Assembly (NCBI GenBank): GCA_040902225.1
Contig: JBBDXT010000007.1
Location: 449,112 to 513,111, forward strand
Direction of reading: 5' to 3'
DNA: 64,000 nt
DNA from: Chloroflexota bacterium
Lineage (GTDB): Bacteria; Chloroflexota; Limnocylindria; QHBO01
Part shown: positions 1-64,000 of the stretch, piece by piece
Layout of the letters: each line of letters starts with the position of its first letter
Numbering within the stretch: position 1 is the stretch's first letter
Translations under genes and position numbers: made by a program
The notes under the pieces: model-generated
Told to the model about the DNA's origin: nothing
The model's input: only the letters and a program-made list of their open reading frames with translations
Databases searched by the model: none

Positions 1-73
1 GTCATCGGGACGAGCTGCCCCCCGAGGAGCGGGTCGACGCCGAGGGGAAACCGCTCCCGCCGCGACCAGGCTT

Positions 74-874
74 CTAGAGGGCTGCCAGAAGTGCGTCATC
101 GGTAGGGGTGGCGCCCAGTCCAAGTCGCGAGCCAACGACCGCGGGGAGTGGCGGCTCCAGGTTGGTCGAGCGCAGTGCGTCCCACGAAGCCTCGCCAAAG
201 GCCGATGACGGCGTCCCATCCAGGATCACCCTGCCGGTCCTGAGCACGACAACCCGATCGAAGGACGTGGCCACGAATTCCATGTCGTGGCTGACGGCAA
301 TGACGGTCCTGCCCGCTGCGTGAGCGCGGTCGATGGCGAGCTTGACGATCTCCACGCCTCGCATGTCCAGTCCGGTGGTCGGCTCGTCCAGGACCAGCAC
401 GGGCGTGCCCATGGCCTGCACCGATGCCAGCGCCAGGAGCTTGCGCCGCGAAGCTCCCAGGTCATACGGGTTGGTGCCGGCATCTGCCTCGAGTCCGACC
501 TCGGCCAGGGCCTCGTCGACCGCCGCGCGCAGCGCACCGCCGCTCAAGCCGAGGTTACGCGGCCCGAACTCCACCTCGCGGCGGACGCTGCCGGCGAAGA
601 TCTGGCGATCGGGGTCCTGGAAGGCAAGCCCAACCGAGCGTGCCAGTTGCGCCACCGTGCGCGTTGCCACGTCGATGGGATCGTGCAGGACGCGCCCCGT
701 CGTGGGTCGCAGGAGTCCGTTGAGATGGCGCACCAGGGTCGTCTTGCCGCTGCCGTTCTGGCCGATGAGGGCGACCCGTTCGCCGGCGCCGATGCGCAGG
801 TCGATCCGGTCGAGCGCCAGTGCCCCACCCCGTGGGTATCGGAAGCTGACTCCGTCGAGGGTGATATCGGTCAT
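74..874 (-). CDS. ECF/ABC transporter ATP-binding protein (EcfA-type, second ATPase)
   Basis: Walker A GQNGSGKTT, Walker B/D-loop VLVLDEPTTGLD and H-loop SHD in the 266-aa ORF. It overlaps the upstream ATPase stop, so the two look co-translated. Confidence 0.8.
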   Translation of the reverse strand: MTDITLDGVSFRYPRGGALALDRIDLRIGAGERVALIGQNGSGKTTLVRHLNGLLRPTTGRVLHDPIDVATRTVAQLARSVGLAFQDPDRQIFAGSVRREVEFGPRNLGLSGGALRAAVDEALAEVGLEADAGTNPYDLGASRRKLLALASVQAMGTPVLVLDEPTTGLDMRGVEIVKLAIDRAHAAGRTVIAVSHDMEFVATSFDRVVVLRTGRVILDGTPSSAFGEASWDALRSTNLEPPLPAVVGSRLGLGATPTDDALLAAL

Positions 875-1695
875 CGCGCCAGCGCCAGCGCCTCGTCGAG
901 GCGGGCGAGTGCCGCCGCCGGCAGCTTCGCCTCGCCAGCCGCTCGCCGCAGGCGGACGACCGCCGGGGGAGCCACGCCGAGGTCGGTGAGCCGTGGATCG
1001 GCCAAAATCTCGGCGGCGACCCCGTCGAGCACCGTGCGACCGGCGTCGAGAGCCACGACCCGTGAGCAGATCGCTGCCAGCAGATCGGTCTTCTGTTCGG
1101 CGACCAGGATCGACGCACCGTTGGCCGCGAGGCCGGCCAGGGCCGTCGCGACCATCGCCGTGCCCGCGGGGTCGAGCTGGGCGGTCGGCTCGTCCAGCAC
1201 CAGGTGCGCGGGGCGAAGGGCGAGCAGGCCGGCAATCGCGACCAGCTGCTGCTGTCCGCCGGAGAGCTGGGCGGGGTCGCGATCGGCGAGCGACTCGATC
1301 CGCAGGGCCGCCAGCGCCTCTTCGGTTCGACCGATCACCTCGGAACGTGGCAGGCCCAGGTTCATTGGTCCAAAGGCGATCTCTTCGTAGACCGTGGCGG
1401 CCACCCCGGAAAGCTGCGTGGCGGGGCTGGCGAAGGCGATCCCGATCCGCCCGGCCAGCTCGTGCATGGCGAGTGGGGCCGTCTCCTCCCCGTCGAGCAG
1501 GACGCGTCCCGTGAGCGTGCCGCCCACGGTTCGCGGTGCGAGCCCCGAGGCGACCAGGCAGATGGTCGTCTTGCCCGCCTCGGAGGCGCCCACCAGGCCG
1601 AGCACCTCGCCGTCGCGCAGCTCCAGGCCCACCTCGTGGAGCGACGGGCGGGGGGCGCCGGCGTAGCGGTAGGTGACGGATTCGAGGGTCAGCAT
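871..1695 (-). CDS. ECF/ABC transporter ATP-binding protein (EcfA-type, first ATPase)
   Basis: Walker A GASEAGKTT, ABC signature LSGGQQQ and Walker B LVLDEP. The ORF as called starts at 1935, but the conserved N-terminus begins at MLTLESVTYRY (ATG 1695..1693). That ATG abuts the EcfT stop. Confidence 0.75.
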   Translation of the reverse strand: MLTLESVTYRYAGAPRPSLHEVGLELRDGEVLGLVGASEAGKTTICLVASGLAPRTVGGTLTGRVLLDGEETAPLAMHELAGRIGIAFASPATQLSGVAATVYEEIAFGPMNLGLPRSEVIGRTEEALAALRIESLADRDPAQLSGGQQQLVAIAGLLALRPAHLVLDEPTAQLDPAGTAMVATALAGLAANGASILVAEQKTDLLAAICSRVVALDAGRTVLDGVAAEILADPRLTDLGVAPPAVVRLRRAAGEAKLPAAALARLDEALALAR

Positions 1696-2405
1696 CAGCG
1701 CAGCCATCCCAGCCAGCCCAACGCGCGCGCGAGGATCAGCAGCGGCACCGCCAGCATCAGCAGCCAGCGGGCCAGTCGTTGGCGCGCCGAGTCCGGTGGC
1801 CACCACAGCAGCGTGCGACGCCCCGGGCGGCTGAATCCGCGTGCCTCGAGGGCCATCGTTCGCCCCTCGACCTCGGTGATAGAGCCCAGTAGGACCGGTC
1901 CGGCCAGGGGCAGCACGCCGCGCAGCCGCCGCCACAGCGATCCCTCTGTGTCGAGGCCGCGGGCCCGCTGCGCGGCCGTGATAGTCGCCGCCCGCTCGAC
2001 CAGGCCCGGCACCGTCTGCACCGAGGCGAGTGCGACGAACGCCATGCGCGGCGAGACGCCGCGGCGCTCGAGGTCGAGCACCAGCTCGGACGCCGGCGTG
2101 GTCAAGTAGAAGAGGGTGATGGCGCCGCTGATGGCACCGATGCGGGCCAGCGTCTCGAGCGCGAACCCGAGGCCCTCCGCGGTGGCAGTGATCGGCCCGA
2201 CCTGGAACAGGATCTCGCGACCCGCCGGGAAGAAGAAGAGGTTGACCAGCAGCACGCTGACCGCGATCGGCAGGGTCAGCAGCAGTGCCGTGCGCAGCAG
2301 CCGGCCAAGGATTCGGCCCATCACGGCAGGGACGACGACCGCCACCGCCGTCAGGATGGCCGGGCCCAGCAGCCCCCCGGCCATCACGGCCAACGCCGTG
2401 GTCAC
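1695..2405 (-). CDS. ECF transporter transmembrane (T) component, EcfT/CbiQ family
   Basis: 236-aa polytopic membrane protein with CbiQ-like hydrophobic profile and Arg-rich C-terminal coupling helices. It sits between the S-like protein and two EcfA ATPases. Confidence 0.7.
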   Translation of the reverse strand: MTTALAVMAGGLLGPAILTAVAVVVPAVMGRILGRLLRTALLLTLPIAVSVLLVNLFFFPAGREILFQVGPITATAEGLGFALETLARIGAISGAITLFYLTTPASELVLDLERRGVSPRMAFVALASVQTVPGLVERAATITAAQRARGLDTEGSLWRRLRGVLPLAGPVLLGSITEVEGRTMALEARGFSRPGRRTLLWWPPDSARQRLARWLLMLAVPLLILARALGWLGWLR

Positions 2406-2491
2406 CGCCGCCAGCGCCGCCTTGGTGAGCGGGTTGAGGCGATGGACGCTGGTCGGTCCGGGCGCCCCCAGGAACGAGGGGAGGCGATCGG

Positions 2492-3742
2492 TCAGGCGGA
2501 GGTCTCCTCGAGCACCTGCTCGCCCTGCGGGAAGCGGGCCTTGAAGCGGTTGGCCAGCGCAGACAGGATCAGGTACACGGTGAAGAAGGTGGTGACCTTG
2601 TCGATCGGGTCACTGATCAGGCCCTGCCCGGTCGTCGCGGCGTAGACATCGGCACCGGCCTGGCGGAAGGCAGCCACCAGGAAGTCGGTCCCGGAGGCGG
2701 TGACCCCTCCGAAGACGCCAGCGGCGATCGGCGCGCTGATCAGAGCCGCCACGATCCCGGTGAACACGCCCGCCACCACCACGTAGGCGGCCGTCAGATC
2801 GCGGCGCACCAGGAGCAGGGCGAAGAGGCCCAGCACCGCCAGGACAACCAGGGCCAGGGCCAGGTAGCCGAGCAGGACAAAGATCAGGTCGACGCTGGCG
2901 GGGTCAGGAAACAGGTTGATCTCGGTCTGGAAAATTCTGGTGTAGGCCAGCGCGGCGGCCCAGGTCAGCACTCCGACCAGCGCCACGGTGACGGCGCCGC
3001 CGGCAAGGAGCTCCGCTGAGGAGCGGTTGGGCCGCGGCCGCAGGAATCCGGCACGCCCCAGCAGACCGGCGATGACGCCGATCGCCACCGCTGTGATTGC
3101 AAAGGCCGCGGCCGGTTGATATTGGAACGGCGGCGGGATGACGTACGACCACAGGATGTTGCCCAGCCCGCCGGTGAGCGCGCCGGCGATCGGCCCGCAC
3201 AGCACTCCCACCAGGATGGTCCCGATCGAGTCGAGGTAGATCGGGATCTTGAGGGCGGACGCCACGGTCTGGCCCAGGATCACGTTGATCCCGATGCCGA
3301 CCGCCATGAGCAGGTAGGTTCGGGTGCCGAACTGCCCGGAGAGGGATGCGAGCCGCCCGGTCTGCACCAGCTCCAGGCCATAGGTCACGACGGCACCGAT
3401 GACCATGGCGACGGCCAGGATCAGCGCCCACGAGTTGGCGGCCTTGGTGTTGGCGAACGTGTTGGGGTCGACCGCGTTGGCGTCGCCGAAGTCACCAAAG
3501 CCGATGATCCCGACGTAGGTCGCCACGGCGAACGCGACGAGTCCGGCGGCGACGCGCATCGGGCCCCACTCCCCTGTCTGGGCCAGGGTGAGGCCCGCGT
3601 ACACAACGTCGGCCACGATGACGCCGACCGCCGCGGAGAGTGGCCACACCTGCCCCGTGGCGTACAGGCCGAGTCCGACGACGGCCCCGACCGCCAGCCC
3701 AATTGCGATGCGCATCCATCGGGCGGAATCCATGGCCCTCAA
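2492..3742 (-). CDS. ECF-transporter substrate-specific (S) component-like membrane protein, double length (416 aa)
   Basis: About 12 predicted TM segments. The core segment IPIYLDSIGTILVGVLCGPIAGALTGGLGNIL resembles S-component signature helices. The protein is roughly twice normal S-component size, suggesting an internal duplication or fusion. Confidence 0.45.
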   Translation of the reverse strand: MRAMDSARWMRIAIGLAVGAVVGLGLYATGQVWPLSAAVGVIVADVVYAGLTLAQTGEWGPMRVAAGLVAFAVATYVGIIGFGDFGDANAVDPNTFANTKAANSWALILAVAMVIGAVVTYGLELVQTGRLASLSGQFGTRTYLLMAVGIGINVILGQTVASALKIPIYLDSIGTILVGVLCGPIAGALTGGLGNILWSYVIPPPFQYQPAAAFAITAVAIGVIAGLLGRAGFLRPRPNRSSAELLAGGAVTVALVGVLTWAAALAYTRIFQTEINLFPDPASVDLIFVLLGYLALALVVLAVLGLFALLLVRRDLTAAYVVVAGVFTGIVAALISAPIAAGVFGGVTASGTDFLVAAFRQAGADVYAATTGQGLISDPIDKVTTFFTVYLILSALANRFKARFPQGEQVLEETSA

Positions 3743-4758
3743 CCTCCCTTGTGCTGTGGCTGCATCACGCGGGTCGGCACCGCGACCGCGCGCGTGAGGC
3801 GTTCCAGGAGCTCGCGATGCATCCCCTCCGCGTCCAGCTCCGTGACGATGCTCACCGGCAGGCGAGTCTCGTCCCTGGATCGGTACAGGCTGCCGGCCAG
3901 GTGCGGATCGTTGCCCGTGTCGCAGGCCAATCGCTCATCGACGGCCTCGGTTACCAGGTCGGGGCGCAGCAGCGACCCGATCAGCGTGACCGGGTCATGC
4001 AGGTAGCAGCCGTCGATCCCCTCCGCGTGCCGGTGGAAGGAGATGTAGAAGCGCACCGCGTCACGCACGATCGCCGACAGGGGTGTGCCCGGCAGGGCGT
4101 CGAGATCCTCGAGCGTGAAGATCAGGTCCTGGGTGGCGTCGAGCGGAAAGATGCGCGAGATGGCCCCGGCGGCCAGGACTGCTTCGGCCGCCTCGGGATC
4201 GACGCACGCATTCCATTCGCCGGTCTCCGTGGTGTTGCCCCGTTCCTCCAGCGTGCCGCCCATCCAGATCAGCTCGCGGAGCCCGCCGGCAAGATCCACC
4301 CCGTTCAGGACGGCGGATGCCAGGTTGGTGAGCGGACCCAGCGCCACCACGCTCAGCTCGCCCGGGTGTCGCTCGATGTGCGCGGCGAGGTAGCGCGGCG
4401 CGGGCACCGCCGTGTAGTCGGTCGATCCAAGCTCGGGATCCTCCCCGGTCAGCTCGACGTAGCCGGTGCCGGTGGGGCCGTGCGTGTCGGGCGCGGTGCG
4501 CAGGCGGCGATGGAGGGGGCGTGCCGCGCCGATGCTGACCGGCACGTCGCCGCGCCCCACCAGGCGCAGGATCTTGCCGGTGTTGCGCGCGACGTGGTGG
4601 ATCTCGACATTGCCCGCCACGCAGGTGACGCCGCGAAGGTTCAGCTCGGGAGCGGTCGCCGCGATGAGCAAAGCGATCATGTCGTCGATCCCGGTGTCGA
4701 CGTCCAGGAGGACCGGGCGGGGCTCGGCGTCGGTCGGGCTCGCCTGCATTGCCGTCAT
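3739..4758 (-). CDS. inosine-uridine-preferring nucleoside hydrolase family protein
   Basis: N-terminal DVDTGIDDMIALL aspartate cluster (the IUNH DXDXXXDD motif) and 339 aa length. Overlaps the S-like gene start. Confidence 0.8.
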   Translation of the reverse strand: MTAMQASPTDAEPRPVLLDVDTGIDDMIALLIAATAPELNLRGVTCVAGNVEIHHVARNTGKILRLVGRGDVPVSIGAARPLHRRLRTAPDTHGPTGTGYVELTGEDPELGSTDYTAVPAPRYLAAHIERHPGELSVVALGPLTNLASAVLNGVDLAGGLRELIWMGGTLEERGNTTETGEWNACVDPEAAEAVLAAGAISRIFPLDATQDLIFTLEDLDALPGTPLSAIVRDAVRFYISFHRHAEGIDGCYLHDPVTLIGSLLRPDLVTEAVDERLACDTGNDPHLAGSLYRSRDETRLPVSIVTELDAEGMHRELLERLTRAVAVPTRVMQPQHKGG

Positions 4759-4767
4759 CGTACCCCG

Positions 4768-5670
4768 CTAGAGTGGCCAGCCACCGGCGCGACCCACCTT
4801 GCTGCCCAGTTCGCCTCCCAGCTGCGAGGCGATGAATCGGGCCGCCGCCAGGACGCCGTCCAGGTTCACCCCCGAACGAACTCCCTGGCGGTCGAGCAGG
4901 AAGACGAGGTCCTCCGTCGCCAGGTTGCCCGCCGAGCCCGGCGCGTATGGCGAGCCGCCGGTTCCGCCCGCCGAGGAATCGAAGCAGCGGACGCCCACAT
5001 CCATCGCCGCCATCACGTTGGCGAGGGCCGTCCCGCGCGTATCGTGGAGGTGCAGGGCGAGCACATCCGGGCCGATCCCCGCGAGGGTCAGCGCCGCAAG
5101 CACCCGTGCTACATCGACTGGGGCGGCCACGCCAAGCGTGTCGGAGATCGACAGCTCGTCGACCCCAAGCCGCAGCAGCCGTTCAGCGACGCTCACCACC
5201 GCCCGTTCGTCCACCTCGCCCTCGTACGGGCAGCCAAACGCGGTGCTGACGTAGGCGCGGATCCACCAGCCGCGACGCCGCGCCTCGGCGGCAATCGGCT
5301 CGAAGGCCGCCAGCGACTCGTCAATGCTCATCCCGATGTTGTGCTGCACGTAGGCGTCGGTGGCCGCGGTGATGAGGCAGATCGCATCCACCTCCGCCGC
5401 GGTGGCGCGCTCCAGCCCGCGTGCATTCGGGACCAGGACCGGGTAGCGAACGCCGGAGCGTCGCTCGAGCCTTCCCAGCAACTCATCGGCATCGGCCATC
5501 TGCGGGATCGCTTTCGGGGAGACGAGCGAGGTTGCCTCGATCTCGTGCAGTCCGGCATCGGCGAGCATGCCGATGAACTGGAGCTTCGCATCGGTCGACA
5601 CGACGGTCGCCTCTGCCTGCAGCCCGTCGCGCGGACCAACCTCGTAGATGCGCACCTCGGGCCGGGTCAT
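4768..5670 (-). CDS. hydroxymethylglutaryl-CoA lyase
   Basis: HMGL-like TIM-barrel motifs: VGPRDGLQ near the N-terminus and HLHDTRG. 300 aa. Confidence 0.85.
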   Translation of the reverse strand: MTRPEVRIYEVGPRDGLQAEATVVSTDAKLQFIGMLADAGLHEIEATSLVSPKAIPQMADADELLGRLERRSGVRYPVLVPNARGLERATAAEVDAICLITAATDAYVQHNIGMSIDESLAAFEPIAAEARRRGWWIRAYVSTAFGCPYEGEVDERAVVSVAERLLRLGVDELSISDTLGVAAPVDVARVLAALTLAGIGPDVLALHLHDTRGTALANVMAAMDVGVRCFDSSAGGTGGSPYAPGSAGNLATEDLVFLLDRQGVRSGVNLDGVLAAARFIASQLGGELGSKVGRAGGWPL

Positions 5671-5682
5671 CGGTCGGCCATC

Positions 5683-7677
5683 TTAGGCCGATACCTCCGC
5701 CAACAGGTCCCCGCGCTGCACCTGCTGGCCAACCCTGACCGCGATGTGGGTCACCGTCCCGGCCAGCGGCGTCACCACGGCATGCTCCATCTTCATCGCC
5801 TCGATCACGACGAGCGCCTGGTGGGCCAGGACCGATGCGCCCTCGGCAGCGCGCAGGGCGATGACGCGGCCCGGCATCGGGGCCGTCAGGGAAGCGCTGC
5901 CTCCTGCGTGGGCGGTCGCGTGACGCACCGCCTCCTCGACGCCTGGCGGCATGGCCAGGGAGAACTCGAGCGACTGGCCCTCGACGTCGATGTACGCGAC
6001 TCCGGCGTCCACGACGACCTCGGCCTCCCCCGCAACCCCGAGTTCTACCCGCCGCTCTTCCTCGCCGTGTCGCATGCGGACCGCCGCCGGTGCCGCGGCG
6101 TGCCATCCACCGCCCCATGGGCTGTTCGGCTCGACCTCCAACAGGGCTGAAGCGGCCGTCGCCCAACTGGCCTCGTCCGGCATTGGCGCGGGCGGGAGCC
6201 GCAGGTTCGCCAGCGTATCGATCCGCACGTCGCCGTCGCGCATGACTGGCTGATCGAGCAGCCAGCGCAGGAATCGCAGATTGGTGCGCACGCCGAGGAC
6301 GCGGGTCTCATCGAGCGCGGCGCGCAGCCGCGTGAGCGCCTGAGAACGCGTCTGGCCGGTGGCGATCAGCTTGGCGAGAAGCGGGTCATATCGGTCCGAG
6401 ACGGCGTCGCCCTCGCGCACGCCCGTCTCGACCCGGACGCCGCCGGGCCAGCGAAGACGCAGCAGGCGGCCGGTGGCAGGCAGGAAGCCGGCATCCGGGT
6501 CCTCCGCGTACAGGCGCGCCTCGATGGCGTGGCCGCTCCAGCGCACCTCCGCCTGCGTGAAGCCGAGCGACTCTCCGGCTGCGATCCGCAGCTGGTCGGC
6601 GACGATGTCGCGGCCGGTCACTGCCTCGGTCACCGGATGCTCGACCTGCAACCGGGTGTTCATCTCGCCGAAGTAGAACTCGCCGCCATCGGTCACCAGG
6701 AATTCGACCGTCCCGGCGCTCGCGTAGCCGACCGCCGCAGCCACCTCCAGGGCAGCCGCTCCGAGCTGCTCGCGCAGCGCGCTGCTGACTGACGGCGCGG
6801 GCGACTCCTCGACGACCTTCTGGTTGCGCCTCTGGGCCGAGCAGTCGCGCTCGCCGAGGTGGACCCCGTGGCCATGCGCGTCGAACAGGACCTGGACCTC
6901 CACGTGGCGCGCCCCCCCGAGCAGTCGCTCCAGGATGAGCCGATCGTCGCCAAACGCGCGGCTCGCCTCGCGACGCGCCGAAGCGAGCTCCTCCGGCAGG
7001 CGGGCAGGGTCGCGCACCACGCGCATCCCTTTTCCACCCCCGCCAGCCGAGGGCTTGATGAGGACCGGAAAGCCGATCTCCGCCGCCGCGGAGGCCAGCG
7101 TGCCGTCGTCCTGGGCGTCGCCGTCGTAGCCGGGCACCACCGGGACGCCGTGTCCAACCGCCGTGCGCCTCGCCTCCGCCTTGTCGCCCATGGCGCTGAT
7201 GGCCCCGGCCGGCGGCCCGACCCAGGCCAGCCCGGCGCGCACCACCGCCTCGGCAAACGACGGGTTCTCAGCCAGGAAGCCGTAACCGGGGTGGATCGCG
7301 TCGGCACCCGCGGCACGCGCCGCGGTAATGAGCGCCTCGCCGTCGAGGTAGTCGGAGATCGGCAGCGCCAGGTCGACTCCATCGGGCGGCCGCTCGTCGG
7401 GAGCGTGAACGCCGATGGTCCGGATGCCGAGGCCACGAGCCGTGCGGACGATGCGCTGCACGATCTCGCCCCGGTTGGCGATGAGCAGTGCACGGATCCC
7501 GGAGCCCGGCACCGGATGACCGGCCGCGACCGAGCCGAGCGACGAGCGCGATACGCGCACACGCCCGCCAACCCGGATGGCCGGCAGCCGCCCGTCGGCG
7601 ACCCAGCGCTGCACGGTGCGGACGGTGACGCCCAACTCCTCCGCCACCTGGCGGGGCGTCAGCGTCTCGTCGGTCAT
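5683..7677 (-). CDS. methylcrotonyl-CoA carboxylase alpha subunit (biotin carboxylase + BCCP) with N-terminal HTH extension
   Basis: Biotin carboxylase core (LLIANRGEI...), ATP-grasp region, and a C-terminal biotinyl domain with EAMKME. Residues 1-55 (LTPRQVAEELGVTVRTVQRWVADGRLPAIRVGGRVRV) form an excisionase/MerR-like helix-turn-helix. Confidence 0.8.
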   Translation of the reverse strand: MTDETLTPRQVAEELGVTVRTVQRWVADGRLPAIRVGGRVRVSRSSLGSVAAGHPVPGSGIRALLIANRGEIVQRIVRTARGLGIRTIGVHAPDERPPDGVDLALPISDYLDGEALITAARAAGADAIHPGYGFLAENPSFAEAVVRAGLAWVGPPAGAISAMGDKAEARRTAVGHGVPVVPGYDGDAQDDGTLASAAAEIGFPVLIKPSAGGGGKGMRVVRDPARLPEELASARREASRAFGDDRLILERLLGGARHVEVQVLFDAHGHGVHLGERDCSAQRRNQKVVEESPAPSVSSALREQLGAAALEVAAAVGYASAGTVEFLVTDGGEFYFGEMNTRLQVEHPVTEAVTGRDIVADQLRIAAGESLGFTQAEVRWSGHAIEARLYAEDPDAGFLPATGRLLRLRWPGGVRVETGVREGDAVSDRYDPLLAKLIATGQTRSQALTRLRAALDETRVLGVRTNLRFLRWLLDQPVMRDGDVRIDTLANLRLPPAPMPDEASWATAASALLEVEPNSPWGGGWHAAAPAAVRMRHGEEERRVELGVAGEAEVVVDAGVAYIDVEGQSLEFSLAMPPGVEEAVRHATAHAGGSASLTAPMPGRVIALRAAEGASVLAHQALVVIEAMKMEHAVVTPLAGTVTHIAVRVGQQVQRGDLLAEVSA

Positions 7678-7701
7678 GTCGCGATTGTCGCAGAGGGTGG
7701 G

Positions 7702-8493
7702 CTACTCCTCGCGCCAGGACGGCGAGCGCTTGTCAAGGAATGCGCCCAGCCCCTCCTGGCCCTCGGCGGAGACCCGCTGTCGGGCGGCGCGTTCGACGGT
7801 GAGCGTCAATGCGTCGCTGTGCGGCAGTCCGCGCTGGTCGCGGAGCATCGCCTTGGCGTTGCGGACCGCCTCGGGCCCAGCGGAGAGGATCTCCCCCAGC
7901 AGCGCCCCGACCCGGGCGTCCAGGGCTGGCCGGTCGGCGACCACCTCCGACACCAGGCCGATGCGCAGCGCCCGCTCGGATTCGAACCGCTCCCCGGTCA
8001 GGAAGAGGGCGCGCGCCGGCCCCTCCCCGATACGCCGCAGCACGAACGGGCTGATGACGGCCGGCATCAGGCCGAGCTTCACCTCCGTGAATCCAAAGGT
8101 CGTATCGGCGCTCGCCAGGGTGAGGTCGGCCACACAGCACAGCGCCATGCCTCCCCCCAACGCCGCGCCGTGCACGGCGGCAATCACCGGGACCGGGCAC
8201 TCGTCGATGGCGAGGAGCATCTCCTGCAGGCGACCCGCATCGGCCTCGTTGTCCTCCATCGAGAGGCCGATCGAGGCGCGCTGCCACTCGATGTCGGCGC
8301 CGGCGCAGAAGGCCTTCCCCTCGCCTGCCAGCACGACAGCGCGCAGGCTCGTCGGCGACTCCGTCGTGAACCGGTCGAAGGTGGCGCGCAACTCGGCGAT
8401 CAGCTCGGCGTTGAAGGCGTTGCGCACCTCCGGACGGTCCAGGGTCACGCGGGCGACGGCCCGGTCGCGCTCGACCCGCAGGACGTCGCTCAC
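7702..8493 (-). CDS. enoyl-CoA hydratase family (likely methylglutaconyl-CoA hydratase)
   Basis: Crotonase fold motifs AGADI and GGGMALCC. It sits between the two carboxylase subunit genes. Confidence 0.75.
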   Translation of the reverse strand: MSDVLRVERDRAVARVTLDRPEVRNAFNAELIAELRATFDRFTTESPTSLRAVVLAGEGKAFCAGADIEWQRASIGLSMEDNEADAGRLQEMLLAIDECPVPVIAAVHGAALGGGMALCCVADLTLASADTTFGFTEVKLGLMPAVISPFVLRRIGEGPARALFLTGERFESERALRIGLVSEVVADRPALDARVGALLGEILSAGPEAVRNAKAMLRDQRGLPHSDALTLTVERAARQRVSAEGQEGLGAFLDKRSPSWREE

Positions 8494-9296
8494 CCGCGGC
8501 CCCTGGTGTAGAACGGATCGGTGACGGCACGGACCGATGCCAGGAGTGGCTCCTCGAGCCAGACCACATCGGTCCCGTCCGGGACGTCCACGACCGCGGA
8601 CGCACCTTCGCCTCCGAGCAGGCCGAGCATCAGCCGCGAGGTGCCGTCACTCTCCGACTCGACCAGCCAGGCGCTCTCGACATCGGTCTGGCGCAGGGCC
8701 TCGCGCAGGGCAGGCTCCAGCGCCATGGCATGCGGACCCGCGAGTCGCAGGCGGATCGAGCGGCGGGTCAAGGGTGGCGCGAGTGGCTCCTCGGTGCCGG
8801 GAAGGACCCCGGCTGCCAGGGCGGTCAGCTCCTCGGGTTCGAATCGATAGGTGATCGGGCCGGCCGGATCCATGATCGCCGGCACGCCGGCGGCGGCCAT
8901 GTTGCCGATGGCGATGCGGGCGGGCAGCGGCAGGCTGGCGGTGCCACGCGGCGACCAGGCCGAGAGCGCCGCCACCGATGCGAAGCAGACGCTCGTCGCC
9001 CGACCATCGGCGTCGGCAGCGAGCAACACGCTGACCTCGACCTCCTCGTCGTCATTGACGGCCGCGGCCAGCGCCGCGTTGGCCTCGTCACCGTGCTCGG
9101 GTGGGACCGGCAGCAGCAGCGTCCCGTTCATGAGCGTCCGGTAGAAGGAATCGAGCGCGGCCCGGCCGCCTTCGCCACGGGCCTCTGCGTCCCGGGCCGT
9201 CAGCATGGCCTCGAAGATGGCGAGCGAGCTCTCCTCGAGGGCGCCACTCGGCGTCGAGCGGTCGTGCGAGCCGGGCTCCGGGGCGTCGAGGACCAT
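8490..9296 (-). CDS. SseB-like hypothetical protein
   Basis: 268-aa acidic protein resembling the SseB family (N-terminal AIFEAML...SFYRTLMNGTLLLPV). Assigned from memory only. Confidence 0.35.
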   Translation of the reverse strand: MVLDAPEPGSHDRSTPSGALEESSLAIFEAMLTARDAEARGEGGRAALDSFYRTLMNGTLLLPVPPEHGDEANAALAAAVNDDEEVEVSVLLAADADGRATSVCFASVAALSAWSPRGTASLPLPARIAIGNMAAAGVPAIMDPAGPITYRFEPEELTALAAGVLPGTEEPLAPPLTRRSIRLRLAGPHAMALEPALREALRQTDVESAWLVESESDGTSRLMLGLLGGEGASAVVDVPDGTDVVWLEEPLLASVRAVTDPFYTRGRG

Positions 9297-9331
9297 GCTT
9301 GGCAGCCTAACACCGGCATGCGGTTCCAGAT

Positions 9332-10399
9332 TCAGCCCGCCGAGCCCTCGTCACGCGCCTGGCGAGGCTGGCGAAATCGGTTTGGGGCAGTTGACTTCGG
9401 GCGGTTGAAGGGCGGGTCCCCGAGCGGCAGCAGATCCCAGGCGGCGATGTTCTTGCGGTCGCTGCACAGCCCCCACGTCCCATCCTTCAGCGTCGGATGC
9501 CCGATGAATGGGCGAAGGGCTTCTGGCTCGAGATGACACATCTGGATCAGCCGCAGCAGCTCGAGGTTCGGGGCGTCCGCCAGCGGGGCCAGATCGGTGA
9601 TGCCCTTCATGGTGTCAAGGGCCACGAAGCGGAGGTTGCGGGATCCGGCGAAGGAGGGCAGCGAGGTGATGCCCCTGAGGGTCTGGAGGAAGAAGTGCTC
9701 AAGCGACTCGACCTCCGCCAGCGCCGACACGTCTGCCAAGCCGCGGATCCGCCAAAGCTCCACGTACGTCAGCTGACCGATCCGCGGGAGTAGCGCGACG
9801 TCGTGCGTTCCACCCAGCTTGATATCGAGCGAGGTCAGGTTGCGCAACGGCACCAGCGCCGAGAGATCGGGCAGTGTGATCGACCGCAGCGTGAGGTCCT
9901 CCAGCGCCTGCAGCTCGCCAATCGCCTCAATCTCCTTCTGCTGCCACTCCAGGTACAGCGTTCGGAGTCGACGGAACTTCGCCAGGTTGCGGAGGGAGAA
10001 GCGCTTCGAGCGGGTCCAGCCAATCAGCAGGTCCTCGAGCTCATCCGAGAGCAGGCCGATTCCGTCCATGCTCGGCAGCTCGTAGATGGCGTCGACCGAG
10101 AAACGGCGCAGACGGGGGAAGAAGCGGAGGAAGTCGAGGTCGGTGATCGACTCGTCGTAGCCGCCATACACCCGGAGCCTGACATCCGGGTGATCCGCCA
10201 TGAAGTCGGCCAGCCGCTGGAATTCGTCATCGGTCAGCCGGCTGCTGATCTGGACCGTCGTGTGCTCCGGCACGAGCGGCGCCAGGTCCTCGTCGATCAG
10301 CGGCGAGCAGACCTCGCGGAGGGTCGGTCCGGGGAACCTCCTGTTGCCCACGGTGCTACATCCTGAACACGCCGAAGCGCGTCTCGGCGATCTCGGCAT
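9332..10399 (-). CDS. leucine-rich repeat (LRR) domain protein
   Basis: Repeated LxxLxLxxN/L-type units ([29 protein letters not shown]..., [29 protein letters not shown]). The called start overlaps MCC-beta by 44 bp, so a GTG at 10351 just after the MCC-beta stop is the more likely start. Confidence 0.5.
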
Positions 10400-11954
10400 T
10401 CAGCGCCGCGCTGATCCCCATCGCCAGGACGCGGCGCGTATCCATCGGGTCGATCACGCCGTCGTCCCACAGTCGCGCGGTCGAGTAGTAGGGCGACCCC
10501 TGGCGCTCGTATTCGGCCAGGATCGGTGCCTCGAAGGCTTCCCGTTGCTCGTCCGTCTCGATCTCGCCACTCACAGTGGACAGGACACGGGCCGCCTGGG
10601 CCCCGCCCATGACGCTGATGCGGGCGTTGGGCCACATCCAGAGCTGGCGCGGTGAATACGCGCGTCCCGCCATCCCGTAATTCCCCGCCCCAAAGCTGCC
10701 GCCGATGATCACGGTGAACTTCGGCACCGCGGTGGTCGCCACCGCCGTCACCAGCTTGGCGCCGTCCTTGGCGATCCCGCCGGCCTCGTACTCCCGCCCG
10801 ACCATGAAGCCGGTGATGTTCTGCAGGAAGACGAGCGGGATGCGCCGCTGGCTGGCCAGCTCGACGAAGTGCGCGCCCTTGAGCGAGGAGCTGCTGAACA
10901 GGATCCCGTTGCTGGCGAGAATCCCGACGGGGTAGCCCTCGACGTGCGCGAACCCGCAGACCAGCGTCTCGCCATATCGCTCCTTGAACTCGTGGAACTC
11001 GCTGCCATCGACGAGTCGGGCGATCACCTCGCGGACGTCATAGCTGAACCTCGGGTCAGCCGGGATGACGCCGTACAGCTCCTCCGGCTTGACCGATGGC
11101 GGCGCCGGCTCGCTGCGCTCCCATGGCGCCGCGGGCTTGCGCCAGGCCAGCGAACGGACGATTTCGCGGCCGATCGCCAGGGCGTGCTCATCGTTGAGTG
11201 CGAAGTGGTCGGCCACCCCGCTCGTCACGGTGTGGACCTCGGCCCCGCCCAGCTCCTCCGCCGTCACCTCCTCCCCGGTTGCCGCCTTCACCAGCGGCGG
11301 ACCACCCAGGAAGATGGTTCCGGTCCCCTTCACGATCACCGTCTCGTCGGACATGGCCGGGACGTAGGCCCCTCCGGCCGTGGAAGAGCCCATCACCAGC
11401 GCAATCTGCGGGATGCCGCGCGCGGAGAGCTGCGCCTGGTTGTAGAAGATGCGGCCGAAGTGCTCGCGATCGGGAAATACCTCGTCCTGGAGCGGCAGGT
11501 AGGCCCCGCCCGAGTCGACCAGATACAGGCACGGCAGGCGGTTCTCGAGGGCGACCTCCTGGGCGCGAAGGTGCTTCTTGACGGTCATCGGGAAGTAGGT
11601 GCCGCCCTTGACCGTCGCGTCGTTGGCGACGAGGACGCACTCGACCCCCTCGACCAGGCCGACGCCGGTCACCATCCCCGCCCCCGGCGCCTCGCCGTCG
11701 TACAGGCCATCGGCCGCCAGTGCGGAGAATTCGAGGAAGGCGCTACCAGGATCAATGAGCCGCTCGACCCGCTCGCGGACCGGCATCTTGCCGCGCTCAC
11801 GGTGGCGGGCGATCGAGCGCTCGTCGCCGCCGGCGCCTCGTTCGCTCACGGCTCGGGTTCGGGCCCGCAGCTCATCGACCTGCGCGCGCAAGGCGGCCGC
11901 ATTGGCGGCGAAGGCTTCAGAGGCGGGGTCGAGGGCGGAGCGCAGGACGGCCAT
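10356..11954 (-). CDS. methylcrotonyl-CoA carboxylase beta subunit (carboxyltransferase)
   Basis: 532-aa carboxyltransferase with N- and C-terminal CoA-carboxylase domains ([41 protein letters not shown]). Confidence 0.85.
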
Positions 11955-11994
11955 CAGTGCGGCGATTATCGCCGCACGGGCCCCTCGTGCGAGG

Positions 11995-12651
11995 CTAGGC
12001 CAGGGTCACCAGCGGCACGAGCTGGGTGATGTGCGCCGTGTTGACGATCACCACGCTGACCACGTGCTCGAACGGCGGCTCACCGTTGTGCAGGATGTAG
12101 GCATCGGTGAGCGGCAGGAAGCGACGGCCCTCGTAGGGGATCTGGTCGCCCGTATCGGCGGTCGGAGACAGGTGCAGGTTGCCGGTGACGCTGAATGGTC
12201 CAGCTGAGAGGGCCACGCGGCGCAGCTTGCGGTGGAGGCGGAGCTGTCGAGCCGCCCGCCATTCCGGCGGCATGGCCAGGATCAGCTGTTCGGTCACGAC
12301 CGACTGCCACTCACCGGTGTCCTCGCCGGGCTCCGGGTTTGCACCATCGGCGCCAGTCGGTTCGACGATCGGGCCGGGGCTGGGATGCCAGAGCCGCAGC
12401 TCATCCTGGTCGTTGAGCAGGTCGGTGACGCGCTGGCCATTGGCGGAAATCCAGCCCACGATCCGCGCATCGGCGGTGTAGAGCTCGATCGGCGCTAGGT
12501 CGATGCCGGTCATTGCGACGGCGGCCGAGCCGGTGGCAATACCACCAGCGGCGCCTCGTCGCCAGTTCCAGAACGTCATGTCCGCATGGTGGCCGCACGT
12601 GGCCGAGTGCGGAAGGGACACGACAGTACTAGAGGGGGCTGTTGCACCCAC
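11995..12651 (-). CDS. hypothetical protein
   Basis: 218-aa ORF with no recognisable motif. The start may be the internal M at MTFWNWRR. Confidence 0.3.
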
Positions 12652-12769
12652 ACACCGACCCCCGGACCCCCGGACCCGCCTTGGCGCATCGCGAGGTGTT
12701 CAAGTGATCTGAACAGTTGCGCGGCACGAGCCACTCGCGGGGTGTCGCCAGCGCTGCTACGGTGCGCCC

Positions 12770-13112
12770 ATGATCGACATCAATGACTTCGCCAGGGTCG
12801 ACATGCGGGTGGGTCGAATCGTCGAGGTGCTACCGTTCCAGAGGCCCGCTACCCGTCCTACCGCGTGCGGATCGATTTCGGCGAGGAGATCGGTCAGCGG
12901 GTGAGCGCGGCACAGTTGACCGTCACTACCCCGATCCCTCCGCCCTGGTCGGACGGCAGGTGGTGGCGGTCGTCAACTTCCCGCCGCGACGGATCGCCGG
13001 CTTCGCCAGCGAGGTGCTGCTGCTCGGCGCGATGGGGGAGCGAGAGGCCGCCGCCGAGGTGTGGCTGCTCGAGCCGAGTCCGGAGGCTCCACTCGGGACC
13101 CGCATCGGCTAG
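12770..13112 (+). pseudogene. csaA: CsaA-like tRNA-binding-domain protein gene disrupted by two -1 frameshifts
   Basis: The protein can only be read across three frames. Frame 2 gives MIDINDFARVDMRVGRIVEVLPF, frame 1 gives EARYPSYRVRIDFGEEIGQRVSAAQLT, and frame 0 gives HYPDPSALVGRQVVAVVNFPPRRIAGFASEVLLLGA...GTRIG. Together these match the CsaA/EMAP fold. Apparent 1-bp deletions lie near 12839 (ttccag vs ttcccag) and about 12925. Confidence 0.55.
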
Positions 13113-13142
13113 GAATCCAAAGCCGCCATACTTGCTGGCCCG

Positions 13143-13580
13143 ATGACCACCGACCATCCGCTCCTCGACCCCGCGCCGGCAGGGCTGCCGGAGCCGGACC
13201 TCTCGCCGCCCCAGATCGCGCGGGTCGGCGACCCGTTTGCCGGCCTCCGGCTCGTGCATTTCCTGGCGCGCCTCAGGCGCAACATCACCCACCAGCTGCG
13301 CGACGTGGTGACCTCGCTCAACGCCGCCTACCTGGACTGGTACTTCCCCGACAAGGTCGTCCTCGCCGAGCTGGTCCAGCTGCAGGCCAACTGGTCGATC
13401 TCGTACCACGGCGACGACCGGATCGTGCTCGACCGCAACGAGCGCGGTCACACGCTGCTGATCGTCGACTCCACCAAGATGACGCCCTTCCTGGTGAGCC
13501 AGGCCAACCGCCTGCGTGACGACTGCGACGATGAGCTGCGGCGATTTGCCCTGGGCGACGGAGTGACGACCGACAACTAG
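13143..13580 (+). CDS. hypothetical protein
   Basis: 145-aa ORF convergent with thyX. No recognisable motif. Confidence 0.3.
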   Translation: MTTDHPLLDPAPAGLPEPDLSPPQIARVGDPFAGLRLVHFLARLRRNITHQLRDVVTSLNAAYLDWYFPDKVVLAELVQLQANWSISYHGDDRIVLDRNERGHTLLIVDSTKMTPFLVSQANRLRDDCDDELRRFALGDGVTTDN

Positions 13581-14509
13581 ACCCGGTCGGCGTCTCCCGC
13601 TGACTCGCTGGCGACCAGCGCCGGTCTCTCGGGCACGTTTGTGTCGTCCAGGACCGGGATCGGCGTCCGGCGCGGCCTCGGCCTGAACGGTGATGTCTCG
13701 GGCACGACCGGTCCATCGGTCTCGGCCAGTTCGCCGGAGCGGTAAGCCTCCCACACGGCCATCACCGTGTCGCGGTGCGGTCGAATGCGGCAGTGCTCGT
13801 CGCGGTTGCCCATCTCGTCGCAGTAGCCGAGCGGCACGCACTTAGGGGCCAGGAAGGAGCCGAAGAAGGGCGAGACGCGGAAGATCTCGTGGCGGATCTG
13901 CTTGAACAGCTGGCGGATCTCCCACTGGGCCATGGTGCACAGCCGCAGGCCGCTCATGTGGATCAGCTGTCGCAGGTTGACGGTCATGATCAGGTTGGTC
14001 TGCATCGCGTTCGGGAAGATGAAACGGGCGTCCTCGGCTGGCACCTCGGCCTGCAGCAGCTGCCCGTACAGTTCGAGGTTGGAGTCCACCGCGGCCTGGA
14101 ACTGGCCGGCGAGGTCGTCCGGCAGGTCGCCCTTGGCGATCGAGTCCGGGATGGTGTAGTTGTCCCTTGCCTTGAACGACACGTAGCGCTGCGACTGCTG
14201 GTCGAAGGCGGTCCCGGCCCGATGGCGCACCAGCTGATGGGAAAGGGTCCGGGTCACGCCACTGATGGCGAAGGTGAAGTTGACGTGCTCGATGGTCGAG
14301 CCGTGGCCGGATTCCATCACCTTGCGGACGAGCGCCTGCTGCTTCTCGTCGGCGACGCCGCGGCTGACCGCCTTGTCCCAGATCTGGTCGGGCAGCTGCT
14401 CGGAGTAGCAGGTCCGGCAGGCGGTGTAGATGATCGGGAGGTAGTACTCCTCGACGATCTCCTTGGTCGGAAAGATGAGCTTGGCGGACACGTCAGAGGT
14501 GGTCGGCAT
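13577..14509 (-). CDS. thyX: FAD-dependent thymidylate synthase ThyX
   Basis: ThyX signature RHRAGTAFDQQSQRY (RHRX7SXR) and about 310 aa length. Confidence 0.85.
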   Translation of the reverse strand: MPTTSDVSAKLIFPTKEIVEEYYLPIIYTACRTCYSEQLPDQIWDKAVSRGVADEKQQALVRKVMESGHGSTIEHVNFTFAISGVTRTLSHQLVRHRAGTAFDQQSQRYVSFKARDNYTIPDSIAKGDLPDDLAGQFQAAVDSNLELYGQLLQAEVPAEDARFIFPNAMQTNLIMTVNLRQLIHMSGLRLCTMAQWEIRQLFKQIRHEIFRVSPFFGSFLAPKCVPLGYCDEMGNRDEHCRIRPHRDTVMAVWEAYRSGELAETDGPVVPETSPFRPRPRRTPIPVLDDTNVPERPALVASESAGDADRV

Positions 14510-14582
14510 GGGACCGCGAGGATACCACCGTGGGACCGATCAGGGGGCGCTTATCCACAACCTGTAGTGGTGTGCATAAGTT

Positions 14583-14795
14583 CTAGGCCCGTATCTTGTG
14601 GCGCACTCCGACCACGACCAAGATGCCTCCCGCGACAATCAGACCCACCCCGACGACATTGAAGGCAATCGTCCCGATCGTCTCGCAGGCCCGACTGTCG
14701 GACTCGCTGAAGCAGGACTGAGCCTGCGGTGCAACGATCAGGGCAGCGATGCCAACGGCGATCAGAAATGCGCCGAGCCAGAGCTTGGCTGTCAT
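14583..14795 (-). CDS. small two-TM membrane protein (paralog A)
   Basis: The called ORF is 14583..14882, but the likely start is MTAKLW at 14795. TM1, then loop APQAQSCFSESDSRACETIGT, then TM2. Paralogous to the adjacent 14806..15069 ORF. Confidence 0.4.
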   Translation of the reverse strand: MTAKLWLGAFLIAVGIAALIVAPQAQSCFSESDSRACETIGTIAFNVVGVGLIVAGGILVVVGVRHKIRA

Positions 14796-14805
14796 CTCGG
14801 CGAGT

Positions 14806-15069
14806 CTAAGGACTCGTGTTGCGTCGGGATCGTCCGCTGCGCCCGGATTGCCGAGGAGGGCGCTCCTCGGTCGGCGAGCCACGCAGCGCCAGCACGATGG
14901 CCGCAGTGGCGACCAGGGCCAGACCCACGACCTTCAGAATGATCGTGCCGCCTGTCTCGCACGCGGTGCTGTCGAAGTCCATGACGCAGGACTGCGCCTG
15001 CGGAGCAACGAGCAGCACTGCAAGGCCGAGCACGATCAGAAGAATTCCCAGCCAGTGCCACCTGGTCAT
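14806..15069 (-). CDS. small two-TM membrane protein (paralog B)
   Basis: MTRWHWLGILLIVLGLAVLLVAPQAQSCVMDFDSTACETGGTIILKVVGLALV... Shares the APQAQSC...DS.ACET.GTI loop motif with paralog A. The start codon overlaps the GGDEF gene stop (ATGA). Confidence 0.4.
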   Translation of the reverse strand: MTRWHWLGILLIVLGLAVLLVAPQAQSCVMDFDSTACETGGTIILKVVGLALVATAAIVLALRGSPTEERPPRQSGRSGRSRRNTSP

Positions 15070-16514
15070 GCGTTCCCCTCGGCGAATTCGGCGGTAAGCG
15101 TCTCAACGTCTCGCTCGGGTTCGTCAATGCGGGCCAGCCCGTGGAGCCGATCGAATGCGATCCGGTTGCCGCCGGCCGCCCGCGCGGACGCGAGCGCCTC
15201 CTCGGCGGCCGCCAGGAGCTCATCGCCACTGAGCGTCATCCCAGGGCGCATCAGCGCGATCCCGATGGAGAGGCTCACGGTGACCTCGCCCCGCTCGGTC
15301 ATGACCCGGCGCTCGAGGACCCGATCCAGGACCGCCCGCGCGAACATCACGGCGCCGCCTTCGCCGGTGTGCGGCAGGATCGCCAGGAAGGCGTCGCCGC
15401 CGACGCGACCCACCGCATCGGCCTCGCGCATCCGCACCCGCAGGCGAAGTGCGATCCTGCGCAGCATTTCGTCGCCGACCTCCAGCCCGTGCTCGTGGTT
15501 GAGGTCGGTGAACCGATCGATGTCGAGCAGCACCACCGCCACCGGGTGCGCGTAGCGGCGTGCCTCGGCCGCCTCGGTCCGCAATCGGTCGAGCGTCGGC
15601 CAGCGGCTGGGAAGCCCCGTCAGCGGATCGGTGCTGGACGCTCGGTCGATCTCGACCCGCTGCAGCTCGATCAGGTGGCGCGCGGCGACCAGGTCGTCCA
15701 GCGTGGCTCGCAGCTCGCGCGTCAGGCGAGCGAGCTCGTCGTACTCGGGCGGGCTTTCAGAAGCGGCGGGTCGTTCGTGAACGGCCGGAGCGGGCTCAGC
15801 GACCGCGGTCCGGTGCGCGCGGCTGGCCAGCAGCCGCCAGCCGAGCACCAGCGCGGCCAGGGCCATGCCCAAGGGACCAATCAGGCTCTCCGTCCCGGAG
15901 GAGCGGCCAACTGCGATGGCCCCCACGGACGACGCCGCGATGCCGAGCGCGGTGGCGCGGGCTGGGGCGTCGAGGCTGGTCGCAGCCGCGGCCGCCACCA
16001 GCAGTGCTCCGCCGGCGAGGAAGATGGGCGCAATCCGCGCCGGGACCGACCATCCCGCGGCCACCAGCATGCCCGCCAGGCTGGCTTCTACCAGCGCAAT
16101 GGCAATGAGGAGGCCGACGATCCGTCCCCGTCGGGTGGCGATGGCCCGCTGCCGCAGGACCGACCCAGCGACGAAGACAGCCGCCGCGGAGGTCAGGCCG
16201 ATGCCGAGGCCAAGGACTCCGGCAGCATCGAGGGCGACCACGGCAAAGGCGGTCGCGATCATCCCCAGGCCGGCGAGGTCGGCGAGATCGCGGATCCGGC
16301 CGCCTTCCAGCGCCGCATCGACCGCGATCAGCAGGGCGAGGCCGGCGATGACGGCGACGGTTGCGGCGACCGCCGGCGCGACCCACGGGAGCGTCGATCC
16401 CTGCAGGGACGGAAACGCCCGAACCAGGCCGATGGCAGCCAGCGGCAGGAGCACCGCCACGGGGCGGCCTCCGGTGCGCGCGATGATCACGCCGGCTGAT
16501 CGGTTCAAAGGCAT
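15066..16514 (-). CDS. membrane-anchored GGDEF-domain protein (diguanylate cyclase-like, GGDAF variant)
   Basis: Multi-TM N-terminal region then a GGDEF fold (VLLDIDRFTDLNHEHG...RVGGDAFLAILP). The active-site pentapeptide reads GGDAF rather than GG(D/E)EF. Likely start is MPLNRSAG at 16514. The called ORF extends to 16712. Confidence 0.65.
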   Translation of the reverse strand: MPLNRSAGVIIARTGGRPVAVLLPLAAIGLVRAFPSLQGSTLPWVAPAVAATVAVIAGLALLIAVDAALEGGRIRDLADLAGLGMIATAFAVVALDAAGVLGLGIGLTSAAAVFVAGSVLRQRAIATRRGRIVGLLIAIALVEASLAGMLVAAGWSVPARIAPIFLAGGALLVAAAAATSLDAPARATALGIAASSVGAIAVGRSSGTESLIGPLGMALAALVLGWRLLASRAHRTAVAEPAPAVHERPAASESPPEYDELARLTRELRATLDDLVAARHLIELQRVEIDRASSTDPLTGLPSRWPTLDRLRTEAAEARRYAHPVAVVLLDIDRFTDLNHEHGLEVGDEMLRRIALRLRVRMREADAVGRVGGDAFLAILPHTGEGGAVMFARAVLDRVLERRVMTERGEVTVSLSIGIALMRPGMTLSGDELLAAAEEALASARAAGGNRIAFDRLHGLARIDEPERDVETLTAEFAEGNA

Positions 16515-16645
16515 CTCGCGGTGCGGCCGTGCACCGCCGAGTGTCCGAGCCTCGTGTCCCCAGCGGCAATAGTACGAACGGGGCGGCCGTGCTCGCGCTG
16601 CCGTATCCTCGGACCGTGGCCAGCCCGACCTCCAGGCGCACGGTG

Positions 16646-16981
16646 ATGTCCCGCCGTCAGTTCCTGGAACAGACCGATCAGCTGATCGCCGACGGCGACG
16701 CGCTCGTCGCAACCCCGCACTGGGATCTCTTCCGCGCCTGGCTGCTCAACTCCGACGAGCTGCTCGAGCGCGTCTGGGGCCGGATGGACCGATACCACCT
16801 GGCCTGGCTCAACGTCGGTCGAGACTCGGCCCCTTCCGGATCGGACCTGGACGAGCCGGGCACCCTGCGGTTCATCGCCGAGGTGGCCAGCGCCAAGGTC
16901 GCCGTGCTGCGTACCATGCGGGTCGCCGTCGCGACGCGCGGCTGGCGAACCCTGAGCGACGAAGACGAGGAGGATCGGTGA
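16646..16981 (+). CDS. hypothetical protein
   Basis: The ORF is called from 16529. The likely start is MSRRQFLEQ. Its stop overlaps the GTG start of the next gene (GTGA). Confidence 0.3.
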   Translation: MSRRQFLEQTDQLIADGDALVATPHWDLFRAWLLNSDELLERVWGRMDRYHLAWLNVGRDSAPSGSDLDEPGTLRFIAEVASAKVAVLRTMRVAVATRGWRTLSDEDEEDR

Positions 16982-17706
16982 CCGATCGTCAGCGCGAGCC
17001 GATCGGCGGCCTGGCGGCCGTCTTCGCGCACCCCGACGACGAGAGCTTCACCGCGGCCGGCGCCCTCTCGCTGGCGCACGACGCGGGCCGGACCGTGCGG
17101 CTGCTGCTCCTCACCCGGGGAGAGGCCGGCAACCCCGAGCGATCACCTGACCTCGACCTGGCCGATACTCGCGAAGAGGAGATGCGCTGCGCGGCCGCCA
17201 AGATCGGGATGGACGAGGTGACCGTGGTCGACCACCCCGATGGTCGCCTGGCCGAGGTTCCCTTCTCGACCCTGGTCGACGAGATCGCGCTGTGGCTTGC
17301 CGATCGCAGGCCGGACGCGGTCATCACCTTCGGCGCACACGGCGTCACCAACGACACGGATCACGTGGTGGTCGGCGCGGCGACTCGCTGGGCGGTCGAG
17401 CGCCTGGCTGAGTCCGGGATTGCCCCACACGCGGTGTACGTGGTCGCACCGGTCTTTGGGCCCGGCCAGCGTCGATACGACCTCTCCCCGGAGGAGGGGG
17501 CAGCCAGCCACCGAATCGAGATCACCGAGGTGGCCGGCCGCAAGCTGGCCGCCCTGGCCTGCCACGCCAGCCAGACGGACGTCGCCGAGGAGATCGCCGA
17601 GCTGCGCGCGGCGCTCGACCGTGATGGAGTCGTCTACGAGGGCTACACCCGCGTCCGCCCCACCGTTCCCGCCGCCCGCCCGACCTTCTTCTCCCGCCTG
17701 GTGTAG
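16978..17706 (+). CDS. PIG-L/LmbE family N-acetylglucosaminyl deacetylase
   Basis: AHPDDE metal-binding motif at the N-terminus (AVFAHPDDESFTAAG), 242 aa. Members of this family include MshB/BshB-type deacetylases. Confidence 0.7.
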   Translation: MTDRQREPIGGLAAVFAHPDDESFTAAGALSLAHDAGRTVRLLLLTRGEAGNPERSPDLDLADTREEEMRCAAAKIGMDEVTVVDHPDGRLAEVPFSTLVDEIALWLADRRPDAVITFGAHGVTNDTDHVVVGAATRWAVERLAESGIAPHAVYVVAPVFGPGQRRYDLSPEEGAASHRIEITEVAGRKLAALACHASQTDVAEEIAELRAALDRDGVVYEGYTRVRPTVPAARPTFFSRLV

Positions 17707-17761
17707 CCGAGGCCCCGGCCGCGTTCTTCGTGGTGAGCGTCGGCAGCGGCCCCGCCGAGCG

Positions 17762-18073
17762 TCAACGTGGAGGGCCCAGATCCCGATTAATCTCCCGCAC
17801 CGCGAGGAGGTTGACAACGACGACGGCTACGAAGGCTGCTGCGAAGCGCCAGTCTTCGAATGCCAGCGCAGCCATTACGGCCATTACGGCCAGTCCCGCC
17901 CCGAGGAGGGCCGCGATCTGCCCGAGGCGCCGACCCACGGCGATGAGGACCGCGATCGCCAGGCATGCGACCGTCGGTCCCAGGTCATTGATGGTCCTGA
18001 ACTGGTCGAACAGGAAGATGCTCAGGTAGTACGCCGCGACGGCAATCCACACGACCGCGGCCGTCCATCGCAT
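17762..18073 (-). CDS. small hydrophobic membrane protein
   Basis: The called ORF extends to 18331. The hydrophobic core starts at MRWTAAVVWIAVAAYY (ATG 18073). Confidence 0.3.
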   Translation of the reverse strand: MRWTAAVVWIAVAAYYLSIFLFDQFRTINDLGPTVACLAIAVLIAVGRRLGQIAALLGAGLAVMAVMAALAFEDWRFAAAFVAVVVVNLLAVREINRDLGPPR

Positions 18074-18167
18074 CGGGCCCGCCTGTCCTCTCGTATTCGG
18101 CATTGAGGGGCAGATGACATGGCCCGCCCGGAAGCCCCCGTGCGAATCCTTGCTAGACTGGTCGGCA

Positions 18168-18458
18168 ATGACCATTGATTCGAACATCGCCAAGGTCGAC
18201 GAGGTGATGACCGCCCTGTACGACATCCATGACCCGGAGATCGGGATGAGCATCGTGGACCTCGACCTGATCAAGAACGTGGAGATCGGGGTGGGCGGCG
18301 CCCCGACCGAGATCAAGATGGTGCTCACCACTCCCTTCTGCCCGTGGGCCGGGGAGCTGATTCAGACCATCAAGACCAAGACCGAGGAGGTCGTCGGGCC
18401 TCCCGTCAAGGTGACTCTGCTGGCCGATCGCTGGGAGCCCCCACCCGGCCTCTTCTAA
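18168..18458 (+). CDS. DUF59/MIP18-family Fe-S cluster assembly-related protein
   Basis: IKMVLTTPFCPWAGELIQTIKTK matches the conserved CP motif region of the metal-sulfur cluster biosynthesis (PaaD/SufT-like) family. The likely start is MTIDSNIAKVDEV. Confidence 0.55.
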   Translation: MTIDSNIAKVDEVMTALYDIHDPEIGMSIVDLDLIKNVEIGVGGAPTEIKMVLTTPFCPWAGELIQTIKTKTEEVVGPPVKVTLLADRWEPPPGLF

Positions 18459-18830
18459 GCTCCGCCCGAGACCTCGCGGGTTACCAGCTCCATTGGTACA
18501 AACGCCCATCTGCCCTCCCTTTCGGGCCTGATTGGGCTGCAAACGAGCGTCGCTACCAGTGACATTGGTGCCGGCGCACGTACGCGAGTCGTGACGCGCC
18601 GTTCTACCAGCATGGTTGGTAGCCACGGCCACCTCTCGGCTAGGCGTCGCCACGTTATTACCTCTGGGACTACATTGGCGCGCTTGGCGCCGAAAACTGC
18701 CATGGATCGGTCGCTCACGCGCCGTCGGAGTCCCCTACGTGCTGAAATCGCGCGCGGGAAGCCTGTCGTGCGCTGTTGTGGCACCGTGAGGAATAACCCC
18801 GGCAACGCCGGCGGCGCTAGCATCTCCCCG

Positions 18831-19400
18831 ATGCGCATCTACACCCGCAAGGGCGACACCGGCACGACCGGCCTTCTCTTCGGTGGCGCCCGCGTCAGCA
18901 AGGCGGACCTGCGCACGGATGCCTACGGCACGGCCGATGAAGCGGTGTCCGCGCTCGGGCTGGCGCGGGCTGCCATCGGCGCCGCCACGGACCGGACCGA
19001 GGCCCAGCTGGCCACCCTCATCATCCGGCTTCAGCGCGAGCTGTTCGTCGTCGGGGCAGAGCTGGCCACGCACATCGACCGCCGGCAGAAGCTGACCGAC
19101 GGCGTGACGCGGGTGACGACCGAGATGGTCACCGCACTGGAGGGTGAGATCGACGCGCTCGAGGCCGGACACGAGATGCCGGTTGAGTTCGTGCTGCCGG
19201 GGGAATCGGTCGCCGGTGCCTCGCTCGACCTGGCACGGACGAGCGTCCGCCGCGCGGAACGCCGGGCCGTGGCGCTGACGAACGAGGGTGGTCTGCCGGA
19301 CTCGCAGGTGGTGCCCTACCTCAACCGCCTTGCCGACCTGCTCTTCGTCATGGCTCGCGCGGCCGATGGGGGCTTCCGTCCGCTGCGAACGCGCGAGTAG
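18831..19400 (+). CDS. cob(I)yrinic acid a,c-diamide / cob(I)alamin adenosyltransferase (PduO-type)
   Basis: MRIYTRKGDTGTTGLLFGG N-terminus and about 190 aa length are typical of PduO/MMAB-type ATP:corrinoid adenosyltransferases. The ATG at 18831 lies inside the longer called ORF. Confidence 0.75.
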   Translation: MRIYTRKGDTGTTGLLFGGARVSKADLRTDAYGTADEAVSALGLARAAIGAATDRTEAQLATLIIRLQRELFVVGAELATHIDRRQKLTDGVTRVTTEMVTALEGEIDALEAGHEMPVEFVLPGESVAGASLDLARTSVRRAERRAVALTNEGGLPDSQVVPYLNRLADLLFVMARAADGGFRPLRTRE

Positions 19401-19470
19401 AATCGGCCTCCAGCCCACCGCGCCAACCCGCCCGCCCTCTGCGGGAGCCCTTCGTCGAGGAGAACACTCC

Positions 19471-20931
19471 ATGACCCTGACCGCCGAGCGCTACCAGATG
19501 TTCATCGCCGGGGAGTCGCGCGACGCCGAGACCGGTGAGACGACCGATGTCATCAACCCCGCCACCGAAGAGGTGATCGCCCAGGTCCCGAAGGGGACGA
19601 CGGGCGACGTCGACCGAGCGGTCGCGGCCGCCCGAGCCGCATTCGAGGAGTGGCAGTTCACCACCCCCGCCGAGCGCAGCACCATGCTCCACAAGTTCGC
19701 CGACGCGGTCGAGGCGCACGCCGACGAGCTGGCGCGCATCGAATCCGCCAACGTGGGCAAGCCCATGTCAGTCGCTGCCTTCGACCTCGAGTTTGGGATC
19801 GACAACATGCGCTTCTTCGCCGGCGCGGCGCGCGTGGTCGAGGGCAAGGCGGCGGGCGAGTACGTGCGCACCCACACCTCCATGATCCGGCGCGAGCCGG
19901 TGGGGGTGGTCGGGCAGGTGGCGCCCTGGAACTACCCGATCCTGATGGCCATCTGGAAGCTTGGCCCCGCGCTGGCGGCCGGAAACGCGGTCATCCTCAA
20001 GCCCAGCAGCTGGACGCCGCTGACCGCCATCAAGCTGGCCGAGCTGGCATCCGAGATCTTCCCCACCGGCGTCTTCCAGGTCGTGACAGGTCCCGGTGCG
20101 GTGGCCGGCGCCCACCTCGTCAGCCACCCCGGCGTCGACATGGTGTCGCTCACCGGCGACACGGCGACGGGGCGTGAGATCGCGGCGGCGGCGGCACAGA
20201 CCGTCAAGCGGGTACACCTCGAGCTGGGCGGCAAGGCCCCGGTGCTCGTCTTCGACGATGCCGACATGGCGGCCGTGGCGGAGACCATGAAGCTGGCAGG
20301 CTTCTTCAACTCCGGGCAGGACTGCACCGCGGCGACCCGCGTCATCGTCAGCCAGTCCGCGTACGACGACCTGCTCTCCGAGCTGGTTCCGGCAGTGAAC
20401 GCGATCAAGGTGGGCGATCCGGCATCGGTGGCCGACTACACCACCGAGGACGTCGACATGGGCCCGATGGTGCACCGCTCCCAGCAGCAGCGGGTGGCCG
20501 GTTTCGTCGATCGGGCTCGCGGGTACGGCGCGGAGATCCTGGCCGGCGGCTCGACCATCGGCGCCAAGGGCTTCTTCTACCAGCCGTCGCTGGTCGGAGG
20601 GGTGGCGCAGGACTCCGAGATCGTCCAGAAGGAGGTCTTCGGCCCGGTCCTCACCATCCAGCACTTCGCCGATGACGAGGAGGGGATCCGCTGGGCCAAC
20701 GACGTGCCGTTCGGGCTGGCGTCATCGGTCTGGACCAAGGACATCAAGCGTGGACTGAACGCGGCCCGACGCCTGCGCTTCGGGACGGTCTGGATCAACG
20801 ACCACCTGACGATCGCCTCGGAGATGCCGCACGGCGGATTCAAGCAGTCCGGCTACGGCAAGGACATGAGCAGCTACAGCATCGAGGACTACACGGTCAT
20901 CAAGCACGTGATGGCCAAGATCGCGGACTAG
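19471..20931 (+). CDS. NAD(P)-dependent aldehyde dehydrogenase
   Basis: ALDH motifs ELGGKAP and catalytic-Cys region FFNSGQDCTAA. An RBS gaggag sits 9 nt before the ATG at 19471. Confidence 0.85.
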   Translation: MTLTAERYQMFIAGESRDAETGETTDVINPATEEVIAQVPKGTTGDVDRAVAAARAAFEEWQFTTPAERSTMLHKFADAVEAHADELARIESANVGKPMSVAAFDLEFGIDNMRFFAGAARVVEGKAAGEYVRTHTSMIRREPVGVVGQVAPWNYPILMAIWKLGPALAAGNAVILKPSSWTPLTAIKLAELASEIFPTGVFQVVTGPGAVAGAHLVSHPGVDMVSLTGDTATGREIAAAAAQTVKRVHLELGGKAPVLVFDDADMAAVAETMKLAGFFNSGQDCTAATRVIVSQSAYDDLLSELVPAVNAIKVGDPASVADYTTEDVDMGPMVHRSQQQRVAGFVDRARGYGAEILAGGSTIGAKGFFYQPSLVGGVAQDSEIVQKEVFGPVLTIQHFADDEEGIRWANDVPFGLASSVWTKDIKRGLNAARRLRFGTVWINDHLTIASEMPHGGFKQSGYGKDMSSYSIEDYTVIKHVMAKIAD

Positions 20932-21001
20932 GGGCCGATGGAGTTGATAGGGCGCCAGTCACCCCCTGACCTTCAGGGCGCTCCTCCGCACTCAATCCCG
21001 T

Positions 21002-22117
21002 TCAGGAGTCGGGTGGCGTCTGGTCCGACGTCGCGGGCAATGTGAACTGGACGATCGTGCCGAGGCCGACGCCCGAGGTGGCCGTCATGGTGCCGCCGTG
21101 GGCCTCAACCAGGCTCTTGGCGATAGGCAGGCCGAGGCCTGTTCCCGGGGAGTCGGGGGATCGGTAGAAGCGGTCGAAGATCCGGTCGAGCTGGTCCTCG
21201 GGGATGCCGCTGCCGGCGTCGCGAATGGCGATTATCGGCGCGCCGTCCTCGAACTTGGCCGAGAGCTCGACGCGGCCACCCGTCGGCGTGTGGCGGAGGG
21301 CATTTGTCAGCAGGTTCGAGACGACCTCGCGGATGCGGGCTGGGTCGATGTCGACGGATGGCAGTTCGTCGGGGACGGTCACGGTCAGGCTGATGCCGGA
21401 CTGATCGGCCTGGCCTCGGTAGCTGGCCGCCACGTCGTTGAGCAGGGTTCCGAGGTCGGTCGGCGCTCGATGGAGCACGAGGCTGCCTGCCTCGACCAGG
21501 GTCAGGGTGCGGAGATCGTCGATCAGGCGCTCGAGGATCCGAGTCTCGGCGAGGATCACCTCGAGGTGGGCGGCATCGGCCGGGTAGACAGCGTCGAGGA
21601 GGGCCTCCAGGTTGCCCTGGATGACGGTGAGCGGGGTGCGTAGCTCGTGGGAGACATCTGCGAGGGCGGAGCGGCGCTGCTGCTCCGTCTCCTCGAGGCG
21701 GGCGCTCATGGCGTTGAAGGCGCGGGCCAGCGCACGGACCTCGCCCGGCCCGGTCTCCGGCACGCGCGTGCTGAAGTCACCCTCCTCGACGCGGCCGGAC
21801 GCCTCGATCAGGTCGCCGACGGGTGCCGCGGCCCGTCGTACGGCACGACCGATGATCGCGAGGACGATCAGGGCCAACAGGCCGATGAGGATGGTGGGCG
21901 CGGCTCCTGCAGCCGCCCCGATCGCGCCGCCGATCAGCCAGCCAAGGAATACCACCACCGAGACGAAGACCACGGCCATGAACACGAAGAAGCAGCCGAT
22001 GCGCCACATGAACCGCCCGCGCATGTGACGCCAGCCTTCCGGACCTGAAGGCGGCCAGGTCTCGCCCTCGGGCCACCATGGGGGACGTCGCCCGCGACGC
22101 CAACGGCCGTCACGCAT
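21002..22117 (-). CDS. sensor histidine kinase (TM-HAMP-HisKA-HATPase)
   Basis: H-box SHELRTPLT and N/G boxes (NLLTNALRHTP, GTGLGLPIAKSLV). The ATG overlaps the response regulator stop (ATGCGTGA). Confidence 0.8.
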   Translation of the reverse strand: MRDGRWRRGRRPPWWPEGETWPPSGPEGWRHMRGRFMWRIGCFFVFMAVVFVSVVVFLGWLIGGAIGAAAGAAPTILIGLLALIVLAIIGRAVRRAAAPVGDLIEASGRVEEGDFSTRVPETGPGEVRALARAFNAMSARLEETEQQRRSALADVSHELRTPLTVIQGNLEALLDAVYPADAAHLEVILAETRILERLIDDLRTLTLVEAGSLVLHRAPTDLGTLLNDVAASYRGQADQSGISLTVTVPDELPSVDIDPARIREVVSNLLTNALRHTPTGGRVELSAKFEDGAPIIAIRDAGSGIPEDQLDRIFDRFYRSPDSPGTGLGLPIAKSLVEAHGGTMTATSGVGLGTIVQFTLPATSDQTPPDS

Positions 22118-22832
22118 CGGTCAGCCGGTAGCCCACGCCGTAGACGGTGAGCAGGTAGCGGGGCGATCGAGGGTCCGGCTCGATCTTGCGGCGGATGTTC
22201 TTGACGTGGGCGTCGATCGCACGCTCGTACGATTCGAAGGCCACGCCGTGGATCGCGTCGAGCAGCTGGGCGCGGGTGAAGACGCGGCCCGGCTGGCGGA
22301 CGAGCGCGGTGAGAAGCTGGAACTCGGTGGCCGTGAGCTCCACGAGTCGCCCGGAGACTTCGGTGCGGAGGCGGGGGATGTCCAGCGTCAGGTCGCCGGC
22401 GCGGAGGACTTCGGCCTCGGCGTCGCGTGTGTGGCGGCGGAGGACAGCGCGCACCCGTGCCTCCAGCTCGCGTGGGCTGAAGGGCTTGGTGACGTAGTCA
22501 TCGGCTCCCAGCTCAAGGCCGACGACCTTGTCGGTCTCGTCGTCGCGGGCGGTGAGCATGATGATCGGCACCCCCGAGTCGCGACGCAGACGGCGGGTGA
22601 CCTCGAGACCGTCAAGCCGGGGCAGGCCCAGGTCCAGCACGATCAGGTCGGGCCGTTCCTGGTGCGCTCGCATCAGCGCCTCGGTCCCGTCTCGAGCCGT
22701 GGAGACGGCGAAGCCCGCCCGCTCCAGGTAGTCGCGGACGAGCTGGACGATCTTCGGCTCATCATCGACGACGAGGATGCGTGCCACGCCTGGCATGGTA
22801 AGTCGGACGGGCGGCGCCGGCCGCCCGTCCAC
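22110..22832 (-). CDS. OmpR/PhoB-family response regulator
   Basis: Receiver domain (ILVVDDEP, LIVLDLGLP, TARD) plus a winged-helix C-terminus (YLLTVYGVGYRL). Confidence 0.85.
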   Translation of the reverse strand: MDGRPAPPVRLTMPGVARILVVDDEPKIVQLVRDYLERAGFAVSTARDGTEALMRAHQERPDLIVLDLGLPRLDGLEVTRRLRRDSGVPIIMLTARDDETDKVVGLELGADDYVTKPFSPRELEARVRAVLRRHTRDAEAEVLRAGDLTLDIPRLRTEVSGRLVELTATEFQLLTALVRQPGRVFTRAQLLDAIHGVAFESYERAIDAHVKNIRRKIEPDPRSPRYLLTVYGVGYRLTDA

Positions 22833-22850
22833 ATCGGTCCCTTGCCCAGA

Positions 22851-23246
22851 TCAGGTCTTGTCTGGGGCGGGGGAATCGGGAGCTTTGCCGTGTTGCTCCT
22901 CGTGCCAGGCCCCCATTCGGTCCTGCCACCCGCCGTAGCGACCCTTGCGGTAGTCGCCGTGGTGACCGCCCCATCGGCCCCGGCCGAAGATGGCGCGCAG
23001 CAGGCCGAAGAAGAAGAACAGGAACAGGAGCCCCAGCAGGAACCCGCCGAAGCCAAACCCGTGGCCCCACGGCTGCCCGGCGTACGGACCGTAGTAGTAG
23101 CCGGCCGGGATCGGTGCGCCGGAGGCGATCGCGTTCCCGACGTCGGCGGCGATCCCCGCCGACACGCCCGCGTTGTAGATGTTCACTCCGACCACCGCCA
23201 ACAGCCCCACCAGGATCAGTGCGGCAACGAATCTGAAGAAGACCAT
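22851..23246 (-). CDS. small Gly/aromatic-rich membrane protein
   Basis: The likely start is MVFFRFVAAL with RBS GAGGAGAG. One TM segment followed by GYYYGPYAGQPWGHGFGFGGFLLGLLFLFFFFGLL. It sits directly upstream of the two-component pair on the same strand. Confidence 0.35.
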   Translation of the reverse strand: MVFFRFVAALILVGLLAVVGVNIYNAGVSAGIAADVGNAIASGAPIPAGYYYGPYAGQPWGHGFGFGGFLLGLLFLFFFFGLLRAIFGRGRWGGHHGDYRKGRYGGWQDRMGAWHEEQHGKAPDSPAPDKT

Positions 23247-23572
23247 CTGAACTGACTCTCCTCGTCTTGTGGATCCTCGCTGGATCCGATGAGAGTCAGG
23301 CTGGCGGCGAGTTGTGCGCAGATTGTGAACGCGGCGTGGAGGATTCGCGCAGTCGGAGCTGGGGTCTTGCGGGCCGGCTATCCCTGGGTCGGCGCATGCA
23401 TGGAATGACTGGTACATCGGGCAAGGGGTCCAAGGGGCCGATTGCTCCAACCGTTGATGCACGGACTGACTTGAGGCGACGGAGGAACGCGACACCCAAT
23501 ACGCTCCTCCGACCTACCAGCTCCTGGGTGCATAACCTGGATCGACCTGGGCGGCGCCGGCGCCGTTGGCCG

Positions 23573-24010
23573 CTACTCCATCGGCTCGAGCACGAAGACG
23601 GGGATCTGCCGATCGGTCTTCATCTGGTAGTTCGCGTAGTCGCGCCATGTCTCGACGGCTCGCTCCCACCAGACCACCTTCTCGTCGCCCGTGGCCTCGT
23701 GCGCCAGGTAGTCGCGTTTGGTCGCGCCATCCTGGAGTTCAACGTGCGGGTTCTGGCTGAGGTTGTAGTACCAGGCCGGATTCCGCGTAGAACCACCGAG
23801 TGACGCCACCACCGCGTAGACGCCGTCGTGCTCGACGCGCATGAGTGCGGTCTTCCGCAGCTTGCCGCTCTTGGCGCCGACCGAGGTCAGGACGATGACC
23901 GGCCGGCCCCGGAGGTCTCCACCCATCTTGCCGTTCGTCGCCTCGTAGTGCTCAACGTTCCTGCGGGACCAGGAAGAGGTGCCTGGTTCGTACTCGCCGG
24001 TGAGTGGCAT
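23573..24010 (-). CDS. nitroreductase-family deazaflavin (F420)-dependent oxidoreductase-like protein
   Basis: About 145 aa with [44 protein letters not shown]...NPAWYYNL, typical of the DUF385/PPOX class F420-dependent nitroreductase family. The likely start is MPLTGEYEP. Confidence 0.55.
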
Positions 24011-24065
24011 GTCCCGATCCTTCTGCGTGCCGACATCGGAGCCGCGACCGCTATCATCGGGCCCG

Positions 24066-24575
24066 ATGGCTGAGCAGACAACGAAGCCCACGCCGGTCCC
24101 CCGCAAGCGGCCTCGTCGCGCGGCTGCGTCGGCCGAACCGCCAGCCGTCCCAGATGCGCCGGCGCTGGCGCGCGGTCGCACCCCGCCGATCGATCCCAGG
24201 GAGCAGCACGAGCTGCTGCATCGGGGAGTGGCGCTCTTCAACGGGTTCCGCTACTGGCACGCGCACGAGGCCTGGGAGACGCTCTGGCGCGCAGCCGACG
24301 ACGAGGAGCGCGACTTCTACCAGGGCCTGATCATGCTTGCCGCCGGGCTGCTTCACCTGCAGCGACGCAACGGGCGCGGGGCGCGGAACAAGCTGTCCGA
24401 GGGGCTGGCGAAGCTGCGCAGGTACGAGCCGACGCATCAGGGGATGTTCCTTACTGAGCTCGTGGCCAGATGCAGCCTGATCCTCGACGACCTCAACAAG
24501 GGTCTCCTGCCATACCTGATCCCGCCGGTTATCCGGTTCGTCGCGATAGAGCGGGCACAGGACTTCAACCGATGA
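24066..24575 (+). CDS. DUF309-domain protein
   Basis: [18 protein letters not shown] matches the conserved HEAWE core of DUF309. Its stop overlaps the fumC ATG. Confidence 0.45.
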
Positions 24576-25963
24576 CCCACGACCGGGTCGAGCACGACTC
24601 GATGGGCGACGTCCACGTCCCCGCCGGCGCCCGATGGGGAGCCACCACGCAGCGGGCGGTCGAGAACTTCCCGATCAGCGGCCAGCGCATCGACCCCGAG
24701 CTGATCCACGCGCTGGGCCTGATCAAGGCCGCGGCCGCCGGCGCCAACGCTGCGCTGGGCGTGCTCGACTCCGAGACGGCGGAGGCCATCCGCGCGGCGG
24801 CTCTCGAGGTTGCGGACGGGGGATGGGACGACCACTTCCCGATTGATGTGTACCAGACCGGCTCCGGCACCTCGTCGAACATGAACGCCAACGAGGTGAT
24901 CGCCAACCTCGCCGCCGAGCGTCTGGGGCGGCCGGTGCATCCCAACGACCAGGTCAACGCCAGCCAGTCGAGCAACGACGTCATCCCATCCGCCATCCAC
25001 CTCGCTGTAACCGACGGAGTGGTCACCTCCCTGATCCCTGCGCTCACCCACCTCGCGCCGGCACTTGAAGGCAAGGCGCGCGAGTTTGCCGACGTCGTGA
25101 AGTCGGGGCGCACGCACCTCATGGACGCGACCCCGGTGACCCTGGGCCAGGAGTTCGGCGGGTATGCGGCGCAGGTCCGCTACGGCATCGAGCGGCTGGA
25201 GTCGACGCTCCCCCGCGTGGCAGAGCTGGCGCTGGGAGGAACCGCAGTCGGGACCGGAATCAACGCGCCCGCTGGTTTCGCAGGGGCCGTCATCAAGGAG
25301 CTGGCCGAGTCGACCGGTCTCCCCCTCACCGAGGCCCGCAACCACTTCGAGGCCCAGGGTGCTCGCGACGGGCTGGTGGAGCTGAGCGGCCAGCTGCGGA
25401 CCATCGCCATCGGCCTGTACAAGATCGCGACGGACATCCGCTGGATGGGCTCCGGGCCGCGCGCCGGACTGGCGGAGATTCACCTTCCCGACCTTCAGCC
25501 GGGCTCCTCGATCATGCCCGGCAAGGTGAACCCGGTGATCCCCGAGGCGCTCTCCATGGTCTGCGCCCAGGTGATCGGCAACGACGCGGCGATCGCGTTC
25601 GGCGGGGCGGCCGGCAACTTCGAGCTGAACATCATGCTGCCGATGCTGGCGCGCAACCTGCTCGAGTCGATCCGGCTGCTGGCATCTGCATCGGTCCTGT
25701 TCGCAGACCGATGCGTCAGCGGCATCGCCGCTGACGAGGCGCGCGCCCGAGAGTTCGCCGAGGGGTCGCCGTCGGTCGCGACCGCCCTCAACCCGCTCCT
25801 CGGCTACGAGGAGGCGGCGAGCATCGCCAAGCAGGCCCTCGCCGAGCGGAAGACGATCCGCCAGGTCGTGATCGAGCGCGGCCACGTCGATTCAGGGAAG
25901 GTCACCCTCGAGGAGCTGGACCGCCTCCTCGACGTGATGGGTATGACGTACCCGAATCCCTGA
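24572..25963 (+). CDS. fumC: class II fumarate hydratase
   Basis: Fumarate lyase signature [27 protein letters not shown]-terminus, and [14 protein letters not shown]. Confidence 0.9.
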
Positions 25964-26101
25964 AACCGCTCGCACCCGCGCGCGTCGGCGGTCCTATCAG
26001 CGCCATTCCAGCCCCGGCACCATAAGTAGGGGCGGCACCTAGCCCGTTGGGGTCGGTGCCGGCACCCCGCTTACCGGTCATGCTGGACCGGGAGACTCAA
26101 T

Positions 26102-27118
26102 TTGACCGGAATAACCAAGATCCTCGTCGCTGACGACGATGCCCCGAGCCGCATGGTGCTGCGCACGATGCTGGAGCGCGCCAAATACCTTGTCGTCGAC
26201 GCCGCCGATGGGCCCGCCGCCCTTGCCCAGGTCGCGCGTCACGGACCGGATCTGGTTCTCCTTGACGTGCAGATGCCGGGCTTGGATGGCTTCGAGGTGA
26301 CGCGTCGCCTCAGGTCGCAGAGCCGCACGGCACTGCTTCCCGTCATCCTTGTCACCGGTCTTGCGGCCCTCGACGACAAGGTGCGTGGCCTCGACGCCGG
26401 TGCCACCGACTTCGTCACCAAACCGTTCCAGCAGGGAGAGCTGCTCGCCCGAGTGCGCGCCAGCCTGCGCACCCAGGCCGCGCTCAGCCGCCTTGAGAGC
26501 GTGCAGGACGTTCTGGTCGCGCTCGCGAATGCGGTCGAGGCCAAGGACCCGACCACCGAGCACCACTGCAGCCGCTTGGCCCAGATGGCGCTGGCCATGG
26601 CCCGCGCCATCAGCCTTCCGGAGGAGGAGGCCGAGGCGATCAGCTACGGCGCGGCGCTGCATGACGTCGGCAAGATCGGCATCGCCGAGCACATCCTGCG
26701 CAAGCCCGCTCCGCTGAGCGAGGACGAATGGGCGGAGATGCGTCGCCATCCGGGCATCGGCGCCGCCATCGTCGAGCCCCTTCAGCTCGGACGCCTGGTG
26801 GCACCCATCATTCGCTACCACCACGAGCATTGGGATGGCAACGGCTATCCCGACGGGCTGCGCGGATTGGCCATTCCGGTCGGTGCGCGCATCGTCGGCG
26901 TGGTCGATGCCTTCGACGCCATGACCCACGACCGCCCCTACCGCTCCGCCATGCGCATAGAGCAGGCCGTCGCGGAGCTGACCACTCAGACCGGTCGCCA
27001 GTTCGACGGCGATCTGGTCACGGTATTCATCGAGCAGTGCCTGACGACGCCGGTCAGCGAGCCCACGGATACGCTTGCCGCCTATACGCAGGGCCTCTAC
27101 CAGTTCGCGTCGGCGTGA
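26102..27118 (+). CDS. response regulator with HD-GYP c-di-GMP phosphodiesterase domain
   Basis: Receiver domain (ILVADDD, LVLLDVQMPGLDG, TKP) followed by an HD-GYP domain (LHDVGKIGI, HHEHWDGNGYPDGL). Confidence 0.85.
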   Translation: MTGITKILVADDDAPSRMVLRTMLERAKYLVVDAADGPAALAQVARHGPDLVLLDVQMPGLDGFEVTRRLRSQSRTALLPVILVTGLAALDDKVRGLDAGATDFVTKPFQQGELLARVRASLRTQAALSRLESVQDVLVALANAVEAKDPTTEHHCSRLAQMALAMARAISLPEEEAEAISYGAALHDVGKIGIAEHILRKPAPLSEDEWAEMRRHPGIGAAIVEPLQLGRLVAPIIRYHHEHWDGNGYPDGLRGLAIPVGARIVGVVDAFDAMTHDRPYRSAMRIEQAVAELTTQTGRQFDGDLVTVFIEQCLTTPVSEPTDTLAAYTQGLYQFASA

Positions 27119-27127
27119 CGCAGGCAC

Positions 27128-27571
27128 ATGCGGCCAATGCCTGACGGCCACCGCGCCGCACTGCCATTACTTACGCGCATGGAAACGGTGGCGAGCGGCA
27201 ACATCCGCCTGACCTGGGACGCTGCGGTCCGCCTCGCCACCATCCGCTTCGAAGGTGAGACCCACGCCACGGGCCGGGACGCAGCGGTAATGGTCGACGC
27301 GATGACCGGCTGGATCGGAACCGAGGGAGAACCGTTCGGGCTCCTGGGCGACGGAGGGAATCTCTCCGGCCTGGATGCCGAGTATCGGTCCGTGTGGGGC
27401 AGCTTCTTCCGGCAGCATCGCGGCGACTCCTCGACCGCCTTCTTCAACATGGGTCCCGTCGTTCGCCTCGCCGCCGAGATGTTCCGGATCGGAACCGGCC
27501 TGCAATTGAAGGCGTTCGCCAACGAGGAAGACGCCCGCGCCTGGCTCCGCCAGCGCGGCATCGGCGCATGA
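27128..27571 (+). CDS. hypothetical protein (between HD-GYP regulator and hybrid kinase)
   Basis: 147-aa ORF with no recognisable motif. Its stop overlaps the ATG of the next gene. Confidence 0.35.
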   Translation: MRPMPDGHRAALPLLTRMETVASGNIRLTWDAAVRLATIRFEGETHATGRDAAVMVDAMTGWIGTEGEPFGLLGDGGNLSGLDAEYRSVWGSFFRQHRGDSSTAFFNMGPVVRLAAEMFRIGTGLQLKAFANEEDARAWLRQRGIGA

Positions 27572-28923
27572 CCGAAGGGCCGACCTTCGACGACGTGTTC
27601 GCCGTCATGTCGGCAGCCTCCGTCGGAGATAGCATCGCCCGCGTGCGCCTCCCCCCGACACCAGAGCTGGACGACCCGGCGACGAGGCTTGGCGTCGCGC
27701 TGAACATCCTGCTCGACGACCTGGCGCTGCGCACCAGCGAGCTGCGCGAGACAGAGGAGCGTCTGCGCCAGGCACAAAAGATGGAGGCCATCGGCCGCCT
27801 CGCCGGCGGCGTGGCCCACGACTTCAACAATATCCTGACCGCCGTGGTCGGCTTCGGCTCGATCCTGGCGGAGTCGCTGCCGGATGGCGAGGACCGGAAG
27901 ATGGCGGGCCAGATCGTGGAGGCAGGCGAACGAGCGGCCGCGCTGACGCACCAGCTGCTCGCGCTTGGGCGGCGCCAGATCCTGGCGCCACGGGTCCTCG
28001 ATCCCGGCGATGTCATCGTGGGTCTCACGCCGCTCATCGGGCAGATCATCGGCGAGCACATCGACTTCATGACCGCGCTGGCCCCAGAGCCGCTGCGGGT
28101 GCGGGCAGATCCGAGCCAACTGGAGCAGGTGCTGGTCAACCTGGTCGCCAACGCCCGCGACGCCATGCCGTCGGGAGGCAAGCTCACCGTAGAGGTCGCC
28201 GAAGTCGAGCTCGACGCCCTGTACGCGGCCACCCATCCGGAGGTGGTGCCCGGCCCGTACGTGATGATCGCGGTCAGCGACACCGGCTCCGGCATGAGCG
28301 ACGAGGTCCGCGAGCACGTCTTCGAGCCGTTCTACACCACCAAAGAAGGGTCCGGCGGCACCGGCCTGGGACTGGCCACGGTGTACGGCGTCGTGAAGCA
28401 GAGCGGCGGCAGCATCGGGGTGTACTCCGAACCCGGCAGCGGGGCCGCCTTCAAGGTCTACCTGCCGCGCGTGTTCGAGACGCCCGAGACAGCGGCGCCG
28501 TCGAGCGTCGAGCCCGAGGTGCCCGCAGGTACCGAGACGATCCTGGTGGCGGAGGACGACGAGGCGGTTCGCACCATCGCGGTACTCGCCCTGTCGCGCG
28601 CCGGGTACCGCGTGCTGGCCGCCGACAGCGGCCCGATGGCGCTGCAGATTTCGGCCGACCATGCGGGCGCCATCGACCTGCTGGTGACCGACGTGGTCAT
28701 GCGCGAGATGAGCGGGCGACAGCTGGCGGAAGAGCTCGGGCGGCTGCGGCCCGAGATGCCCGTCCTGTACATGTCCGGCTACACCGAGAACACGATCGTG
28801 CACCACGGGGTGCTCGATCCCGAAGTCGAGTTCCTGGCGAAGCCCTTCACGCCTACCGCTCTCGTCAGCAAGGTGCGTGAGGTGCTGGGCACTCAGGGGA
28901 CGGGAGAGTTGGCTCGGCGATAG
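27568..28923 (+). CDS. hybrid sensor histidine kinase (HisKA-HATPase-REC), cytoplasmic
   Basis: H-box AHDFNNILTAV, HATPase motifs (GSGMSDEV, GTGLGLATVYG) and a C-terminal receiver (ILVAEDDEAVR, DLLVTDVVM). No TM segment. Confidence 0.8.
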   Translation: MTEGPTFDDVFAVMSAASVGDSIARVRLPPTPELDDPATRLGVALNILLDDLALRTSELRETEERLRQAQKMEAIGRLAGGVAHDFNNILTAVVGFGSILAESLPDGEDRKMAGQIVEAGERAAALTHQLLALGRRQILAPRVLDPGDVIVGLTPLIGQIIGEHIDFMTALAPEPLRVRADPSQLEQVLVNLVANARDAMPSGGKLTVEVAEVELDALYAATHPEVVPGPYVMIAVSDTGSGMSDEVREHVFEPFYTTKEGSGGTGLGLATVYGVVKQSGGSIGVYSEPGSGAAFKVYLPRVFETPETAAPSSVEPEVPAGTETILVAEDDEAVRTIAVLALSRAGYRVLAADSGPMALQISADHAGAIDLLVTDVVMREMSGRQLAEELGRLRPEMPVLYMSGYTENTIVHHGVLDPEVEFLAKPFTPTALVSKVREVLGTQGTGELARR

Positions 28924-28965
28924 GGCACCGCCAAGCGCAAGCGCGGGTCTGCGTGACCTCAGCTG

Positions 28966-29036
28966 GCGCGGCCGGCAACTTCGAGCCGAACATCATGCTG
29001 CCCATGCTGGCCCGCAAGCTGCTCGTGTCGATCCGG
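28966..29036 (+). pseudogene. about 70-bp fragment duplicating an internal segment of fumC
   Basis: Nucleotides gcggccggcaacttcgagccgaacatcatgctgcccatgctggcccgcaagctgctcgtgtcgatccgg are about 85% identical to fumC 25607..25677. They encode [23 protein letters not shown] versus the FumC sequence [23 protein letters not shown]. Confidence 0.5.
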
Positions 29037-29197
29037 CACCTTTGCCTCCGAGCCATCAGGCCGGGCCGGGCCGCAGTCGCGAGGGCGCCGGCGGCGGCAC
29101 AAGTACTCCCAAGGCGCGCGCCGAAAGTCCCATAGGAAGTCGATGTGCCGCGGCGCACCGTTGCCACCTGACAACACACCTGCTGGGAGGGTCGCTG

Positions 29198-29602
29198 ATG
29201 GCCCGTCGAAGACGCGTGCTGATTGCATTCATCGTCGGAATCATGGTTTTCGCGACCGTGTTCGCGGTGGCCGCCTCGCTCGGCGTCACCTCCTCGTCGC
29301 TTGGCGCAGGGACCGGGACGGCGGCCTCGTGCGACACCAACGGAGTCGCAACTTCGTTCGATACGACCTACGACGCGACTCCCGCCGGCTACGAGGTGAC
29401 GACCGTTCACGTGACCGGCATCGCGACGCCCGGCTGCGACGGGTTGACCATGAAAGTCACGCTCGTCGGCGCGGGCGACGCCTCCCTGGCCGAGCAGACT
29501 GTGACCCTGGCCACTCCGGCCGCGAGTCCGACGAACCTGACCTTCAGCGCCGACAATGTGCTCGCCGCGCTGGTTCTCAAGATCTCGGTCGTCATCTCGT
29601 GA
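29198..29602 (+). CDS. small secreted protein, SipW-cognate-like (paralog 1)
   Basis: RBS gggagg. N-terminal basic/hydrophobic signal (MARRRRVLIAFIVGIMVFATVFAVAASLGV), then a Thr/Ser/Gly-rich beta-type domain with two Cys. Paralogous to the next ORF. Confidence 0.5.
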   Translation: MARRRRVLIAFIVGIMVFATVFAVAASLGVTSSSLGAGTGTAASCDTNGVATSFDTTYDATPAGYEVTTVHVTGIATPGCDGLTMKVTLVGAGDASLAEQTVTLATPAASPTNLTFSADNVLAALVLKISVVIS

Positions 29603-29639
29603 CCTGAGGGAGGGCCCTCGCCCGGCCCTTCCATCTCAT

Positions 29640-30020
29640 ATGCGCAGTTCGCTCTTGGCAGCCATCGCGCCGATTGCCATCGTGGCGGCCGTCGGGGTGG
29701 GCGCTGCATCGGCCATGCCGTTGGTGGCGTCTACGATCGGAGCCGGGACGGCGGCGGTAAGTGCCTGTGACACCGACGGATTGACCTTCCATCACACGGT
29801 CGACACCTCCGGGCGTCTGACCGTCGTCACGGTTGGCTCCATGGCCGCGGCCTGTGCTGGCGGCACCCTGCGCCTGACGGTGACAAATGGGGCGACCAGC
29901 GCTGGCGAGGGAACGGTTGCCCTCCCATCGGCCGGATTCACCGGGTCGGCGGCGGTGACGCTCGGCCCACAGCCGTTGTCCACCGCCGTGACCGCCGTTT
30001 ACATCGTGGTGGAGGGATGA
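29640..30020 (+). CDS. small secreted protein, SipW-cognate-like (paralog 2)
   Basis: MRSSLLAAIAPIAIVAAVGVGAASA signal. Shares the pattern LGAGT.AA.SCDT.G......T.......TVV.V........C.G..L..T with paralog 1. Confidence 0.5.
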   Translation: MRSSLLAAIAPIAIVAAVGVGAASAMPLVASTIGAGTAAVSACDTDGLTFHHTVDTSGRLTVVTVGSMAAACAGGTLRLTVTNGATSAGEGTVALPSAGFTGSAAVTLGPQPLSTAVTAVYIVVEG

Positions 30021-30712
30021 GCGGCTTCGGAGCTCGCGCGCGGGGACGACCGAACGCCGTGGCAGTCGTCGGCATGCTGGCTGTCGCGCTCTGCGTCCTG
30101 ACCGCGTCCGTTGCCGCCGCGGCCGCCCTGTCCATCTCACCCGCGTTTCTGATGGGAGCGAGTAAGACATACGGAGCGCCCACCACCTGCACGCTGACGG
30201 CGGTTGCTGATGCCAGTGTCAACGCCGCGCAGGCGACGACGAATTTCGGCACGAACACCCAGCTGAATGTGAGCCCCGACTCGCTTGCGATCCGACGGAC
30301 ATTCGTCCGATTCGACCTGACAGGCTGTTCACCCACGATCCCTCCCGATGCAATCGTGCAGACGGCAACGGTGCGGCTCACCACGGCGTCGGCCGTGCTT
30401 GCCGCGCGCACGATCAACCTGAGGTCCGTGTCCGCTGCCTGGACCGAGGCCGCCGTCACCTGGAACAACCAACCGGCAGTCGCCGCTTCGAACACCTCCT
30501 CAGCGGACGTCACCCTTGGCCAGGCCGCGGGCACGGTCCTCTCGTGGACGGCCACCTCCGACATTCAGTCCTTCGTCGCGGGAGCCGCGACCGACTTCGG
30601 GTTCCGGCTGAGCGACAGCGCCGAGGGCACGGCGCTGGGTGTCCCGCTGGTCCTGAATGCTCGGGAGGGGGCCAGTGGCCTCCCGCAGGTTGTAGTGACG
30701 TACCTCAAGTGA
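30017..30712 (+). CDS. secreted beta-sandwich protein with TWNNQP motif (DNRLRE/CBM-like domain)
   Basis: Signal-anchor followed by RTFVRFDL...TVRL...INLRSVSAAWTEAAVTWNNQPAV, which resembles the DNRLRE-type domain. Family assigned from memory only. Confidence 0.45.
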   Translation: MSGFGARARGRPNAVAVVGMLAVALCVLTASVAAAAALSISPAFLMGASKTYGAPTTCTLTAVADASVNAAQATTNFGTNTQLNVSPDSLAIRRTFVRFDLTGCSPTIPPDAIVQTATVRLTTASAVLAARTINLRSVSAAWTEAAVTWNNQPAVAASNTSSADVTLGQAAGTVLSWTATSDIQSFVAGAATDFGFRLSDSAEGTALGVPLVLNAREGASGLPQVVVTYLK

Positions 30713-31365
30713 TGGGACGGTTCGTCGGAGCACTGCTCACCATCGCGGCGCTCGGCGCGGCCGTGGCCTGGTTCGTCATGCTTCGTCCCGCGGCGTTGGG
30801 CGGGCCTGCGGGCTACATCCTCGTCTCGGGGCGCAGCATGGAGCCGAACGTCCACGAGGGCTCCCTGGTCGTCACGCTCCGCCAGCCCGACTACCGCGCA
30901 GGCGACATCGTGGCCTACCGCATCCCGGCCGGAGAGCCGGCCGCCGGACTGCACGTCATCCATCGGATCTTTGGGGGTTCACGGGACGCCGGGTTCGTCA
31001 TGCGGGGCGACAATGCGAGCGGCTCGGACGTCTGGCGGCCCGGCCCGGATGACATCTTGGGAAAGGCGCAGGTCATCGTCCCGGGGGCGATGACGGTCCT
31101 GCTGTTCGCGCGCTCGCCGATCGTTGCCGCATCGACCGCGGCCGCGCTGGCCGTGTACCTGATCCTGGGGTTCTGGACGCCGAGACCCCGCGCGGCGAGG
31201 CCCGAGCCTGGTCGGTCGTACAATCCGGTGCCAAGCGACATGACGTTCACCGGCGATGCCGCCGCCCTACGAGGAGCCACCACCCGTGACAATAACCAGC
31301 ACCACCTTCAAGAACCTGATCGGCGGCCGATGGGTCGACGCCAGGTCGGGCGCGACATTCGATAG
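30712..31365 (+). CDS. signal peptidase I, SipW/archaeal-eukaryotic type (S26B)
   Basis: SGRSMEP catalytic-Ser motif after an N-terminal TM, and HRI further on. The ATG overlaps the upstream stop (GTGATGG). The C-terminal tail overlaps the next gene by about 80 bp. Confidence 0.65.
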   Translation: MGRFVGALLTIAALGAAVAWFVMLRPAALGGPAGYILVSGRSMEPNVHEGSLVVTLRQPDYRAGDIVAYRIPAGEPAAGLHVIHRIFGGSRDAGFVMRGDNASGSDVWRPGPDDILGKAQVIVPGAMTVLLFARSPIVAASTAAALAVYLILGFWTPRPRAARPEPGRSYNPVPSDMTFTGDAAALRGATTRDNNQHHLQEPDRRPMGRRQVGRDIR

Positions 31366-32800
31366 CCTCAGCCCGGCCAACCACGAGGATGTGATCGGCA
31401 CCTTCCCGGCCTCGAGCGCGGCCGATGTGGACGCAGCCGTCAAGGCAGCGAAGGCGGCATACCCGGCGTGGTCGCTCATGCCGGCGCCGAAGCGCGGCGA
31501 GATCCTGTTCAAGGTGGCGCGCATCCTGGCCGAGCACAAGGAAGAGCTGTCACGGCTCATGACCCGCGAGATGGGCAAGGTCCTGCCGGAGGCGCGCGGC
31601 GACGTGCAGGAGGCGATCGACGTCGCCTACTACATGGCCGGCGAGGGCCGGCGCCTGTTCGGGCAAACCGTGCCATCTGAGATGCCGGACAAGTTCGCGA
31701 TGGCCATCCGCAGGCCGATCGGCGTGGCCGGCATCATCACCCCCTGGAACTTCCCGATCGCGATCCCCGCCTGGAAGCTCTTCCCGGCGCTGATCTGCGG
31801 CAACACCGCGGTCATCAAGCCGGCCAGCGACACGCCGGCATGCGCCATTCGCTTCGTCGAGCTGCTGATGGAGGGCGGCATCCCGGACGGAGTGGTCAAC
31901 ATCGTGACCGGCTCGGGCGGCGAGGTCGGCAACGCCATCGTCGAGCATCCGGACGTGCGGGTCATCAGCTTCACCGGCCACACCGATACCGGCGTCGAGA
32001 TCAGCCGGCGCGCGGCCGAGACCCTCAAGCGCGTCAGCCTGGAGCTGGGCGGCAAGAACCCGATCGTCATCTGGGAGGACGCGGACCTGGGCCTCGCCCT
32101 GGACAGCGCCGTCTGGTCGGCCTTCGGGACAAGCGGCCAGCGCTGCACCGCGGCTTCACGCCTGATCGTGCATCGGTCCGTGCATGACACCTTCGTCGAG
32201 GCGCTCCGCAAGCGAGTGGCGGCCCTGGTGCTGGGAGACGGCCTGGACGAGAAGACCGATGTCGGGCCGGTCATCAACGACAAGGCGGTCGAGCGCATTG
32301 CGGCGTACGCCGCCATCGGTCGCAACGAGGCTGACCTGGTGATCGGCGGCGAGCCGGCGCGCGAGGCCGCCCTCTCCAAGGGGAGCTTCTTCCAGCCGAC
32401 CATCTTCACCGAGGTGAAGCCCGATGCGCGCATCGCGATGGAGGAGATCTTCGGCCCGGTGACATCGGTCATTCCGGTGGAGACGTGGGAGGAGACCGTG
32501 CGGATCGTGAACTCCGTCAAGTACGGCCTCTCGACCTCGCTCTTCACGCGCGACGTCAACCTGGCGTTCCGCTCGATCCGCGACTTCGACTCGGGGCTGG
32601 GGTACGTGAACCACGGCACCATCGGGGCCGAGGCGCACCTGCCGTTCGGCGGCACCAAGGCGACCGGCAACGGTCACCGCGAGGTGGGGCAGGCCGCACT
32701 CGACTTCTTCAGCGAGTGGAAGAGCGTCTACATCGACTACTCCGGGAAGCTGCAGCGGGCGCAGATCGACATGGACTTCGTCGACCAGGAGCAGGTCTAG
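31286..32800 (+). CDS. NAD(P)-dependent aldehyde dehydrogenase
   Basis: ALDH motifs LELGGKNP and GQRCTAASR. The likely start is GTG at 31286, 8 nt after gaggag. The called ORF begins at 31256. Confidence 0.8.
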   Translation: MTITSTTFKNLIGGRWVDARSGATFDSLSPANHEDVIGTFPASSAADVDAAVKAAKAAYPAWSLMPAPKRGEILFKVARILAEHKEELSRLMTREMGKVLPEARGDVQEAIDVAYYMAGEGRRLFGQTVPSEMPDKFAMAIRRPIGVAGIITPWNFPIAIPAWKLFPALICGNTAVIKPASDTPACAIRFVELLMEGGIPDGVVNIVTGSGGEVGNAIVEHPDVRVISFTGHTDTGVEISRRAAETLKRVSLELGGKNPIVIWEDADLGLALDSAVWSAFGTSGQRCTAASRLIVHRSVHDTFVEALRKRVAALVLGDGLDEKTDVGPVINDKAVERIAAYAAIGRNEADLVIGGEPAREAALSKGSFFQPTIFTEVKPDARIAMEEIFGPVTSVIPVETWEETVRIVNSVKYGLSTSLFTRDVNLAFRSIRDFDSGLGYVNHGTIGAEAHLPFGGTKATGNGHREVGQAALDFFSEWKSVYIDYSGKLQRAQIDMDFVDQEQV

Positions 32801-32807
32801 GCCGGGA

Positions 32808-33260
32808 TCAGCCGCGCGCTCGCAGCGCGGCCTCGATCTCGTCGAGGTGCTCCCCGCGGTGATCGCTGCGCCCAGGCCAGATCGGGCTGTCGGGGTCGCG
32901 GGGCAAGATTCGGTCCAGGGGCAGCTCCGCGACAAGCGCGTCGCACTGCTCGGCGATCCGCACGGCCAGCTGCGCGGCCTCCCTCGGGGGGATCGCGTGG
33001 ATCAGCGGACGGGTCGAGTCGTTGAGCCAGTCGCCGTCAGGCTCGGCGTCCCCCGGCGCCCACGGCTCGCCGCGCTCGATCTTCTCGGCGAGGACCAGGA
33101 CGCGGATGTCCCAGTACGCGATGTGACCGAGCACGCCGGCGATGGTCCAGTACTCGTTCACAGGAGCGGTAAGGGCTTCGTCGTCGAGCCCTTCGACGAG
33201 CGCGCGCAGACGCTCGCGCTCTCGAGTGTTCGCATCGATGTAGGACCGATCGTCAGCCAT
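32808..33260 (-). CDS. DinB/DUF664-like hypothetical protein
   Basis: 150 aa. NEYWTIAGVLGHIAYWD resembles DinB-fold metal-binding proteins. Weak assignment. Confidence 0.3.
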   Translation of the reverse strand: MADDRSYIDANTRERERLRALVEGLDDEALTAPVNEYWTIAGVLGHIAYWDIRVLVLAEKIERGEPWAPGDAEPDGDWLNDSTRPLIHAIPPREAAQLAVRIAEQCDALVAELPLDRILPRDPDSPIWPGRSDHRGEHLDEIEAALRARG

Positions 33261-33370
33261 GAGCCGATCTTACCTGCCGCGGGAGCAGGTCTGGGCGGGC
33301 ATCGGGCGCGCGCAGCATTACGGCGCGCGACTTTGCGTGATAAGCCTCTGCGTGCCACCATCGGCCGGCC

Positions 33371-34075
33371 ATGCGGCTTCCGTTCTTCCCGCTCCACCTC
33401 GTCCTCTTCCCGCATCTGCCACTGCCGCTCCACATCTTCGAGGAGCGCTATCGGGCCATGACCCACGACCTCCTGGCCGATGGCTCCCCGTATGCCGGCC
33501 GCTTCGTGATCAGCAGCGGTGGCGACGATGACGCGCCGGAGGGCTCGGTGGGCACCGTGGCCGAGGTGCGCCGCGCCGAGCGATTCGCCGACGGGCGCTG
33601 GGCGCTGGTGGTGGTCGGGGCCGAGCGCGTTTCGCTGGGTCCGGTGGATCGGTCCGGGACCTACGCGCTGATCGAGGTCCAGCCCCTGCCGGAATCGGTG
33701 GGAGACGCCGATACCGCGGGTCGGCTGCTCCCGGAAGTGCAGGCAGCACTGGATGCCTACCTCGACACGGTGAAACGCTTCGTGGCGTCGGCTGCGTCTG
33801 TAGGGCGAGAATCACAGGAGATCACCGACGTGGCCGCTTCCCTCGACGAGGTGCTCAAGCCGATCCGGCTGCCGGACGACCCCCTGGCCGCCAGCTACGC
33901 GGTGGCCGGGGTGCTGCAGATCGAGCTGAACCGCAAGCAGCAGCTGCTGGAGCTGCCCGACGGTGCGAGCCGCCTCGAAGCTGAGCTCAGCCTGCTGCGC
34001 CGTGAAGCGCGCCTCCTCGCTGATGGCGCCATGCCGCCGATCAGTCGCGACGACCTTCGCTACAACCCTAATTGA
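33371..34075 (+). CDS. LON N-terminal (substrate-binding) domain protein
   Basis: MRLPFFPLHLVLFPHLPLPLHIFEERYRAM matches the Lon N-domain start. No ATPase or protease domains. 234 aa. Confidence 0.7.
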   Translation: MRLPFFPLHLVLFPHLPLPLHIFEERYRAMTHDLLADGSPYAGRFVISSGGDDDAPEGSVGTVAEVRRAERFADGRWALVVVGAERVSLGPVDRSGTYALIEVQPLPESVGDADTAGRLLPEVQAALDAYLDTVKRFVASAASVGRESQEITDVAASLDEVLKPIRLPDDPLAASYAVAGVLQIELNRKQQLLELPDGASRLEAELSLLRREARLLADGAMPPISRDDLRYNPN

Positions 34076-35214
34076 TCGCCATGACCCCCCGCCGCCTCGC
34101 CGCCGGCCTGGCGGTCACGCTGCTGATGGCCGCCTGCGCTCCCGGCGTCAGCCCGACGCCCAGTGCGAGCGGGAGTGCCAGCCAGCAACCCTCGCCGATC
34201 GAGACGCCATTCGGCACCATCCTGCCGAGCGAGGTCGAATCGTCCGCGCCGAGCGTGACCGCCGGCCCGTCTGGAACGACCTACACGGTGCGTGGGGGCG
34301 ATACGCTCTCGTCGATCGCCCGGTCCTGGGGGACGACCGTGCAGCAGCTCCAGGCCTGGAACGCCAGCTCCCATCCCTCGCTCATCAGCGATCCGAACAC
34401 GCTCCAGGCCGGCTGGATCCTGGTCGTGGCGGGCGACCCGGGGGCGACGCCGCTGCCCACCGCAGCCCCCACCGGCGCGCCGACCCCCAGACCGACGCCC
34501 GCACCCAGCGGATGCCGGGCGGGCAACCGCGTGGCGGCCGGCACGCAGCAGACCTTCAGCACGATCCCGAACGCCGGGCACGGCGTGGCCCTCACCCTGG
34601 ACATGGGTGGCCGGCTGGAGCCCGGGATCGACATCCTCAACCTGCTGATCGCCAACCACGTGTGCGTGACGATCTTTCCGACCGGGGCCATGGCGCAGAC
34701 CGCCCAGGGCAAGCAGGTGATGGCGTTGATCAAGGCCCACCCGGAGCTGTTCGAGATCGGCAACCACACCATGCACCACTGCGACCTGGTGCGCGGCGGA
34801 GGAGGCTCGCCGACCACCGCGCCATGCGCCGGTGGGGCGCCGACCGCCGACTTCATTCGCACGCAGCTGACCGATGCGGCGGCCATCCTGAAGCAGCTCT
34901 CCGGTCAGCAGCCGGTCCCGTACTGGCGCCCGCCATATGGATCGGTGAACGCAGCGGTGCGCGACGCCGCGGCATCGGTGGGGTACACCAAGACCTTCAT
35001 GTGGGACATCGATACGATCGACTGGAAGCCGATCTCCGACGGCGGCCCGACCGCACAGCAGATCGCCACCAAGGTGATCAGCAACGCGCGCGACGGATCG
35101 AACGTGCTGATGCACCTGGGCGGATATCAGACGCTCAAGGCACTGGAGATCATGATCCCCGGCCTGCGCGACCGTGGCTTCCTGCTGACGAGCCTCTCCG
35201 ACCTGCTGAACTAG
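34072..35214 (+). CDS. LysM-domain polysaccharide deacetylase (NodB/CE4) lipoprotein
   Basis: Lipobox LLMAACAP, LysM (YTVRGGDTLSSIARSWGTTVQQLQAWN), Pro/Thr linker, then a CE4 domain (HGVALTLDMGG, GNHTMHH, PPYG). Confidence 0.7.
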   Translation: MIAMTPRRLAAGLAVTLLMAACAPGVSPTPSASGSASQQPSPIETPFGTILPSEVESSAPSVTAGPSGTTYTVRGGDTLSSIARSWGTTVQQLQAWNASSHPSLISDPNTLQAGWILVVAGDPGATPLPTAAPTGAPTPRPTPAPSGCRAGNRVAAGTQQTFSTIPNAGHGVALTLDMGGRLEPGIDILNLLIANHVCVTIFPTGAMAQTAQGKQVMALIKAHPELFEIGNHTMHHCDLVRGGGGSPTTAPCAGGAPTADFIRTQLTDAAAILKQLSGQQPVPYWRPPYGSVNAAVRDAAASVGYTKTFMWDIDTIDWKPISDGGPTAQQIATKVISNARDGSNVLMHLGGYQTLKALEIMIPGLRDRGFLLTSLSDLLN

Positions 35215-35960
35215 CTCGCGCCACCAAGACCTGGAGAGTCCGGCCGTCCCCACCACAGGCTGACCGCCAACCACAGGAGCCATACGAACAGAAGGGCCAG
35301 GCAGCCCACGATGATGAGGACGATGACGAGGTCCACCGGACCCAGGACGTCAACCAGGATCCGACCGGTCGCGCCGGTGCGCAGGCTGGACGCCACCATG
35401 CCCATGCCGCTTAGCAATGCCAGTCCACCGAATCGCGGCCACGCCTGGCGCAGCTGCCATCCAACGCCGATCAGCCAGGCGCCAAGCAGGGCCAGCTCCA
35501 AGGTTCCCCACAGGCCGGCCGCCACACCGCGACCGAGCGCCTCAAGGGCCACTCGGGCCGCTTCACGCGTTGATGCCGGGGCGGTCGCATATTCCAGGAG
35601 CAGCGACGGTCCGATGGTCGCGAGGAGCACGGCGCCGACGGCACCGATGAGCACCGCTCCGAGACCGCCCACCGTGAGCGCCGAGACGACGAGAGCATTG
35701 CCCTGCTGCAACCGTCCACCGACATAGAGCACCACCAGGGCAAACACCAGGTAGCCCGCCATGTCGAGGAGGGCGCCCCAGCGCAGCAGCTCGGCTACTC
35801 CAGGCCCCCGGTCGATGAGCGATCCGAAATGCGCAGCCGCGGGAAGATCGAAGCCGAAAGCTGCCGCCAGAAGAGGGACCGCAACGCCCTCCAGCAACGC
35901 GAGGAGAACGATGAGGGCGGCCATCGGACGATTTCGCTCCCGAAACGCCTCCATGTCCAT
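35211..35960 (-). CDS. polytopic membrane protein, unknown function
   Basis: 249 aa, about 6 predicted TM helices. No recognisable motif. Confidence 0.4.
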   Translation of the reverse strand: MDMEAFRERNRPMAALIVLLALLEGVAVPLLAAAFGFDLPAAAHFGSLIDRGPGVAELLRWGALLDMAGYLVFALVVLYVGGRLQQGNALVVSALTVGGLGAVLIGAVGAVLLATIGPSLLLEYATAPASTREAARVALEALGRGVAAGLWGTLELALLGAWLIGVGWQLRQAWPRFGGLALLSGMGMVASSLRTGATGRILVDVLGPVDLVIVLIIVGCLALLFVWLLWLAVSLWWGRPDSPGLGGAS

Positions 35961-36701
35961 CTAGGCTAGCATCCATCGGATGGCGGCCAACGTCGCCGTC
36001 GATGGCTCGGGCAACCTCGTGACGGTGGCCGCGCGTCGCATTGCCCAGGCGGTGCCGGCATCCACCGTCTCCCCGTCCGCGCCGGGATGCAGCCCTGCCA
36101 GCTCCATCTCACCGTCCAGGCCGAAGTGGTAGACGCCCAGCTGGGTGACAACGGCCGTGGGGCCAGCCCCTGCCCATAAAGGGCGTCCGCCGCTGCCGTC
36201 GGGGCGACGGTGACCGGGCGAGGTGACGAAGTCAACGCGTTCGACGAACGAGCGCATCGACTGGTTCATGACGATGATCACCCGCCCCGCGTTGAGAGCG
36301 ATCTCGCAGGCTCCGCCCGAGCCGGGCAACCGCACGCCGGGGTGGTCATATGAGCCGATGACGGTCGTGTTCAGGTTGCCCCAGCGGTCGATCTGCGCGG
36401 CGCCCAGCATCCCGACCTCGATCCGACCGCCCTGCAGGAAGCCGCCGAACAGGTCGCGCATGCTCATGGTGGCCGCTGACCCGGAGACGAGCGCGGGGTC
36501 GCCGATGCTGTCTGGCAGGCGCGTGGGTCGAGCCCCCACCACGCCGGACTCGTAGATCAGCTCCAGGTCGGGTGCGACCGATTGGCGGGCGAGGTTGGCG
36601 GCTGCATTCGGGAGCCCGATCCCCACAAAGACGGTCCGGACCCCGGCCAGCTCGGCGGCCGCGGCCGCGATCATCAGCTCGTCGGGCGTGGCATCGCTCA
36701 C
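35961..36701 (-). CDS. CoA-transferase subunit B (3-oxoacid/glutaconate CoA-transferase family)
   Basis: SGGRIEVGMLGAAQIDRWGNLN with a C-terminal GGA motif region, typical of family I CoA-transferase B subunits. Confidence 0.8.
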   Translation of the reverse strand: MSDATPDELMIAAAAAELAGVRTVFVGIGLPNAAANLARQSVAPDLELIYESGVVGARPTRLPDSIGDPALVSGSAATMSMRDLFGGFLQGGRIEVGMLGAAQIDRWGNLNTTVIGSYDHPGVRLPGSGGACEIALNAGRVIIVMNQSMRSFVERVDFVTSPGHRRPDGSGGRPLWAGAGPTAVVTQLGVYHFGLDGEMELAGLHPGADGETVDAGTAWAMRRAATVTRLPEPSTATLAAIRWMLA

Positions 36702-37606
36702 CGGTAGCTCCCGTAGTCGACGCTTCCCGAGGGGCGCGGCTCGGGGCGCAGCGCGTCAAGCCTGGCGGGCCCCATCCGGTCAACGTAGGCGGCTCGTCCA
36801 TCCAGGCCGCGCACCCACTCGTCGAGCCAGGCCTCGAGCCGATCCGGATCGCGGCTGACGGCGTCCCAGTCGCGATAGAACGCATTGTCGCGGTCGTAGT
36901 GACCCTGCGCGAACGACGGGTGGGCCCCGAACGGCTCCACACAGACGGCGTCCACCACCGTCCCCGGCAGCAGCGTGCGGTCGGGATCGTCGCGAATGAC
37001 CGATGAGTCGATCAGCTCCTCGACGACGGCGATGACGCGGCGCGCGGCGAGTGCCGCCTCTCGCTGCACCCCGACGATCCCCCAGGCCTGGACGTTGCCG
37101 TCGGCATCGGCGCGTTGCGCGTGGATGATCGTGACGTCCGGGTTGAGCGGCGGGACGACGGAGATCTCCTCCCCGTCGTATGGCGAGGCCACGCGGCGGA
37201 TCAGCGGATTGACCGTCGCCAGGTCGCTGCCGTCGTATGAGCGCAGGGGGAAGAAGGGGAGGCGGCTGGCCCCGGCGGCGTAGCGGGCCACCATGCCGTG
37301 GTGGCTGTACTCCTCGATCTCGAGCTGGCCGGCCTCGATGGCGCGACGGATTGCGTGCAGCGACCCGACGCCGGGGTTGCCGAGCCAGGAGAAGACCAGC
37401 TTCGAGGCGCACCCCGCCGCCACCATCTGGTCGTAGACGAGGTCCGGCGTCAGTCGCGCCAGGGTAAGGTCGCGCCGGCCCTGGCGGATCACCTCGTGGG
37501 CAGCGGCGAAGCTGATCAGGTGGGTGAAGCCCTCGATCGCCAGGGTGTCGCCGTCGTGGACGTGGGCGGCGATCGCCTCGCGCAGGGGGACGACTTTTGC
37601 GGACAT
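36698..37606 (-). CDS. CoA-transferase subunit A
   Basis: 302 aa. N-terminal VHDGDTLAIEGF and family I CoA-transferase A-subunit architecture. Its stop overlaps the subunit B start. Confidence 0.8.
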   Translation of the reverse strand: MSAKVVPLREAIAAHVHDGDTLAIEGFTHLISFAAAHEVIRQGRRDLTLARLTPDLVYDQMVAAGCASKLVFSWLGNPGVGSLHAIRRAIEAGQLEIEEYSHHGMVARYAAGASRLPFFPLRSYDGSDLATVNPLIRRVASPYDGEEISVVPPLNPDVTIIHAQRADADGNVQAWGIVGVQREAALAARRVIAVVEELIDSSVIRDDPDRTLLPGTVVDAVCVEPFGAHPSFAQGHYDRDNAFYRDWDAVSRDPDRLEAWLDEWVRGLDGRAAYVDRMGPARLDALRPEPRPSGSVDYGSYR

Positions 37607-37616
37607 GCCGGCGAGG

Positions 37617-38987
37617 CTAGCCGCCGGTCTCTTGCATCCCCTTGACCGGCCTCGCCGCGGCGTCGATGGCCTCGCCGAAGAGGCGAATCGCGGTGTCGAT
37701 GGCGGCCTCGTCGACGATCAGCGGCGGGCAGAGCCGGATCGTCGCCTCGCCGCACTCCAGGAGCAGCAGCCCGCGCTCGAAGGCGGCCAGCTCGACCGCG
37801 TTGGCGGCCTGGTGGCTGGCGAACTCCACCCCCAGCATCAGGCCCACGCCCCGGATGTCCCGGACGCCATCGTGCTCACTCGCGACCTGCTCGAGCCCTG
37901 CCCGCAGGCGCGCTCCCATCCGAGCGGCGTTCTCCATCAGGCCGCCCTCGATCAGGTCCATGGTGGCTTTGCCGGCCGCCGCGCAGATTGGGTTGCCGGC
38001 GAATGTCGAGCCGTGGGCACCGGCCGGCCAGGTCATGACCGAGTCGCGGGCCACGAAGGCGCCGAGCGGCATCCCCGACGCGATTCCCTTCGCGGTTGTG
38101 ACGATGTCCGGCTCGACCCCTGCGTGCTGGATCGCCCACCAGCGACCGGTGCGACCCATGCCGGATTGGACCTCATCGGCGACCAACAGGATGCCGTGCT
38201 CATCGCACAGCTCGCGCAGCCCCGTGAGGAACGATGCCGGCGCCGGGAAGTAGCCACCCTCGCCCTGGATCGGCTCGATCACGATCGCTGCCACGTCATC
38301 GGGCGCGATCAGCCGGCCCAGGATGCTCTTGCGCAGGACCTCGAGCTCGGCGCTGCCATCGCCTCCGGACCCCTCCTTCCAGCTGCGAATGCGGGGGAAC
38401 GGAGCGTGGTAGACCATCGGCAGCAGGGGACCGAAGCCAGCGCGCTGCTTGATCTTGCTGTTGGTCAGCGACAGGGCGCCCATGGTGCGGCCGTGGAAGG
38501 CGCCCTCGAAGGCGATCAGCCCGGGGCGATGGGTGTGGTGGCGCGCCAGCTTGATGGCGCCCTCGACCGCCTCGGTGCCCGAGTTGGTGAGGAAGACCCG
38601 CGCCCGCTCCTCGAACGGCGCGATGCGGGCCAGGTGCTCGGTCAGCTCCAGGTAGCGTGGCTCGTAGAAGTCGGTCGCGGCGATGTGGATCAGCCGATCG
38701 GCCTGGGCCTTGATGGCCTCGACCACCTTGGGGTGACGATGGCCGGTCGAGCAGACCGCGATGCCGGCCGCGAAGTCGAGGAAGCGGTTGCCGTCGACGT
38801 CAGTTACGACGTAGCCGTCGCCGGTCTCGGCGACCAGCGGATAGGCGCGTGTCAGGCTGGGGCTGACGACCGCGTCGTCTCGTGCGATGAGCGCCTGGGC
38901 ACGTGGTCCCGGCAGCTCGGTGACGATGTGCGGCGCCGTCACGCGGGCAGCCGCCGAGGGAGTGGTCTCGAGGGACATCGGTACCAA
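37617..38987 (-). CDS. gabT: class III aminotransferase (4-aminobutyrate aminotransferase-like)
   Basis: PLP motifs LLVADEVQSGMGRTG and TTAKGIASG (Lys of the Schiff base). 456 aa. Confidence 0.8.
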   Translation of the reverse strand: MVPMSLETTPSAAARVTAPHIVTELPGPRAQALIARDDAVVSPSLTRAYPLVAETGDGYVVTDVDGNRFLDFAAGIAVCSTGHRHPKVVEAIKAQADRLIHIAATDFYEPRYLELTEHLARIAPFEERARVFLTNSGTEAVEGAIKLARHHTHRPGLIAFEGAFHGRTMGALSLTNSKIKQRAGFGPLLPMVYHAPFPRIRSWKEGSGGDGSAELEVLRKSILGRLIAPDDVAAIVIEPIQGEGGYFPAPASFLTGLRELCDEHGILLVADEVQSGMGRTGRWWAIQHAGVEPDIVTTAKGIASGMPLGAFVARDSVMTWPAGAHGSTFAGNPICAAAGKATMDLIEGGLMENAARMGARLRAGLEQVASEHDGVRDIRGVGLMLGVEFASHQAANAVELAAFERGLLLLECGEATIRLCPPLIVDEAAIDTAIRLFGEAIDAAARPVKGMQETGG

Positions 38988-39038
38988 AACTCCGACCGGA
39001 GCGGCGCGTCCTGCCCGCGCCCCTGGCTAGATGGGTCG

Positions 39039-40109
39039 CTATCGTATCAGCCCGTCTGAGGCGGGCCGCACCGCTTTCGTCGTCTCGCCGATCAGGCCCG
39101 GCCCCGCGTAGACGAGCCCGCTCCACAGCTGGACCAGGTCTGCGCCGGCGGCGATGAGCATCGCGGCGTCCTGGCCGGAGCCGATGCCCCCGGAGGCCAT
39201 GATCGCCAGACGGTCCCCGACCAGGCTGCGAGCGCGGCGCACGAGGCCACGGGTCCCGGTCAGCAGTGGAGCGCCCGAGAGGCCTCCGGCCTCCGATGCG
39301 AGCTCACGCGGTGACGCCAACCGACCGCGGGAGAGGGTCGTGTTGGCGAGGATCAGTCCCTTCGCGCGAGTTGCGAGCACGGCTTCCAGGACCGCCTCCA
39401 TCTCACCGGGGAGCATGTCCGGTGCGAGCTTGACGAAGATCGGCCGCGCAGGGCCGAGCCGCCGGCCGGCGTCCGCCAGGGCGTCGAGCAGCGCACGCAG
39501 GTGCCTCGGCGTCTGGAGATCGCGCAGGCCCGGCGTGTTGGGGGATGACACATTGACCGCGAGATAATCGGCATGCGGGGCGAGCCGTTGCTGGACCGCG
39601 AGGTAGTCCCGAATTGTGTCCTCGGCCGCGGTGCTCGCATTGCGACCGATGTTCACCCCCAGCACGAAGTCGCCGGGCAACCGCCGGCGTACCCGCGCAA
39701 GGTTGCGCGCTACCGCTTCTGCGCCGGCGTTGTTGAAGCCCATCCGGTTGATGAGCGCTTCGTCGCCTGGCAGCCGAAAGAGGCGCGGCCGCGGATTCCC
39801 GGCCTGCGGAAGCGGCGTGACCGTGCCGATCTCGGCGAAGCCGAGGCCGAGGGCGGCCCAGCCGCGCAGCGCGATGGCGTCCTTGTCGAACCCGGCGCCC
39901 AGGCCAACGCGGCTGCGAAAGCGAAGCCCCGCGACTTCGACATAGGCTCCTTCAAGGGAGGCGCCTCCGCCCAGGCCGGCCAATGTGCGCCCGAGTCCGC
40001 TGCCGCCGGCCAGGCGCAGCGCCGACAGGCTGAAGCCATGGATCTCCTCAGAATCGAAGCGGAAGAGGAGCGGACGAATCGCGCGATAGCTGATGCGCCG
40101 CCAGCGCAT
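39039..40109 (-). CDS. pyrD: dihydroorotate dehydrogenase (quinone), class 2
   Basis: N-terminal membrane-association helix RPLLFRFDSEEIHGFS, NRMGFNNAG, and an FMN-binding C-terminus GGIGSGQDA. Confidence 0.8.
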   Translation of the reverse strand: MRWRRISYRAIRPLLFRFDSEEIHGFSLSALRLAGGSGLGRTLAGLGGGASLEGAYVEVAGLRFRSRVGLGAGFDKDAIALRGWAALGLGFAEIGTVTPLPQAGNPRPRLFRLPGDEALINRMGFNNAGAEAVARNLARVRRRLPGDFVLGVNIGRNASTAAEDTIRDYLAVQQRLAPHADYLAVNVSSPNTPGLRDLQTPRHLRALLDALADAGRRLGPARPIFVKLAPDMLPGEMEAVLEAVLATRAKGLILANTTLSRGRLASPRELASEAGGLSGAPLLTGTRGLVRRARSLVGDRLAIMASGGIGSGQDAAMLIAAGADLVQLWSGLVYAGPGLIGETTKAVRPASDGLIR

Positions 40110-40504
40110 CAGTCGTCGTGAGCGCGCGGAAAGGCCATCTCGATCGGGCGCAGGTCCGGGAGCGGCTCGTCGTCGGCATCGGGCTCGACGCCCGGCGGGG
40201 CCATGAACTCGTGCCAGACCTCGGTGCCGGCGGCAGGCGGGTCGTCGAGCTCCTTGAGCGCCACGATCCCCTCGAAGCGGATCATGCCCGACTCGCCGGT
40301 ATCGGTCTCGAACTCGTCCTCGTATTCCTCGGCCACCTCGATCGCGCGGCCCAGGGCGGTCTCCTCGTCGACGCCGTCGACCAGCACCACCCGGTCCTCG
40401 ACCATGATCGGCGCCTCGTCGACAAGATAGGCGTACCGGAGCTGGACGCTGAACCAGCCGCTCGGATCGACGACCGGCTCCAGCGCGAGCTCATCGGTGG
40501 TCAT
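40109..40504 (-). CDS. acidic hypothetical protein
   Basis: 131 aa, highly acidic. Its stop overlaps the pyrD start and its start overlaps the upstream gene stop. Confidence 0.3.
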   Translation of the reverse strand: MTTDELALEPVVDPSGWFSVQLRYAYLVDEAPIMVEDRVVLVDGVDEETALGRAIEVAEEYEDEFETDTGESGMIRFEGIVALKELDDPPAAGTEVWHEFMAPPGVEPDADDEPLPDLRPIEMAFPRAHDD

Positions 40505-42096
40505 GCCGGCGGCGGCTCCTGGCCCATCACGGTCTGCGACTGCTCGCGCAGGAACTGCTGCACGTAGTACGGACCCAGCCCGCTCTTGCCCGATGAGCCC
40601 GAGCCCTTCCAGCCGCCGAAGGACTGGATCCCCGGCCAGGCCCCGGTGGTCGCCCCCGCACGGCGGTTGACGTACACCACGCCCGCCTGGATCGTGTCCA
40701 GGAAGCGGCGGATCTGCTCGTCGTCGTGACTGAAGATGCCGGCGGTCAGCCCGTAGGCGGTGGCGTTCGAGAGGCTCAGCGCCTCGTCCAGCGAGTCGAC
40801 CTCGCCCACCACGATGAACGGGACGAAGAGCTCGTCGCGGAACAGGCGGTGGCTGGTCGGGAGGCCGCTGACCACGGTCGGCATCGCGAAGTAGCCACGC
40901 TCGGTTGCGTCGTCCCGCAGCACCTCGCCGCCGACCTCGATCCGGCCGCCGTCCGCCCTGGCCTCGGCGACGGCCGCCGTGAACTTGGCGAGCGCCCGCT
41001 CGTTGATGACCGGACCCATCCAGCTCTCGCGCTGGGTGGGATCGCCAACGCGGATGCCCTTCGCCTTCTCAACCAGGAGGTCGAGGAATGGACGGGCCAC
41101 CGAGCGCTCGACGTAGACCCGGCTGTTGGCGCTGCACTTCTGGCCGTCGAACCCGAAGGCGGAGCGCATGACCCCCTCCGCCGCCTCGTCGAGGTCCGCC
41201 GAGGCGGTCACGATCGACGGGTTCTTGCCGCCCATCTCGGCGATGATCGGCCGCGGGTAGTCCCGCGTAAAGCCGGTGTAGAGCCGCATCCCGACCTCGT
41301 AGCTGCCGGTGAAGACCATGCCGTCGAGGTCCGGGTTCTCCTCGAGCTCCGCGCCGACCGTCTCGCCCGGGCCGGTCACCAGGTTGAACACGCCCGGCTC
41401 GATGCCGGCGTCGCGCAGCGCCTCGCAGAACTTGTAGGCCATCAGCGGAGCATCCGAGCTCGGCTTGATGACGACCGTATTGCCCGCGATCAGCGCGCCG
41501 GCGGCGGGGCCACCGCACAGCGCCATCGGGAAGTTGAAGGGACTGATCACGGCCCATACCCCGTGGGGCTTGAGGATCGAGCGGGTGTGCTCCGCCGGGG
41601 AGAGTGAGCCCATCGGCTGCACGAAGCCGTTCGCCTTCTCCATCCCGTCGCTGTAGTAGCGCAGCAGGTCGGCTGTCTCCTCGACGTCGCCCAGCGCCTC
41701 GAGCCGGTTCTTGCCAACCTCGAACGACATGAGCGCCGCGTAGTCGAACTGCCGTTCGCTGATCAGGTCGGCCGCGCGACGGATCAGCTCCAGGCGCTTC
41801 CGCCAGCCGAGGTCCCGCCAGGCCGGGAAGGCGGCACGCGCGGCCGCGATGGCGTCACGGACGTCCTGCCGGGTGCCGACCGGGAAACGCGAGACGACGA
41901 TGCTCGTGTCGATCGGCGAACGGTCCTCGAATTCCTCGGCTCCCGCTCGCTGCTCCGCACCGATGAGCAGCGGGTATGAGCGGCCCAGCTCGCCGCGGGC
42001 ACGCTCAACCGCGGCATCGAAGGCTGACTGGAGCTCCTCGTTGTCCGCGGACAGCGTGGCGTAGGTGATCTTCATGCGGGGTGTGGTGGTGGCCAT
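40501..42096 (-). CDS. L-glutamate gamma-semialdehyde (1-pyrroline-5-carboxylate) dehydrogenase
   Basis: 531-aa ALDH with EMGGKNP and FGFDGQKCSANSR, plus the RocA/PruA-type C-terminal GAWPGIQSFGGWKGSGSSGK. Confidence 0.8.
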   Translation of the reverse strand: MATTTPRMKITYATLSADNEELQSAFDAAVERARGELGRSYPLLIGAEQRAGAEEFEDRSPIDTSIVVSRFPVGTRQDVRDAIAAARAAFPAWRDLGWRKRLELIRRAADLISERQFDYAALMSFEVGKNRLEALGDVEETADLLRYYSDGMEKANGFVQPMGSLSPAEHTRSILKPHGVWAVISPFNFPMALCGGPAAGALIAGNTVVIKPSSDAPLMAYKFCEALRDAGIEPGVFNLVTGPGETVGAELEENPDLDGMVFTGSYEVGMRLYTGFTRDYPRPIIAEMGGKNPSIVTASADLDEAAEGVMRSAFGFDGQKCSANSRVYVERSVARPFLDLLVEKAKGIRVGDPTQRESWMGPVINERALAKFTAAVAEARADGGRIEVGGEVLRDDATERGYFAMPTVVSGLPTSHRLFRDELFVPFIVVGEVDSLDEALSLSNATAYGLTAGIFSHDDEQIRRFLDTIQAGVVYVNRRAGATTGAWPGIQSFGGWKGSGSSGKSGLGPYYVQQFLREQSQTVMGQEPPPA

Positions 42097-42161
42097 CTCG
42101 CCTCTCGGGCCTCAGGGGATCGCCATTATCGCACCGGCTCGACGCCGAAAGGAATGCCAAA

Positions 42162-42193
42162 GGCCAGGCTCCGGGGGGAGAAGAGCCTGGCCT
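42162..42193 (-). terminator. GC-rich hairpin downstream of methyltransferase gene
   Basis: ggccaggctc-N12-gagcctggcc, a 10-bp perfect stem, 30 nt after the stop at 42221. Confidence 0.35.
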
Positions 42194-42220
42194 TCGACGC
42201 CTCGAAGCATAGAGGATCGG

Positions 42221-42937
42221 TCACCGCTTGAGAAGGTGAAAGAGGCCCAGCTTCAGGGTGAGGAACGGCGGATGCGGGGCCATCAGGAACGCACGTCCAC
42301 GGTCTCCATAGAGGCGCGGCAGGAGCTCCATCGCGATGGCGGGGTCCGAGATGTCGAGCTGGCTGTGGACGACCTTGATCTTGAAACCGTGGCGCAGCCA
42401 CCAGCCGGTCCGCCGTTGGGTCGCGTCGAAGGCGTGCGCCACGACCTCGGGCTCCAGCAGGCTGGCGACCTGGTCGCGCCCGTAGTAGCCGATGACGACC
42501 AGGCGACCACCCGGGCGCAGCACGCGCAGCAGCTCGGCGATCCCCGGCAGCGAGGCGTCGTTCGGCTCGATCAGCCCGCACAGGACGATGTCGACCGCCT
42601 CGTCGCGCAGTGGGAGCAGCTCGAGCCCGCCCTCGACGATCCGCAGATTGGGCTGGTGCGCCGAGGTGGCCCGCTTTCGCGCCACCTCCAGGAGGACGGG
42701 GTCCGATTCGATGCCGTAGGTGCGTCCGGTGCGCCTGGCCAGCAGCATCGGGTAGTGACCGATCCCGGTGCCGACGTCGGCGATCCGCTTGCCGGCGAGT
42801 GGCACGATCCGCTCGAGCGCGGCCAGGACCTTGCGCTCGGGGTCGATCACCTCTCCCAGTTGCGCATGCAGGGCAGGATCCAGGTCGGTCCAGGCCGGCA
42901 GGATGGCTCGGGTCACGGCACGGTCACCTTCAGCCAT
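42221..42937 (-). CDS. class I SAM-dependent methyltransferase
   Basis: Motif I ADVGTGIGHY and motif post-I. The likely start is MAEGDRAV at 42937. The called ORF runs to 43123. Confidence 0.55.
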   Translation of the reverse strand: MAEGDRAVTRAILPAWTDLDPALHAQLGEVIDPERKVLAALERIVPLAGKRIADVGTGIGHYPMLLARRTGRTYGIESDPVLLEVARKRATSAHQPNLRIVEGGLELLPLRDEAVDIVLCGLIEPNDASLPGIAELLRVLRPGGRLVVIGYYGRDQVASLLEPEVVAHAFDATQRRTGWWLRHGFKIKVVHSQLDISDPAIAMELLPRLYGDRGRAFLMAPHPPFLTLKLGLFHLLKR

Positions 42938-43524
42938 GCGGGAGCGCCGTCGCTCAGCAGCACCGCCTCGCCATTCAGGATCTGGAGGTCGAAGGAGATC
43001 GGCCCGGGGGCGACCCGCGTGGCCAGCACGGGGATGGTCAGGGTGCCCCCCACCAGGAGGGGTCCCCAGCCCAGCGAAGTGGTGCCCGCAGGCTCGCCGT
43101 GCTCGCCCGGTCCCTCCACCCACTTCGTCCAGTCCTGGACGAGGGGATCGCCTCCCTCGCGGATGCGCTGCGCGGACGGCTGGAACGGGGCGAGGAAGAT
43201 CGTGTCGCGAACCTCGGTCGGCCAGCGCAGGACCAACTCGGGCACCATCGCCTGGCCGAGGTTGGTGACGACGATGACCAGCCGCCCGGAGGCACCTGCC
43301 GCTACCTCCACCGTGACCTCGTAGGTGATCGGGGTCGAATCCGTGGCTGTCGGCGCCGGCAGGGTCAGGCGTCCGCTGTCGCTTGGGCTCGGCTCGGCGG
43401 TCGCGCTCGGTCGGGTCGATTCCGAAGGCGAGGCGCCAACGGAGGGCGACGGGCTGGACGCTGGGCTACGGGTGGTCTGGAGGGAGCAGGCGGCCAGCAG
43501 CACGGCAGCGGCAAGGGGAGCCAT
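42913..43524 (-). CDS. putative lipoprotein
   Basis: The likely start is MAPLAAAVLLAACS (lipobox), followed by a Ser/Pro/Thr-rich linker. The called ORF runs to 43650. Confidence 0.4.
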   Translation of the reverse strand: MAPLAAAVLLAACSLQTTRSPASSPSPSVGASPSESTRPSATAEPSPSDSGRLTLPAPTATDSTPITYEVTVEVAAGASGRLVIVVTNLGQAMVPELVLRWPTEVRDTIFLAPFQPSAQRIREGGDPLVQDWTKWVEGPGEHGEPAGTTSLGWGPLLVGGTLTIPVLATRVAPGPISFDLQILNGEAVLLSDGAPAWLKVTVP

Positions 43525-43670
43525 GCACCTCCGCCGGGTGCCGAGACGGGATCGGATCGGTTGTGCGACGCTCACGGCGGCCTCGCCTGCGTAGTCATCG
43601 GCGCGTGGCCGGCGGCCAGGCAGGGCCATGGTATGCGAGCGGCACCTCAACCGCTGCTACGATCGAGGAG

Positions 43671-44111
43671 ATGGCCGACACGTCCGCTCCCGACCGCGAG
43701 CCCAGCCCGCCAACGCCGATGCCGATCGGCGTTCGGCTCTGGTTCATCTGGGCATTCGTGCTGCTGGCCGGCACCGGAATCTTGCTGCCTCGCATCATCG
43801 AGTTCGTCGACTTCAGCGAGCGGGCGCCCTTCAGCCTGCTGGGCATCTTCATGATGCTGGAGCTGGCCGCGCTCCTGTTCGCGATCACCGTGGCCATGCA
43901 GCGCAAGCGGATCGGTCATCGCTTCGCGATCGGGATCGCCATCCTGGCCGCCCCGATGCTGGCCGGGCTGCCGCCGATCGTGCTCGACTTCCCGCCCGAG
44001 GCGGTCGCGGGCTGGCAGGCGCTCTTCATTCCCGTCGGCCTGCTCATCAGCGTCGTGCTCGTGATGGCACTGCTGCGGCCCGGTTCACGAGCCTACTTCA
44101 GCGAGGACTGA
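43671..44111 (+). CDS. membrane protein, unknown function
   Basis: The likely start is MADTSAPD, with a gaggag RBS. 4 predicted TM helices. Confidence 0.35.
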   Translation: MADTSAPDREPSPPTPMPIGVRLWFIWAFVLLAGTGILLPRIIEFVDFSERAPFSLLGIFMMLELAALLFAITVAMQRKRIGHRFAIGIAILAAPMLAGLPPIVLDFPPEAVAGWQALFIPVGLLISVVLVMALLRPGSRAYFSED

Positions 44112-44141
44112 GGCACGGGCGCGCCTCCGTATACTGGCCCG

Positions 44142-45197
44142 GTGACCACCGCCGCAGCGCCGCCGCGCACCATGCGTGCGCTCGCCAAGACCCGTCCTGA
44201 GCCCGGCCTCGAGCTCGTGCAGCGGCCCGTCCCGGTGCCCGGTCCCGATGACGTGCTGCTCAAGATGGAGGCGGCCTCGATCTGCGGCACGGACCTGCAT
44301 CTGTTCCGCTGGGATCCGTGGGCGAGCGAGATCGTCAAGCCGCCGACCATCCTGGGTCACGAGCTCGCCGGCCGCGTGGTGGCCACGGGCGCGGGCGTGA
44401 CCCGCGTGGTGGACGGCGACCTGGTCGGTGTGGAGAGCCACATCGTGGACGGCACCTGCGCGCAGTGTCGCCGCGGCGATCGGCACCTGTGCCGCAACCT
44501 GAAGGTGATCGGGGCGCACGTGGACGGCGGCTTCGCCGAGTACGTGGTCATCCCCGAGGCGAACGCCATCGAGTCCAACGGCCTCGACCCCGCGGTGGTG
44601 GCTCTGCAGGAGCCGATGGGCAACGCCGTGCATGCCGCCTTCGTCGAGCCGATCGAGGGGCGAACGGTGCTCGTCACCGGCTGCGGCCCCATCGGCCTCT
44701 GCGCGGTGGGAATTGCCCGAGCTGCCGGGGCTGCCATGGTGATCGCCACCGACACGGAGGAGTATCGGCTCGAGCTGGCCCGCGGCATGGGCGCCGACCT
44801 GGCACTCGACGCGCGCGACCCGGGGACGGTTGATCGGATCCGGGCAGCCACCGATGGCGATGGGGTCGAGGTGGTGCTCGAGATGAGCGGGGCGCAGGCG
44901 GCGCTCGACCAGGCCCTGGCGGCGATCACCCGCGGCGGGCGGATCAGCCTGCTCGGCATCTTCGGGGAGCCGGTCCGCGTCGACCTGTCCGACTTCGTGA
45001 TCCAGAAGGGCCTGCGCATCTACGGCATCTACGGCCGCCGCATCTACGACACGTGGGAGCGAACCCAGGCGCTGCTGCGCTCCGGCGCGCTTGACGTCAC
45101 GCCGATCATCACCCATCGATTCGACCTCGCCGACTGGGAGCGCGGCTTCGACCTGATCGCCTCCCGACACGCCGGAAAGGTAGTGCTCCTGCCATGA
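44142..45197 (+). CDS. tdh: L-threonine 3-dehydrogenase (zinc-dependent)
   Basis: GHELAG, structural-zinc Cys cluster ([12 protein letters not shown]), and GCGPIGL Rossmann motif. Followed by kbl. Confidence 0.85.
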
Positions 45198-46411
45198 CCG
45201 ATGCCGTCACCGCCCGCTCTCGCAACCCCCTCGCCTTCCTCGATGCGGAGATCGAGGACCTCAAGGCCAAGGGCCTGTACCGGCGCCTGCGGGTGGTGCA
45301 GAGCGAGCAGCGCAGCCGCTGCATGATCGACGGGCGCGAGGTGATCACGCTGTCGAGCAACAACTACCTCGGCCTGAACACGCACCCGCGCCTGCGGGAC
45401 GCGGCGATCGAGGCGGTCCGGCGCTTTGGGGCCGGGTCGGGAGCAGTGCGCACCATCGCCGGCACCATGAGCCTGCACGAGGAGCTGGAGCGCCGCCTGG
45501 CCGAGTTCAAGCAGGTGCCCGCGGTCCTCACCTTCCAGTCCGGCTTTACGGCCAACACCGGTGTGATCCCGATCGTGGCTCCGGAGGGCGCGGTGATCGT
45601 CTCCGACGCACTGAACCACGCCAGCATCATCGATGGCATCCGGCTGACCAAGGCGGAGCGCAAGGTCTTTCCGCACGCCGACATGGACGGGCTGCGCGCG
45701 GTGCTGGCCGAGGTGCGAGCGGCGCCCGGCGGAGCTGACCGAACCGTCCTCGTCATCACCGACGGCGTCTTCAGCATGGATGGCGACATCGCCCGACTGC
45801 CCGAGATCGTCGGGGCCGCCGAGGAGGCCGATGCGATCGTCTACGTCGACGACGCGCACGCGTCAGGCGTGCTCGGTCGCAACGGGCGGGGAAGCATCGA
45901 TCACTTCGGCCTGCATGGCCGGGTGCAGATCCAGGTCGGGACCCTCTCCAAGGCGATCGGGGTGCTGGGCGGATACGTTGCTGGCAGTCAAGCGCTGCGC
46001 GACATCCTGATCCACCGTGCGCGCCCGTTCCTCTTCTCGACGTCCCATCCACCAGCCGTGGCGGCGGCGTGCCTGGCGGCGATCGACGTCCTGGAATCGG
46101 AGCCGGAGCTGATCGAGCGGCTTTGGCAGAACACCCGCCTCTTCAAGGCGGGCCTGGCGCGCCTCGGCTTCGACATCGGCGCATCCGAGACACCGATCAC
46201 GCCCGTCATCGCCGGCAGCGGGGCGATGGCCATGAAGCTGTCGGATCGGCTCTTCGAGGAGGGCGTCTTCGCGCAGGGGATCGGCTTCCCGACGGTGCCC
46301 GACGATCGGTCGCGGGTCCGGACCATCGTCACGGCCGAACACACCCACGACGAGCTCGAGACCTGCCTCGCCGCGTTCGAGAAGGTCGGTCACGAGCTGG
46401 CGCTCATCTAG
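45194..46411 (+). CDS. kbl: 2-amino-3-ketobutyrate CoA ligase (glycine C-acetyltransferase)
   Basis: Class II aminotransferase / 8-amino-7-oxononanoate synthase family with a PLP-Lys region ([16 protein letters not shown]). Overlaps the tdh stop. Confidence 0.85.
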
Positions 46412-46427
46412 CCGTCGAAGACAGAAA

Positions 46428-46457
46428 GACGGGGTAGAGGCGAACCTCTACCCCGTC
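46428..46457. terminator. perfect 13-bp stem hairpin (GACGGGGTAGAGG-CGAA-CCTCTACCCCGTC), copy 1
   Basis: It lies between convergent kbl (+) and cassette gene 1 (-), so it is a likely bidirectional terminator. The same element recurs at 47387, 48572 and 49089. Confidence 0.5.
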
Positions 46458-46481
46458 CGGTCGGCTTGCGCCGTTCAAGGG

Positions 46482-47162
46482 CTAGCTGATGCTGCGTCCC
46501 GCCTTGACGTTCGCGTAGGCGAGCGCCCCGAGGGATGCCAGCAGGATCAGGCTGAAGGCGATGGTCGGCAACGGGCTCGAGCCATCGAGTGACTGCGCGC
46601 TGTCGGGCATGCTCCCTCCGGGAGTGCCGGCGCCGCCCTCGACCAACTGGTCGCTTGACTCTTCGCCTGGATCGTCGCCGGACTCGTCGCCGGACTCGTC
46701 GCCCGACTCGGGGACCGACTCAGACTCGGCCTCCAATTCCTCTTCTGCGCCGTCGCAGCCGTTGTCGAAGATCGCCTGTCCGGCGGCATTCCAGTTCAGG
46801 CTGGGATAGCCGGTCAGGGTGACGCCGTCCGAATAGAACGGCGGGACGATGTCGCCCCAGTACACGCCAGCGGCCTTTGCGCCGGGAGACCACACCGGGC
46901 CCGTGTGCTCGAAGAGGTGGTCGCCCTTGCCGTGGTCGTTGCCGTTGTCGCCGTCGACCGAGGCCTCATCGACCGTGACCTTAACGTACGGATTCGTCTC
47001 CGCATGGGTGCGATGGCAGATGGTGACCTTGTGCAGCGGGTCCGGCTTCGTGGCCTGGACCGGAGTCACGAGGTATGACATCGACAGCGCCATTGCGGCT
47101 GTCGCGGCGAGCACAACGCTCAGCCGTGACATCCGTGCCATGGTGAGAGTGCGAGTGTTCAC
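46482..47162 (-). CDS. secreted cassette protein 1: signal peptide, passenger domain, acidic GDES repeats, conserved C-terminal TM anchor
   Basis: GTG start 5 nt after GGAGAT. Signal MNTRTLTMARMSRLSVVLAATAAMALS...VQA, acidic repeat GDESGDESGDD, and C-terminus SSPLPTIAFSLILLASLGALAYANVKAGRSIS. Confidence 0.6.
   Translation of the reverse strand: MNTRTLTMARMSRLSVVLAATAAMALSMSYLVTPVQATKPDPLHKVTICHRTHAETNPYVKVTVDEASVDGDNGNDHGKGDHLFEHTGPVWSPGAKAAGVYWGDIVPPFYSDGVTLTGYPSLNWNAAGQAIFDNGCDGAEEELEAESESVPESGDESGDESGDDPGEESSDQLVEGGAGTPGGSMPDSAQSLDGSSPLPTIAFSLILLASLGALAYANVKAGRSIS
46669..46720. repeat. 12-bp tandem repeat (gactcgtcgccg x about 3.5) encoding the GDES linker
   Basis: Direct reading of 46669..46720. 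Confidence 0.6.
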
Positions 47163-47220
47163 GAGGTATCTCCTAAGACTTCCAGCACCCCTGGCACGCT
47201 ACGGAACACCCGCGCGGCCC

Positions 47221-47277
47221 CCCTGGGGGTCGATATGTCCCGACCCTAACCGGAAGTACTGGGCCTGCCTAGTACCT
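47221..47277 (-). promoter_or_regulatory. conserved cassette 5' leader motif, copy L1
   Basis: ccctgggggtcgatatgtcccgaccctaaccggaagtactgggcctgcctagtacc. Homologous to 48401..48460 and 48921..48976, and partially to 50105..50125. Confidence 0.4.
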
Positions 47278-47386
47278 CCGGATGGGCCTCCGGATGGGTC
47301 CAGTTGAGTGCGGTCCGCAGGTGGGGACTCTGGTCGTTGCGCCCCCGCAACGGATTTCGCGGCGCACGAGCCCGAACACAACAGAA

Positions 47387-47416
47387 GACGGGGTAGAGGC
47401 GAACCTCTACCCCGTC
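47387..47416. terminator. 13-bp stem hairpin, copy 2
   Basis: gacggggtagagg cgaa cctctaccccgtc. Confidence 0.45.
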
Positions 47417-47490
47417 CCTGCCAGGGGGGCTGGCTCAATCGGGGCTGTGCGCGCGGCGCATGCCCGGCTCCGTAGTCTATCCGAATGCTA

Positions 47491-47518
47491 GACAGCCCCC
47501 AGAGGACCGGGGGCTGTC
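47491..47518 (-). terminator. 10-bp stem GC hairpin (GACAGCCCCC-N8-GGGGGCTGTC) 35 nt after cassette gene 2 stop
   Basis: Direct reading. A homologous hairpin lies at 48677..48704 and an identical copy at 49193..49220. Confidence 0.45.
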
Positions 47519-47552
47519 TCGTTCAGGTCGACCGGCTGTCGCCGTTTTCTGC

Positions 47553-48347
47553 CTAGATGCGGCTGCGCACCATCTTGACGTTCGCGTAAGCGAGTGCGCC
47601 GAGGGATGCCAGCAGGATCAGGCTGAAGGCGATGGTCGGCAGCGGGCTGGAGCCGGCTCCGAAGAGCGAGCTATCAGCCGTGCTCTCCTCGGCCGAGAAG
47701 GTGAGGGCAGCGACCGACTGCTCGCCCGACTCAGCCTCGGACTCGGGGACCGACTGCTCCTCGGACTCGGGGACGGACTGCTCCTCGGACTCGGGGACGG
47801 ACTCTTCCTCGGACTCGGGGACCGACTGCTCCTCGGACTCCGACTCCTCAAGTTCGATGAGACAGAACGCGATGTGGCTGATGCTGTCCTCCGAAAGCGC
47901 GAGCAGTCCATCGTCGTGGGCAATGCCGGGACCAGCGAATCCAGCCTGCGCGCCGGTGTAGTCATACACGTTCGAGGCGTTGGTGCCCTTGACGATCACA
48001 TAGGCTGCCAGCCCGCCATCGACGATGAACCAGAAGCTATTGCCGTCGACGGTGATCTCGACGTTGGCCGTTGAACCATCGGGGAGCTCGACGTCGTCAT
48101 CCTGGGTGCCGTCCGGGGTCGAGTCGAACTTCAGCTCGGTGGTACCCTCGGGACACGGAACGTTGCCCCCCGAATTCGACCCCCACTCTTCATTATTAGG
48201 CCCCACCGCGATGGGGAGGACCTCCGGGCCGTCGGCCGGGTCATGCTCGGCCAGCACCGGGCTCATCACCCAGAGCATCGACAGCGCGAGCGCCGACAGT
48301 GCGGCGAGAAGGATGGCGGGCCGCGATGCGGCGGTGCGAGTACTCAC
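47553..48347 (-). CDS. secreted cassette protein 2 (copy A): signal peptide, passenger domain, SEEQSVPE repeats, conserved C-terminal TM anchor
   Basis: The called ORF runs to 48395. The homologous start is GTG at 48347 (AAGGAGA-N9-GTG, reading M-S-T-R-T like gene 1). Signal ...LSMLWVMSPVLA, acidic repeats, and C-terminus SSPLPTIAFSLILLASLGALAYANVKMVRSRI. Confidence 0.6.
   Translation of the reverse strand: MSTRTAASRPAILLAALSALALSMLWVMSPVLAEHDPADGPEVLPIAVGPNNEEWGSNSGGNVPCPEGTTELKFDSTPDGTQDDDVELPDGSTANVEITVDGNSFWFIVDGGLAAYVIVKGTNASNVYDYTGAQAGFAGPGIAHDDGLLALSEDSISHIAFCLIELEESESEEQSVPESEEESVPESEEQSVPESEEQSVPESEAESGEQSVAALTFSAEESTADSSLFGAGSSPLPTIAFSLILLASLGALAYANVKMVRSRI
47737..47850. repeat. 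24-bp tandem repeat x about 4.5 (tcggactcggggacSgactgctcc) encoding the SEEQSVPE linker
   Basis: Direct reading. An identical array lies at 49439..49552. Confidence 0.6.
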
Positions 48348-48400
48348 GATACCGGTCTCCTTTACAGCTCCCCTGGTGCTCGGGCGATAGTCCACCCGAG

Positions 48401-48460
48401 ACCCCCCTGGGGTTAGATCTCTGGCACCCTAGGACGGAAGTACTGTTCCTGCCTAGTACC
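48401..48460 (-). promoter_or_regulatory. conserved cassette 5' leader motif, copy L2
   Basis: cccctggggttagatctctggcaccctaggacggaagtactgttcctgcctagtacc. It contains AGATCT, CCTAGG and AGTACT palindromes. Confidence 0.4.
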
Positions 48461-48571
48461 CCCGGAGGCCATGGTGGTGAGGTCCTGTGGGGTTCGGTGG
48501 CGAGCGGATGCCTTAGGTTGGTGCACCGCTGCACCGGAATCTTGCCCACGCCGGCCGACGACACAACAGAA

Positions 48572-48601
48572 GACGGGGTAGAGGCGAACCGCTACCCCGT
48601 C
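48572..48601. terminator. 13-bp stem hairpin, copy 3 (one mismatch)
   Basis: gacggggtagagg cgaa ccgctaccccgtc. Confidence 0.4.
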
Positions 48602-48749
48602 TCTGCCAGGGGGCTGGATCGATCGGAGCCTGGTGCGTGGCCGCTCAGGCTCCCCTGGAGAGTTGTCCGGACACGAGGCAGCCCCCGCCACACCGGGGGC
48701 TGCCTCCGCTAGCTCAGCTGGTGGTTGTTGACCTGTCTTCTGGCACCCA

Positions 48750-48860
48750 CTACATCGGATGCAAGAAGTAACCGAGAGCGAAGGCGATGATCAGCATCGC
48801 GCCAGCGGTGATGAGGATGCGGCGGGAGAAGATCCCGCCCTTGGCTCTACGAGTAATCAC
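48750..48860 (-). CDS. 36-aa mini-cassette ORF (single-TM peptide)
   Basis: GGGAGG-N8-GTG, reading MITRRAKGGIFSRRILITAGAMLIIAFALGYFLHPM. It has the same M-x-T-R start and the same leader (48921..48976) and hairpin context (48677..48704, 48572..48601) as the large cassette genes. Confidence 0.35.
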   Translation of the reverse strand: MITRRAKGGIFSRRILITAGAMLIIAFALGYFLHPM

Positions 48861-48920
48861 GATAACGGCCTCCCTGGACGTTCCTGCTCCCCCGGTGTTC
48901 AACGCGGTGGTCCACGCAGA

Positions 48921-48976
48921 CCCCTGGGGTTAGATCTCCGGCACCCTAGAACGGAAGTACTGGTCGTGACTAGGAC
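48921..48976 (-). promoter_or_regulatory. conserved cassette 5' leader motif, copy L3
   Basis: cccctggggttagatctccggcaccctagaacggaagtactggtcgtgactaggacc. Confidence 0.4.
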
Positions 48977-49077
48977 CTCCGGGTACCCACGTGGTGGGGT
49001 CTGCTTGGGTCCGGTTGAGACCGGGTGCTTTAGGTTGGTGCGTCGTTGCACCGCAATCTTGGCTGCGCCGGGCCGCG

Positions 49078-50116
49078 ACACAACAGAAGACGGGGTAGAG
49101 GCGAACCTCTACCCCGTCCCTGCCAGGGGGGCTGGCTCAATCGGGGCTGTGCGCGCGGCGCATGCCCGGCTCCGTAGTCTATCCGAATGCTAGACAGCCC
49201 CCAGAGGACCGGGGGCTGTCTCGTTCAGGTCGACCGGCTGTCGCCGTTTTCTGCCTAGATGCGGCTGCGCACCATCTTGACGTTCGCGTAAGCGAGTGCG
49301 CCGAGGGATGCCAGCAGGATCAGGCTGAAGGCGATGGTCGGCAGCGGGCTGGAGCCGGCTCCGAAGAGCGAGCTATCAGCCGTGCTCTCCTCGGCCGAGA
49401 AGGTGAGGGCAGCGACCGACTGCTCGCCCGACTCAGCCTCGGACTCGGGGACCGACTGCTCCTCGGACTCGGGGACGGACTGCTCCTCGGACTCGGGGAC
49501 GGACTCTTCCTCGGACTCGGGGACCGACTGCTCCTCGGACTCCGACTCCTCAAGTTCGATGAGACAGAACGCGATGTGGCTGATGCTGTCCTCCGAAAGC
49601 GCGAGCAGTCCATCGTCGTGGGCAATGCCGGGACCAGCGAATCCAGCCTGCGCGCCGGTGTAGTCATACACGTTCGAGGCGTTGGTGCCCTTGACGATCA
49701 CATAGGCTGCCAGCCCGCCATCGACGATGAACCAGAAGCTATTGCCGTCGACGGTGATCTCGACGTTGGCCGTTGAACCATCGGGGAGCTCGACGTCGTC
49801 ATCCTGGGTGCCGTCCGGGGTCGAGTCGAACTTCAGCTCGGTGGTACCCTCGGGACACGGAACGTTGCCCCCCGAATTCGACCCCCACTCTTCATTATTA
49901 GGCCCCACCGCGATGGGGAGGACCTCCGGGCCGTCGGCCGGGTCATGCTCGGCCAGCACCGGGCTCATCACCCAGAGCATCGACAGCGCGAGCGCCGACA
50001 GTGCGGCGAGAAGGATGGCGGGCCGCGATGCGGCGGTGCGAGTACTCACGATACCGGTCTCCTTTACAGCTCCCCTGGTGCTCGGGCGATAGTCCACCCG
50101 AGACCCCCCTGGGGTT
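49078..50116. repeat. 1039-bp direct repeat, copy B
   Basis: See copy A. Identity ends where 48415 (agatct) and 50117 (catcaagg) diverge. Confidence 0.7.
49255..50049 (-). CDS. secreted cassette protein 2 (copy B, identical to copy A)
   Basis: Its translation is identical to 47553..48347. The 5' leader diverges beyond 50116. Confidence 0.6.
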   Translation of the reverse strand: MSTRTAASRPAILLAALSALALSMLWVMSPVLAEHDPADGPEVLPIAVGPNNEEWGSNSGGNVPCPEGTTELKFDSTPDGTQDDDVELPDGSTANVEITVDGNSFWFIVDGGLAAYVIVKGTNASNVYDYTGAQAGFAGPGIAHDDGLLALSEDSISHIAFCLIELEESESEEQSVPESEEESVPESEEQSVPESEEQSVPESEAESGEQSVAALTFSAEESTADSSLFGAGSSPLPTIAFSLILLASLGALAYANVKMVRSRI

Positions 50117-50245
50117 CATCAAGGAGCCGGAGAATACACGGGAAGTTGTGCGTTGCCTAGTACTTTTGTCGAGTAATTTGCAGAGCGGTGGCGGCTGGTT
50201 GGGTGCGGAGCACAAACGAACGGTGCACGCAGGCACCAATCGTGC

Positions 50246-50890
50246 TCAGCCGGTGCGCCCGCGCGCCTCCAACAGCACCACCTGACTCTCCTCGGGGAGC
50301 GAGGATGGGACGACCACCGCCTTCGGCTGACGGATCGGCTCGCTGACCGCCAGCTCGTGAAGGAAGCGCTCGGGTCCGAGCAGATCCGCTGATGCCCCGT
50401 CCGTGGCGAAGTGCATCGGGATCACGATCTTCGGGCTGATCTGGGCGACGACCTCAGCGGCCTCGGCCGGGCCGATGGTGAAGTTGCCGCCGGCCGGCAC
50501 CAGCAGCACGTCGATCGGTCCGAGCTCTGCGAGCTCCTCCTCGGTGAGCAGATGCCCCAGGTCCCCCAGGTGGCAGACGTGCACGCCGTCCATCTCCACC
50601 GCGAAGATGACGTTCTCGCCGCGCTCGGCTCCGCGCACGCCGTCGTGGAACGAACGAACTGCCGTGATCAGCAGGTTGCGATGCTCGTACTCGCCTGGCC
50701 GAGTCAGCGTCAGCCCGGCGGTGATCGAACGCGTGTAGCTGTGGTCGGCGTGGCCGTGGGAGATCGTCAGCAGGTCCACGTCGTGCTTGCCGGCGACGAA
50801 CCCGGTTGAGGGAGGACAGGGGTCGGTGATGACCGTCGCCTCGCGCCCCTTCAGGCGGAAGCAGGCGCGCCCGTACCAGGTGATCTCCAT
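50246..50890 (-). CDS. MBL-fold metallo-hydrolase
   Basis: HGHADH motif (TISHGHADHS) and downstream His/Asp ligands (HLGDLGH, IPMHF). The likely start is MEITWYGRACF at 50890. Confidence 0.7.
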   Translation of the reverse strand: MEITWYGRACFRLKGREATVITDPCPPSTGFVAGKHDVDLLTISHGHADHSYTRSITAGLTLTRPGEYEHRNLLITAVRSFHDGVRGAERGENVIFAVEMDGVHVCHLGDLGHLLTEEELAELGPIDVLLVPAGGNFTIGPAEAAEVVAQISPKIVIPMHFATDGASADLLGPERFLHELAVSEPIRQPKAVVVPSSLPEESQVVLLEARGRTG

Positions 50891-51086
50891 GGGATGGCCG
50901 ATGCTACTGGAAATGCACGAGCGCCGGTGCCCGCCCAATGACACCGGCGCTCGAAGGAGGGAGGGTGGAGGCGGAAACCCGTTGGTTTCCAACTCGCAGG
51001 GACAACCCTAGGAGCCATCGGTGAATCCCAAAGGGGGGCTTGGCTTAAGAAACCTGAACCTAACGCCGCGTCAGACGGATGCGACA

Positions 51087-52334
51087 ATGCGGCCGATGTC
51101 CTCCCTGGCCAGGCGCCTCGCCGCTCTCAGCGTCCTGCTCCTGAGCCTGGCCATCATCGCGGTGCTGGGGCTGCGCGCGACGGCGATCGGACCCTTCAGC
51201 AGCCCTACGCCCGTAGCGGCGACAGCGACGCCCCAACCTTCCGGGCCGGCCTCTTCGCAGGATCCGCTGACCGTCTTCGGCCACATCGAGGAGCAGGTTC
51301 GCCAGATGCGGGGCCTGCCGGCGGCCGACATCGGGCCCCCGGAGATCATGACCCGGGCCGAGCTGGCGCAGGTCCTGCCCGGCCTGCTCGAGCCGCCGCT
51401 CGACAACGCGACCCTGCGTGCCCTTGGCCTCCTCGACGCCGACCAGGACATCGTGGCGCTGACCGAGGAGCTGTATATCGCCCAGGTGCTCGGCTACTAC
51501 GACTTCGACGCGAAGCAGATGGTGGTGGTGACCGATGCCGGGCTGACGCCCGCGGCGCAGATCACGTATGCCCACGAGTACACCCATGCCCTGCAGGACG
51601 CTGCCTTCGACAGCGGCGCAGCGCAGGAGGCAGTCGCCGGGCAGCGGGATCGGGAGCTCGCCCTGCTTGGGCTCATGGAGGGCGACGCCACCACGGCGAT
51701 GGTGCTATGGGCGATCGGGCACCTCTCGGCCGAGGAGCTGGCGGGGATCACCCAGAGCCCCGTCCCTGACATGAGCGGGATCCCGGCCTGGATGGTCAGC
51801 CTGCTCGAATTCCCGTACCTCTCGGGGGCCGAGTTCGTCGGTCAGCTGTACGCCTCAGGCGGATGGGAGGCAGTGGACGCGGCATATCGCGACCTGCCCG
51901 CATCGACCGAGCAGATCCTGCACCACGATGCCTACGTCGACCACGAGGCTCCGACCGAGCTCGATCCGCTCGACCTGTGGAGCGCCGTCGGAGCGGATTG
52001 GGCGCACGCCTCCGATACGACCCTTGGCGAGGCGTGGATGGCGATCTGGCTGGAGGGGATCGGCGCCAGTCGAACGGCCGCCGACGCGGCGGCGGGATGG
52101 GGCGGCGACCGGTTGACCGTGGCCACCGACGCGGGTGGCAGCTGGGCCCTCGGTTGGCGGATCGCCTGGGATACAGCGAACGATGCCACCGAGTTCGAGA
52201 CCGCCTACGCGGGCGTGCAGTCTGCGCTTCCCTTTGCGACACGGCTCGTCCACGCCTCGGATCGCGAGACGATCGTCCTGCAGGCCTCCTCTGCGGAACT
52301 GCTCGAGACGATCGCAAGCCTGGCGGGCAGCTGA
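51087..52334 (+). CDS. secreted HEXXH-motif protein (putative zinc metallopeptidase)
   Basis: Signal/anchor MRPMSSLARRLAALSVLLLSLAIIAVLG and an HEYTH zincin motif (ITYAHEYTHALQD). Remaining sequence not recognisable. Confidence 0.45.
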   Translation: MRPMSSLARRLAALSVLLLSLAIIAVLGLRATAIGPFSSPTPVAATATPQPSGPASSQDPLTVFGHIEEQVRQMRGLPAADIGPPEIMTRAELAQVLPGLLEPPLDNATLRALGLLDADQDIVALTEELYIAQVLGYYDFDAKQMVVVTDAGLTPAAQITYAHEYTHALQDAAFDSGAAQEAVAGQRDRELALLGLMEGDATTAMVLWAIGHLSAEELAGITQSPVPDMSGIPAWMVSLLEFPYLSGAEFVGQLYASGGWEAVDAAYRDLPASTEQILHHDAYVDHEAPTELDPLDLWSAVGADWAHASDTTLGEAWMAIWLEGIGASRTAADAAAGWGGDRLTVATDAGGSWALGWRIAWDTANDATEFETAYAGVQSALPFATRLVHASDRETIVLQASSAELLETIASLAGS

Positions 52335-52337
52335 GCG

Positions 52338-54002
52338 CTACATCGCCTCGGGGGCGGAGATGCCCAGCAGGCCCAGCGCGTTGGCGAGCACCTGGCGGGC
52401 GGCCGCAGTCAGGGCCAGGCGGGCCTGCGAGAGCTGGATCTCGGCGGGTTCATCGGGCAGGACGCGGCAGTCGCGGTAGAACGCGCTGAAGAGCTGCGCC
52501 ACCTCCAGGCAGTAGTGGGTCAGCTCATGAGTCTCGCGCCGCTCGGCGGCGTCGGCCACCACGTCAGGCATGGCCAGCAGTCGCCGGACCAGCGCCTGCT
52601 CGGCGGAGTGCAAGAGCAGCTGAGCGGCATCCCGGGCGTCGGGCGCGAGTTTCTCGTCGGCCGCTCGACGCAGGATCGAGCTGCAGCGGGCATGGGCGTA
52701 CTGGACGTAATAGACCGGGTTCTCGGCGCTCTGCTTCTTGGCCAGCTCGATGTCGAGGTCGATCCCGGTCGTCGTCGCCCGGGAGCCGAAGTACCAGCGC
52801 GCCGCATCCGGCCCGATCTCGGCCAGTAGCTCATCAAGGCTGATGAACTCGCCGGAGCGCTTGCTCATCCCGATCTCGACCCCGTCCCGCACGAAGCGCA
52901 CCCAGGCCATCAGCATCCAGTGCACCGCCTCGGCGTCGAATCCCAGCGCCCGGGCGGCCGCGCGGTTGCGCGCCACCGTCCCGTGGTGATCCTCACCCCA
53001 GAGGTAGATCAGCTCCTCGAAGCCACGACTGAACTTCTGCGCGATGTAGCCGAGGTCCGACGCAAAGTACGTTGGCTGGCCGTTCGAGCGGATCACCACC
53101 CGGTCCTTGTCATCTCCAAAGGCCGTCGAGCGGAACCAGGTGGCCCCATCGGCTTCGTAGATGTGCCCGGCGTCGCCCAGCTGGTCGACCGCGCGGGCGA
53201 CCCATCCCTGCTCGTGGATCGACCCCTCGCTGGTCCACACGTCAAAGCGGACGCCGAGCCGGGCGAGGCTCTCCTCGATCCCGGCGCGAACCCGTTCCGA
53301 GGCCCATCGGCCAAGAATTGATCCGGCGTCGGCGCCCGGCGCCGCTGCCTCGGCCCAGGTCTCGTCGGGAACCTGCGCTGCAAGCTCGGCCACGTAGTCA
53401 CCGTGATAGCCGTCCTCGGGAACCTGCCCGCCCTCCCGGCGAGCCTGCACCGACAGGCCGAGGTTCAGCACCTGCGCATTGAAGTCGTTGAAGTAGTACT
53501 CGCGCGTCACCTCGTGGCCGACCCCCTCCAGCACGCGAGACAGCAGGTCGCCGACAAAGGCGCCGCGCGCGTTGCCCACGGTCAGCGGACCGGTCGGGTT
53601 GGCCGATACGAACTCGACGTTGATCTTCCGCGGCCGATCGGCGCGGGCGCCGCCAAAACTCGGCCCGGCCTCCAGGATGGCACCGATCTGGCCGGCGACC
53701 CAGGCGGGGTCGAGGCGCATGTTCAGGAAGCCAGGCGGCGCAATGCTCACCTCCGCGACTCCCTCGGGGAGGCCGAGGTGGCGCTTCAGGGTCTCGGCGA
53801 TGCGCAGCGGAGCTGCGCGCGCAACCGGCGCGAGCTGCATGGCGGCGTTGGTGGCGTAGTCGCCGTGCTCCGGACGCCCCGGTCGTTCGAGGCTGATCGG
53901 GGGCCACGTGGCGCCCTCCTGGCGGCCCAGCTCACCGGCCGCCTCGGCGCGGTCGCGGGCTGCCTCGACCGCGGCGCGCAGATCCGCGCGCAGCGAGCTC
54001 AT
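52338..54002 (-). CDS. argS: arginine--tRNA ligase
   Basis: Class I aaRS HIGH-type region (PTGPLTVGNARGAFVGD), a DALR anticodon-binding C-terminus, and 554 aa. Confidence 0.9.
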   Translation of the reverse strand: MSSLRADLRAAVEAARDRAEAAGELGRQEGATWPPISLERPGRPEHGDYATNAAMQLAPVARAAPLRIAETLKRHLGLPEGVAEVSIAPPGFLNMRLDPAWVAGQIGAILEAGPSFGGARADRPRKINVEFVSANPTGPLTVGNARGAFVGDLLSRVLEGVGHEVTREYYFNDFNAQVLNLGLSVQARREGGQVPEDGYHGDYVAELAAQVPDETWAEAAAPGADAGSILGRWASERVRAGIEESLARLGVRFDVWTSEGSIHEQGWVARAVDQLGDAGHIYEADGATWFRSTAFGDDKDRVVIRSNGQPTYFASDLGYIAQKFSRGFEELIYLWGEDHHGTVARNRAAARALGFDAEAVHWMLMAWVRFVRDGVEIGMSKRSGEFISLDELLAEIGPDAARWYFGSRATTTGIDLDIELAKKQSAENPVYYVQYAHARCSSILRRAADEKLAPDARDAAQLLLHSAEQALVRRLLAMPDVVADAAERRETHELTHYCLEVAQLFSAFYRDCRVLPDEPAEIQLSQARLALTAAARQVLANALGLLGISAPEAM

Positions 54003-54913
54003 CGGTCCCTGGCCAGTCGCAGCTCGAGCACCTGGTCGGCGTCGAAGCCGCGCAGCGCGAGGGCCTCAGCTGCCACCTCCAGCAGGGCCCCGGCCGGCGC
54101 CAGACCGATCAGCTCGCAGTGGTCGATATCGGCTCCGAACTGGCGTGCCAGCTGCCGGATCTCGTTCACCACCCGGGCGATGCCGGTCTGCTCCCAGTCG
54201 ACCAGGTTCATGCTCACCTGGGCATAGCGTGGCTGGCCGGGGTTCTCGAGCTGGACCGCCATCGCCTGCACCGCCGGGAGCCCGCCCGACGATTCGCGGA
54301 TCGCCTCGGCGATGCGCTGGGCCAGGCTGATGTCGTCGGTGGCCAGGTTGACGTTGAAGGCGATCAGCGGCTTGCGCGCCCCGACTGCGACGGCCCCCGC
54401 GCGGGGATGCGGGCGCTTGGGACCGAAGTCGGGGTCACGCTCCGGATCGGAGCCGAGCTCGGCCTTGAGCCCCTCGTACTGCCCGCGTCGCACGTCGGCG
54501 AGGCGGCGGCGCTCCGGGCGCAGCGCAGCCTCACCGTAGAGGTAGACAGGGAGTTCATAGGTCCGCGCGATCTGCTCGCCAAAGCGTCGCGCCAGGTCGA
54601 CGCACTCCTCCATGCGGGTCGTGCCCAGCGGGACAAAGGGAATGACGTCGACCGACCCGATGCGCGGGTGGGCGCCGGTGTGCTGCTCCATGTCGATCAG
54701 CTCCACCGCGCGGCCCACAGCAGCGGTCGCGGCCCTCACCACGGGCTCAGCTGATCCTGCGAACGTCACCACGCTTCGGTTGTGGGTCTCGTCCCGCGAG
54801 TAGTCGAGGAGCGTCACGCCATCGATCTGCCGAACCGTGCGCACGATCTCCTCGACGACCTCCGCGCGACGACCTTCCGAGAAGTTGGGGACGCATTCAA
54901 TGAGGCTGGGCAT
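53999..54913 (-). CDS. glutamate formimidoyltransferase (FtcD N-terminal-domain family)
   Basis: MPSLIECVPNFSEGR N-terminus and 304 aa length are typical of formiminotransferase. Confidence 0.75.
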   Translation of the reverse strand: MPSLIECVPNFSEGRRAEVVEEIVRTVRQIDGVTLLDYSRDETHNRSVVTFAGSAEPVVRAATAAVGRAVELIDMEQHTGAHPRIGSVDVIPFVPLGTTRMEECVDLARRFGEQIARTYELPVYLYGEAALRPERRRLADVRRGQYEGLKAELGSDPERDPDFGPKRPHPRAGAVAVGARKPLIAFNVNLATDDISLAQRIAEAIRESSGGLPAVQAMAVQLENPGQPRYAQVSMNLVDWEQTGIARVVNEIRQLARQFGADIDHCELIGLAPAGALLEVAAEALALRGFDADQVLELRLARDR

Positions 54914-54944
54914 GGCGGAACCGATGATACCGGCGGGTACCCGC

Positions 54945-56105
54945 TCAGGCGTCGGCGGCGGCAGCCTGTGGTGGATCGTCTCGACCGATGCCGTCCGGGT
55001 TCTTGCCCCGCGCCCGCGCCAGGCGCTCGGCGAGGAGCTGGAGCGGGATGGCCGTCGCTAGCGCGGCTGCGGCCGAGCGTGGGAGCGCGGCGGCCAGGGG
55101 AACGCTCAGCCGTCCGGCCGGCGTGAGCGCATTGGGGATGTCGTCGCCGAGGTCGGCGGCGATCAGAGCGGCGGCGGGCATGCCCAGCTCTCGGGCCGAG
55201 CGCAGGACGGCGAGCGACCGCTCGATCAGCGTCTCGCCCCAGCCTTCGGCGTCGGTCAGGAGCATCACCAGCCCGGTCTGCGCATCGACCGCTGCCAGGT
55301 GACCGTGCCGGATCGTCTCGAGCTGGAGCGCCGATGCCGGCAATCGCGCTCCCTCCTCGATCTTGAGCGCCAGCTCGCGGGCCGCGGGATAGTCGATTCC
55401 CGAGCCAACGATCAGCAGGCGCGAGCAGCCCGCTAGTCCCGCTGCCGCAGCTTCGGCAGTTGGCTCGTGCCCGGCGGCCTCGAGCAGCGCGCGCGCCACG
55501 ACCGGGTCGATCGGCTTGTCGCGAAGAACGCCCGCCAGCGCGGCCGCGGCAATGACCGGGGAAAGGTAGCCGACGGTGTGGCACCAGCTCTGGTCCTGCT
55601 CCTGGGTGGCAATGACGTGGTCTGACAACGCAGCAGCGGGGGAACGATCGCTGACCGTGATCAGCGCCGTTGTGGACCCAGCGGCGCTCGCGGCCTTGAG
55701 CGCCTCGTTGGTCGCCCACGTCCCGCCTTCGTGCGACACCGCCAGGAGGAGGCCGCCGCGCGGCGGTCGGCGAGCGACTTCCAGAGCCTGCATCGGCCAG
55801 ACGGTGGTGGCGTCCAGGGCATCGGTCAGCAGCTCTGCGGCGATCATTGCCGCGTGCTCGCTCGTGCCGCAGCCGGTTGTGATGATCGGTCCGTCGGCGG
55901 TCGCTGCCGTGCGGATCGCTTCGGCCGCCCGACCCAACGCAGGATCGTCGGACAGGCGCCGCAGCAGCCGCTCGGCAAGGGCCGGCTCGGCCGCGATCAT
56001 CTCGGTCATGGCGTAGGGAGGGCCGTCACGCCGGGCGGGCATCTCCGAGCCCGCCCACGGGTCGGGAGCACCGGGCAGGGGGGTCTCCGGGTCGAAGGTG
56101 TCCAC
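54945..56105 (-). CDS. SIS-domain protein (sugar isomerase/aminotransferase-isomerase-like)
   Basis: Two SIS-type phosphosugar-binding regions (GCGTSEHAA, LIVGSGIDYPAARELALKIEE). Confidence 0.55.
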   Translation of the reverse strand: MDTFDPETPLPGAPDPWAGSEMPARRDGPPYAMTEMIAAEPALAERLLRRLSDDPALGRAAEAIRTAATADGPIITTGCGTSEHAAMIAAELLTDALDATTVWPMQALEVARRPPRGGLLLAVSHEGGTWATNEALKAASAAGSTTALITVSDRSPAAALSDHVIATQEQDQSWCHTVGYLSPVIAAAALAGVLRDKPIDPVVARALLEAAGHEPTAEAAAAGLAGCSRLLIVGSGIDYPAARELALKIEEGARLPASALQLETIRHGHLAAVDAQTGLVMLLTDAEGWGETLIERSLAVLRSARELGMPAAALIAADLGDDIPNALTPAGRLSVPLAAALPRSAAAALATAIPLQLLAERLARARGKNPDGIGRDDPPQAAAADA

Positions 56106-56160
56106 GAGCCGATGCTACGGCATGACCGCGCACCGTCGTGGCGAGCGGTACGCTGGGCCC

Positions 56161-57264
56161 ATGCCAGAGCAGTCGGACCTGCCGGTCCCGCCGCGGGCCA
56201 GCTTCGAGCCTGAGCTGCCCGCCGACCCCAACCTCATCAACCTCCATGACTACGAGCGGGCGGCGGCCGAGCGGCTCGCGGCGGGTCCGCTCGCCTACTT
56301 CACGGGCGGCGCCGGCGACGAGGTCACTCTGCGCGACAACCGGGCCGCCTTTGCGCGACAGGCGATCGTGCCGCGCGTCATGCGCGACGTCTCAACGGTG
56401 GATACAAGCGTCGAGCTCTTGGGGCGGCGCTGGCCCTCCCCGATCTTCATCGCGCCCACGGCGCTCCAACGCATGGCCCATCCCGACGGCGAGCTTGCCA
56501 CCGCCCGTGCCGCTGCGGCGCGCGGCGTGACGATGGCCGTCTCTACCTCCGCCAGCACCGACCTGGCCGAGATCGCCGCGGTCGGCGGCCCGCGTTGGTT
56601 CCAGGTCTACTTCCTCGCCGACCCCGGCGCGCGCCGCGCACTGATCGAGCGCGCCGTAGCTCACGGCTACGAGGCGCTGGTGCTCACCGTCGACCTCGCG
56701 CGCATCGGGCAGCGAGAGCGCGACCTGCGGGTCGGCTTTCGGATCCCGGAAGGCGTCGAGATCCCGAACGTGGCGATCGCCGCGGGAGTCCCGCCGTCCG
56801 AGGTCGGATCGGTTGAATACGTCGATCGCATGAGCTGGGCCGATCTCGAGTGGCTGGCCCGCTTTGGACTGCCGGTCATCGTCAAGGGGATCCTGCATCC
56901 AGATGACGCGCGCCTGGCGATCGAGCATGGCGCGGCGGGGATCGGCGTGAGCAACCATGGGGGGCGCCAACTGGATGGCGCAATTGCGAGCCTCGACGCG
57001 TTGCCGGCAGTGGTTGACGCCGTTGCCGCCCGGGTGCCCGTGCTGCTCGACGGCGGGGTGCGGCGCGGGACCGATGTTCTCGTCAGTCTTGCCCTCGGCG
57101 CCACCGCGGTCGGCATCGGCCGGCCCGTGATCTGGGGGCTGGCGGTGGACGGCGAAGCGGGCGTGGGCAACGTGCTCGACCTGCTCGGCAACGAGCTCGC
57201 GAATGCCATGGCGCTTGTGGGCGCTGCGAGCGTTGCAGATCTCGACCCGGACCTGCTGGCCTAG
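56161..57264 (+). CDS. FMN-dependent alpha-hydroxy-acid dehydrogenase/oxidase
   Basis: TIM-barrel FMN motifs ([26 protein letters not shown]). Confidence 0.8.
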
Positions 57265-58979
57265 ACCTCCTCGGCCATCGGCACGTGAACGCCGCGTTCG
57301 CGGGCGACCTCCAGGGCACGCTCGTAGCCAGCGTCGGCGTGCCGGATGACGCCCATCCCCGGGTCCGTGGTCAGCACGCGCTCCAGTCTGGCTGCGGCTT
57401 CATCGGTCCCGTCTGCGACGACCACCATTCCGGCGTGTAGCGAGTAGCCGATCCCCACCCCTCCGCCGTGATGCACGCTGACCCAGGTGGCGCCGGCGGC
57501 GGTGTTGACTAGGGCGTTCAGGATCGGCCAATCAGCGATCGCGTCAGACCCATCCTTCATCCCCTCGGTCTCGCGGTACGGGCTGGCCACGGAGCCGGCG
57601 TCCAGGTGGTCGCGCCCAATCACGATCGGCGCCGCCAGCTCCCCCGACCGGACCATCTCGTTGATGCGCAGCCCCGCCTTGGCTCGCTCGCCGTAGCCGA
57701 GCCAGCAGATCCGCGCCGGCAGCCCCTGGAACGGCACCTTCTCCTCGGCCAGGCGCAGCCATCGGTGCAGTGACTCGTCCTCCGGGAAGAGGGCGGCGAG
57801 GGCGGCATCGGTCTTGAGGATGTCGTTCGGATCGCCCGACAGGGCGGCCCAACGGAACGGACCCTTCCCCTCGCAGAAGAGCGGCCGGATAAAGGCAGGC
57901 ACGAAGCCGGGGAAGTCGAAGGCGTCGGACACGCCCGCGTCGCGTGCGAAGTTTCGAATGTTGTTGCCATAGTCGAACACGACCGACCCGGACCGATGGA
58001 AGGCGAGCATCGCGCGCACGTGCTCGGCGATGGAGGCCAGGGATTTGCTGGTGTACCCGTCGGGGTCGCGCTCGCGTAGCGCGAGCGCCTCCGCCAGGCC
58101 GATGCCTCCCGGGACATAGCCGTTCAGCGGATCGTGGGCGCTGGTCTGGTCGGTGACGATGTCGGGATGCCAGCCGCGCTTGACCAGCTCGGGCTCGACG
58201 TCGGCGGCGTTGCGGATGAGCGCCACGCTACGGGCCTCGCCCGCGGCACGCCAGGCATCGACTCGCCGAACCGCCTCGTCGAGGTCGATCGTCAGCTCAT
58301 CGACGTAGCCAGCCTTGTGACGCCGCTCGGCTCGTGCCGGGTCCACCTCGATGGCCAGCACCGCCCCCTCGTTCATGGTGATGGCCAGCGGCTGCGCGCC
58401 GCCCATCCCGCCCAGCCCGGCGGTCAGGGTGGCCGTGCCCTTGAGGGAGCCGTTGAAGTGCTGCCGCGCCGCCTCGGCGAAGGTCTCGTAGGTTCCCTGG
58501 ATGATCCCCTGCGTGGCGATGTAGATCCACGACCCGGCGGTCATCTGGCCGTACATCGTCAGGCCGGCGCGCTCCAGCTCGCGGAACTGCTCCCAGGTCG
58601 CCCAGTGGGGGACGAGCATGGCGTTCACGATCAGAACCCGCGGCGCCTGGGTCGTGGTGCGGAACACGCCAACCGGCTTGCCTGACTGGACGAGGAGGGT
58701 CTCGTCGTTCTCGAGCCGGCGCAACTCGCGGACGATGGCGTCGAACGCCTCCCAGCTGCGCGCTGCCCGCCCGGTGCCGCCATAGACGATCAGGTGGTCA
58801 GGGTCCTCGGCCACGTCGGGGTCGAGGTTGTTCATCAGCATCCGTAGCGCCGCCTCCTGGCCCCAGCCCTTGCAGGAGAGCTCCGTACCGTGCGGCGCAT
58901 GAACGGGACGAGGTCCTGATGCGGGCTTCGCTGTCGCAGTCATGCGCCATTCTCCCACCCGAATCGACGCCAGGTGCAC
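57261..58979 (-). CDS. hutU: urocanate hydratase
   Basis: Strong full-length similarity pattern to HutU ([21 protein letters not shown]). The start is possibly M13 (58943). Confidence 0.9.
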
Positions 58980-59024
58980 CCGTCCCTACCGGTGCCCCCC
59001 GGCACGGCCGAAGTCGTGGCGCTA

Positions 59025-60413
59025 CTAGAGCGGCAGCGGTCCGCGGAGGATCGCCGGCTGGTAGACAGGGCCGTCCGGCCCGGCGCTGAGGAGAGTGACC
59101 GGCACAAACAGGTCGCCTCCCATGATGATCGCTTGTCCAAGCGTGTTGATCCCACCATCGGCCAGGAATCCTGTGGTGGGACCGCTCCATGTCTCGCCAT
59201 CGGCTGAGAACCAGAGCTGGATCGTGTCGCTGGGGGGGATCTGACCGGCAGGGTCGTACGACCAGCCGGCCGATGGGAAATGGCCGCCGATCGCAACGAA
59301 TCCCTCGTCGGAAGAGACAGCCTGACTGACTCGCTGGCCCGACTCGCCCTGCAGGACGAGCGACCAGTTCAGCCCATCGCGCGAGTGCCAGATCGCCGGA
59401 GTTGCCGGATAGGTATCACCAGGGCCAGTGAGCGCCCCGGTGGCGACGAACGCGCCGTCCCGGAATGCAACCGAGGTCATCTCGGCTCCCTGCAGCGCCC
59501 CCTGCTCAGGCGCCGCCGTCCAGGTTGCGCCGTCAGTGGATACGAAGGAACTCGCGGCCGAACCGCTGCCACCAACCGCGACCATCATGCCGGCTTCTCC
59601 GATGACGTCGTTGAGGCTGCCTGTAACCCCCACGCTATCCATTGAGGTCCAATCGCGACCGTCAGCCGAGGTCCACACCTGCGGCCGGCCCGTGAAGCCA
59701 TCGTCCGAAGCAAGGCCGATGGCCACGTAGCCAGGCCCGCCGACCGCCAGCGCTTCGATCCGCTCGAAGCCACTCGGGCCGTAGACGCTAGTCCACCGCT
59801 GGCCATCGGTCGAGTACCAGATCCGCGGCGTGCTGACGTCGATGGTCTGCCACGTCCCGACCGCCACCAGTCCGCCCGGTCCCTGGACGATGGACGTCAT
59901 GGTCGTTGCTGCATAGTCGAGTGGCTCCGTTGCGGGGAGGTCGGGCGCCAGCGTCCACGAGCCGCCATCCAGGCTCGTCCACACTGCCCCCTGATCGCCG
60001 TGGCGGCCGACGCCGATCAGCCGGCCATCGACCTCGATGATCGCCCGTACCTCGTCCTCGCTGCCTAGGCCGGCGATTGGAATGACCGACAACTGCTCCT
60101 GCCCCGACGGAGCCGGGCTCGTTGTGACCGAAGGCGACTGCGTTGCGGTCTCGCTTGCGGAAGAGGTCGGGTGCGGCGTGGCGGTCGCCTCGCCGGTCGG
60201 GGGAGCAGGCCGATCATTCAGCAGGAGCACCACGATCAGGCCGGTCGCGACGCCTCCGCCAGCAACCAGGGCCCCCCACGCCAACGCACGCGCCCTCGTT
60301 GACCTTGAGCCGATGGTGGCGAGATCCGGCGCGGCCGCGCCGGGCACGCGGGCTTCAGAGGCCCGCAGTCGCTCGGTCAGGGAACGCTCGAACTCGTCGT
60401 TGTGATCAGTCAT
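59025..60413 (-). CDS. anti-sigma factor-like membrane protein with extracytoplasmic W/G-rich beta-repeat domain
   Basis: Short cytoplasmic N-terminus, one TM (ALAWGALVAGGGVATGLIVVLLL), a Ser/Thr/Pro linker, and repeated ...DG..WT... beta-propeller-like units. The ATG overlaps the sigma-factor stop (ATGACTGA). Confidence 0.55.
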   Translation of the reverse strand: MTDHNDEFERSLTERLRASEARVPGAAAPDLATIGSRSTRARALAWGALVAGGGVATGLIVVLLLNDRPAPPTGEATATPHPTSSASETATQSPSVTTSPAPSGQEQLSVIPIAGLGSEDEVRAIIEVDGRLIGVGRHGDQGAVWTSLDGGSWTLAPDLPATEPLDYAATTMTSIVQGPGGLVAVGTWQTIDVSTPRIWYSTDGQRWTSVYGPSGFERIEALAVGGPGYVAIGLASDDGFTGRPQVWTSADGRDWTSMDSVGVTGSLNDVIGEAGMMVAVGGSGSAASSFVSTDGATWTAAPEQGALQGAEMTSVAFRDGAFVATGALTGPGDTYPATPAIWHSRDGLNWSLVLQGESGQRVSQAVSSDEGFVAIGGHFPSAGWSYDPAGQIPPSDTIQLWFSADGETWSGPTTGFLADGGINTLGQAIIMGGDLFVPVTLLSAGPDGPVYQPAILRGPLPL

Positions 60414-60901
60414 CGGTCAATGCCTTTCGGAGCTGCGCCTTGGTGCGGGAAAGCCAGCTCGCGACCGTTCCAGCGGGAACTCCGAGCATCTCGGCAATCT
60501 CTGCCTGGGTGAAGCCGTCGACGGCGCTCAGCAGCAATGCCGCGCGGTGTTCGGGTCGGAGGCCCTGGAGCGCGTCGCCGAGCTCGGGATCGACCGCATC
60601 CACCCAGGGCTCCTCTTCGGTCCGCCGGCCGAACAGCGCCGTGAGGCGCACGCGTCGTCGACGCTCGTTGAAAGCCAGGCGCAGGCCGATGGTGTGCAGC
60701 CAGGCCCGGGCGTCTTGTCCGTCGAAGCGGTCCCAGGAAGGCCCGCAGGTAGGCGTCCTGTGCCAGGTCGCGCCCGGCCTCGCGATCCGCGACCACGATC
60801 GTGAGTCGGCGGACCAGCCCGGCGTAGTGCGGGCCGACGGCAGCGGCGAAGTCATCGGCGCGAGTCTGCGGTTGGGCGTTCAAGGTAACGGCGCTCTCCA
60901 C
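60406..60901 (-). pseudogene. ECF (sigma-70 family) sigma factor split by a frameshift
   Basis: Region 2 (DFAAAVGPHYAGLVRRLTIVVADREAGRDLAQDAYLRAFL) reads in the frame ending at 60901. From about 60738 the continuation (WDRFDGQDARAWLHTIGLRLAFNERRRR...region 4 AEIAEMLGVPAGTVASWLSRTKAQLR) is in the frame of ORF 60406..60855. Confidence 0.6.
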
Positions 60902-60952
60902 TTCACCCTGTACAACACCCGAGGCGTCCAGTTTCTTGCAGCGGTCTGCTGA

Positions 60953-61664
60953 TCAGCTCACCGTCGTCAGCAGGAAGGCCGTCGCGAAGCCGAAGACGGT
61001 AGCCAGCGCGGTCAGGTCGCCGCCGTCGGCGAAGGCCTCGGGGATCATCGTGTCGCTCAGCATGGTGAGGATCGCGCCCGCGGCGAAGGCCTGGATGAGC
61101 GGGATGGCGCCCTCTCCCATCCCGCCGAGCAGCGCGTAGCCGAGGGCGGAGGCGACCCCCTGAGACGGCGGCAACGCCTACCCACAGGCCGATGATCCAC
61201 GGCGGCCGATGCCCGTCCCGCCGCAGGTCCGCCGCCGCCGACAGCGCCGCGGGGACGTTCGAGATTGCGACGGCAGCCAGGAAAGGAAGACCGATCGCGC
61301 CTCCGGCGATCAGGGTCGACCCGAGGACAACCGACTCGGGGATCCCGTCGAGCATCGCCCCGAGCACGATCGCCGGCCCGTTGTCCGCCGCCTTGGCCAT
61401 GCGCTTCCCGCGCCGCGCGCCGCCCCGTCGGCCCAGTATCTGGTCGCCGGTGAAGAAGGTGAGGGCGCCCGCTGCGAGGCTAGCGGCCACCGGCAGCGTG
61501 CCTCCCTGCTCAAACGCATCCTGGGTCAGGTCGAAGGCAAGGGCGCTGACCAGAGCGCCCGCACCGAAGGCCATCGCCAGTGGCACGCGTCCGGTAAGCC
61601 CGATCAACGCGCCGAGCACCAGTGCGGACGCGGCGGCAAGTCCCCACAGACCGGCCTCGAGCAT
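60953..61664 (-). pseudogene. ZIP-family metal transporter split by a +1 G-homopolymer frameshift
   Basis: The N-terminal part (MLEAGLWGLAAASALVLG...LDGIPESVVLG...AISNVPAALSAAADL) is in the frame of 60903..61664. The C-terminal part (GVASALGYALLGG...FAAGAILTMLSDTMIPEAFADGG...) is in the frame of 60953..61174. The frames switch at tcaggggg-tcgcc (about 61160). Deleting one G restores one ORF. Confidence 0.55.
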
Positions 61665-61667
61665 CGC

Positions 61668-62414
61668 TCAATCGTCGCCGAACGGGTTGGGGCGGGAGGG
61701 CTTGGGCGGGAGGCGGAAGAGGTCCTCCTCCTTGGGGCCCTTGGGAAGTGGCAGCGGCCACTCCTCGCCCTCGTCGGGCGGTCGGGTGTGCGACAGGAGG
61801 TCGCCCCAGCCAACGTCCGCGGAGGCTCCCTCCAGCTCACGGCGGTAGACCGGGTAGCGCTCCTCGCCGGCCGCGAGCGCGAAGCCGGCTGCCTCGTAGA
61901 CGGACGCAGGCCCCGGCGAGAGTGACCACCGGTCGGCCACCCCTTCCGGATACGCCTCGACCGCTATGATCCCGCGTCGATCGAGCTCGTCGCAGACAGC
62001 GGCAAGGAGCGAAGCGGCAACCTCCTCCCGCTCCGGCGTCTCGGGCACGACCTGGAGACAGGTCACCACCCATGGCGCGGGTGAATCGGGGAGGGAAGGG
62101 TAGCGCTCGCGGATGACCTGGGCGCGTGGGTAGGCGGAGATCGGCCCGAATTGGGCCCAGCCGACGGCGACCCGGTCGCCAGTCGCATCCACGCTCCAGG
62201 CGAGCATCCCGTACGAACCTGCCAGCCGGGCACCGGCCATCAGGCGGCTGAGCTTCAGTTCGGCGGCTGCCTCCGACTCGGACGCCTCGCGGTTGCCGTC
62301 CAGGCGCTCCCAGTAGTCGCAGGTCTGGCATCGGGCACCGGCCGTGGCGGGAACGGGAATCGAGGCAAACGAATCTGCGTCGACGAGGGTGAAGGTCAGG
62401 CCGGTGCCGGCCAT
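61668..62414 (-). CDS. GNAT-family acetyltransferase-like protein
   Basis: 248 aa with an acetyl-CoA-binding-like segment (DELDRRGIIAVEAYP). Weak assignment. Its stop abuts the hutH stop-start region. Confidence 0.4.
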   Translation of the reverse strand: MAGTGLTFTLVDADSFASIPVPATAGARCQTCDYWERLDGNREASESEAAAELKLSRLMAGARLAGSYGMLAWSVDATGDRVAVGWAQFGPISAYPRAQVIRERYPSLPDSPAPWVVTCLQVVPETPEREEVAASLLAAVCDELDRRGIIAVEAYPEGVADRWSLSPGPASVYEAAGFALAAGEERYPVYRRELEGASADVGWGDLLSHTRPPDEGEEWPLPLPKGPKEEDLFRLPPKPSRPNPFGDD

Positions 62415-62417
62415 CGG

Positions 62418-63857
62418 TCAGGACCCGTCGGCGGCGGCCAGCAAGTCGCCGGAGTGGACCAGCTCGCGGACTGCAGCGATGTCCGGTGACGGAGAACGGT
62501 CCTTGTCAAGGTGGAGGACGCGGGCGCGGATGGTCGAGCGTGCGCGCGAGACGCCGTGGCCCGGACGCATCGGCACCCGGAAATCCAATCCCTGGGTGGC
62601 GCACAGCGCCTCGATGGCAAGGACCGTCTCCGCAGCCTCGAGCACGGTGCGCAGGTGGAGCGCCCCGGTGGCGCCCATGCTCACGTGGTCCTCCTGGTTG
62701 GCACTGGTCGGGATGGTGTCGACCGATGCCGGATGGGCCAGCGTCTGCATCTCGTTGACGAGTGCTCCGGCGGTGTACTGCACGATCATCAGGCCGCTGC
62801 TCACTCCCGGCGTCTCGGAGAGGAAAGGCGGCAGGCCCGACAGGTGAGCGTCGACCAGCCGGGCGGTTCGACGCTCCGAGATGGACGCCAGCTCAGCGAG
62901 GGCGATCTTGGCGTAGTCGATGGCGAGCGCGATCGGCTCGCCGTGGAAGTTGCCGCCCGAGACGACCCGGCCATCGGCGAGGACAAGCGGATTGTCGGTG
63001 GCGGCGTTCATCTCTACCAGCAGGACCCGCTCGAGCTGGTCGAGTGCATCGCGCACCGCGCCGTGGACCTGCGGCATGCAACGAATCGAGTACGAGTCCT
63101 GGAGCCGATGCGAGCTCTGCGCGTGCGACGCCCCGATCTCGCTGCCCTCGAGCAGGGCGCGGAGGTGGGTGGCGGCCGCAACCTGGCCGGGGTGCGGTCG
63201 GGCGGCGATGAGCTCCGCGTCGAACGCTGCCGCGGTCCCTTCCATCGCCTCGAGGCTCATCGCGCCGATGACGTCGGCCGAGGCGGCGAGGCGCTTGCCG
63301 TCATGCAGCACCAGGGCGGCGATGCCGGCCATCAGCTGCGTCCCGTTGAGGAGGGCGAGCCCCTCCTTTGCGCCCAGCTCGATCGGGACCAGGCCCGCGG
63401 CGCTGAGCGCATCGGCGCCGGACATCGGTCCGGCGGGGGTATCCGCCGATCCCTCGCCGATCAGCACGGCCGCCAGGTGCGCGAGCGGCGCGAGGTCGCC
63501 GCTGGCCCCGACGCTGCCTCGCGACGGGATGATCGGGTGCACCGCCTCGTTGAGCATCCCGCACAGCAGCTCGGCGATCTCGGGCCGAGCGCCGGAGAGG
63601 CCGACCGCTAGGGCATTGGCGCGCAGCAGGAGCATGGCCCGCACCACGTCGACCGGGAGCGGCTCACCGACCCCGGCGGTGTGCGATCGCACCAGGTTGC
63701 GCTGGAGCTCGGCGACCTGCTCCGGCTGGATCCGAACGTTGGCGAGGTCGCCGAAGCCGGTGGTCACCCCGTACACCGTCTCGCCCTGCGCCACGAGCCG
63801 CTCGATCACCTCGCGGGACGCCCGCATCCGCTCCGCGGCGCCGGGGTCGAGCGCCAC
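62418..63857 (-). CDS. hutH: histidine ammonia-lyase
   Basis: MIO-forming motif GSVGASGDLAPLAHL. The ORF as called starts with GTG. The in-frame region upstream (to about 63925) encodes SSPLLITGRDLTNADVAAVARDGRQVAL, which is typical of the HutH N-terminus, so the true start is further upstream. An AAAGGAG RBS lies at 63955..63961. Confidence 0.85.
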   Translation of the reverse strand: MALDPGAAERMRASREVIERLVAQGETVYGVTTGFGDLANVRIQPEQVAELQRNLVRSHTAGVGEPLPVDVVRAMLLLRANALAVGLSGARPEIAELLCGMLNEAVHPIIPSRGSVGASGDLAPLAHLAAVLIGEGSADTPAGPMSGADALSAAGLVPIELGAKEGLALLNGTQLMAGIAALVLHDGKRLAASADVIGAMSLEAMEGTAAAFDAELIAARPHPGQVAAATHLRALLEGSEIGASHAQSSHRLQDSYSIRCMPQVHGAVRDALDQLERVLLVEMNAATDNPLVLADGRVVSGGNFHGEPIALAIDYAKIALAELASISERRTARLVDAHLSGLPPFLSETPGVSSGLMIVQYTAGALVNEMQTLAHPASVDTIPTSANQEDHVSMGATGALHLRTVLEAAETVLAIEALCATQGLDFRVPMRPGHGVSRARSTIRARVLHLDKDRSPSPDIAAVRELVHSGDLLAAADGS

Positions 63858-64000
63858 CTGGCGGCCATCACGGGCGACCGCGGCGACGTCCGCATTCGTC
63901 AGGTCGCGCCCGGTGATGAGCAGCGGTGAGGACGGCGCGGGGAGCGTGGAGCGGCTCCTTTCGAGGGGCTTCGATCCGCTTCGAACCCCCGGGGAGGCCG

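Follow-up and report, generated by a model that had tools for sequence, protein, structure and literature searches.

The window (the whole 64-kb stretch of DNA that was analysed) contains an array of putative surface-protein genes, all on the minus strand, between kbl and a metallo-beta-lactamase (MBL)-fold gene (Table 1). The array is divided into four slots, each with its own leader, a 5′UTR with the CCCCAGGGG block, a ribosome binding site (RBS), a start codon and a terminator. Slot 1 is occupied by a paralogue (gene 1), slots 2 and 4 by two identical copies of gene 2, and slot 3 by a decayed remnant. The short remnant reading frame resembles the N-termini of P0062 and P0102; no anchor sequence was found after it, and the hairpin that does follow it (48677-48704) is related to the first 3′UTR hairpin of gene 2.

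Table 1. Features of the array and its flanks, with positions in the window and the basis of each assignment.
Feature	Position	Strand	Basis or remarks
kbl (glycine C-acetyltransferase), conserved left flank	45194..46411	+	NCBIfam TIGR01825/NF005394
Gene 1, 226 aa (slot 1)	46482..47162	-	Paralogue; core differs, anchor shared; identical in L001
Leader L1 (type 1), upstream of gene 1	47163..47375	-	Leader alignment
Repeat copy a (slot 2)	47376..48414	-	5′UTR, gene 2, 3′UTR and terminator tail; exact identity to 49078-50116
56-nt ultra-conserved block around H	47378..47433; twin 49080-49135	-	0-1 mismatch in 13 loci
H hairpin, intrinsic-terminator-like	47387..47416	-	13-15 bp stem, UUCG loop, then UUCUGUUGUGU
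H hairpin, other copies	46428-46457; 48572-48601 (1 mismatch breaking the stem); 49089-49118	-	Sequence
First 3′UTR hairpin of gene 2	47491..47518; twin 49193-49220	-	10-bp stem, no U tail
Gene 2a CDS, 264 aa	47553..48347	-	100% match to NCBI MAG protein P0001; start codon likely
24-bp tandem repeat, 4.4 copies, acidic SVPESEEQ linker	47735..47840; twin 49437-49542	.	TRF; repeat family D1
5′UTR of gene 2a	48348..48414; twin 50050-50116	-	Starts with the invariant CCCCAGGGGGG block, ends at the RBS
663-bp spacer	48415..49077	-	Leader L2, slot 3 remnant with hairpins, leader L3
Leader L2 (type 2), upstream of gene 2a	48415..48569	-	Conserved blocks in leader alignment
Slot 3 remnant, 36-codon ORF	48750..48860	-	Family-type signal peptide only (MITRRAKGGIFSRRIL...GYFLHPM*)
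Leader L3 (type 2) and 5′UTR, upstream of the remnant ORF	48861..49077	-	Leader alignment
Repeat copy b (slot 4, adjoins the MBL-fold gene)	49078..50116	-	Exact identity to copy a
Gene 2b CDS, identical 264-aa product	49255..50049	-	Sequence identity; second consecutive accession
Leader L4, divergent leader of slot 4	50117..50245	-	Retains only TAGGCA, the TATTCT -10-like hexamer and the CCCCAGGGG block
MBL-fold hydrolase gene, conserved right flank	50246..50890	-	Pfam PF13483; synteny

The open reading frames of gene 2 were listed as 47553-48395 and 49255-50097, and the true start is likely the GTG at 48347 (50049 in the second copy), the former being preceded by the RBS AAGGAGA, which would give the 264-aa product. 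This product consists of a signal peptide, a beta-sandwich core, the SVPESEEQ repeats and a C-terminal anchor. It belongs to a family in which the signal peptide and, to a high degree, the C-terminal membrane anchor are conserved, the beta-sandwich core is variable, and a low-complexity linker of acidic repeats precedes the anchor; the tail is formed by an SSPLPT motif, a hydrophobic helix and, as its basic end, KTVRSRI. Its members are probably surface-anchored proteins. The core of gene 2 has no close relative (the best match elsewhere is 44-48% identical), and its AF2 model, a confident beta-sandwich, gave no functional lead in a fold search (best PDB match at E = 0.06). Searches of Pfam and NCBIfam with gene 1, gene 2, the remnant and the isolated anchor tails returned no family. 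The order of motif, hydrophobic helix and basic end is that of known C-terminal sorting signals such as LPXTG/sortase, PEP-CTERM/exosortase and PGF-CTERM/archaeosortase; unlike these, the 46-50-aa tails match no sorting-domain family in NCBIfam even at E up to 10, no processing enzyme came to light among the genes that were scanned, and the tail may simply be a C-terminal membrane anchor. Exact protein look-ups found a record only for kbl and gene 1 (both in the related contig L001, see below) and for the 214-aa MBL protein (in L082), and none for gene 2 (280 or 264 aa), the 248-aa MBL ORF or the remnant ORF (50 or 36 aa), while a literature search on surface proteins or sortase of Limnocylindria and Chloroflexota retrieved nothing relevant. 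The family is restricted to Ca. Limnocylindria and is undescribed.

The earlier note, made from the letters of the window, had described two apparently identical 1,039-bp segments at an offset of 1,702 with a 663-bp spacer, each with the entire gene 2, its 24-bp tandem repeats and both hairpins. All of these elements were located in both copies, and a direct string comparison of 47376-48414 with 49078-50116 gave 0 mismatches in 1,039 bp (100% identity). The exact match gains no further base on either side, and 50-nt windows outside it fall to an identity of 0.2-0.5. A BLAST search of the segment against the window found these two full copies and no others, and exact repeats of at least 25 nt in the 64 kb are confined to the surface-protein gene array, which excludes chance identity of the copies. 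Read along the minus strand, a copy opens with the start of the 5′UTR (with its CCCCAGGGG block), continues with the 264-aa gene and its repeats, and closes with the tail of a strong terminator hairpin. Both ends lie in sequence that is common to all cassettes: CCCCTGGGGTT on the right, where identity stops just upstream of the invariant 5′UTR block and the shared block as visible today amounts to only about 11 nt, and, on the left, the 56-58-nt H block, inside which identity stops. No target-site duplication is present, the bases that flank the two copies being different, and the junction 31-mer at the right end of the repeat had 0 matches in a scan of JGI metagenomes.

The left-hand block is near-invariant in 13 loci that include species with only about 80% nucleotide identity in kbl, a conservation far above that of kbl synonymous sites, and it recurs as a direct repeat after every cassette. 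Stems of 14-15 bp, closed by a TTCG loop and followed by a T-rich tail, give its hairpin the form of an intrinsic terminator on the minus strand (46458-46427, 47418-47385 and 49120-49087). The gene 2 3′UTR as a whole has a fold with z = -5.3. Rfam searches of 45500-51500 gave only chance-level matches (E 0.7-3.8, far under the gathering scores), so that the leader and the H block both fall outside the known RNA families.

Each unit of the array also has a conserved leader of roughly 220 nt, and an alignment of 10 leaders gives a consensus CCCC...GGGG stem in the 5′UTR. A sigma-70 consensus scan of the array returned no promoter, and the putative promoter of L2 (-35 TAGGCA at 48450-48455, -10 TAGGGT at 48426-48431) was therefore assigned from conservation; it would lie outside the duplicated segment.

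The interval between kbl and the MBL-fold gene can be followed in related genomes, a comparison which the earlier note had recommended and which reveals an interval that gains, loses and duplicates such genes. Specifically, kbl served to anchor 80 related loci, and 46 genomes have both flanks; among these 46, the number of anchor-bearing genes in the interval ranges from 0 to 4, always in a single orientation. Three relatives illustrate this: (i) a contig of another MAG, L001 (GCA_040876205.1), is 100% identical to the window over 44897-47433 and then only about 78% identical from 47434, (ii) the species L004 carries three different cassettes with orthologous leaders in the same interval, including another gene in slot 2, and (iii) in the long-read genome L084 there are four cassettes, and a 600-bp stretch is common to two of them at 94.7%. 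L001 diverges right after the H block, inside slot 2; from there its C-terminal tail is different, and the contig ends after a further 195 nt or so of divergent sequence. Two assemblies that match perfectly over the neighbouring 2.5 kb therefore apparently differ in what slot 2 contains. This pattern suggests that the 3′ end of slot 2 was replaced.

The leaders have a different history from the segment that they enclose. L2 and L3 are about 75% identical to each other, L4 is barely alignable with them, and the spacer as a whole is homologous to the other intergenic units of the array at 70-83%. Either L2 or L3 is 76-78% identical to the orthologous leader of L004, which is close to the value for L2 against L3. 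Orthologues of L1 and of L2 occur in both L004 and L084, and L4 has its orthologue in the leader of L004 that lies next to the MBL-fold gene (88% across 50032-51000). Old and diverged leaders thus surround an identical tract, which indicates that the four slots predate it. For the coding sequence of the anchor, homogenisation across species was considered and rejected, as its third-codon divergence is similar to that of kbl (0.69 against 0.64 identity).

A perfect 1-kb repeat in a MAG may also be a product of the assembly, an option that the earlier note had left standing: the gene 2 segment could have been traversed twice, or bubbles between similar paralogues could have been popped, so that similar or even different cassettes were written as identical. 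The locus is indeed hard to assemble, given that 36 of the 80 related contigs end inside the interval and that L001 and L082 both break here. Moreover, graph traversal can be misled by exact repeats such as the 56-nt H block and the conserved ends of the genes, the copies agree even in their 24-bp repeats, which are prone to slippage, and the slot-2 variant on the otherwise 100% identical contig L001 could mean that the source sample contained mixed haplotypes. Against this, the unique spacer has the repeat on both of its sides, and any genome with this spacer must have repeat-like sequence on both sides; at the junction 48414|48415 the cassettes share about 11 nt, too short to mislead k-mers of at least 21. 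In addition, the window contains no N, nor does its 629-kb source contig, on which the public deposit annotates both copies (one protein under two consecutive accessions), and near-identical duplicates within the array are also present in the independent long-read genome L084. A further constraint comes from a Logan k=31 contig of a public read set, which is 100% identical to the window and ends at 50087, 30 nt (k-1) inside copy b. Such an end indicates that the reads do branch at this boundary, as is expected where a segment truly occurs in two contexts, and it lowers the probability of an artefact, which we regard as unlikely.

The explanation that we prefer, with a probability of roughly 0.65 and with the second copy known from one assembly, is that the copies are real and arose through a very recent non-reciprocal homologous recombination between slots, that is, gene conversion or double-crossover cassette replacement. 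One slot of the array would have been overwritten by a copy of another, with the conserved 5′ and 3′ cassette ends supplying the homology for the exchange and the variable core being replaced; the visible tract extends between the two shared blocks, CCCCAGGGG at one end and the 56-nt H block at the other. The mechanism itself is one that we infer from the arrangement of the tract. Where the earlier note had offered recent duplication or gene conversion side by side, the evidence favours the latter: the tract is younger than its flanks (0 differences in 1,039 bp against 75% identity between L2 and L3), and it ends in sequence that donor and recipient share. Since 11 nt is short for a RecA-type exchange, the former occupant of the overwritten slot would have had to carry a similar 5′UTR and signal peptide, which is plausible because the family is conserved there. 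In this part, the copy is 79% identical to the slot-2 gene of L004 (no large indels) and 73% to its slot-4 gene (with indels).

As regards the direction of transfer, the clues disagree: L001 points to a replaced 3′ end in slot 2, whereas in the comparison with L004 the 5′ part of the copy is closer to the slot-2 gene.

Alternatively, the gene 2 unit may have been inserted as a new slot by a de novo dispersed duplication, for example through template switching during replication at the short shared blocks. The number of genes in the array varies from 0 to 4 among species, so slots must have been gained somehow, and the short repeats at the tract ends (11 nt and 56 nt) are potential microhomology. 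Nevertheless, complete leaders flank both copies, two of the leaders (L1 and L2) have orthologues in L004 and L084, and slot 2 is already occupied by a gene in L001. A simple tandem event would furthermore have left adjacent copies and an identical unit of 1,702 bp, instead of the 663 bp of unique spacer that separates them. A duplication of this kind therefore appears quite improbable.

The near-invariance and regular recurrence of the H block, together with a tract that corresponds almost exactly to one transcription unit from which the putative promoter is excluded, might also evoke a programmed mobilisation, either by site-specific recombination at palindromic blocks (H or CCCCAGGGG) under a distant recombinase or through an RNA-mediated copy, as the tract roughly matches a transcript that begins near the start site and ends in the terminator tail. 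Near the tract ends there are also 9-nt reverse complements, CCAGGGGGG and CCCCCCTGG. However, the H block has the shape of an ordinary intrinsic terminator and does not bound the duplicated segment on both sides, target-site duplications are absent, and the single gene orientation in the 46 genomes gives no sign of inversion. Pfam and NCBIfam searches of the genes within about 10 kb on each side found only metabolic and tRNA-synthetase genes and no recombinase, integrase, invertase, transposase or reverse transcriptase, and the syntenic 20 kb of L084 are likewise without recombinase, transposase or reverse transcriptase domains. Finally, the boundary lies 11-14 nt downstream of the putative -10 hexamers, several nt past a normal start site, so that a copied transcript would carry leader-specific bases which the two copies do not share. 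Programmed mobilisation is hence highly improbable.

Gene conversion and concerted evolution among tandem surface-protein genes are known from Helicobacter babA/babB, streptococcal emm-like genes and the tandem lipoprotein clusters of staphylococci. Like these, the array has an identical tract in diverged flanks with ends in conserved gene termini, keeps donor and recipient, and differs in slot content between close assemblies. Unlike them, its family, anchor and leaders are undescribed, occur in Ca. Limnocylindria only and are known from sequence, and the tract takes in the entire transcript region including the UTRs.

The term cassette array, which had been applied to the locus, holds in so far as the units are tandem, self-contained and paralogous transcription units, but not in the sense of an integron or a silent-cassette system. 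With integron arrays the locus shares small co-oriented units in series, an imperfect palindrome with which each unit closes and a content that varies among relatives. Neither intI nor attI is present, however, the flanks are housekeeping genes in conserved synteny, the units carry their own leaders, and the hairpin, a GC stem followed by a U tail, resembles a terminator and lacks the GTTRRRY core sites of attC. Systems of antigenic variation with an expression site and silent cassettes (Neisseria pilE/pilS, Borrelia vlsE, Anaplasma msp2) have comparable variable cores between conserved ends, and non-reciprocal cassette copying would be common to both. Here, gene 1 and the two copies each have an intact ORF together with a leader, an RBS and a terminator, and there is no single expression site; the sole partial unit is the decayed remnant, which retains its leader, and promoterless silent copies are absent. 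A transposon, IS or MITE was rejected as well (no target-site duplication, no transposase nearby), as was a diversity-generating retroelement, given 0 differences between the copies and a neighbourhood without a reverse transcriptase domain.

The proposed overwriting of one slot by another is an ordinary process in an undescribed gene family. One consequence is that the same protein is now encoded behind two leaders, the type 2 leader L2 and the divergent L4, and a direct repeat of 1 kb should readily lose the 1,702 bp between equivalent points. In practical terms, the locus systematically breaks short-read assemblies, and a perfect 1-kb repeat in a MAG calls for confirmation at the level of reads. 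A more far-reaching proposal, which we consider doubtful, is that the kbl-MBL interval is a dedicated surface-variation locus whose self-contained expression cassettes, with the invariant 5′UTR block at one end and the 56-nt block at the other, are routinely copied, swapped and lost between slots and strains, and that the 56-nt block has a sequence-specific role beyond termination. If so, this block could be a recombination signal, an RNA-protein site or a small RNA derived from the 3′UTR, and the 1,039-bp duplicate would be a snapshot of a surface-variation system at work.

Ca. Limnocylindria are abundant uncultured Chloroflexota of soil and freshwater, and to our knowledge nothing is known about their cell surface. 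At one fixed place in the chromosome, the locus encodes undescribed anchored proteins whose cores vary, and its content differs from species to species. The perfect duplicate would be a change of the array caught very soon after the event, and the region may therefore be a useful marker of strain-level diversity and of selection on the cell surface, be it by phage, predators or attachment.

The segments at 47376-48414 and 49078-50116 of the window (copies a and b) agree at 1,039 of 1,039 positions by direct comparison, and the exact match cannot be extended by a single base at either end; outside the tract, identity at the same offset drops to 0.2-0.5 per 50 nt. The earlier note, which described an identical 1039-bp pair around a 663-bp spacer, each copy with the whole of gene 2, its 24-bp repeats and both hairpins, is thus borne out, with no mismatches and with abrupt ends. 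Specifically, on the minus strand the tract runs from an invariant AACCCCAGGGGGG block, which marks the start of the 5′UTR, takes in an RBS, a 264-aa gene (with 4.4 copies of the 24-bp repeat) and the two 3′ hairpins, and finishes where the terminator tail ends; it would thus match about one transcript, with the putative promoter left out. Chance is not possible as an explanation for this identity. The 64-kb window contains no third copy of the tract and no N bases, and within it exact repeats of at least 25 nt are confined to the surface-gene array. Within the 3′ block lies CCAGGGGGG, and at the 5′UTR start its reverse complement CCCCCCTGG (plus strand; 47420-47433 and 48400-48414, and again at +1702), so that each transcript unit starts and ends with nine complementary G/C bases, which may be a coincidence.

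The array comprises four units between kbl and a metallo-beta-lactamase (MBL)-fold gene, numbered 4 to 1 from the MBL side, and its genuine genes, judged from GC3 and the ORF list, lie on the minus strand. Slot 3 is a decayed cassette, in which an intact type-2 leader and RBS precede a signal-peptide ORF alone and the terminator hairpin (48572-48601) is impaired. Beyond the MBL-fold gene, a gene at 51021-52334 (+) gives a sub-cutoff match to the model for Hvo_1808 family surface proteins (E = 3.8e-45; 155 bits, cutoff 200 bits) and has DUF8575 among precomputed Pfam hits; this neighbourhood may be cell-surface related.

Features of the array and of related loci (L-numbers followed by a colon denote related loci)
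Feature	Coordinates	Strand	Remarks
kbl	45194-46411	+	array flank; NCBIfam TIGR01825/NF005394
Slot 1, gene 1	46482-47162	-	leader L1
Slot 2, gene 2a	47553-48347	-	leader L2
Slot 3, remnant	48750-48860	-	leader L3; 36 codons, signal peptide only
Slot 4, gene 2b	49255-50049	-	leader L4
MBL-fold gene	50246-50890	-	array flank; PF13483
Spacer	48415-49077		663 bp, unique sequence
Leader, ~220 nt, upstream of family genes	47163-47384; 48348-48569; 48861-49086
Leader in relatives	L004:4606-4827, 5700-5920; L084:9759-9975, 11836-12056
Terminator hairpin	46428; 47387; 48572; 49089		48572 with one stem-breaking mismatch
H block	47378-47433; 49080-49135; 48563-48617; 46421-46458		third variant, fourth partial
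Intra-interval duplicate	L084:8684-9283, 10021-10596		94.7%
Intra-interval duplicate	L043:13075-13700, 14610-15229		94.3%
Intra-interval duplicate	L065:18007-18599, 18613-19206		98.7%

The leaders of slots 1-3 are homologous over ~220 nt, and that of slot 4 keeps just a few of their landmarks. Two types, orthologous across species, can be distinguished: L1 and its relatives (type 1), and L2, L3 and the leaders L004_b and L084_a (type 2). Identity between L2 and L3 (75%) does not exceed that of either with L004_b (76-78%), so the scaffold of four slots is old, and the complete identity of the gene 2 pair is a recent overlay on it. Leaders carry a small covarying hairpin (GKTGC...GCAMC) and a near-invariant CCGGAGGTACTAGGCAGG-N-CAGTACTTCCGGTTAGGGT, in which an inverted repeat surrounds a TAGGCA resembling a -35 element; the 5′UTR has a CCCC...GGGG stem. 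Conservation points to a putative promoter (-35 TAGGCA, spacer of 17-18 nt, -10 TAGGGT, or TATTCT in L4); a consensus scan found none. The conserved leader might combine a promoter with an operator, or form a structured RNA.

Every unit is closed by a common hairpin, GACGGGGTAGAGG-TTCG-CCTCTACCCCGTC followed by TTCTGTTGTGT, whose copies score as intrinsic terminators, and the 3′UTR of gene 2 folds far better than shuffled sequences (z = -5.3). Around the hairpin lies a 56-nt noncoding H block, ACAACAGAAGACGGGGTAGAGGCGAACCTCTACCCCGTCCCTGCCAGGGGGGCTGG, which recurs at many related loci (e.g. L029:13015, L048:13033, L050:13078); 13 loci have 0-1 mismatch, some of them from species in which kbl has only ~80% nucleotide identity. 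A few variants show compensatory stem changes. Such conservation appears far above the needs of an ordinary terminator; no Rfam family matches the block.

The gene 2 product is identical to a protein of a MAG at NCBI (Chloroflexota bacterium; contig of 629 kb), listed there under two consecutive accessions, and metagenomes contain at least 288 relatives, of which those with a name belong to Ca. Limnocylindria. In family members the signal peptide (MSTRTAASRPxILLAA...) is conserved and the core is variable but has two conserved cysteines; an acidic linker of SV(P/A)ES-type repeats and a nearly invariant tail, the anchor (GTGTPEES...SSPLPTIAFSLILLASLGGLAYANVKTVRSRI), are likewise shared. For the gene 2 core, identity to the nearest relative is no more than 44-48%. 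Residues 46-164 are modelled confidently by AlphaFold2 as a beta-sandwich, for which no significant PDB neighbour was found, and Pfam/NCBIfam models matched neither the proteins nor the tail. The tail resembles sorting signals in its motif, helix and basic-end layout; when tested, it did not group with a known class of them. Gene-1-type cores (46482-47162 (-); L084:11031-12878) share PDPLHKVTICHRTxSxTNPYVxITVDEASVDGDEGND..GDHLLEH, a motif without Pfam match, and hold the kbl-proximal slot in several species.

Eighty loci of relatives were fetched with kbl as anchor, and 46 sequences with both flanks (the window and L084 among them) were compared. In these the kbl-MBL interval measures between 29 bp and 9.6 kb and contains 0-4 anchor-bearing genes, in a single orientation throughout; upstream of kbl, 10 kb of sequence contain none. 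Contigs break within the interval in 36 of the 80 loci (29 of them <2.2 kb from kbl), which fits a repeat-rich, variable region. Across Ca. Limnocylindria (loci L002-L081 and L084) the interval is a variable hotspot, and some of its ORFs reach 4-5 kb with the same anchor (e.g. L018:12879-18140). In species L004 (kbl 94% identical in amino acids) a gene 1 orthologue is accompanied by two cassettes whose cores differ. L084, a long-read genome, carries four cassettes at the syntenic position: one adjacent pair is 94.7% alike over 600 bp, and two others are gene-1-type paralogues (83%). Recent duplicates in L084, L043 and L065 show that repeated copying in the interval is not unique to the window. 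Another long-read relative has a tandem repeat (L044:5521-8830, ~1.19 kb period, 99.9%) several kb upstream of kbl, unrelated to the array.

Over window 44897-47433, which takes in the end of tdh, kbl, gene 1, L1 and the H block, a contig from another MAG (L001, GCA_040876205.1) shows 100% identity; from 47434 on the figure is only ~78%, and the encoded C-terminal tail reads ...VKSVRS* versus ...VKMVRSRI* before the contig ends. Slot 2 content, at least at the 3′ end, thus differs between two assemblies that lack any point difference over 2.5 kb. The divergence begins directly after the first 9-nt complementary element.

Non-reciprocal homologous recombination between paralogues, as gene conversion or double-crossover replacement, would account for the duplicate with a probability of about 65%, given that a young tract lies within old flanks, that its ends fall in shared blocks (11 nt right, 56-58 nt left), that the slot already existed and that slot 2 differs in L001. 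Of the options offered earlier (recent duplication, gene conversion in a recombining array or an assembly artefact), gene conversion gains from the same tract and from the variability of the interval among relatives. L001 suggests that slot 2 was overwritten, but the copy's 5′UTR and signal-peptide type oppose this direction, resembling the slot-2 gene of L004 (79%) more than the slot-4 gene of that species (73%). Simple tandem duplication was rejected because copies would lie head to tail, without 663 bp of unique, old diverged sequence between them, and unequal crossing-over because intervening units would also have been duplicated. De novo insertion of a new slot is improbable, as it fits less well with L1 and L2 being complete leaders with orthologues elsewhere.

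An assembly artefact, with one segment traversed twice or bubble-popping between similar paralogues, could partly explain the perfection of the identity; it is nevertheless rather unlikely, given that the spacer is unique, that very little sequence is shared at 48414|48415, that L084 offers a precedent from long reads, and given where a Logan contig (L082, SRR27977660, k=31) ends. This contig is 100% identical to window 53516-50087 and terminates precisely 30 nt (k-1) into copy b, so in those reads more than one upstream context exists for the repeat's first 30-mer, as the window structure predicts, although this is also expected if another cassette merely shared that 30-mer. The duplicate looks like a real, very recent cassette copy in a locus-specific variable surface-protein array of Ca. 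Limnocylindria.

Site-specific or RNA-mediated mobilisation, to which only the transcript-like extent and the conserved palindromes point, is highly improbable: no recombinase or RT was found nearby, H blocks do not bound the segment on both sides, inverted cassettes are absent from the 46 genomes, and the boundary lies several bases past any plausible start site. Among known systems, an integron was ruled out (no intI or attC, and each unit has its own leader), as were a silent-cassette expression-site system (all units are complete), a transposon (no TSD, no transposase) and a DGR (no RT, zero mismatches between copies). This gene family is undescribed, as are the anchor and the leader and terminator blocks that belong to it; a literature search found nothing on them. 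The event resembles gene conversion among tandem surface-protein paralogues; the mechanism would be ordinary, and what is noteworthy is the locus, a fixed site with rapid turnover and a 56-nt noncoding block conserved across species.
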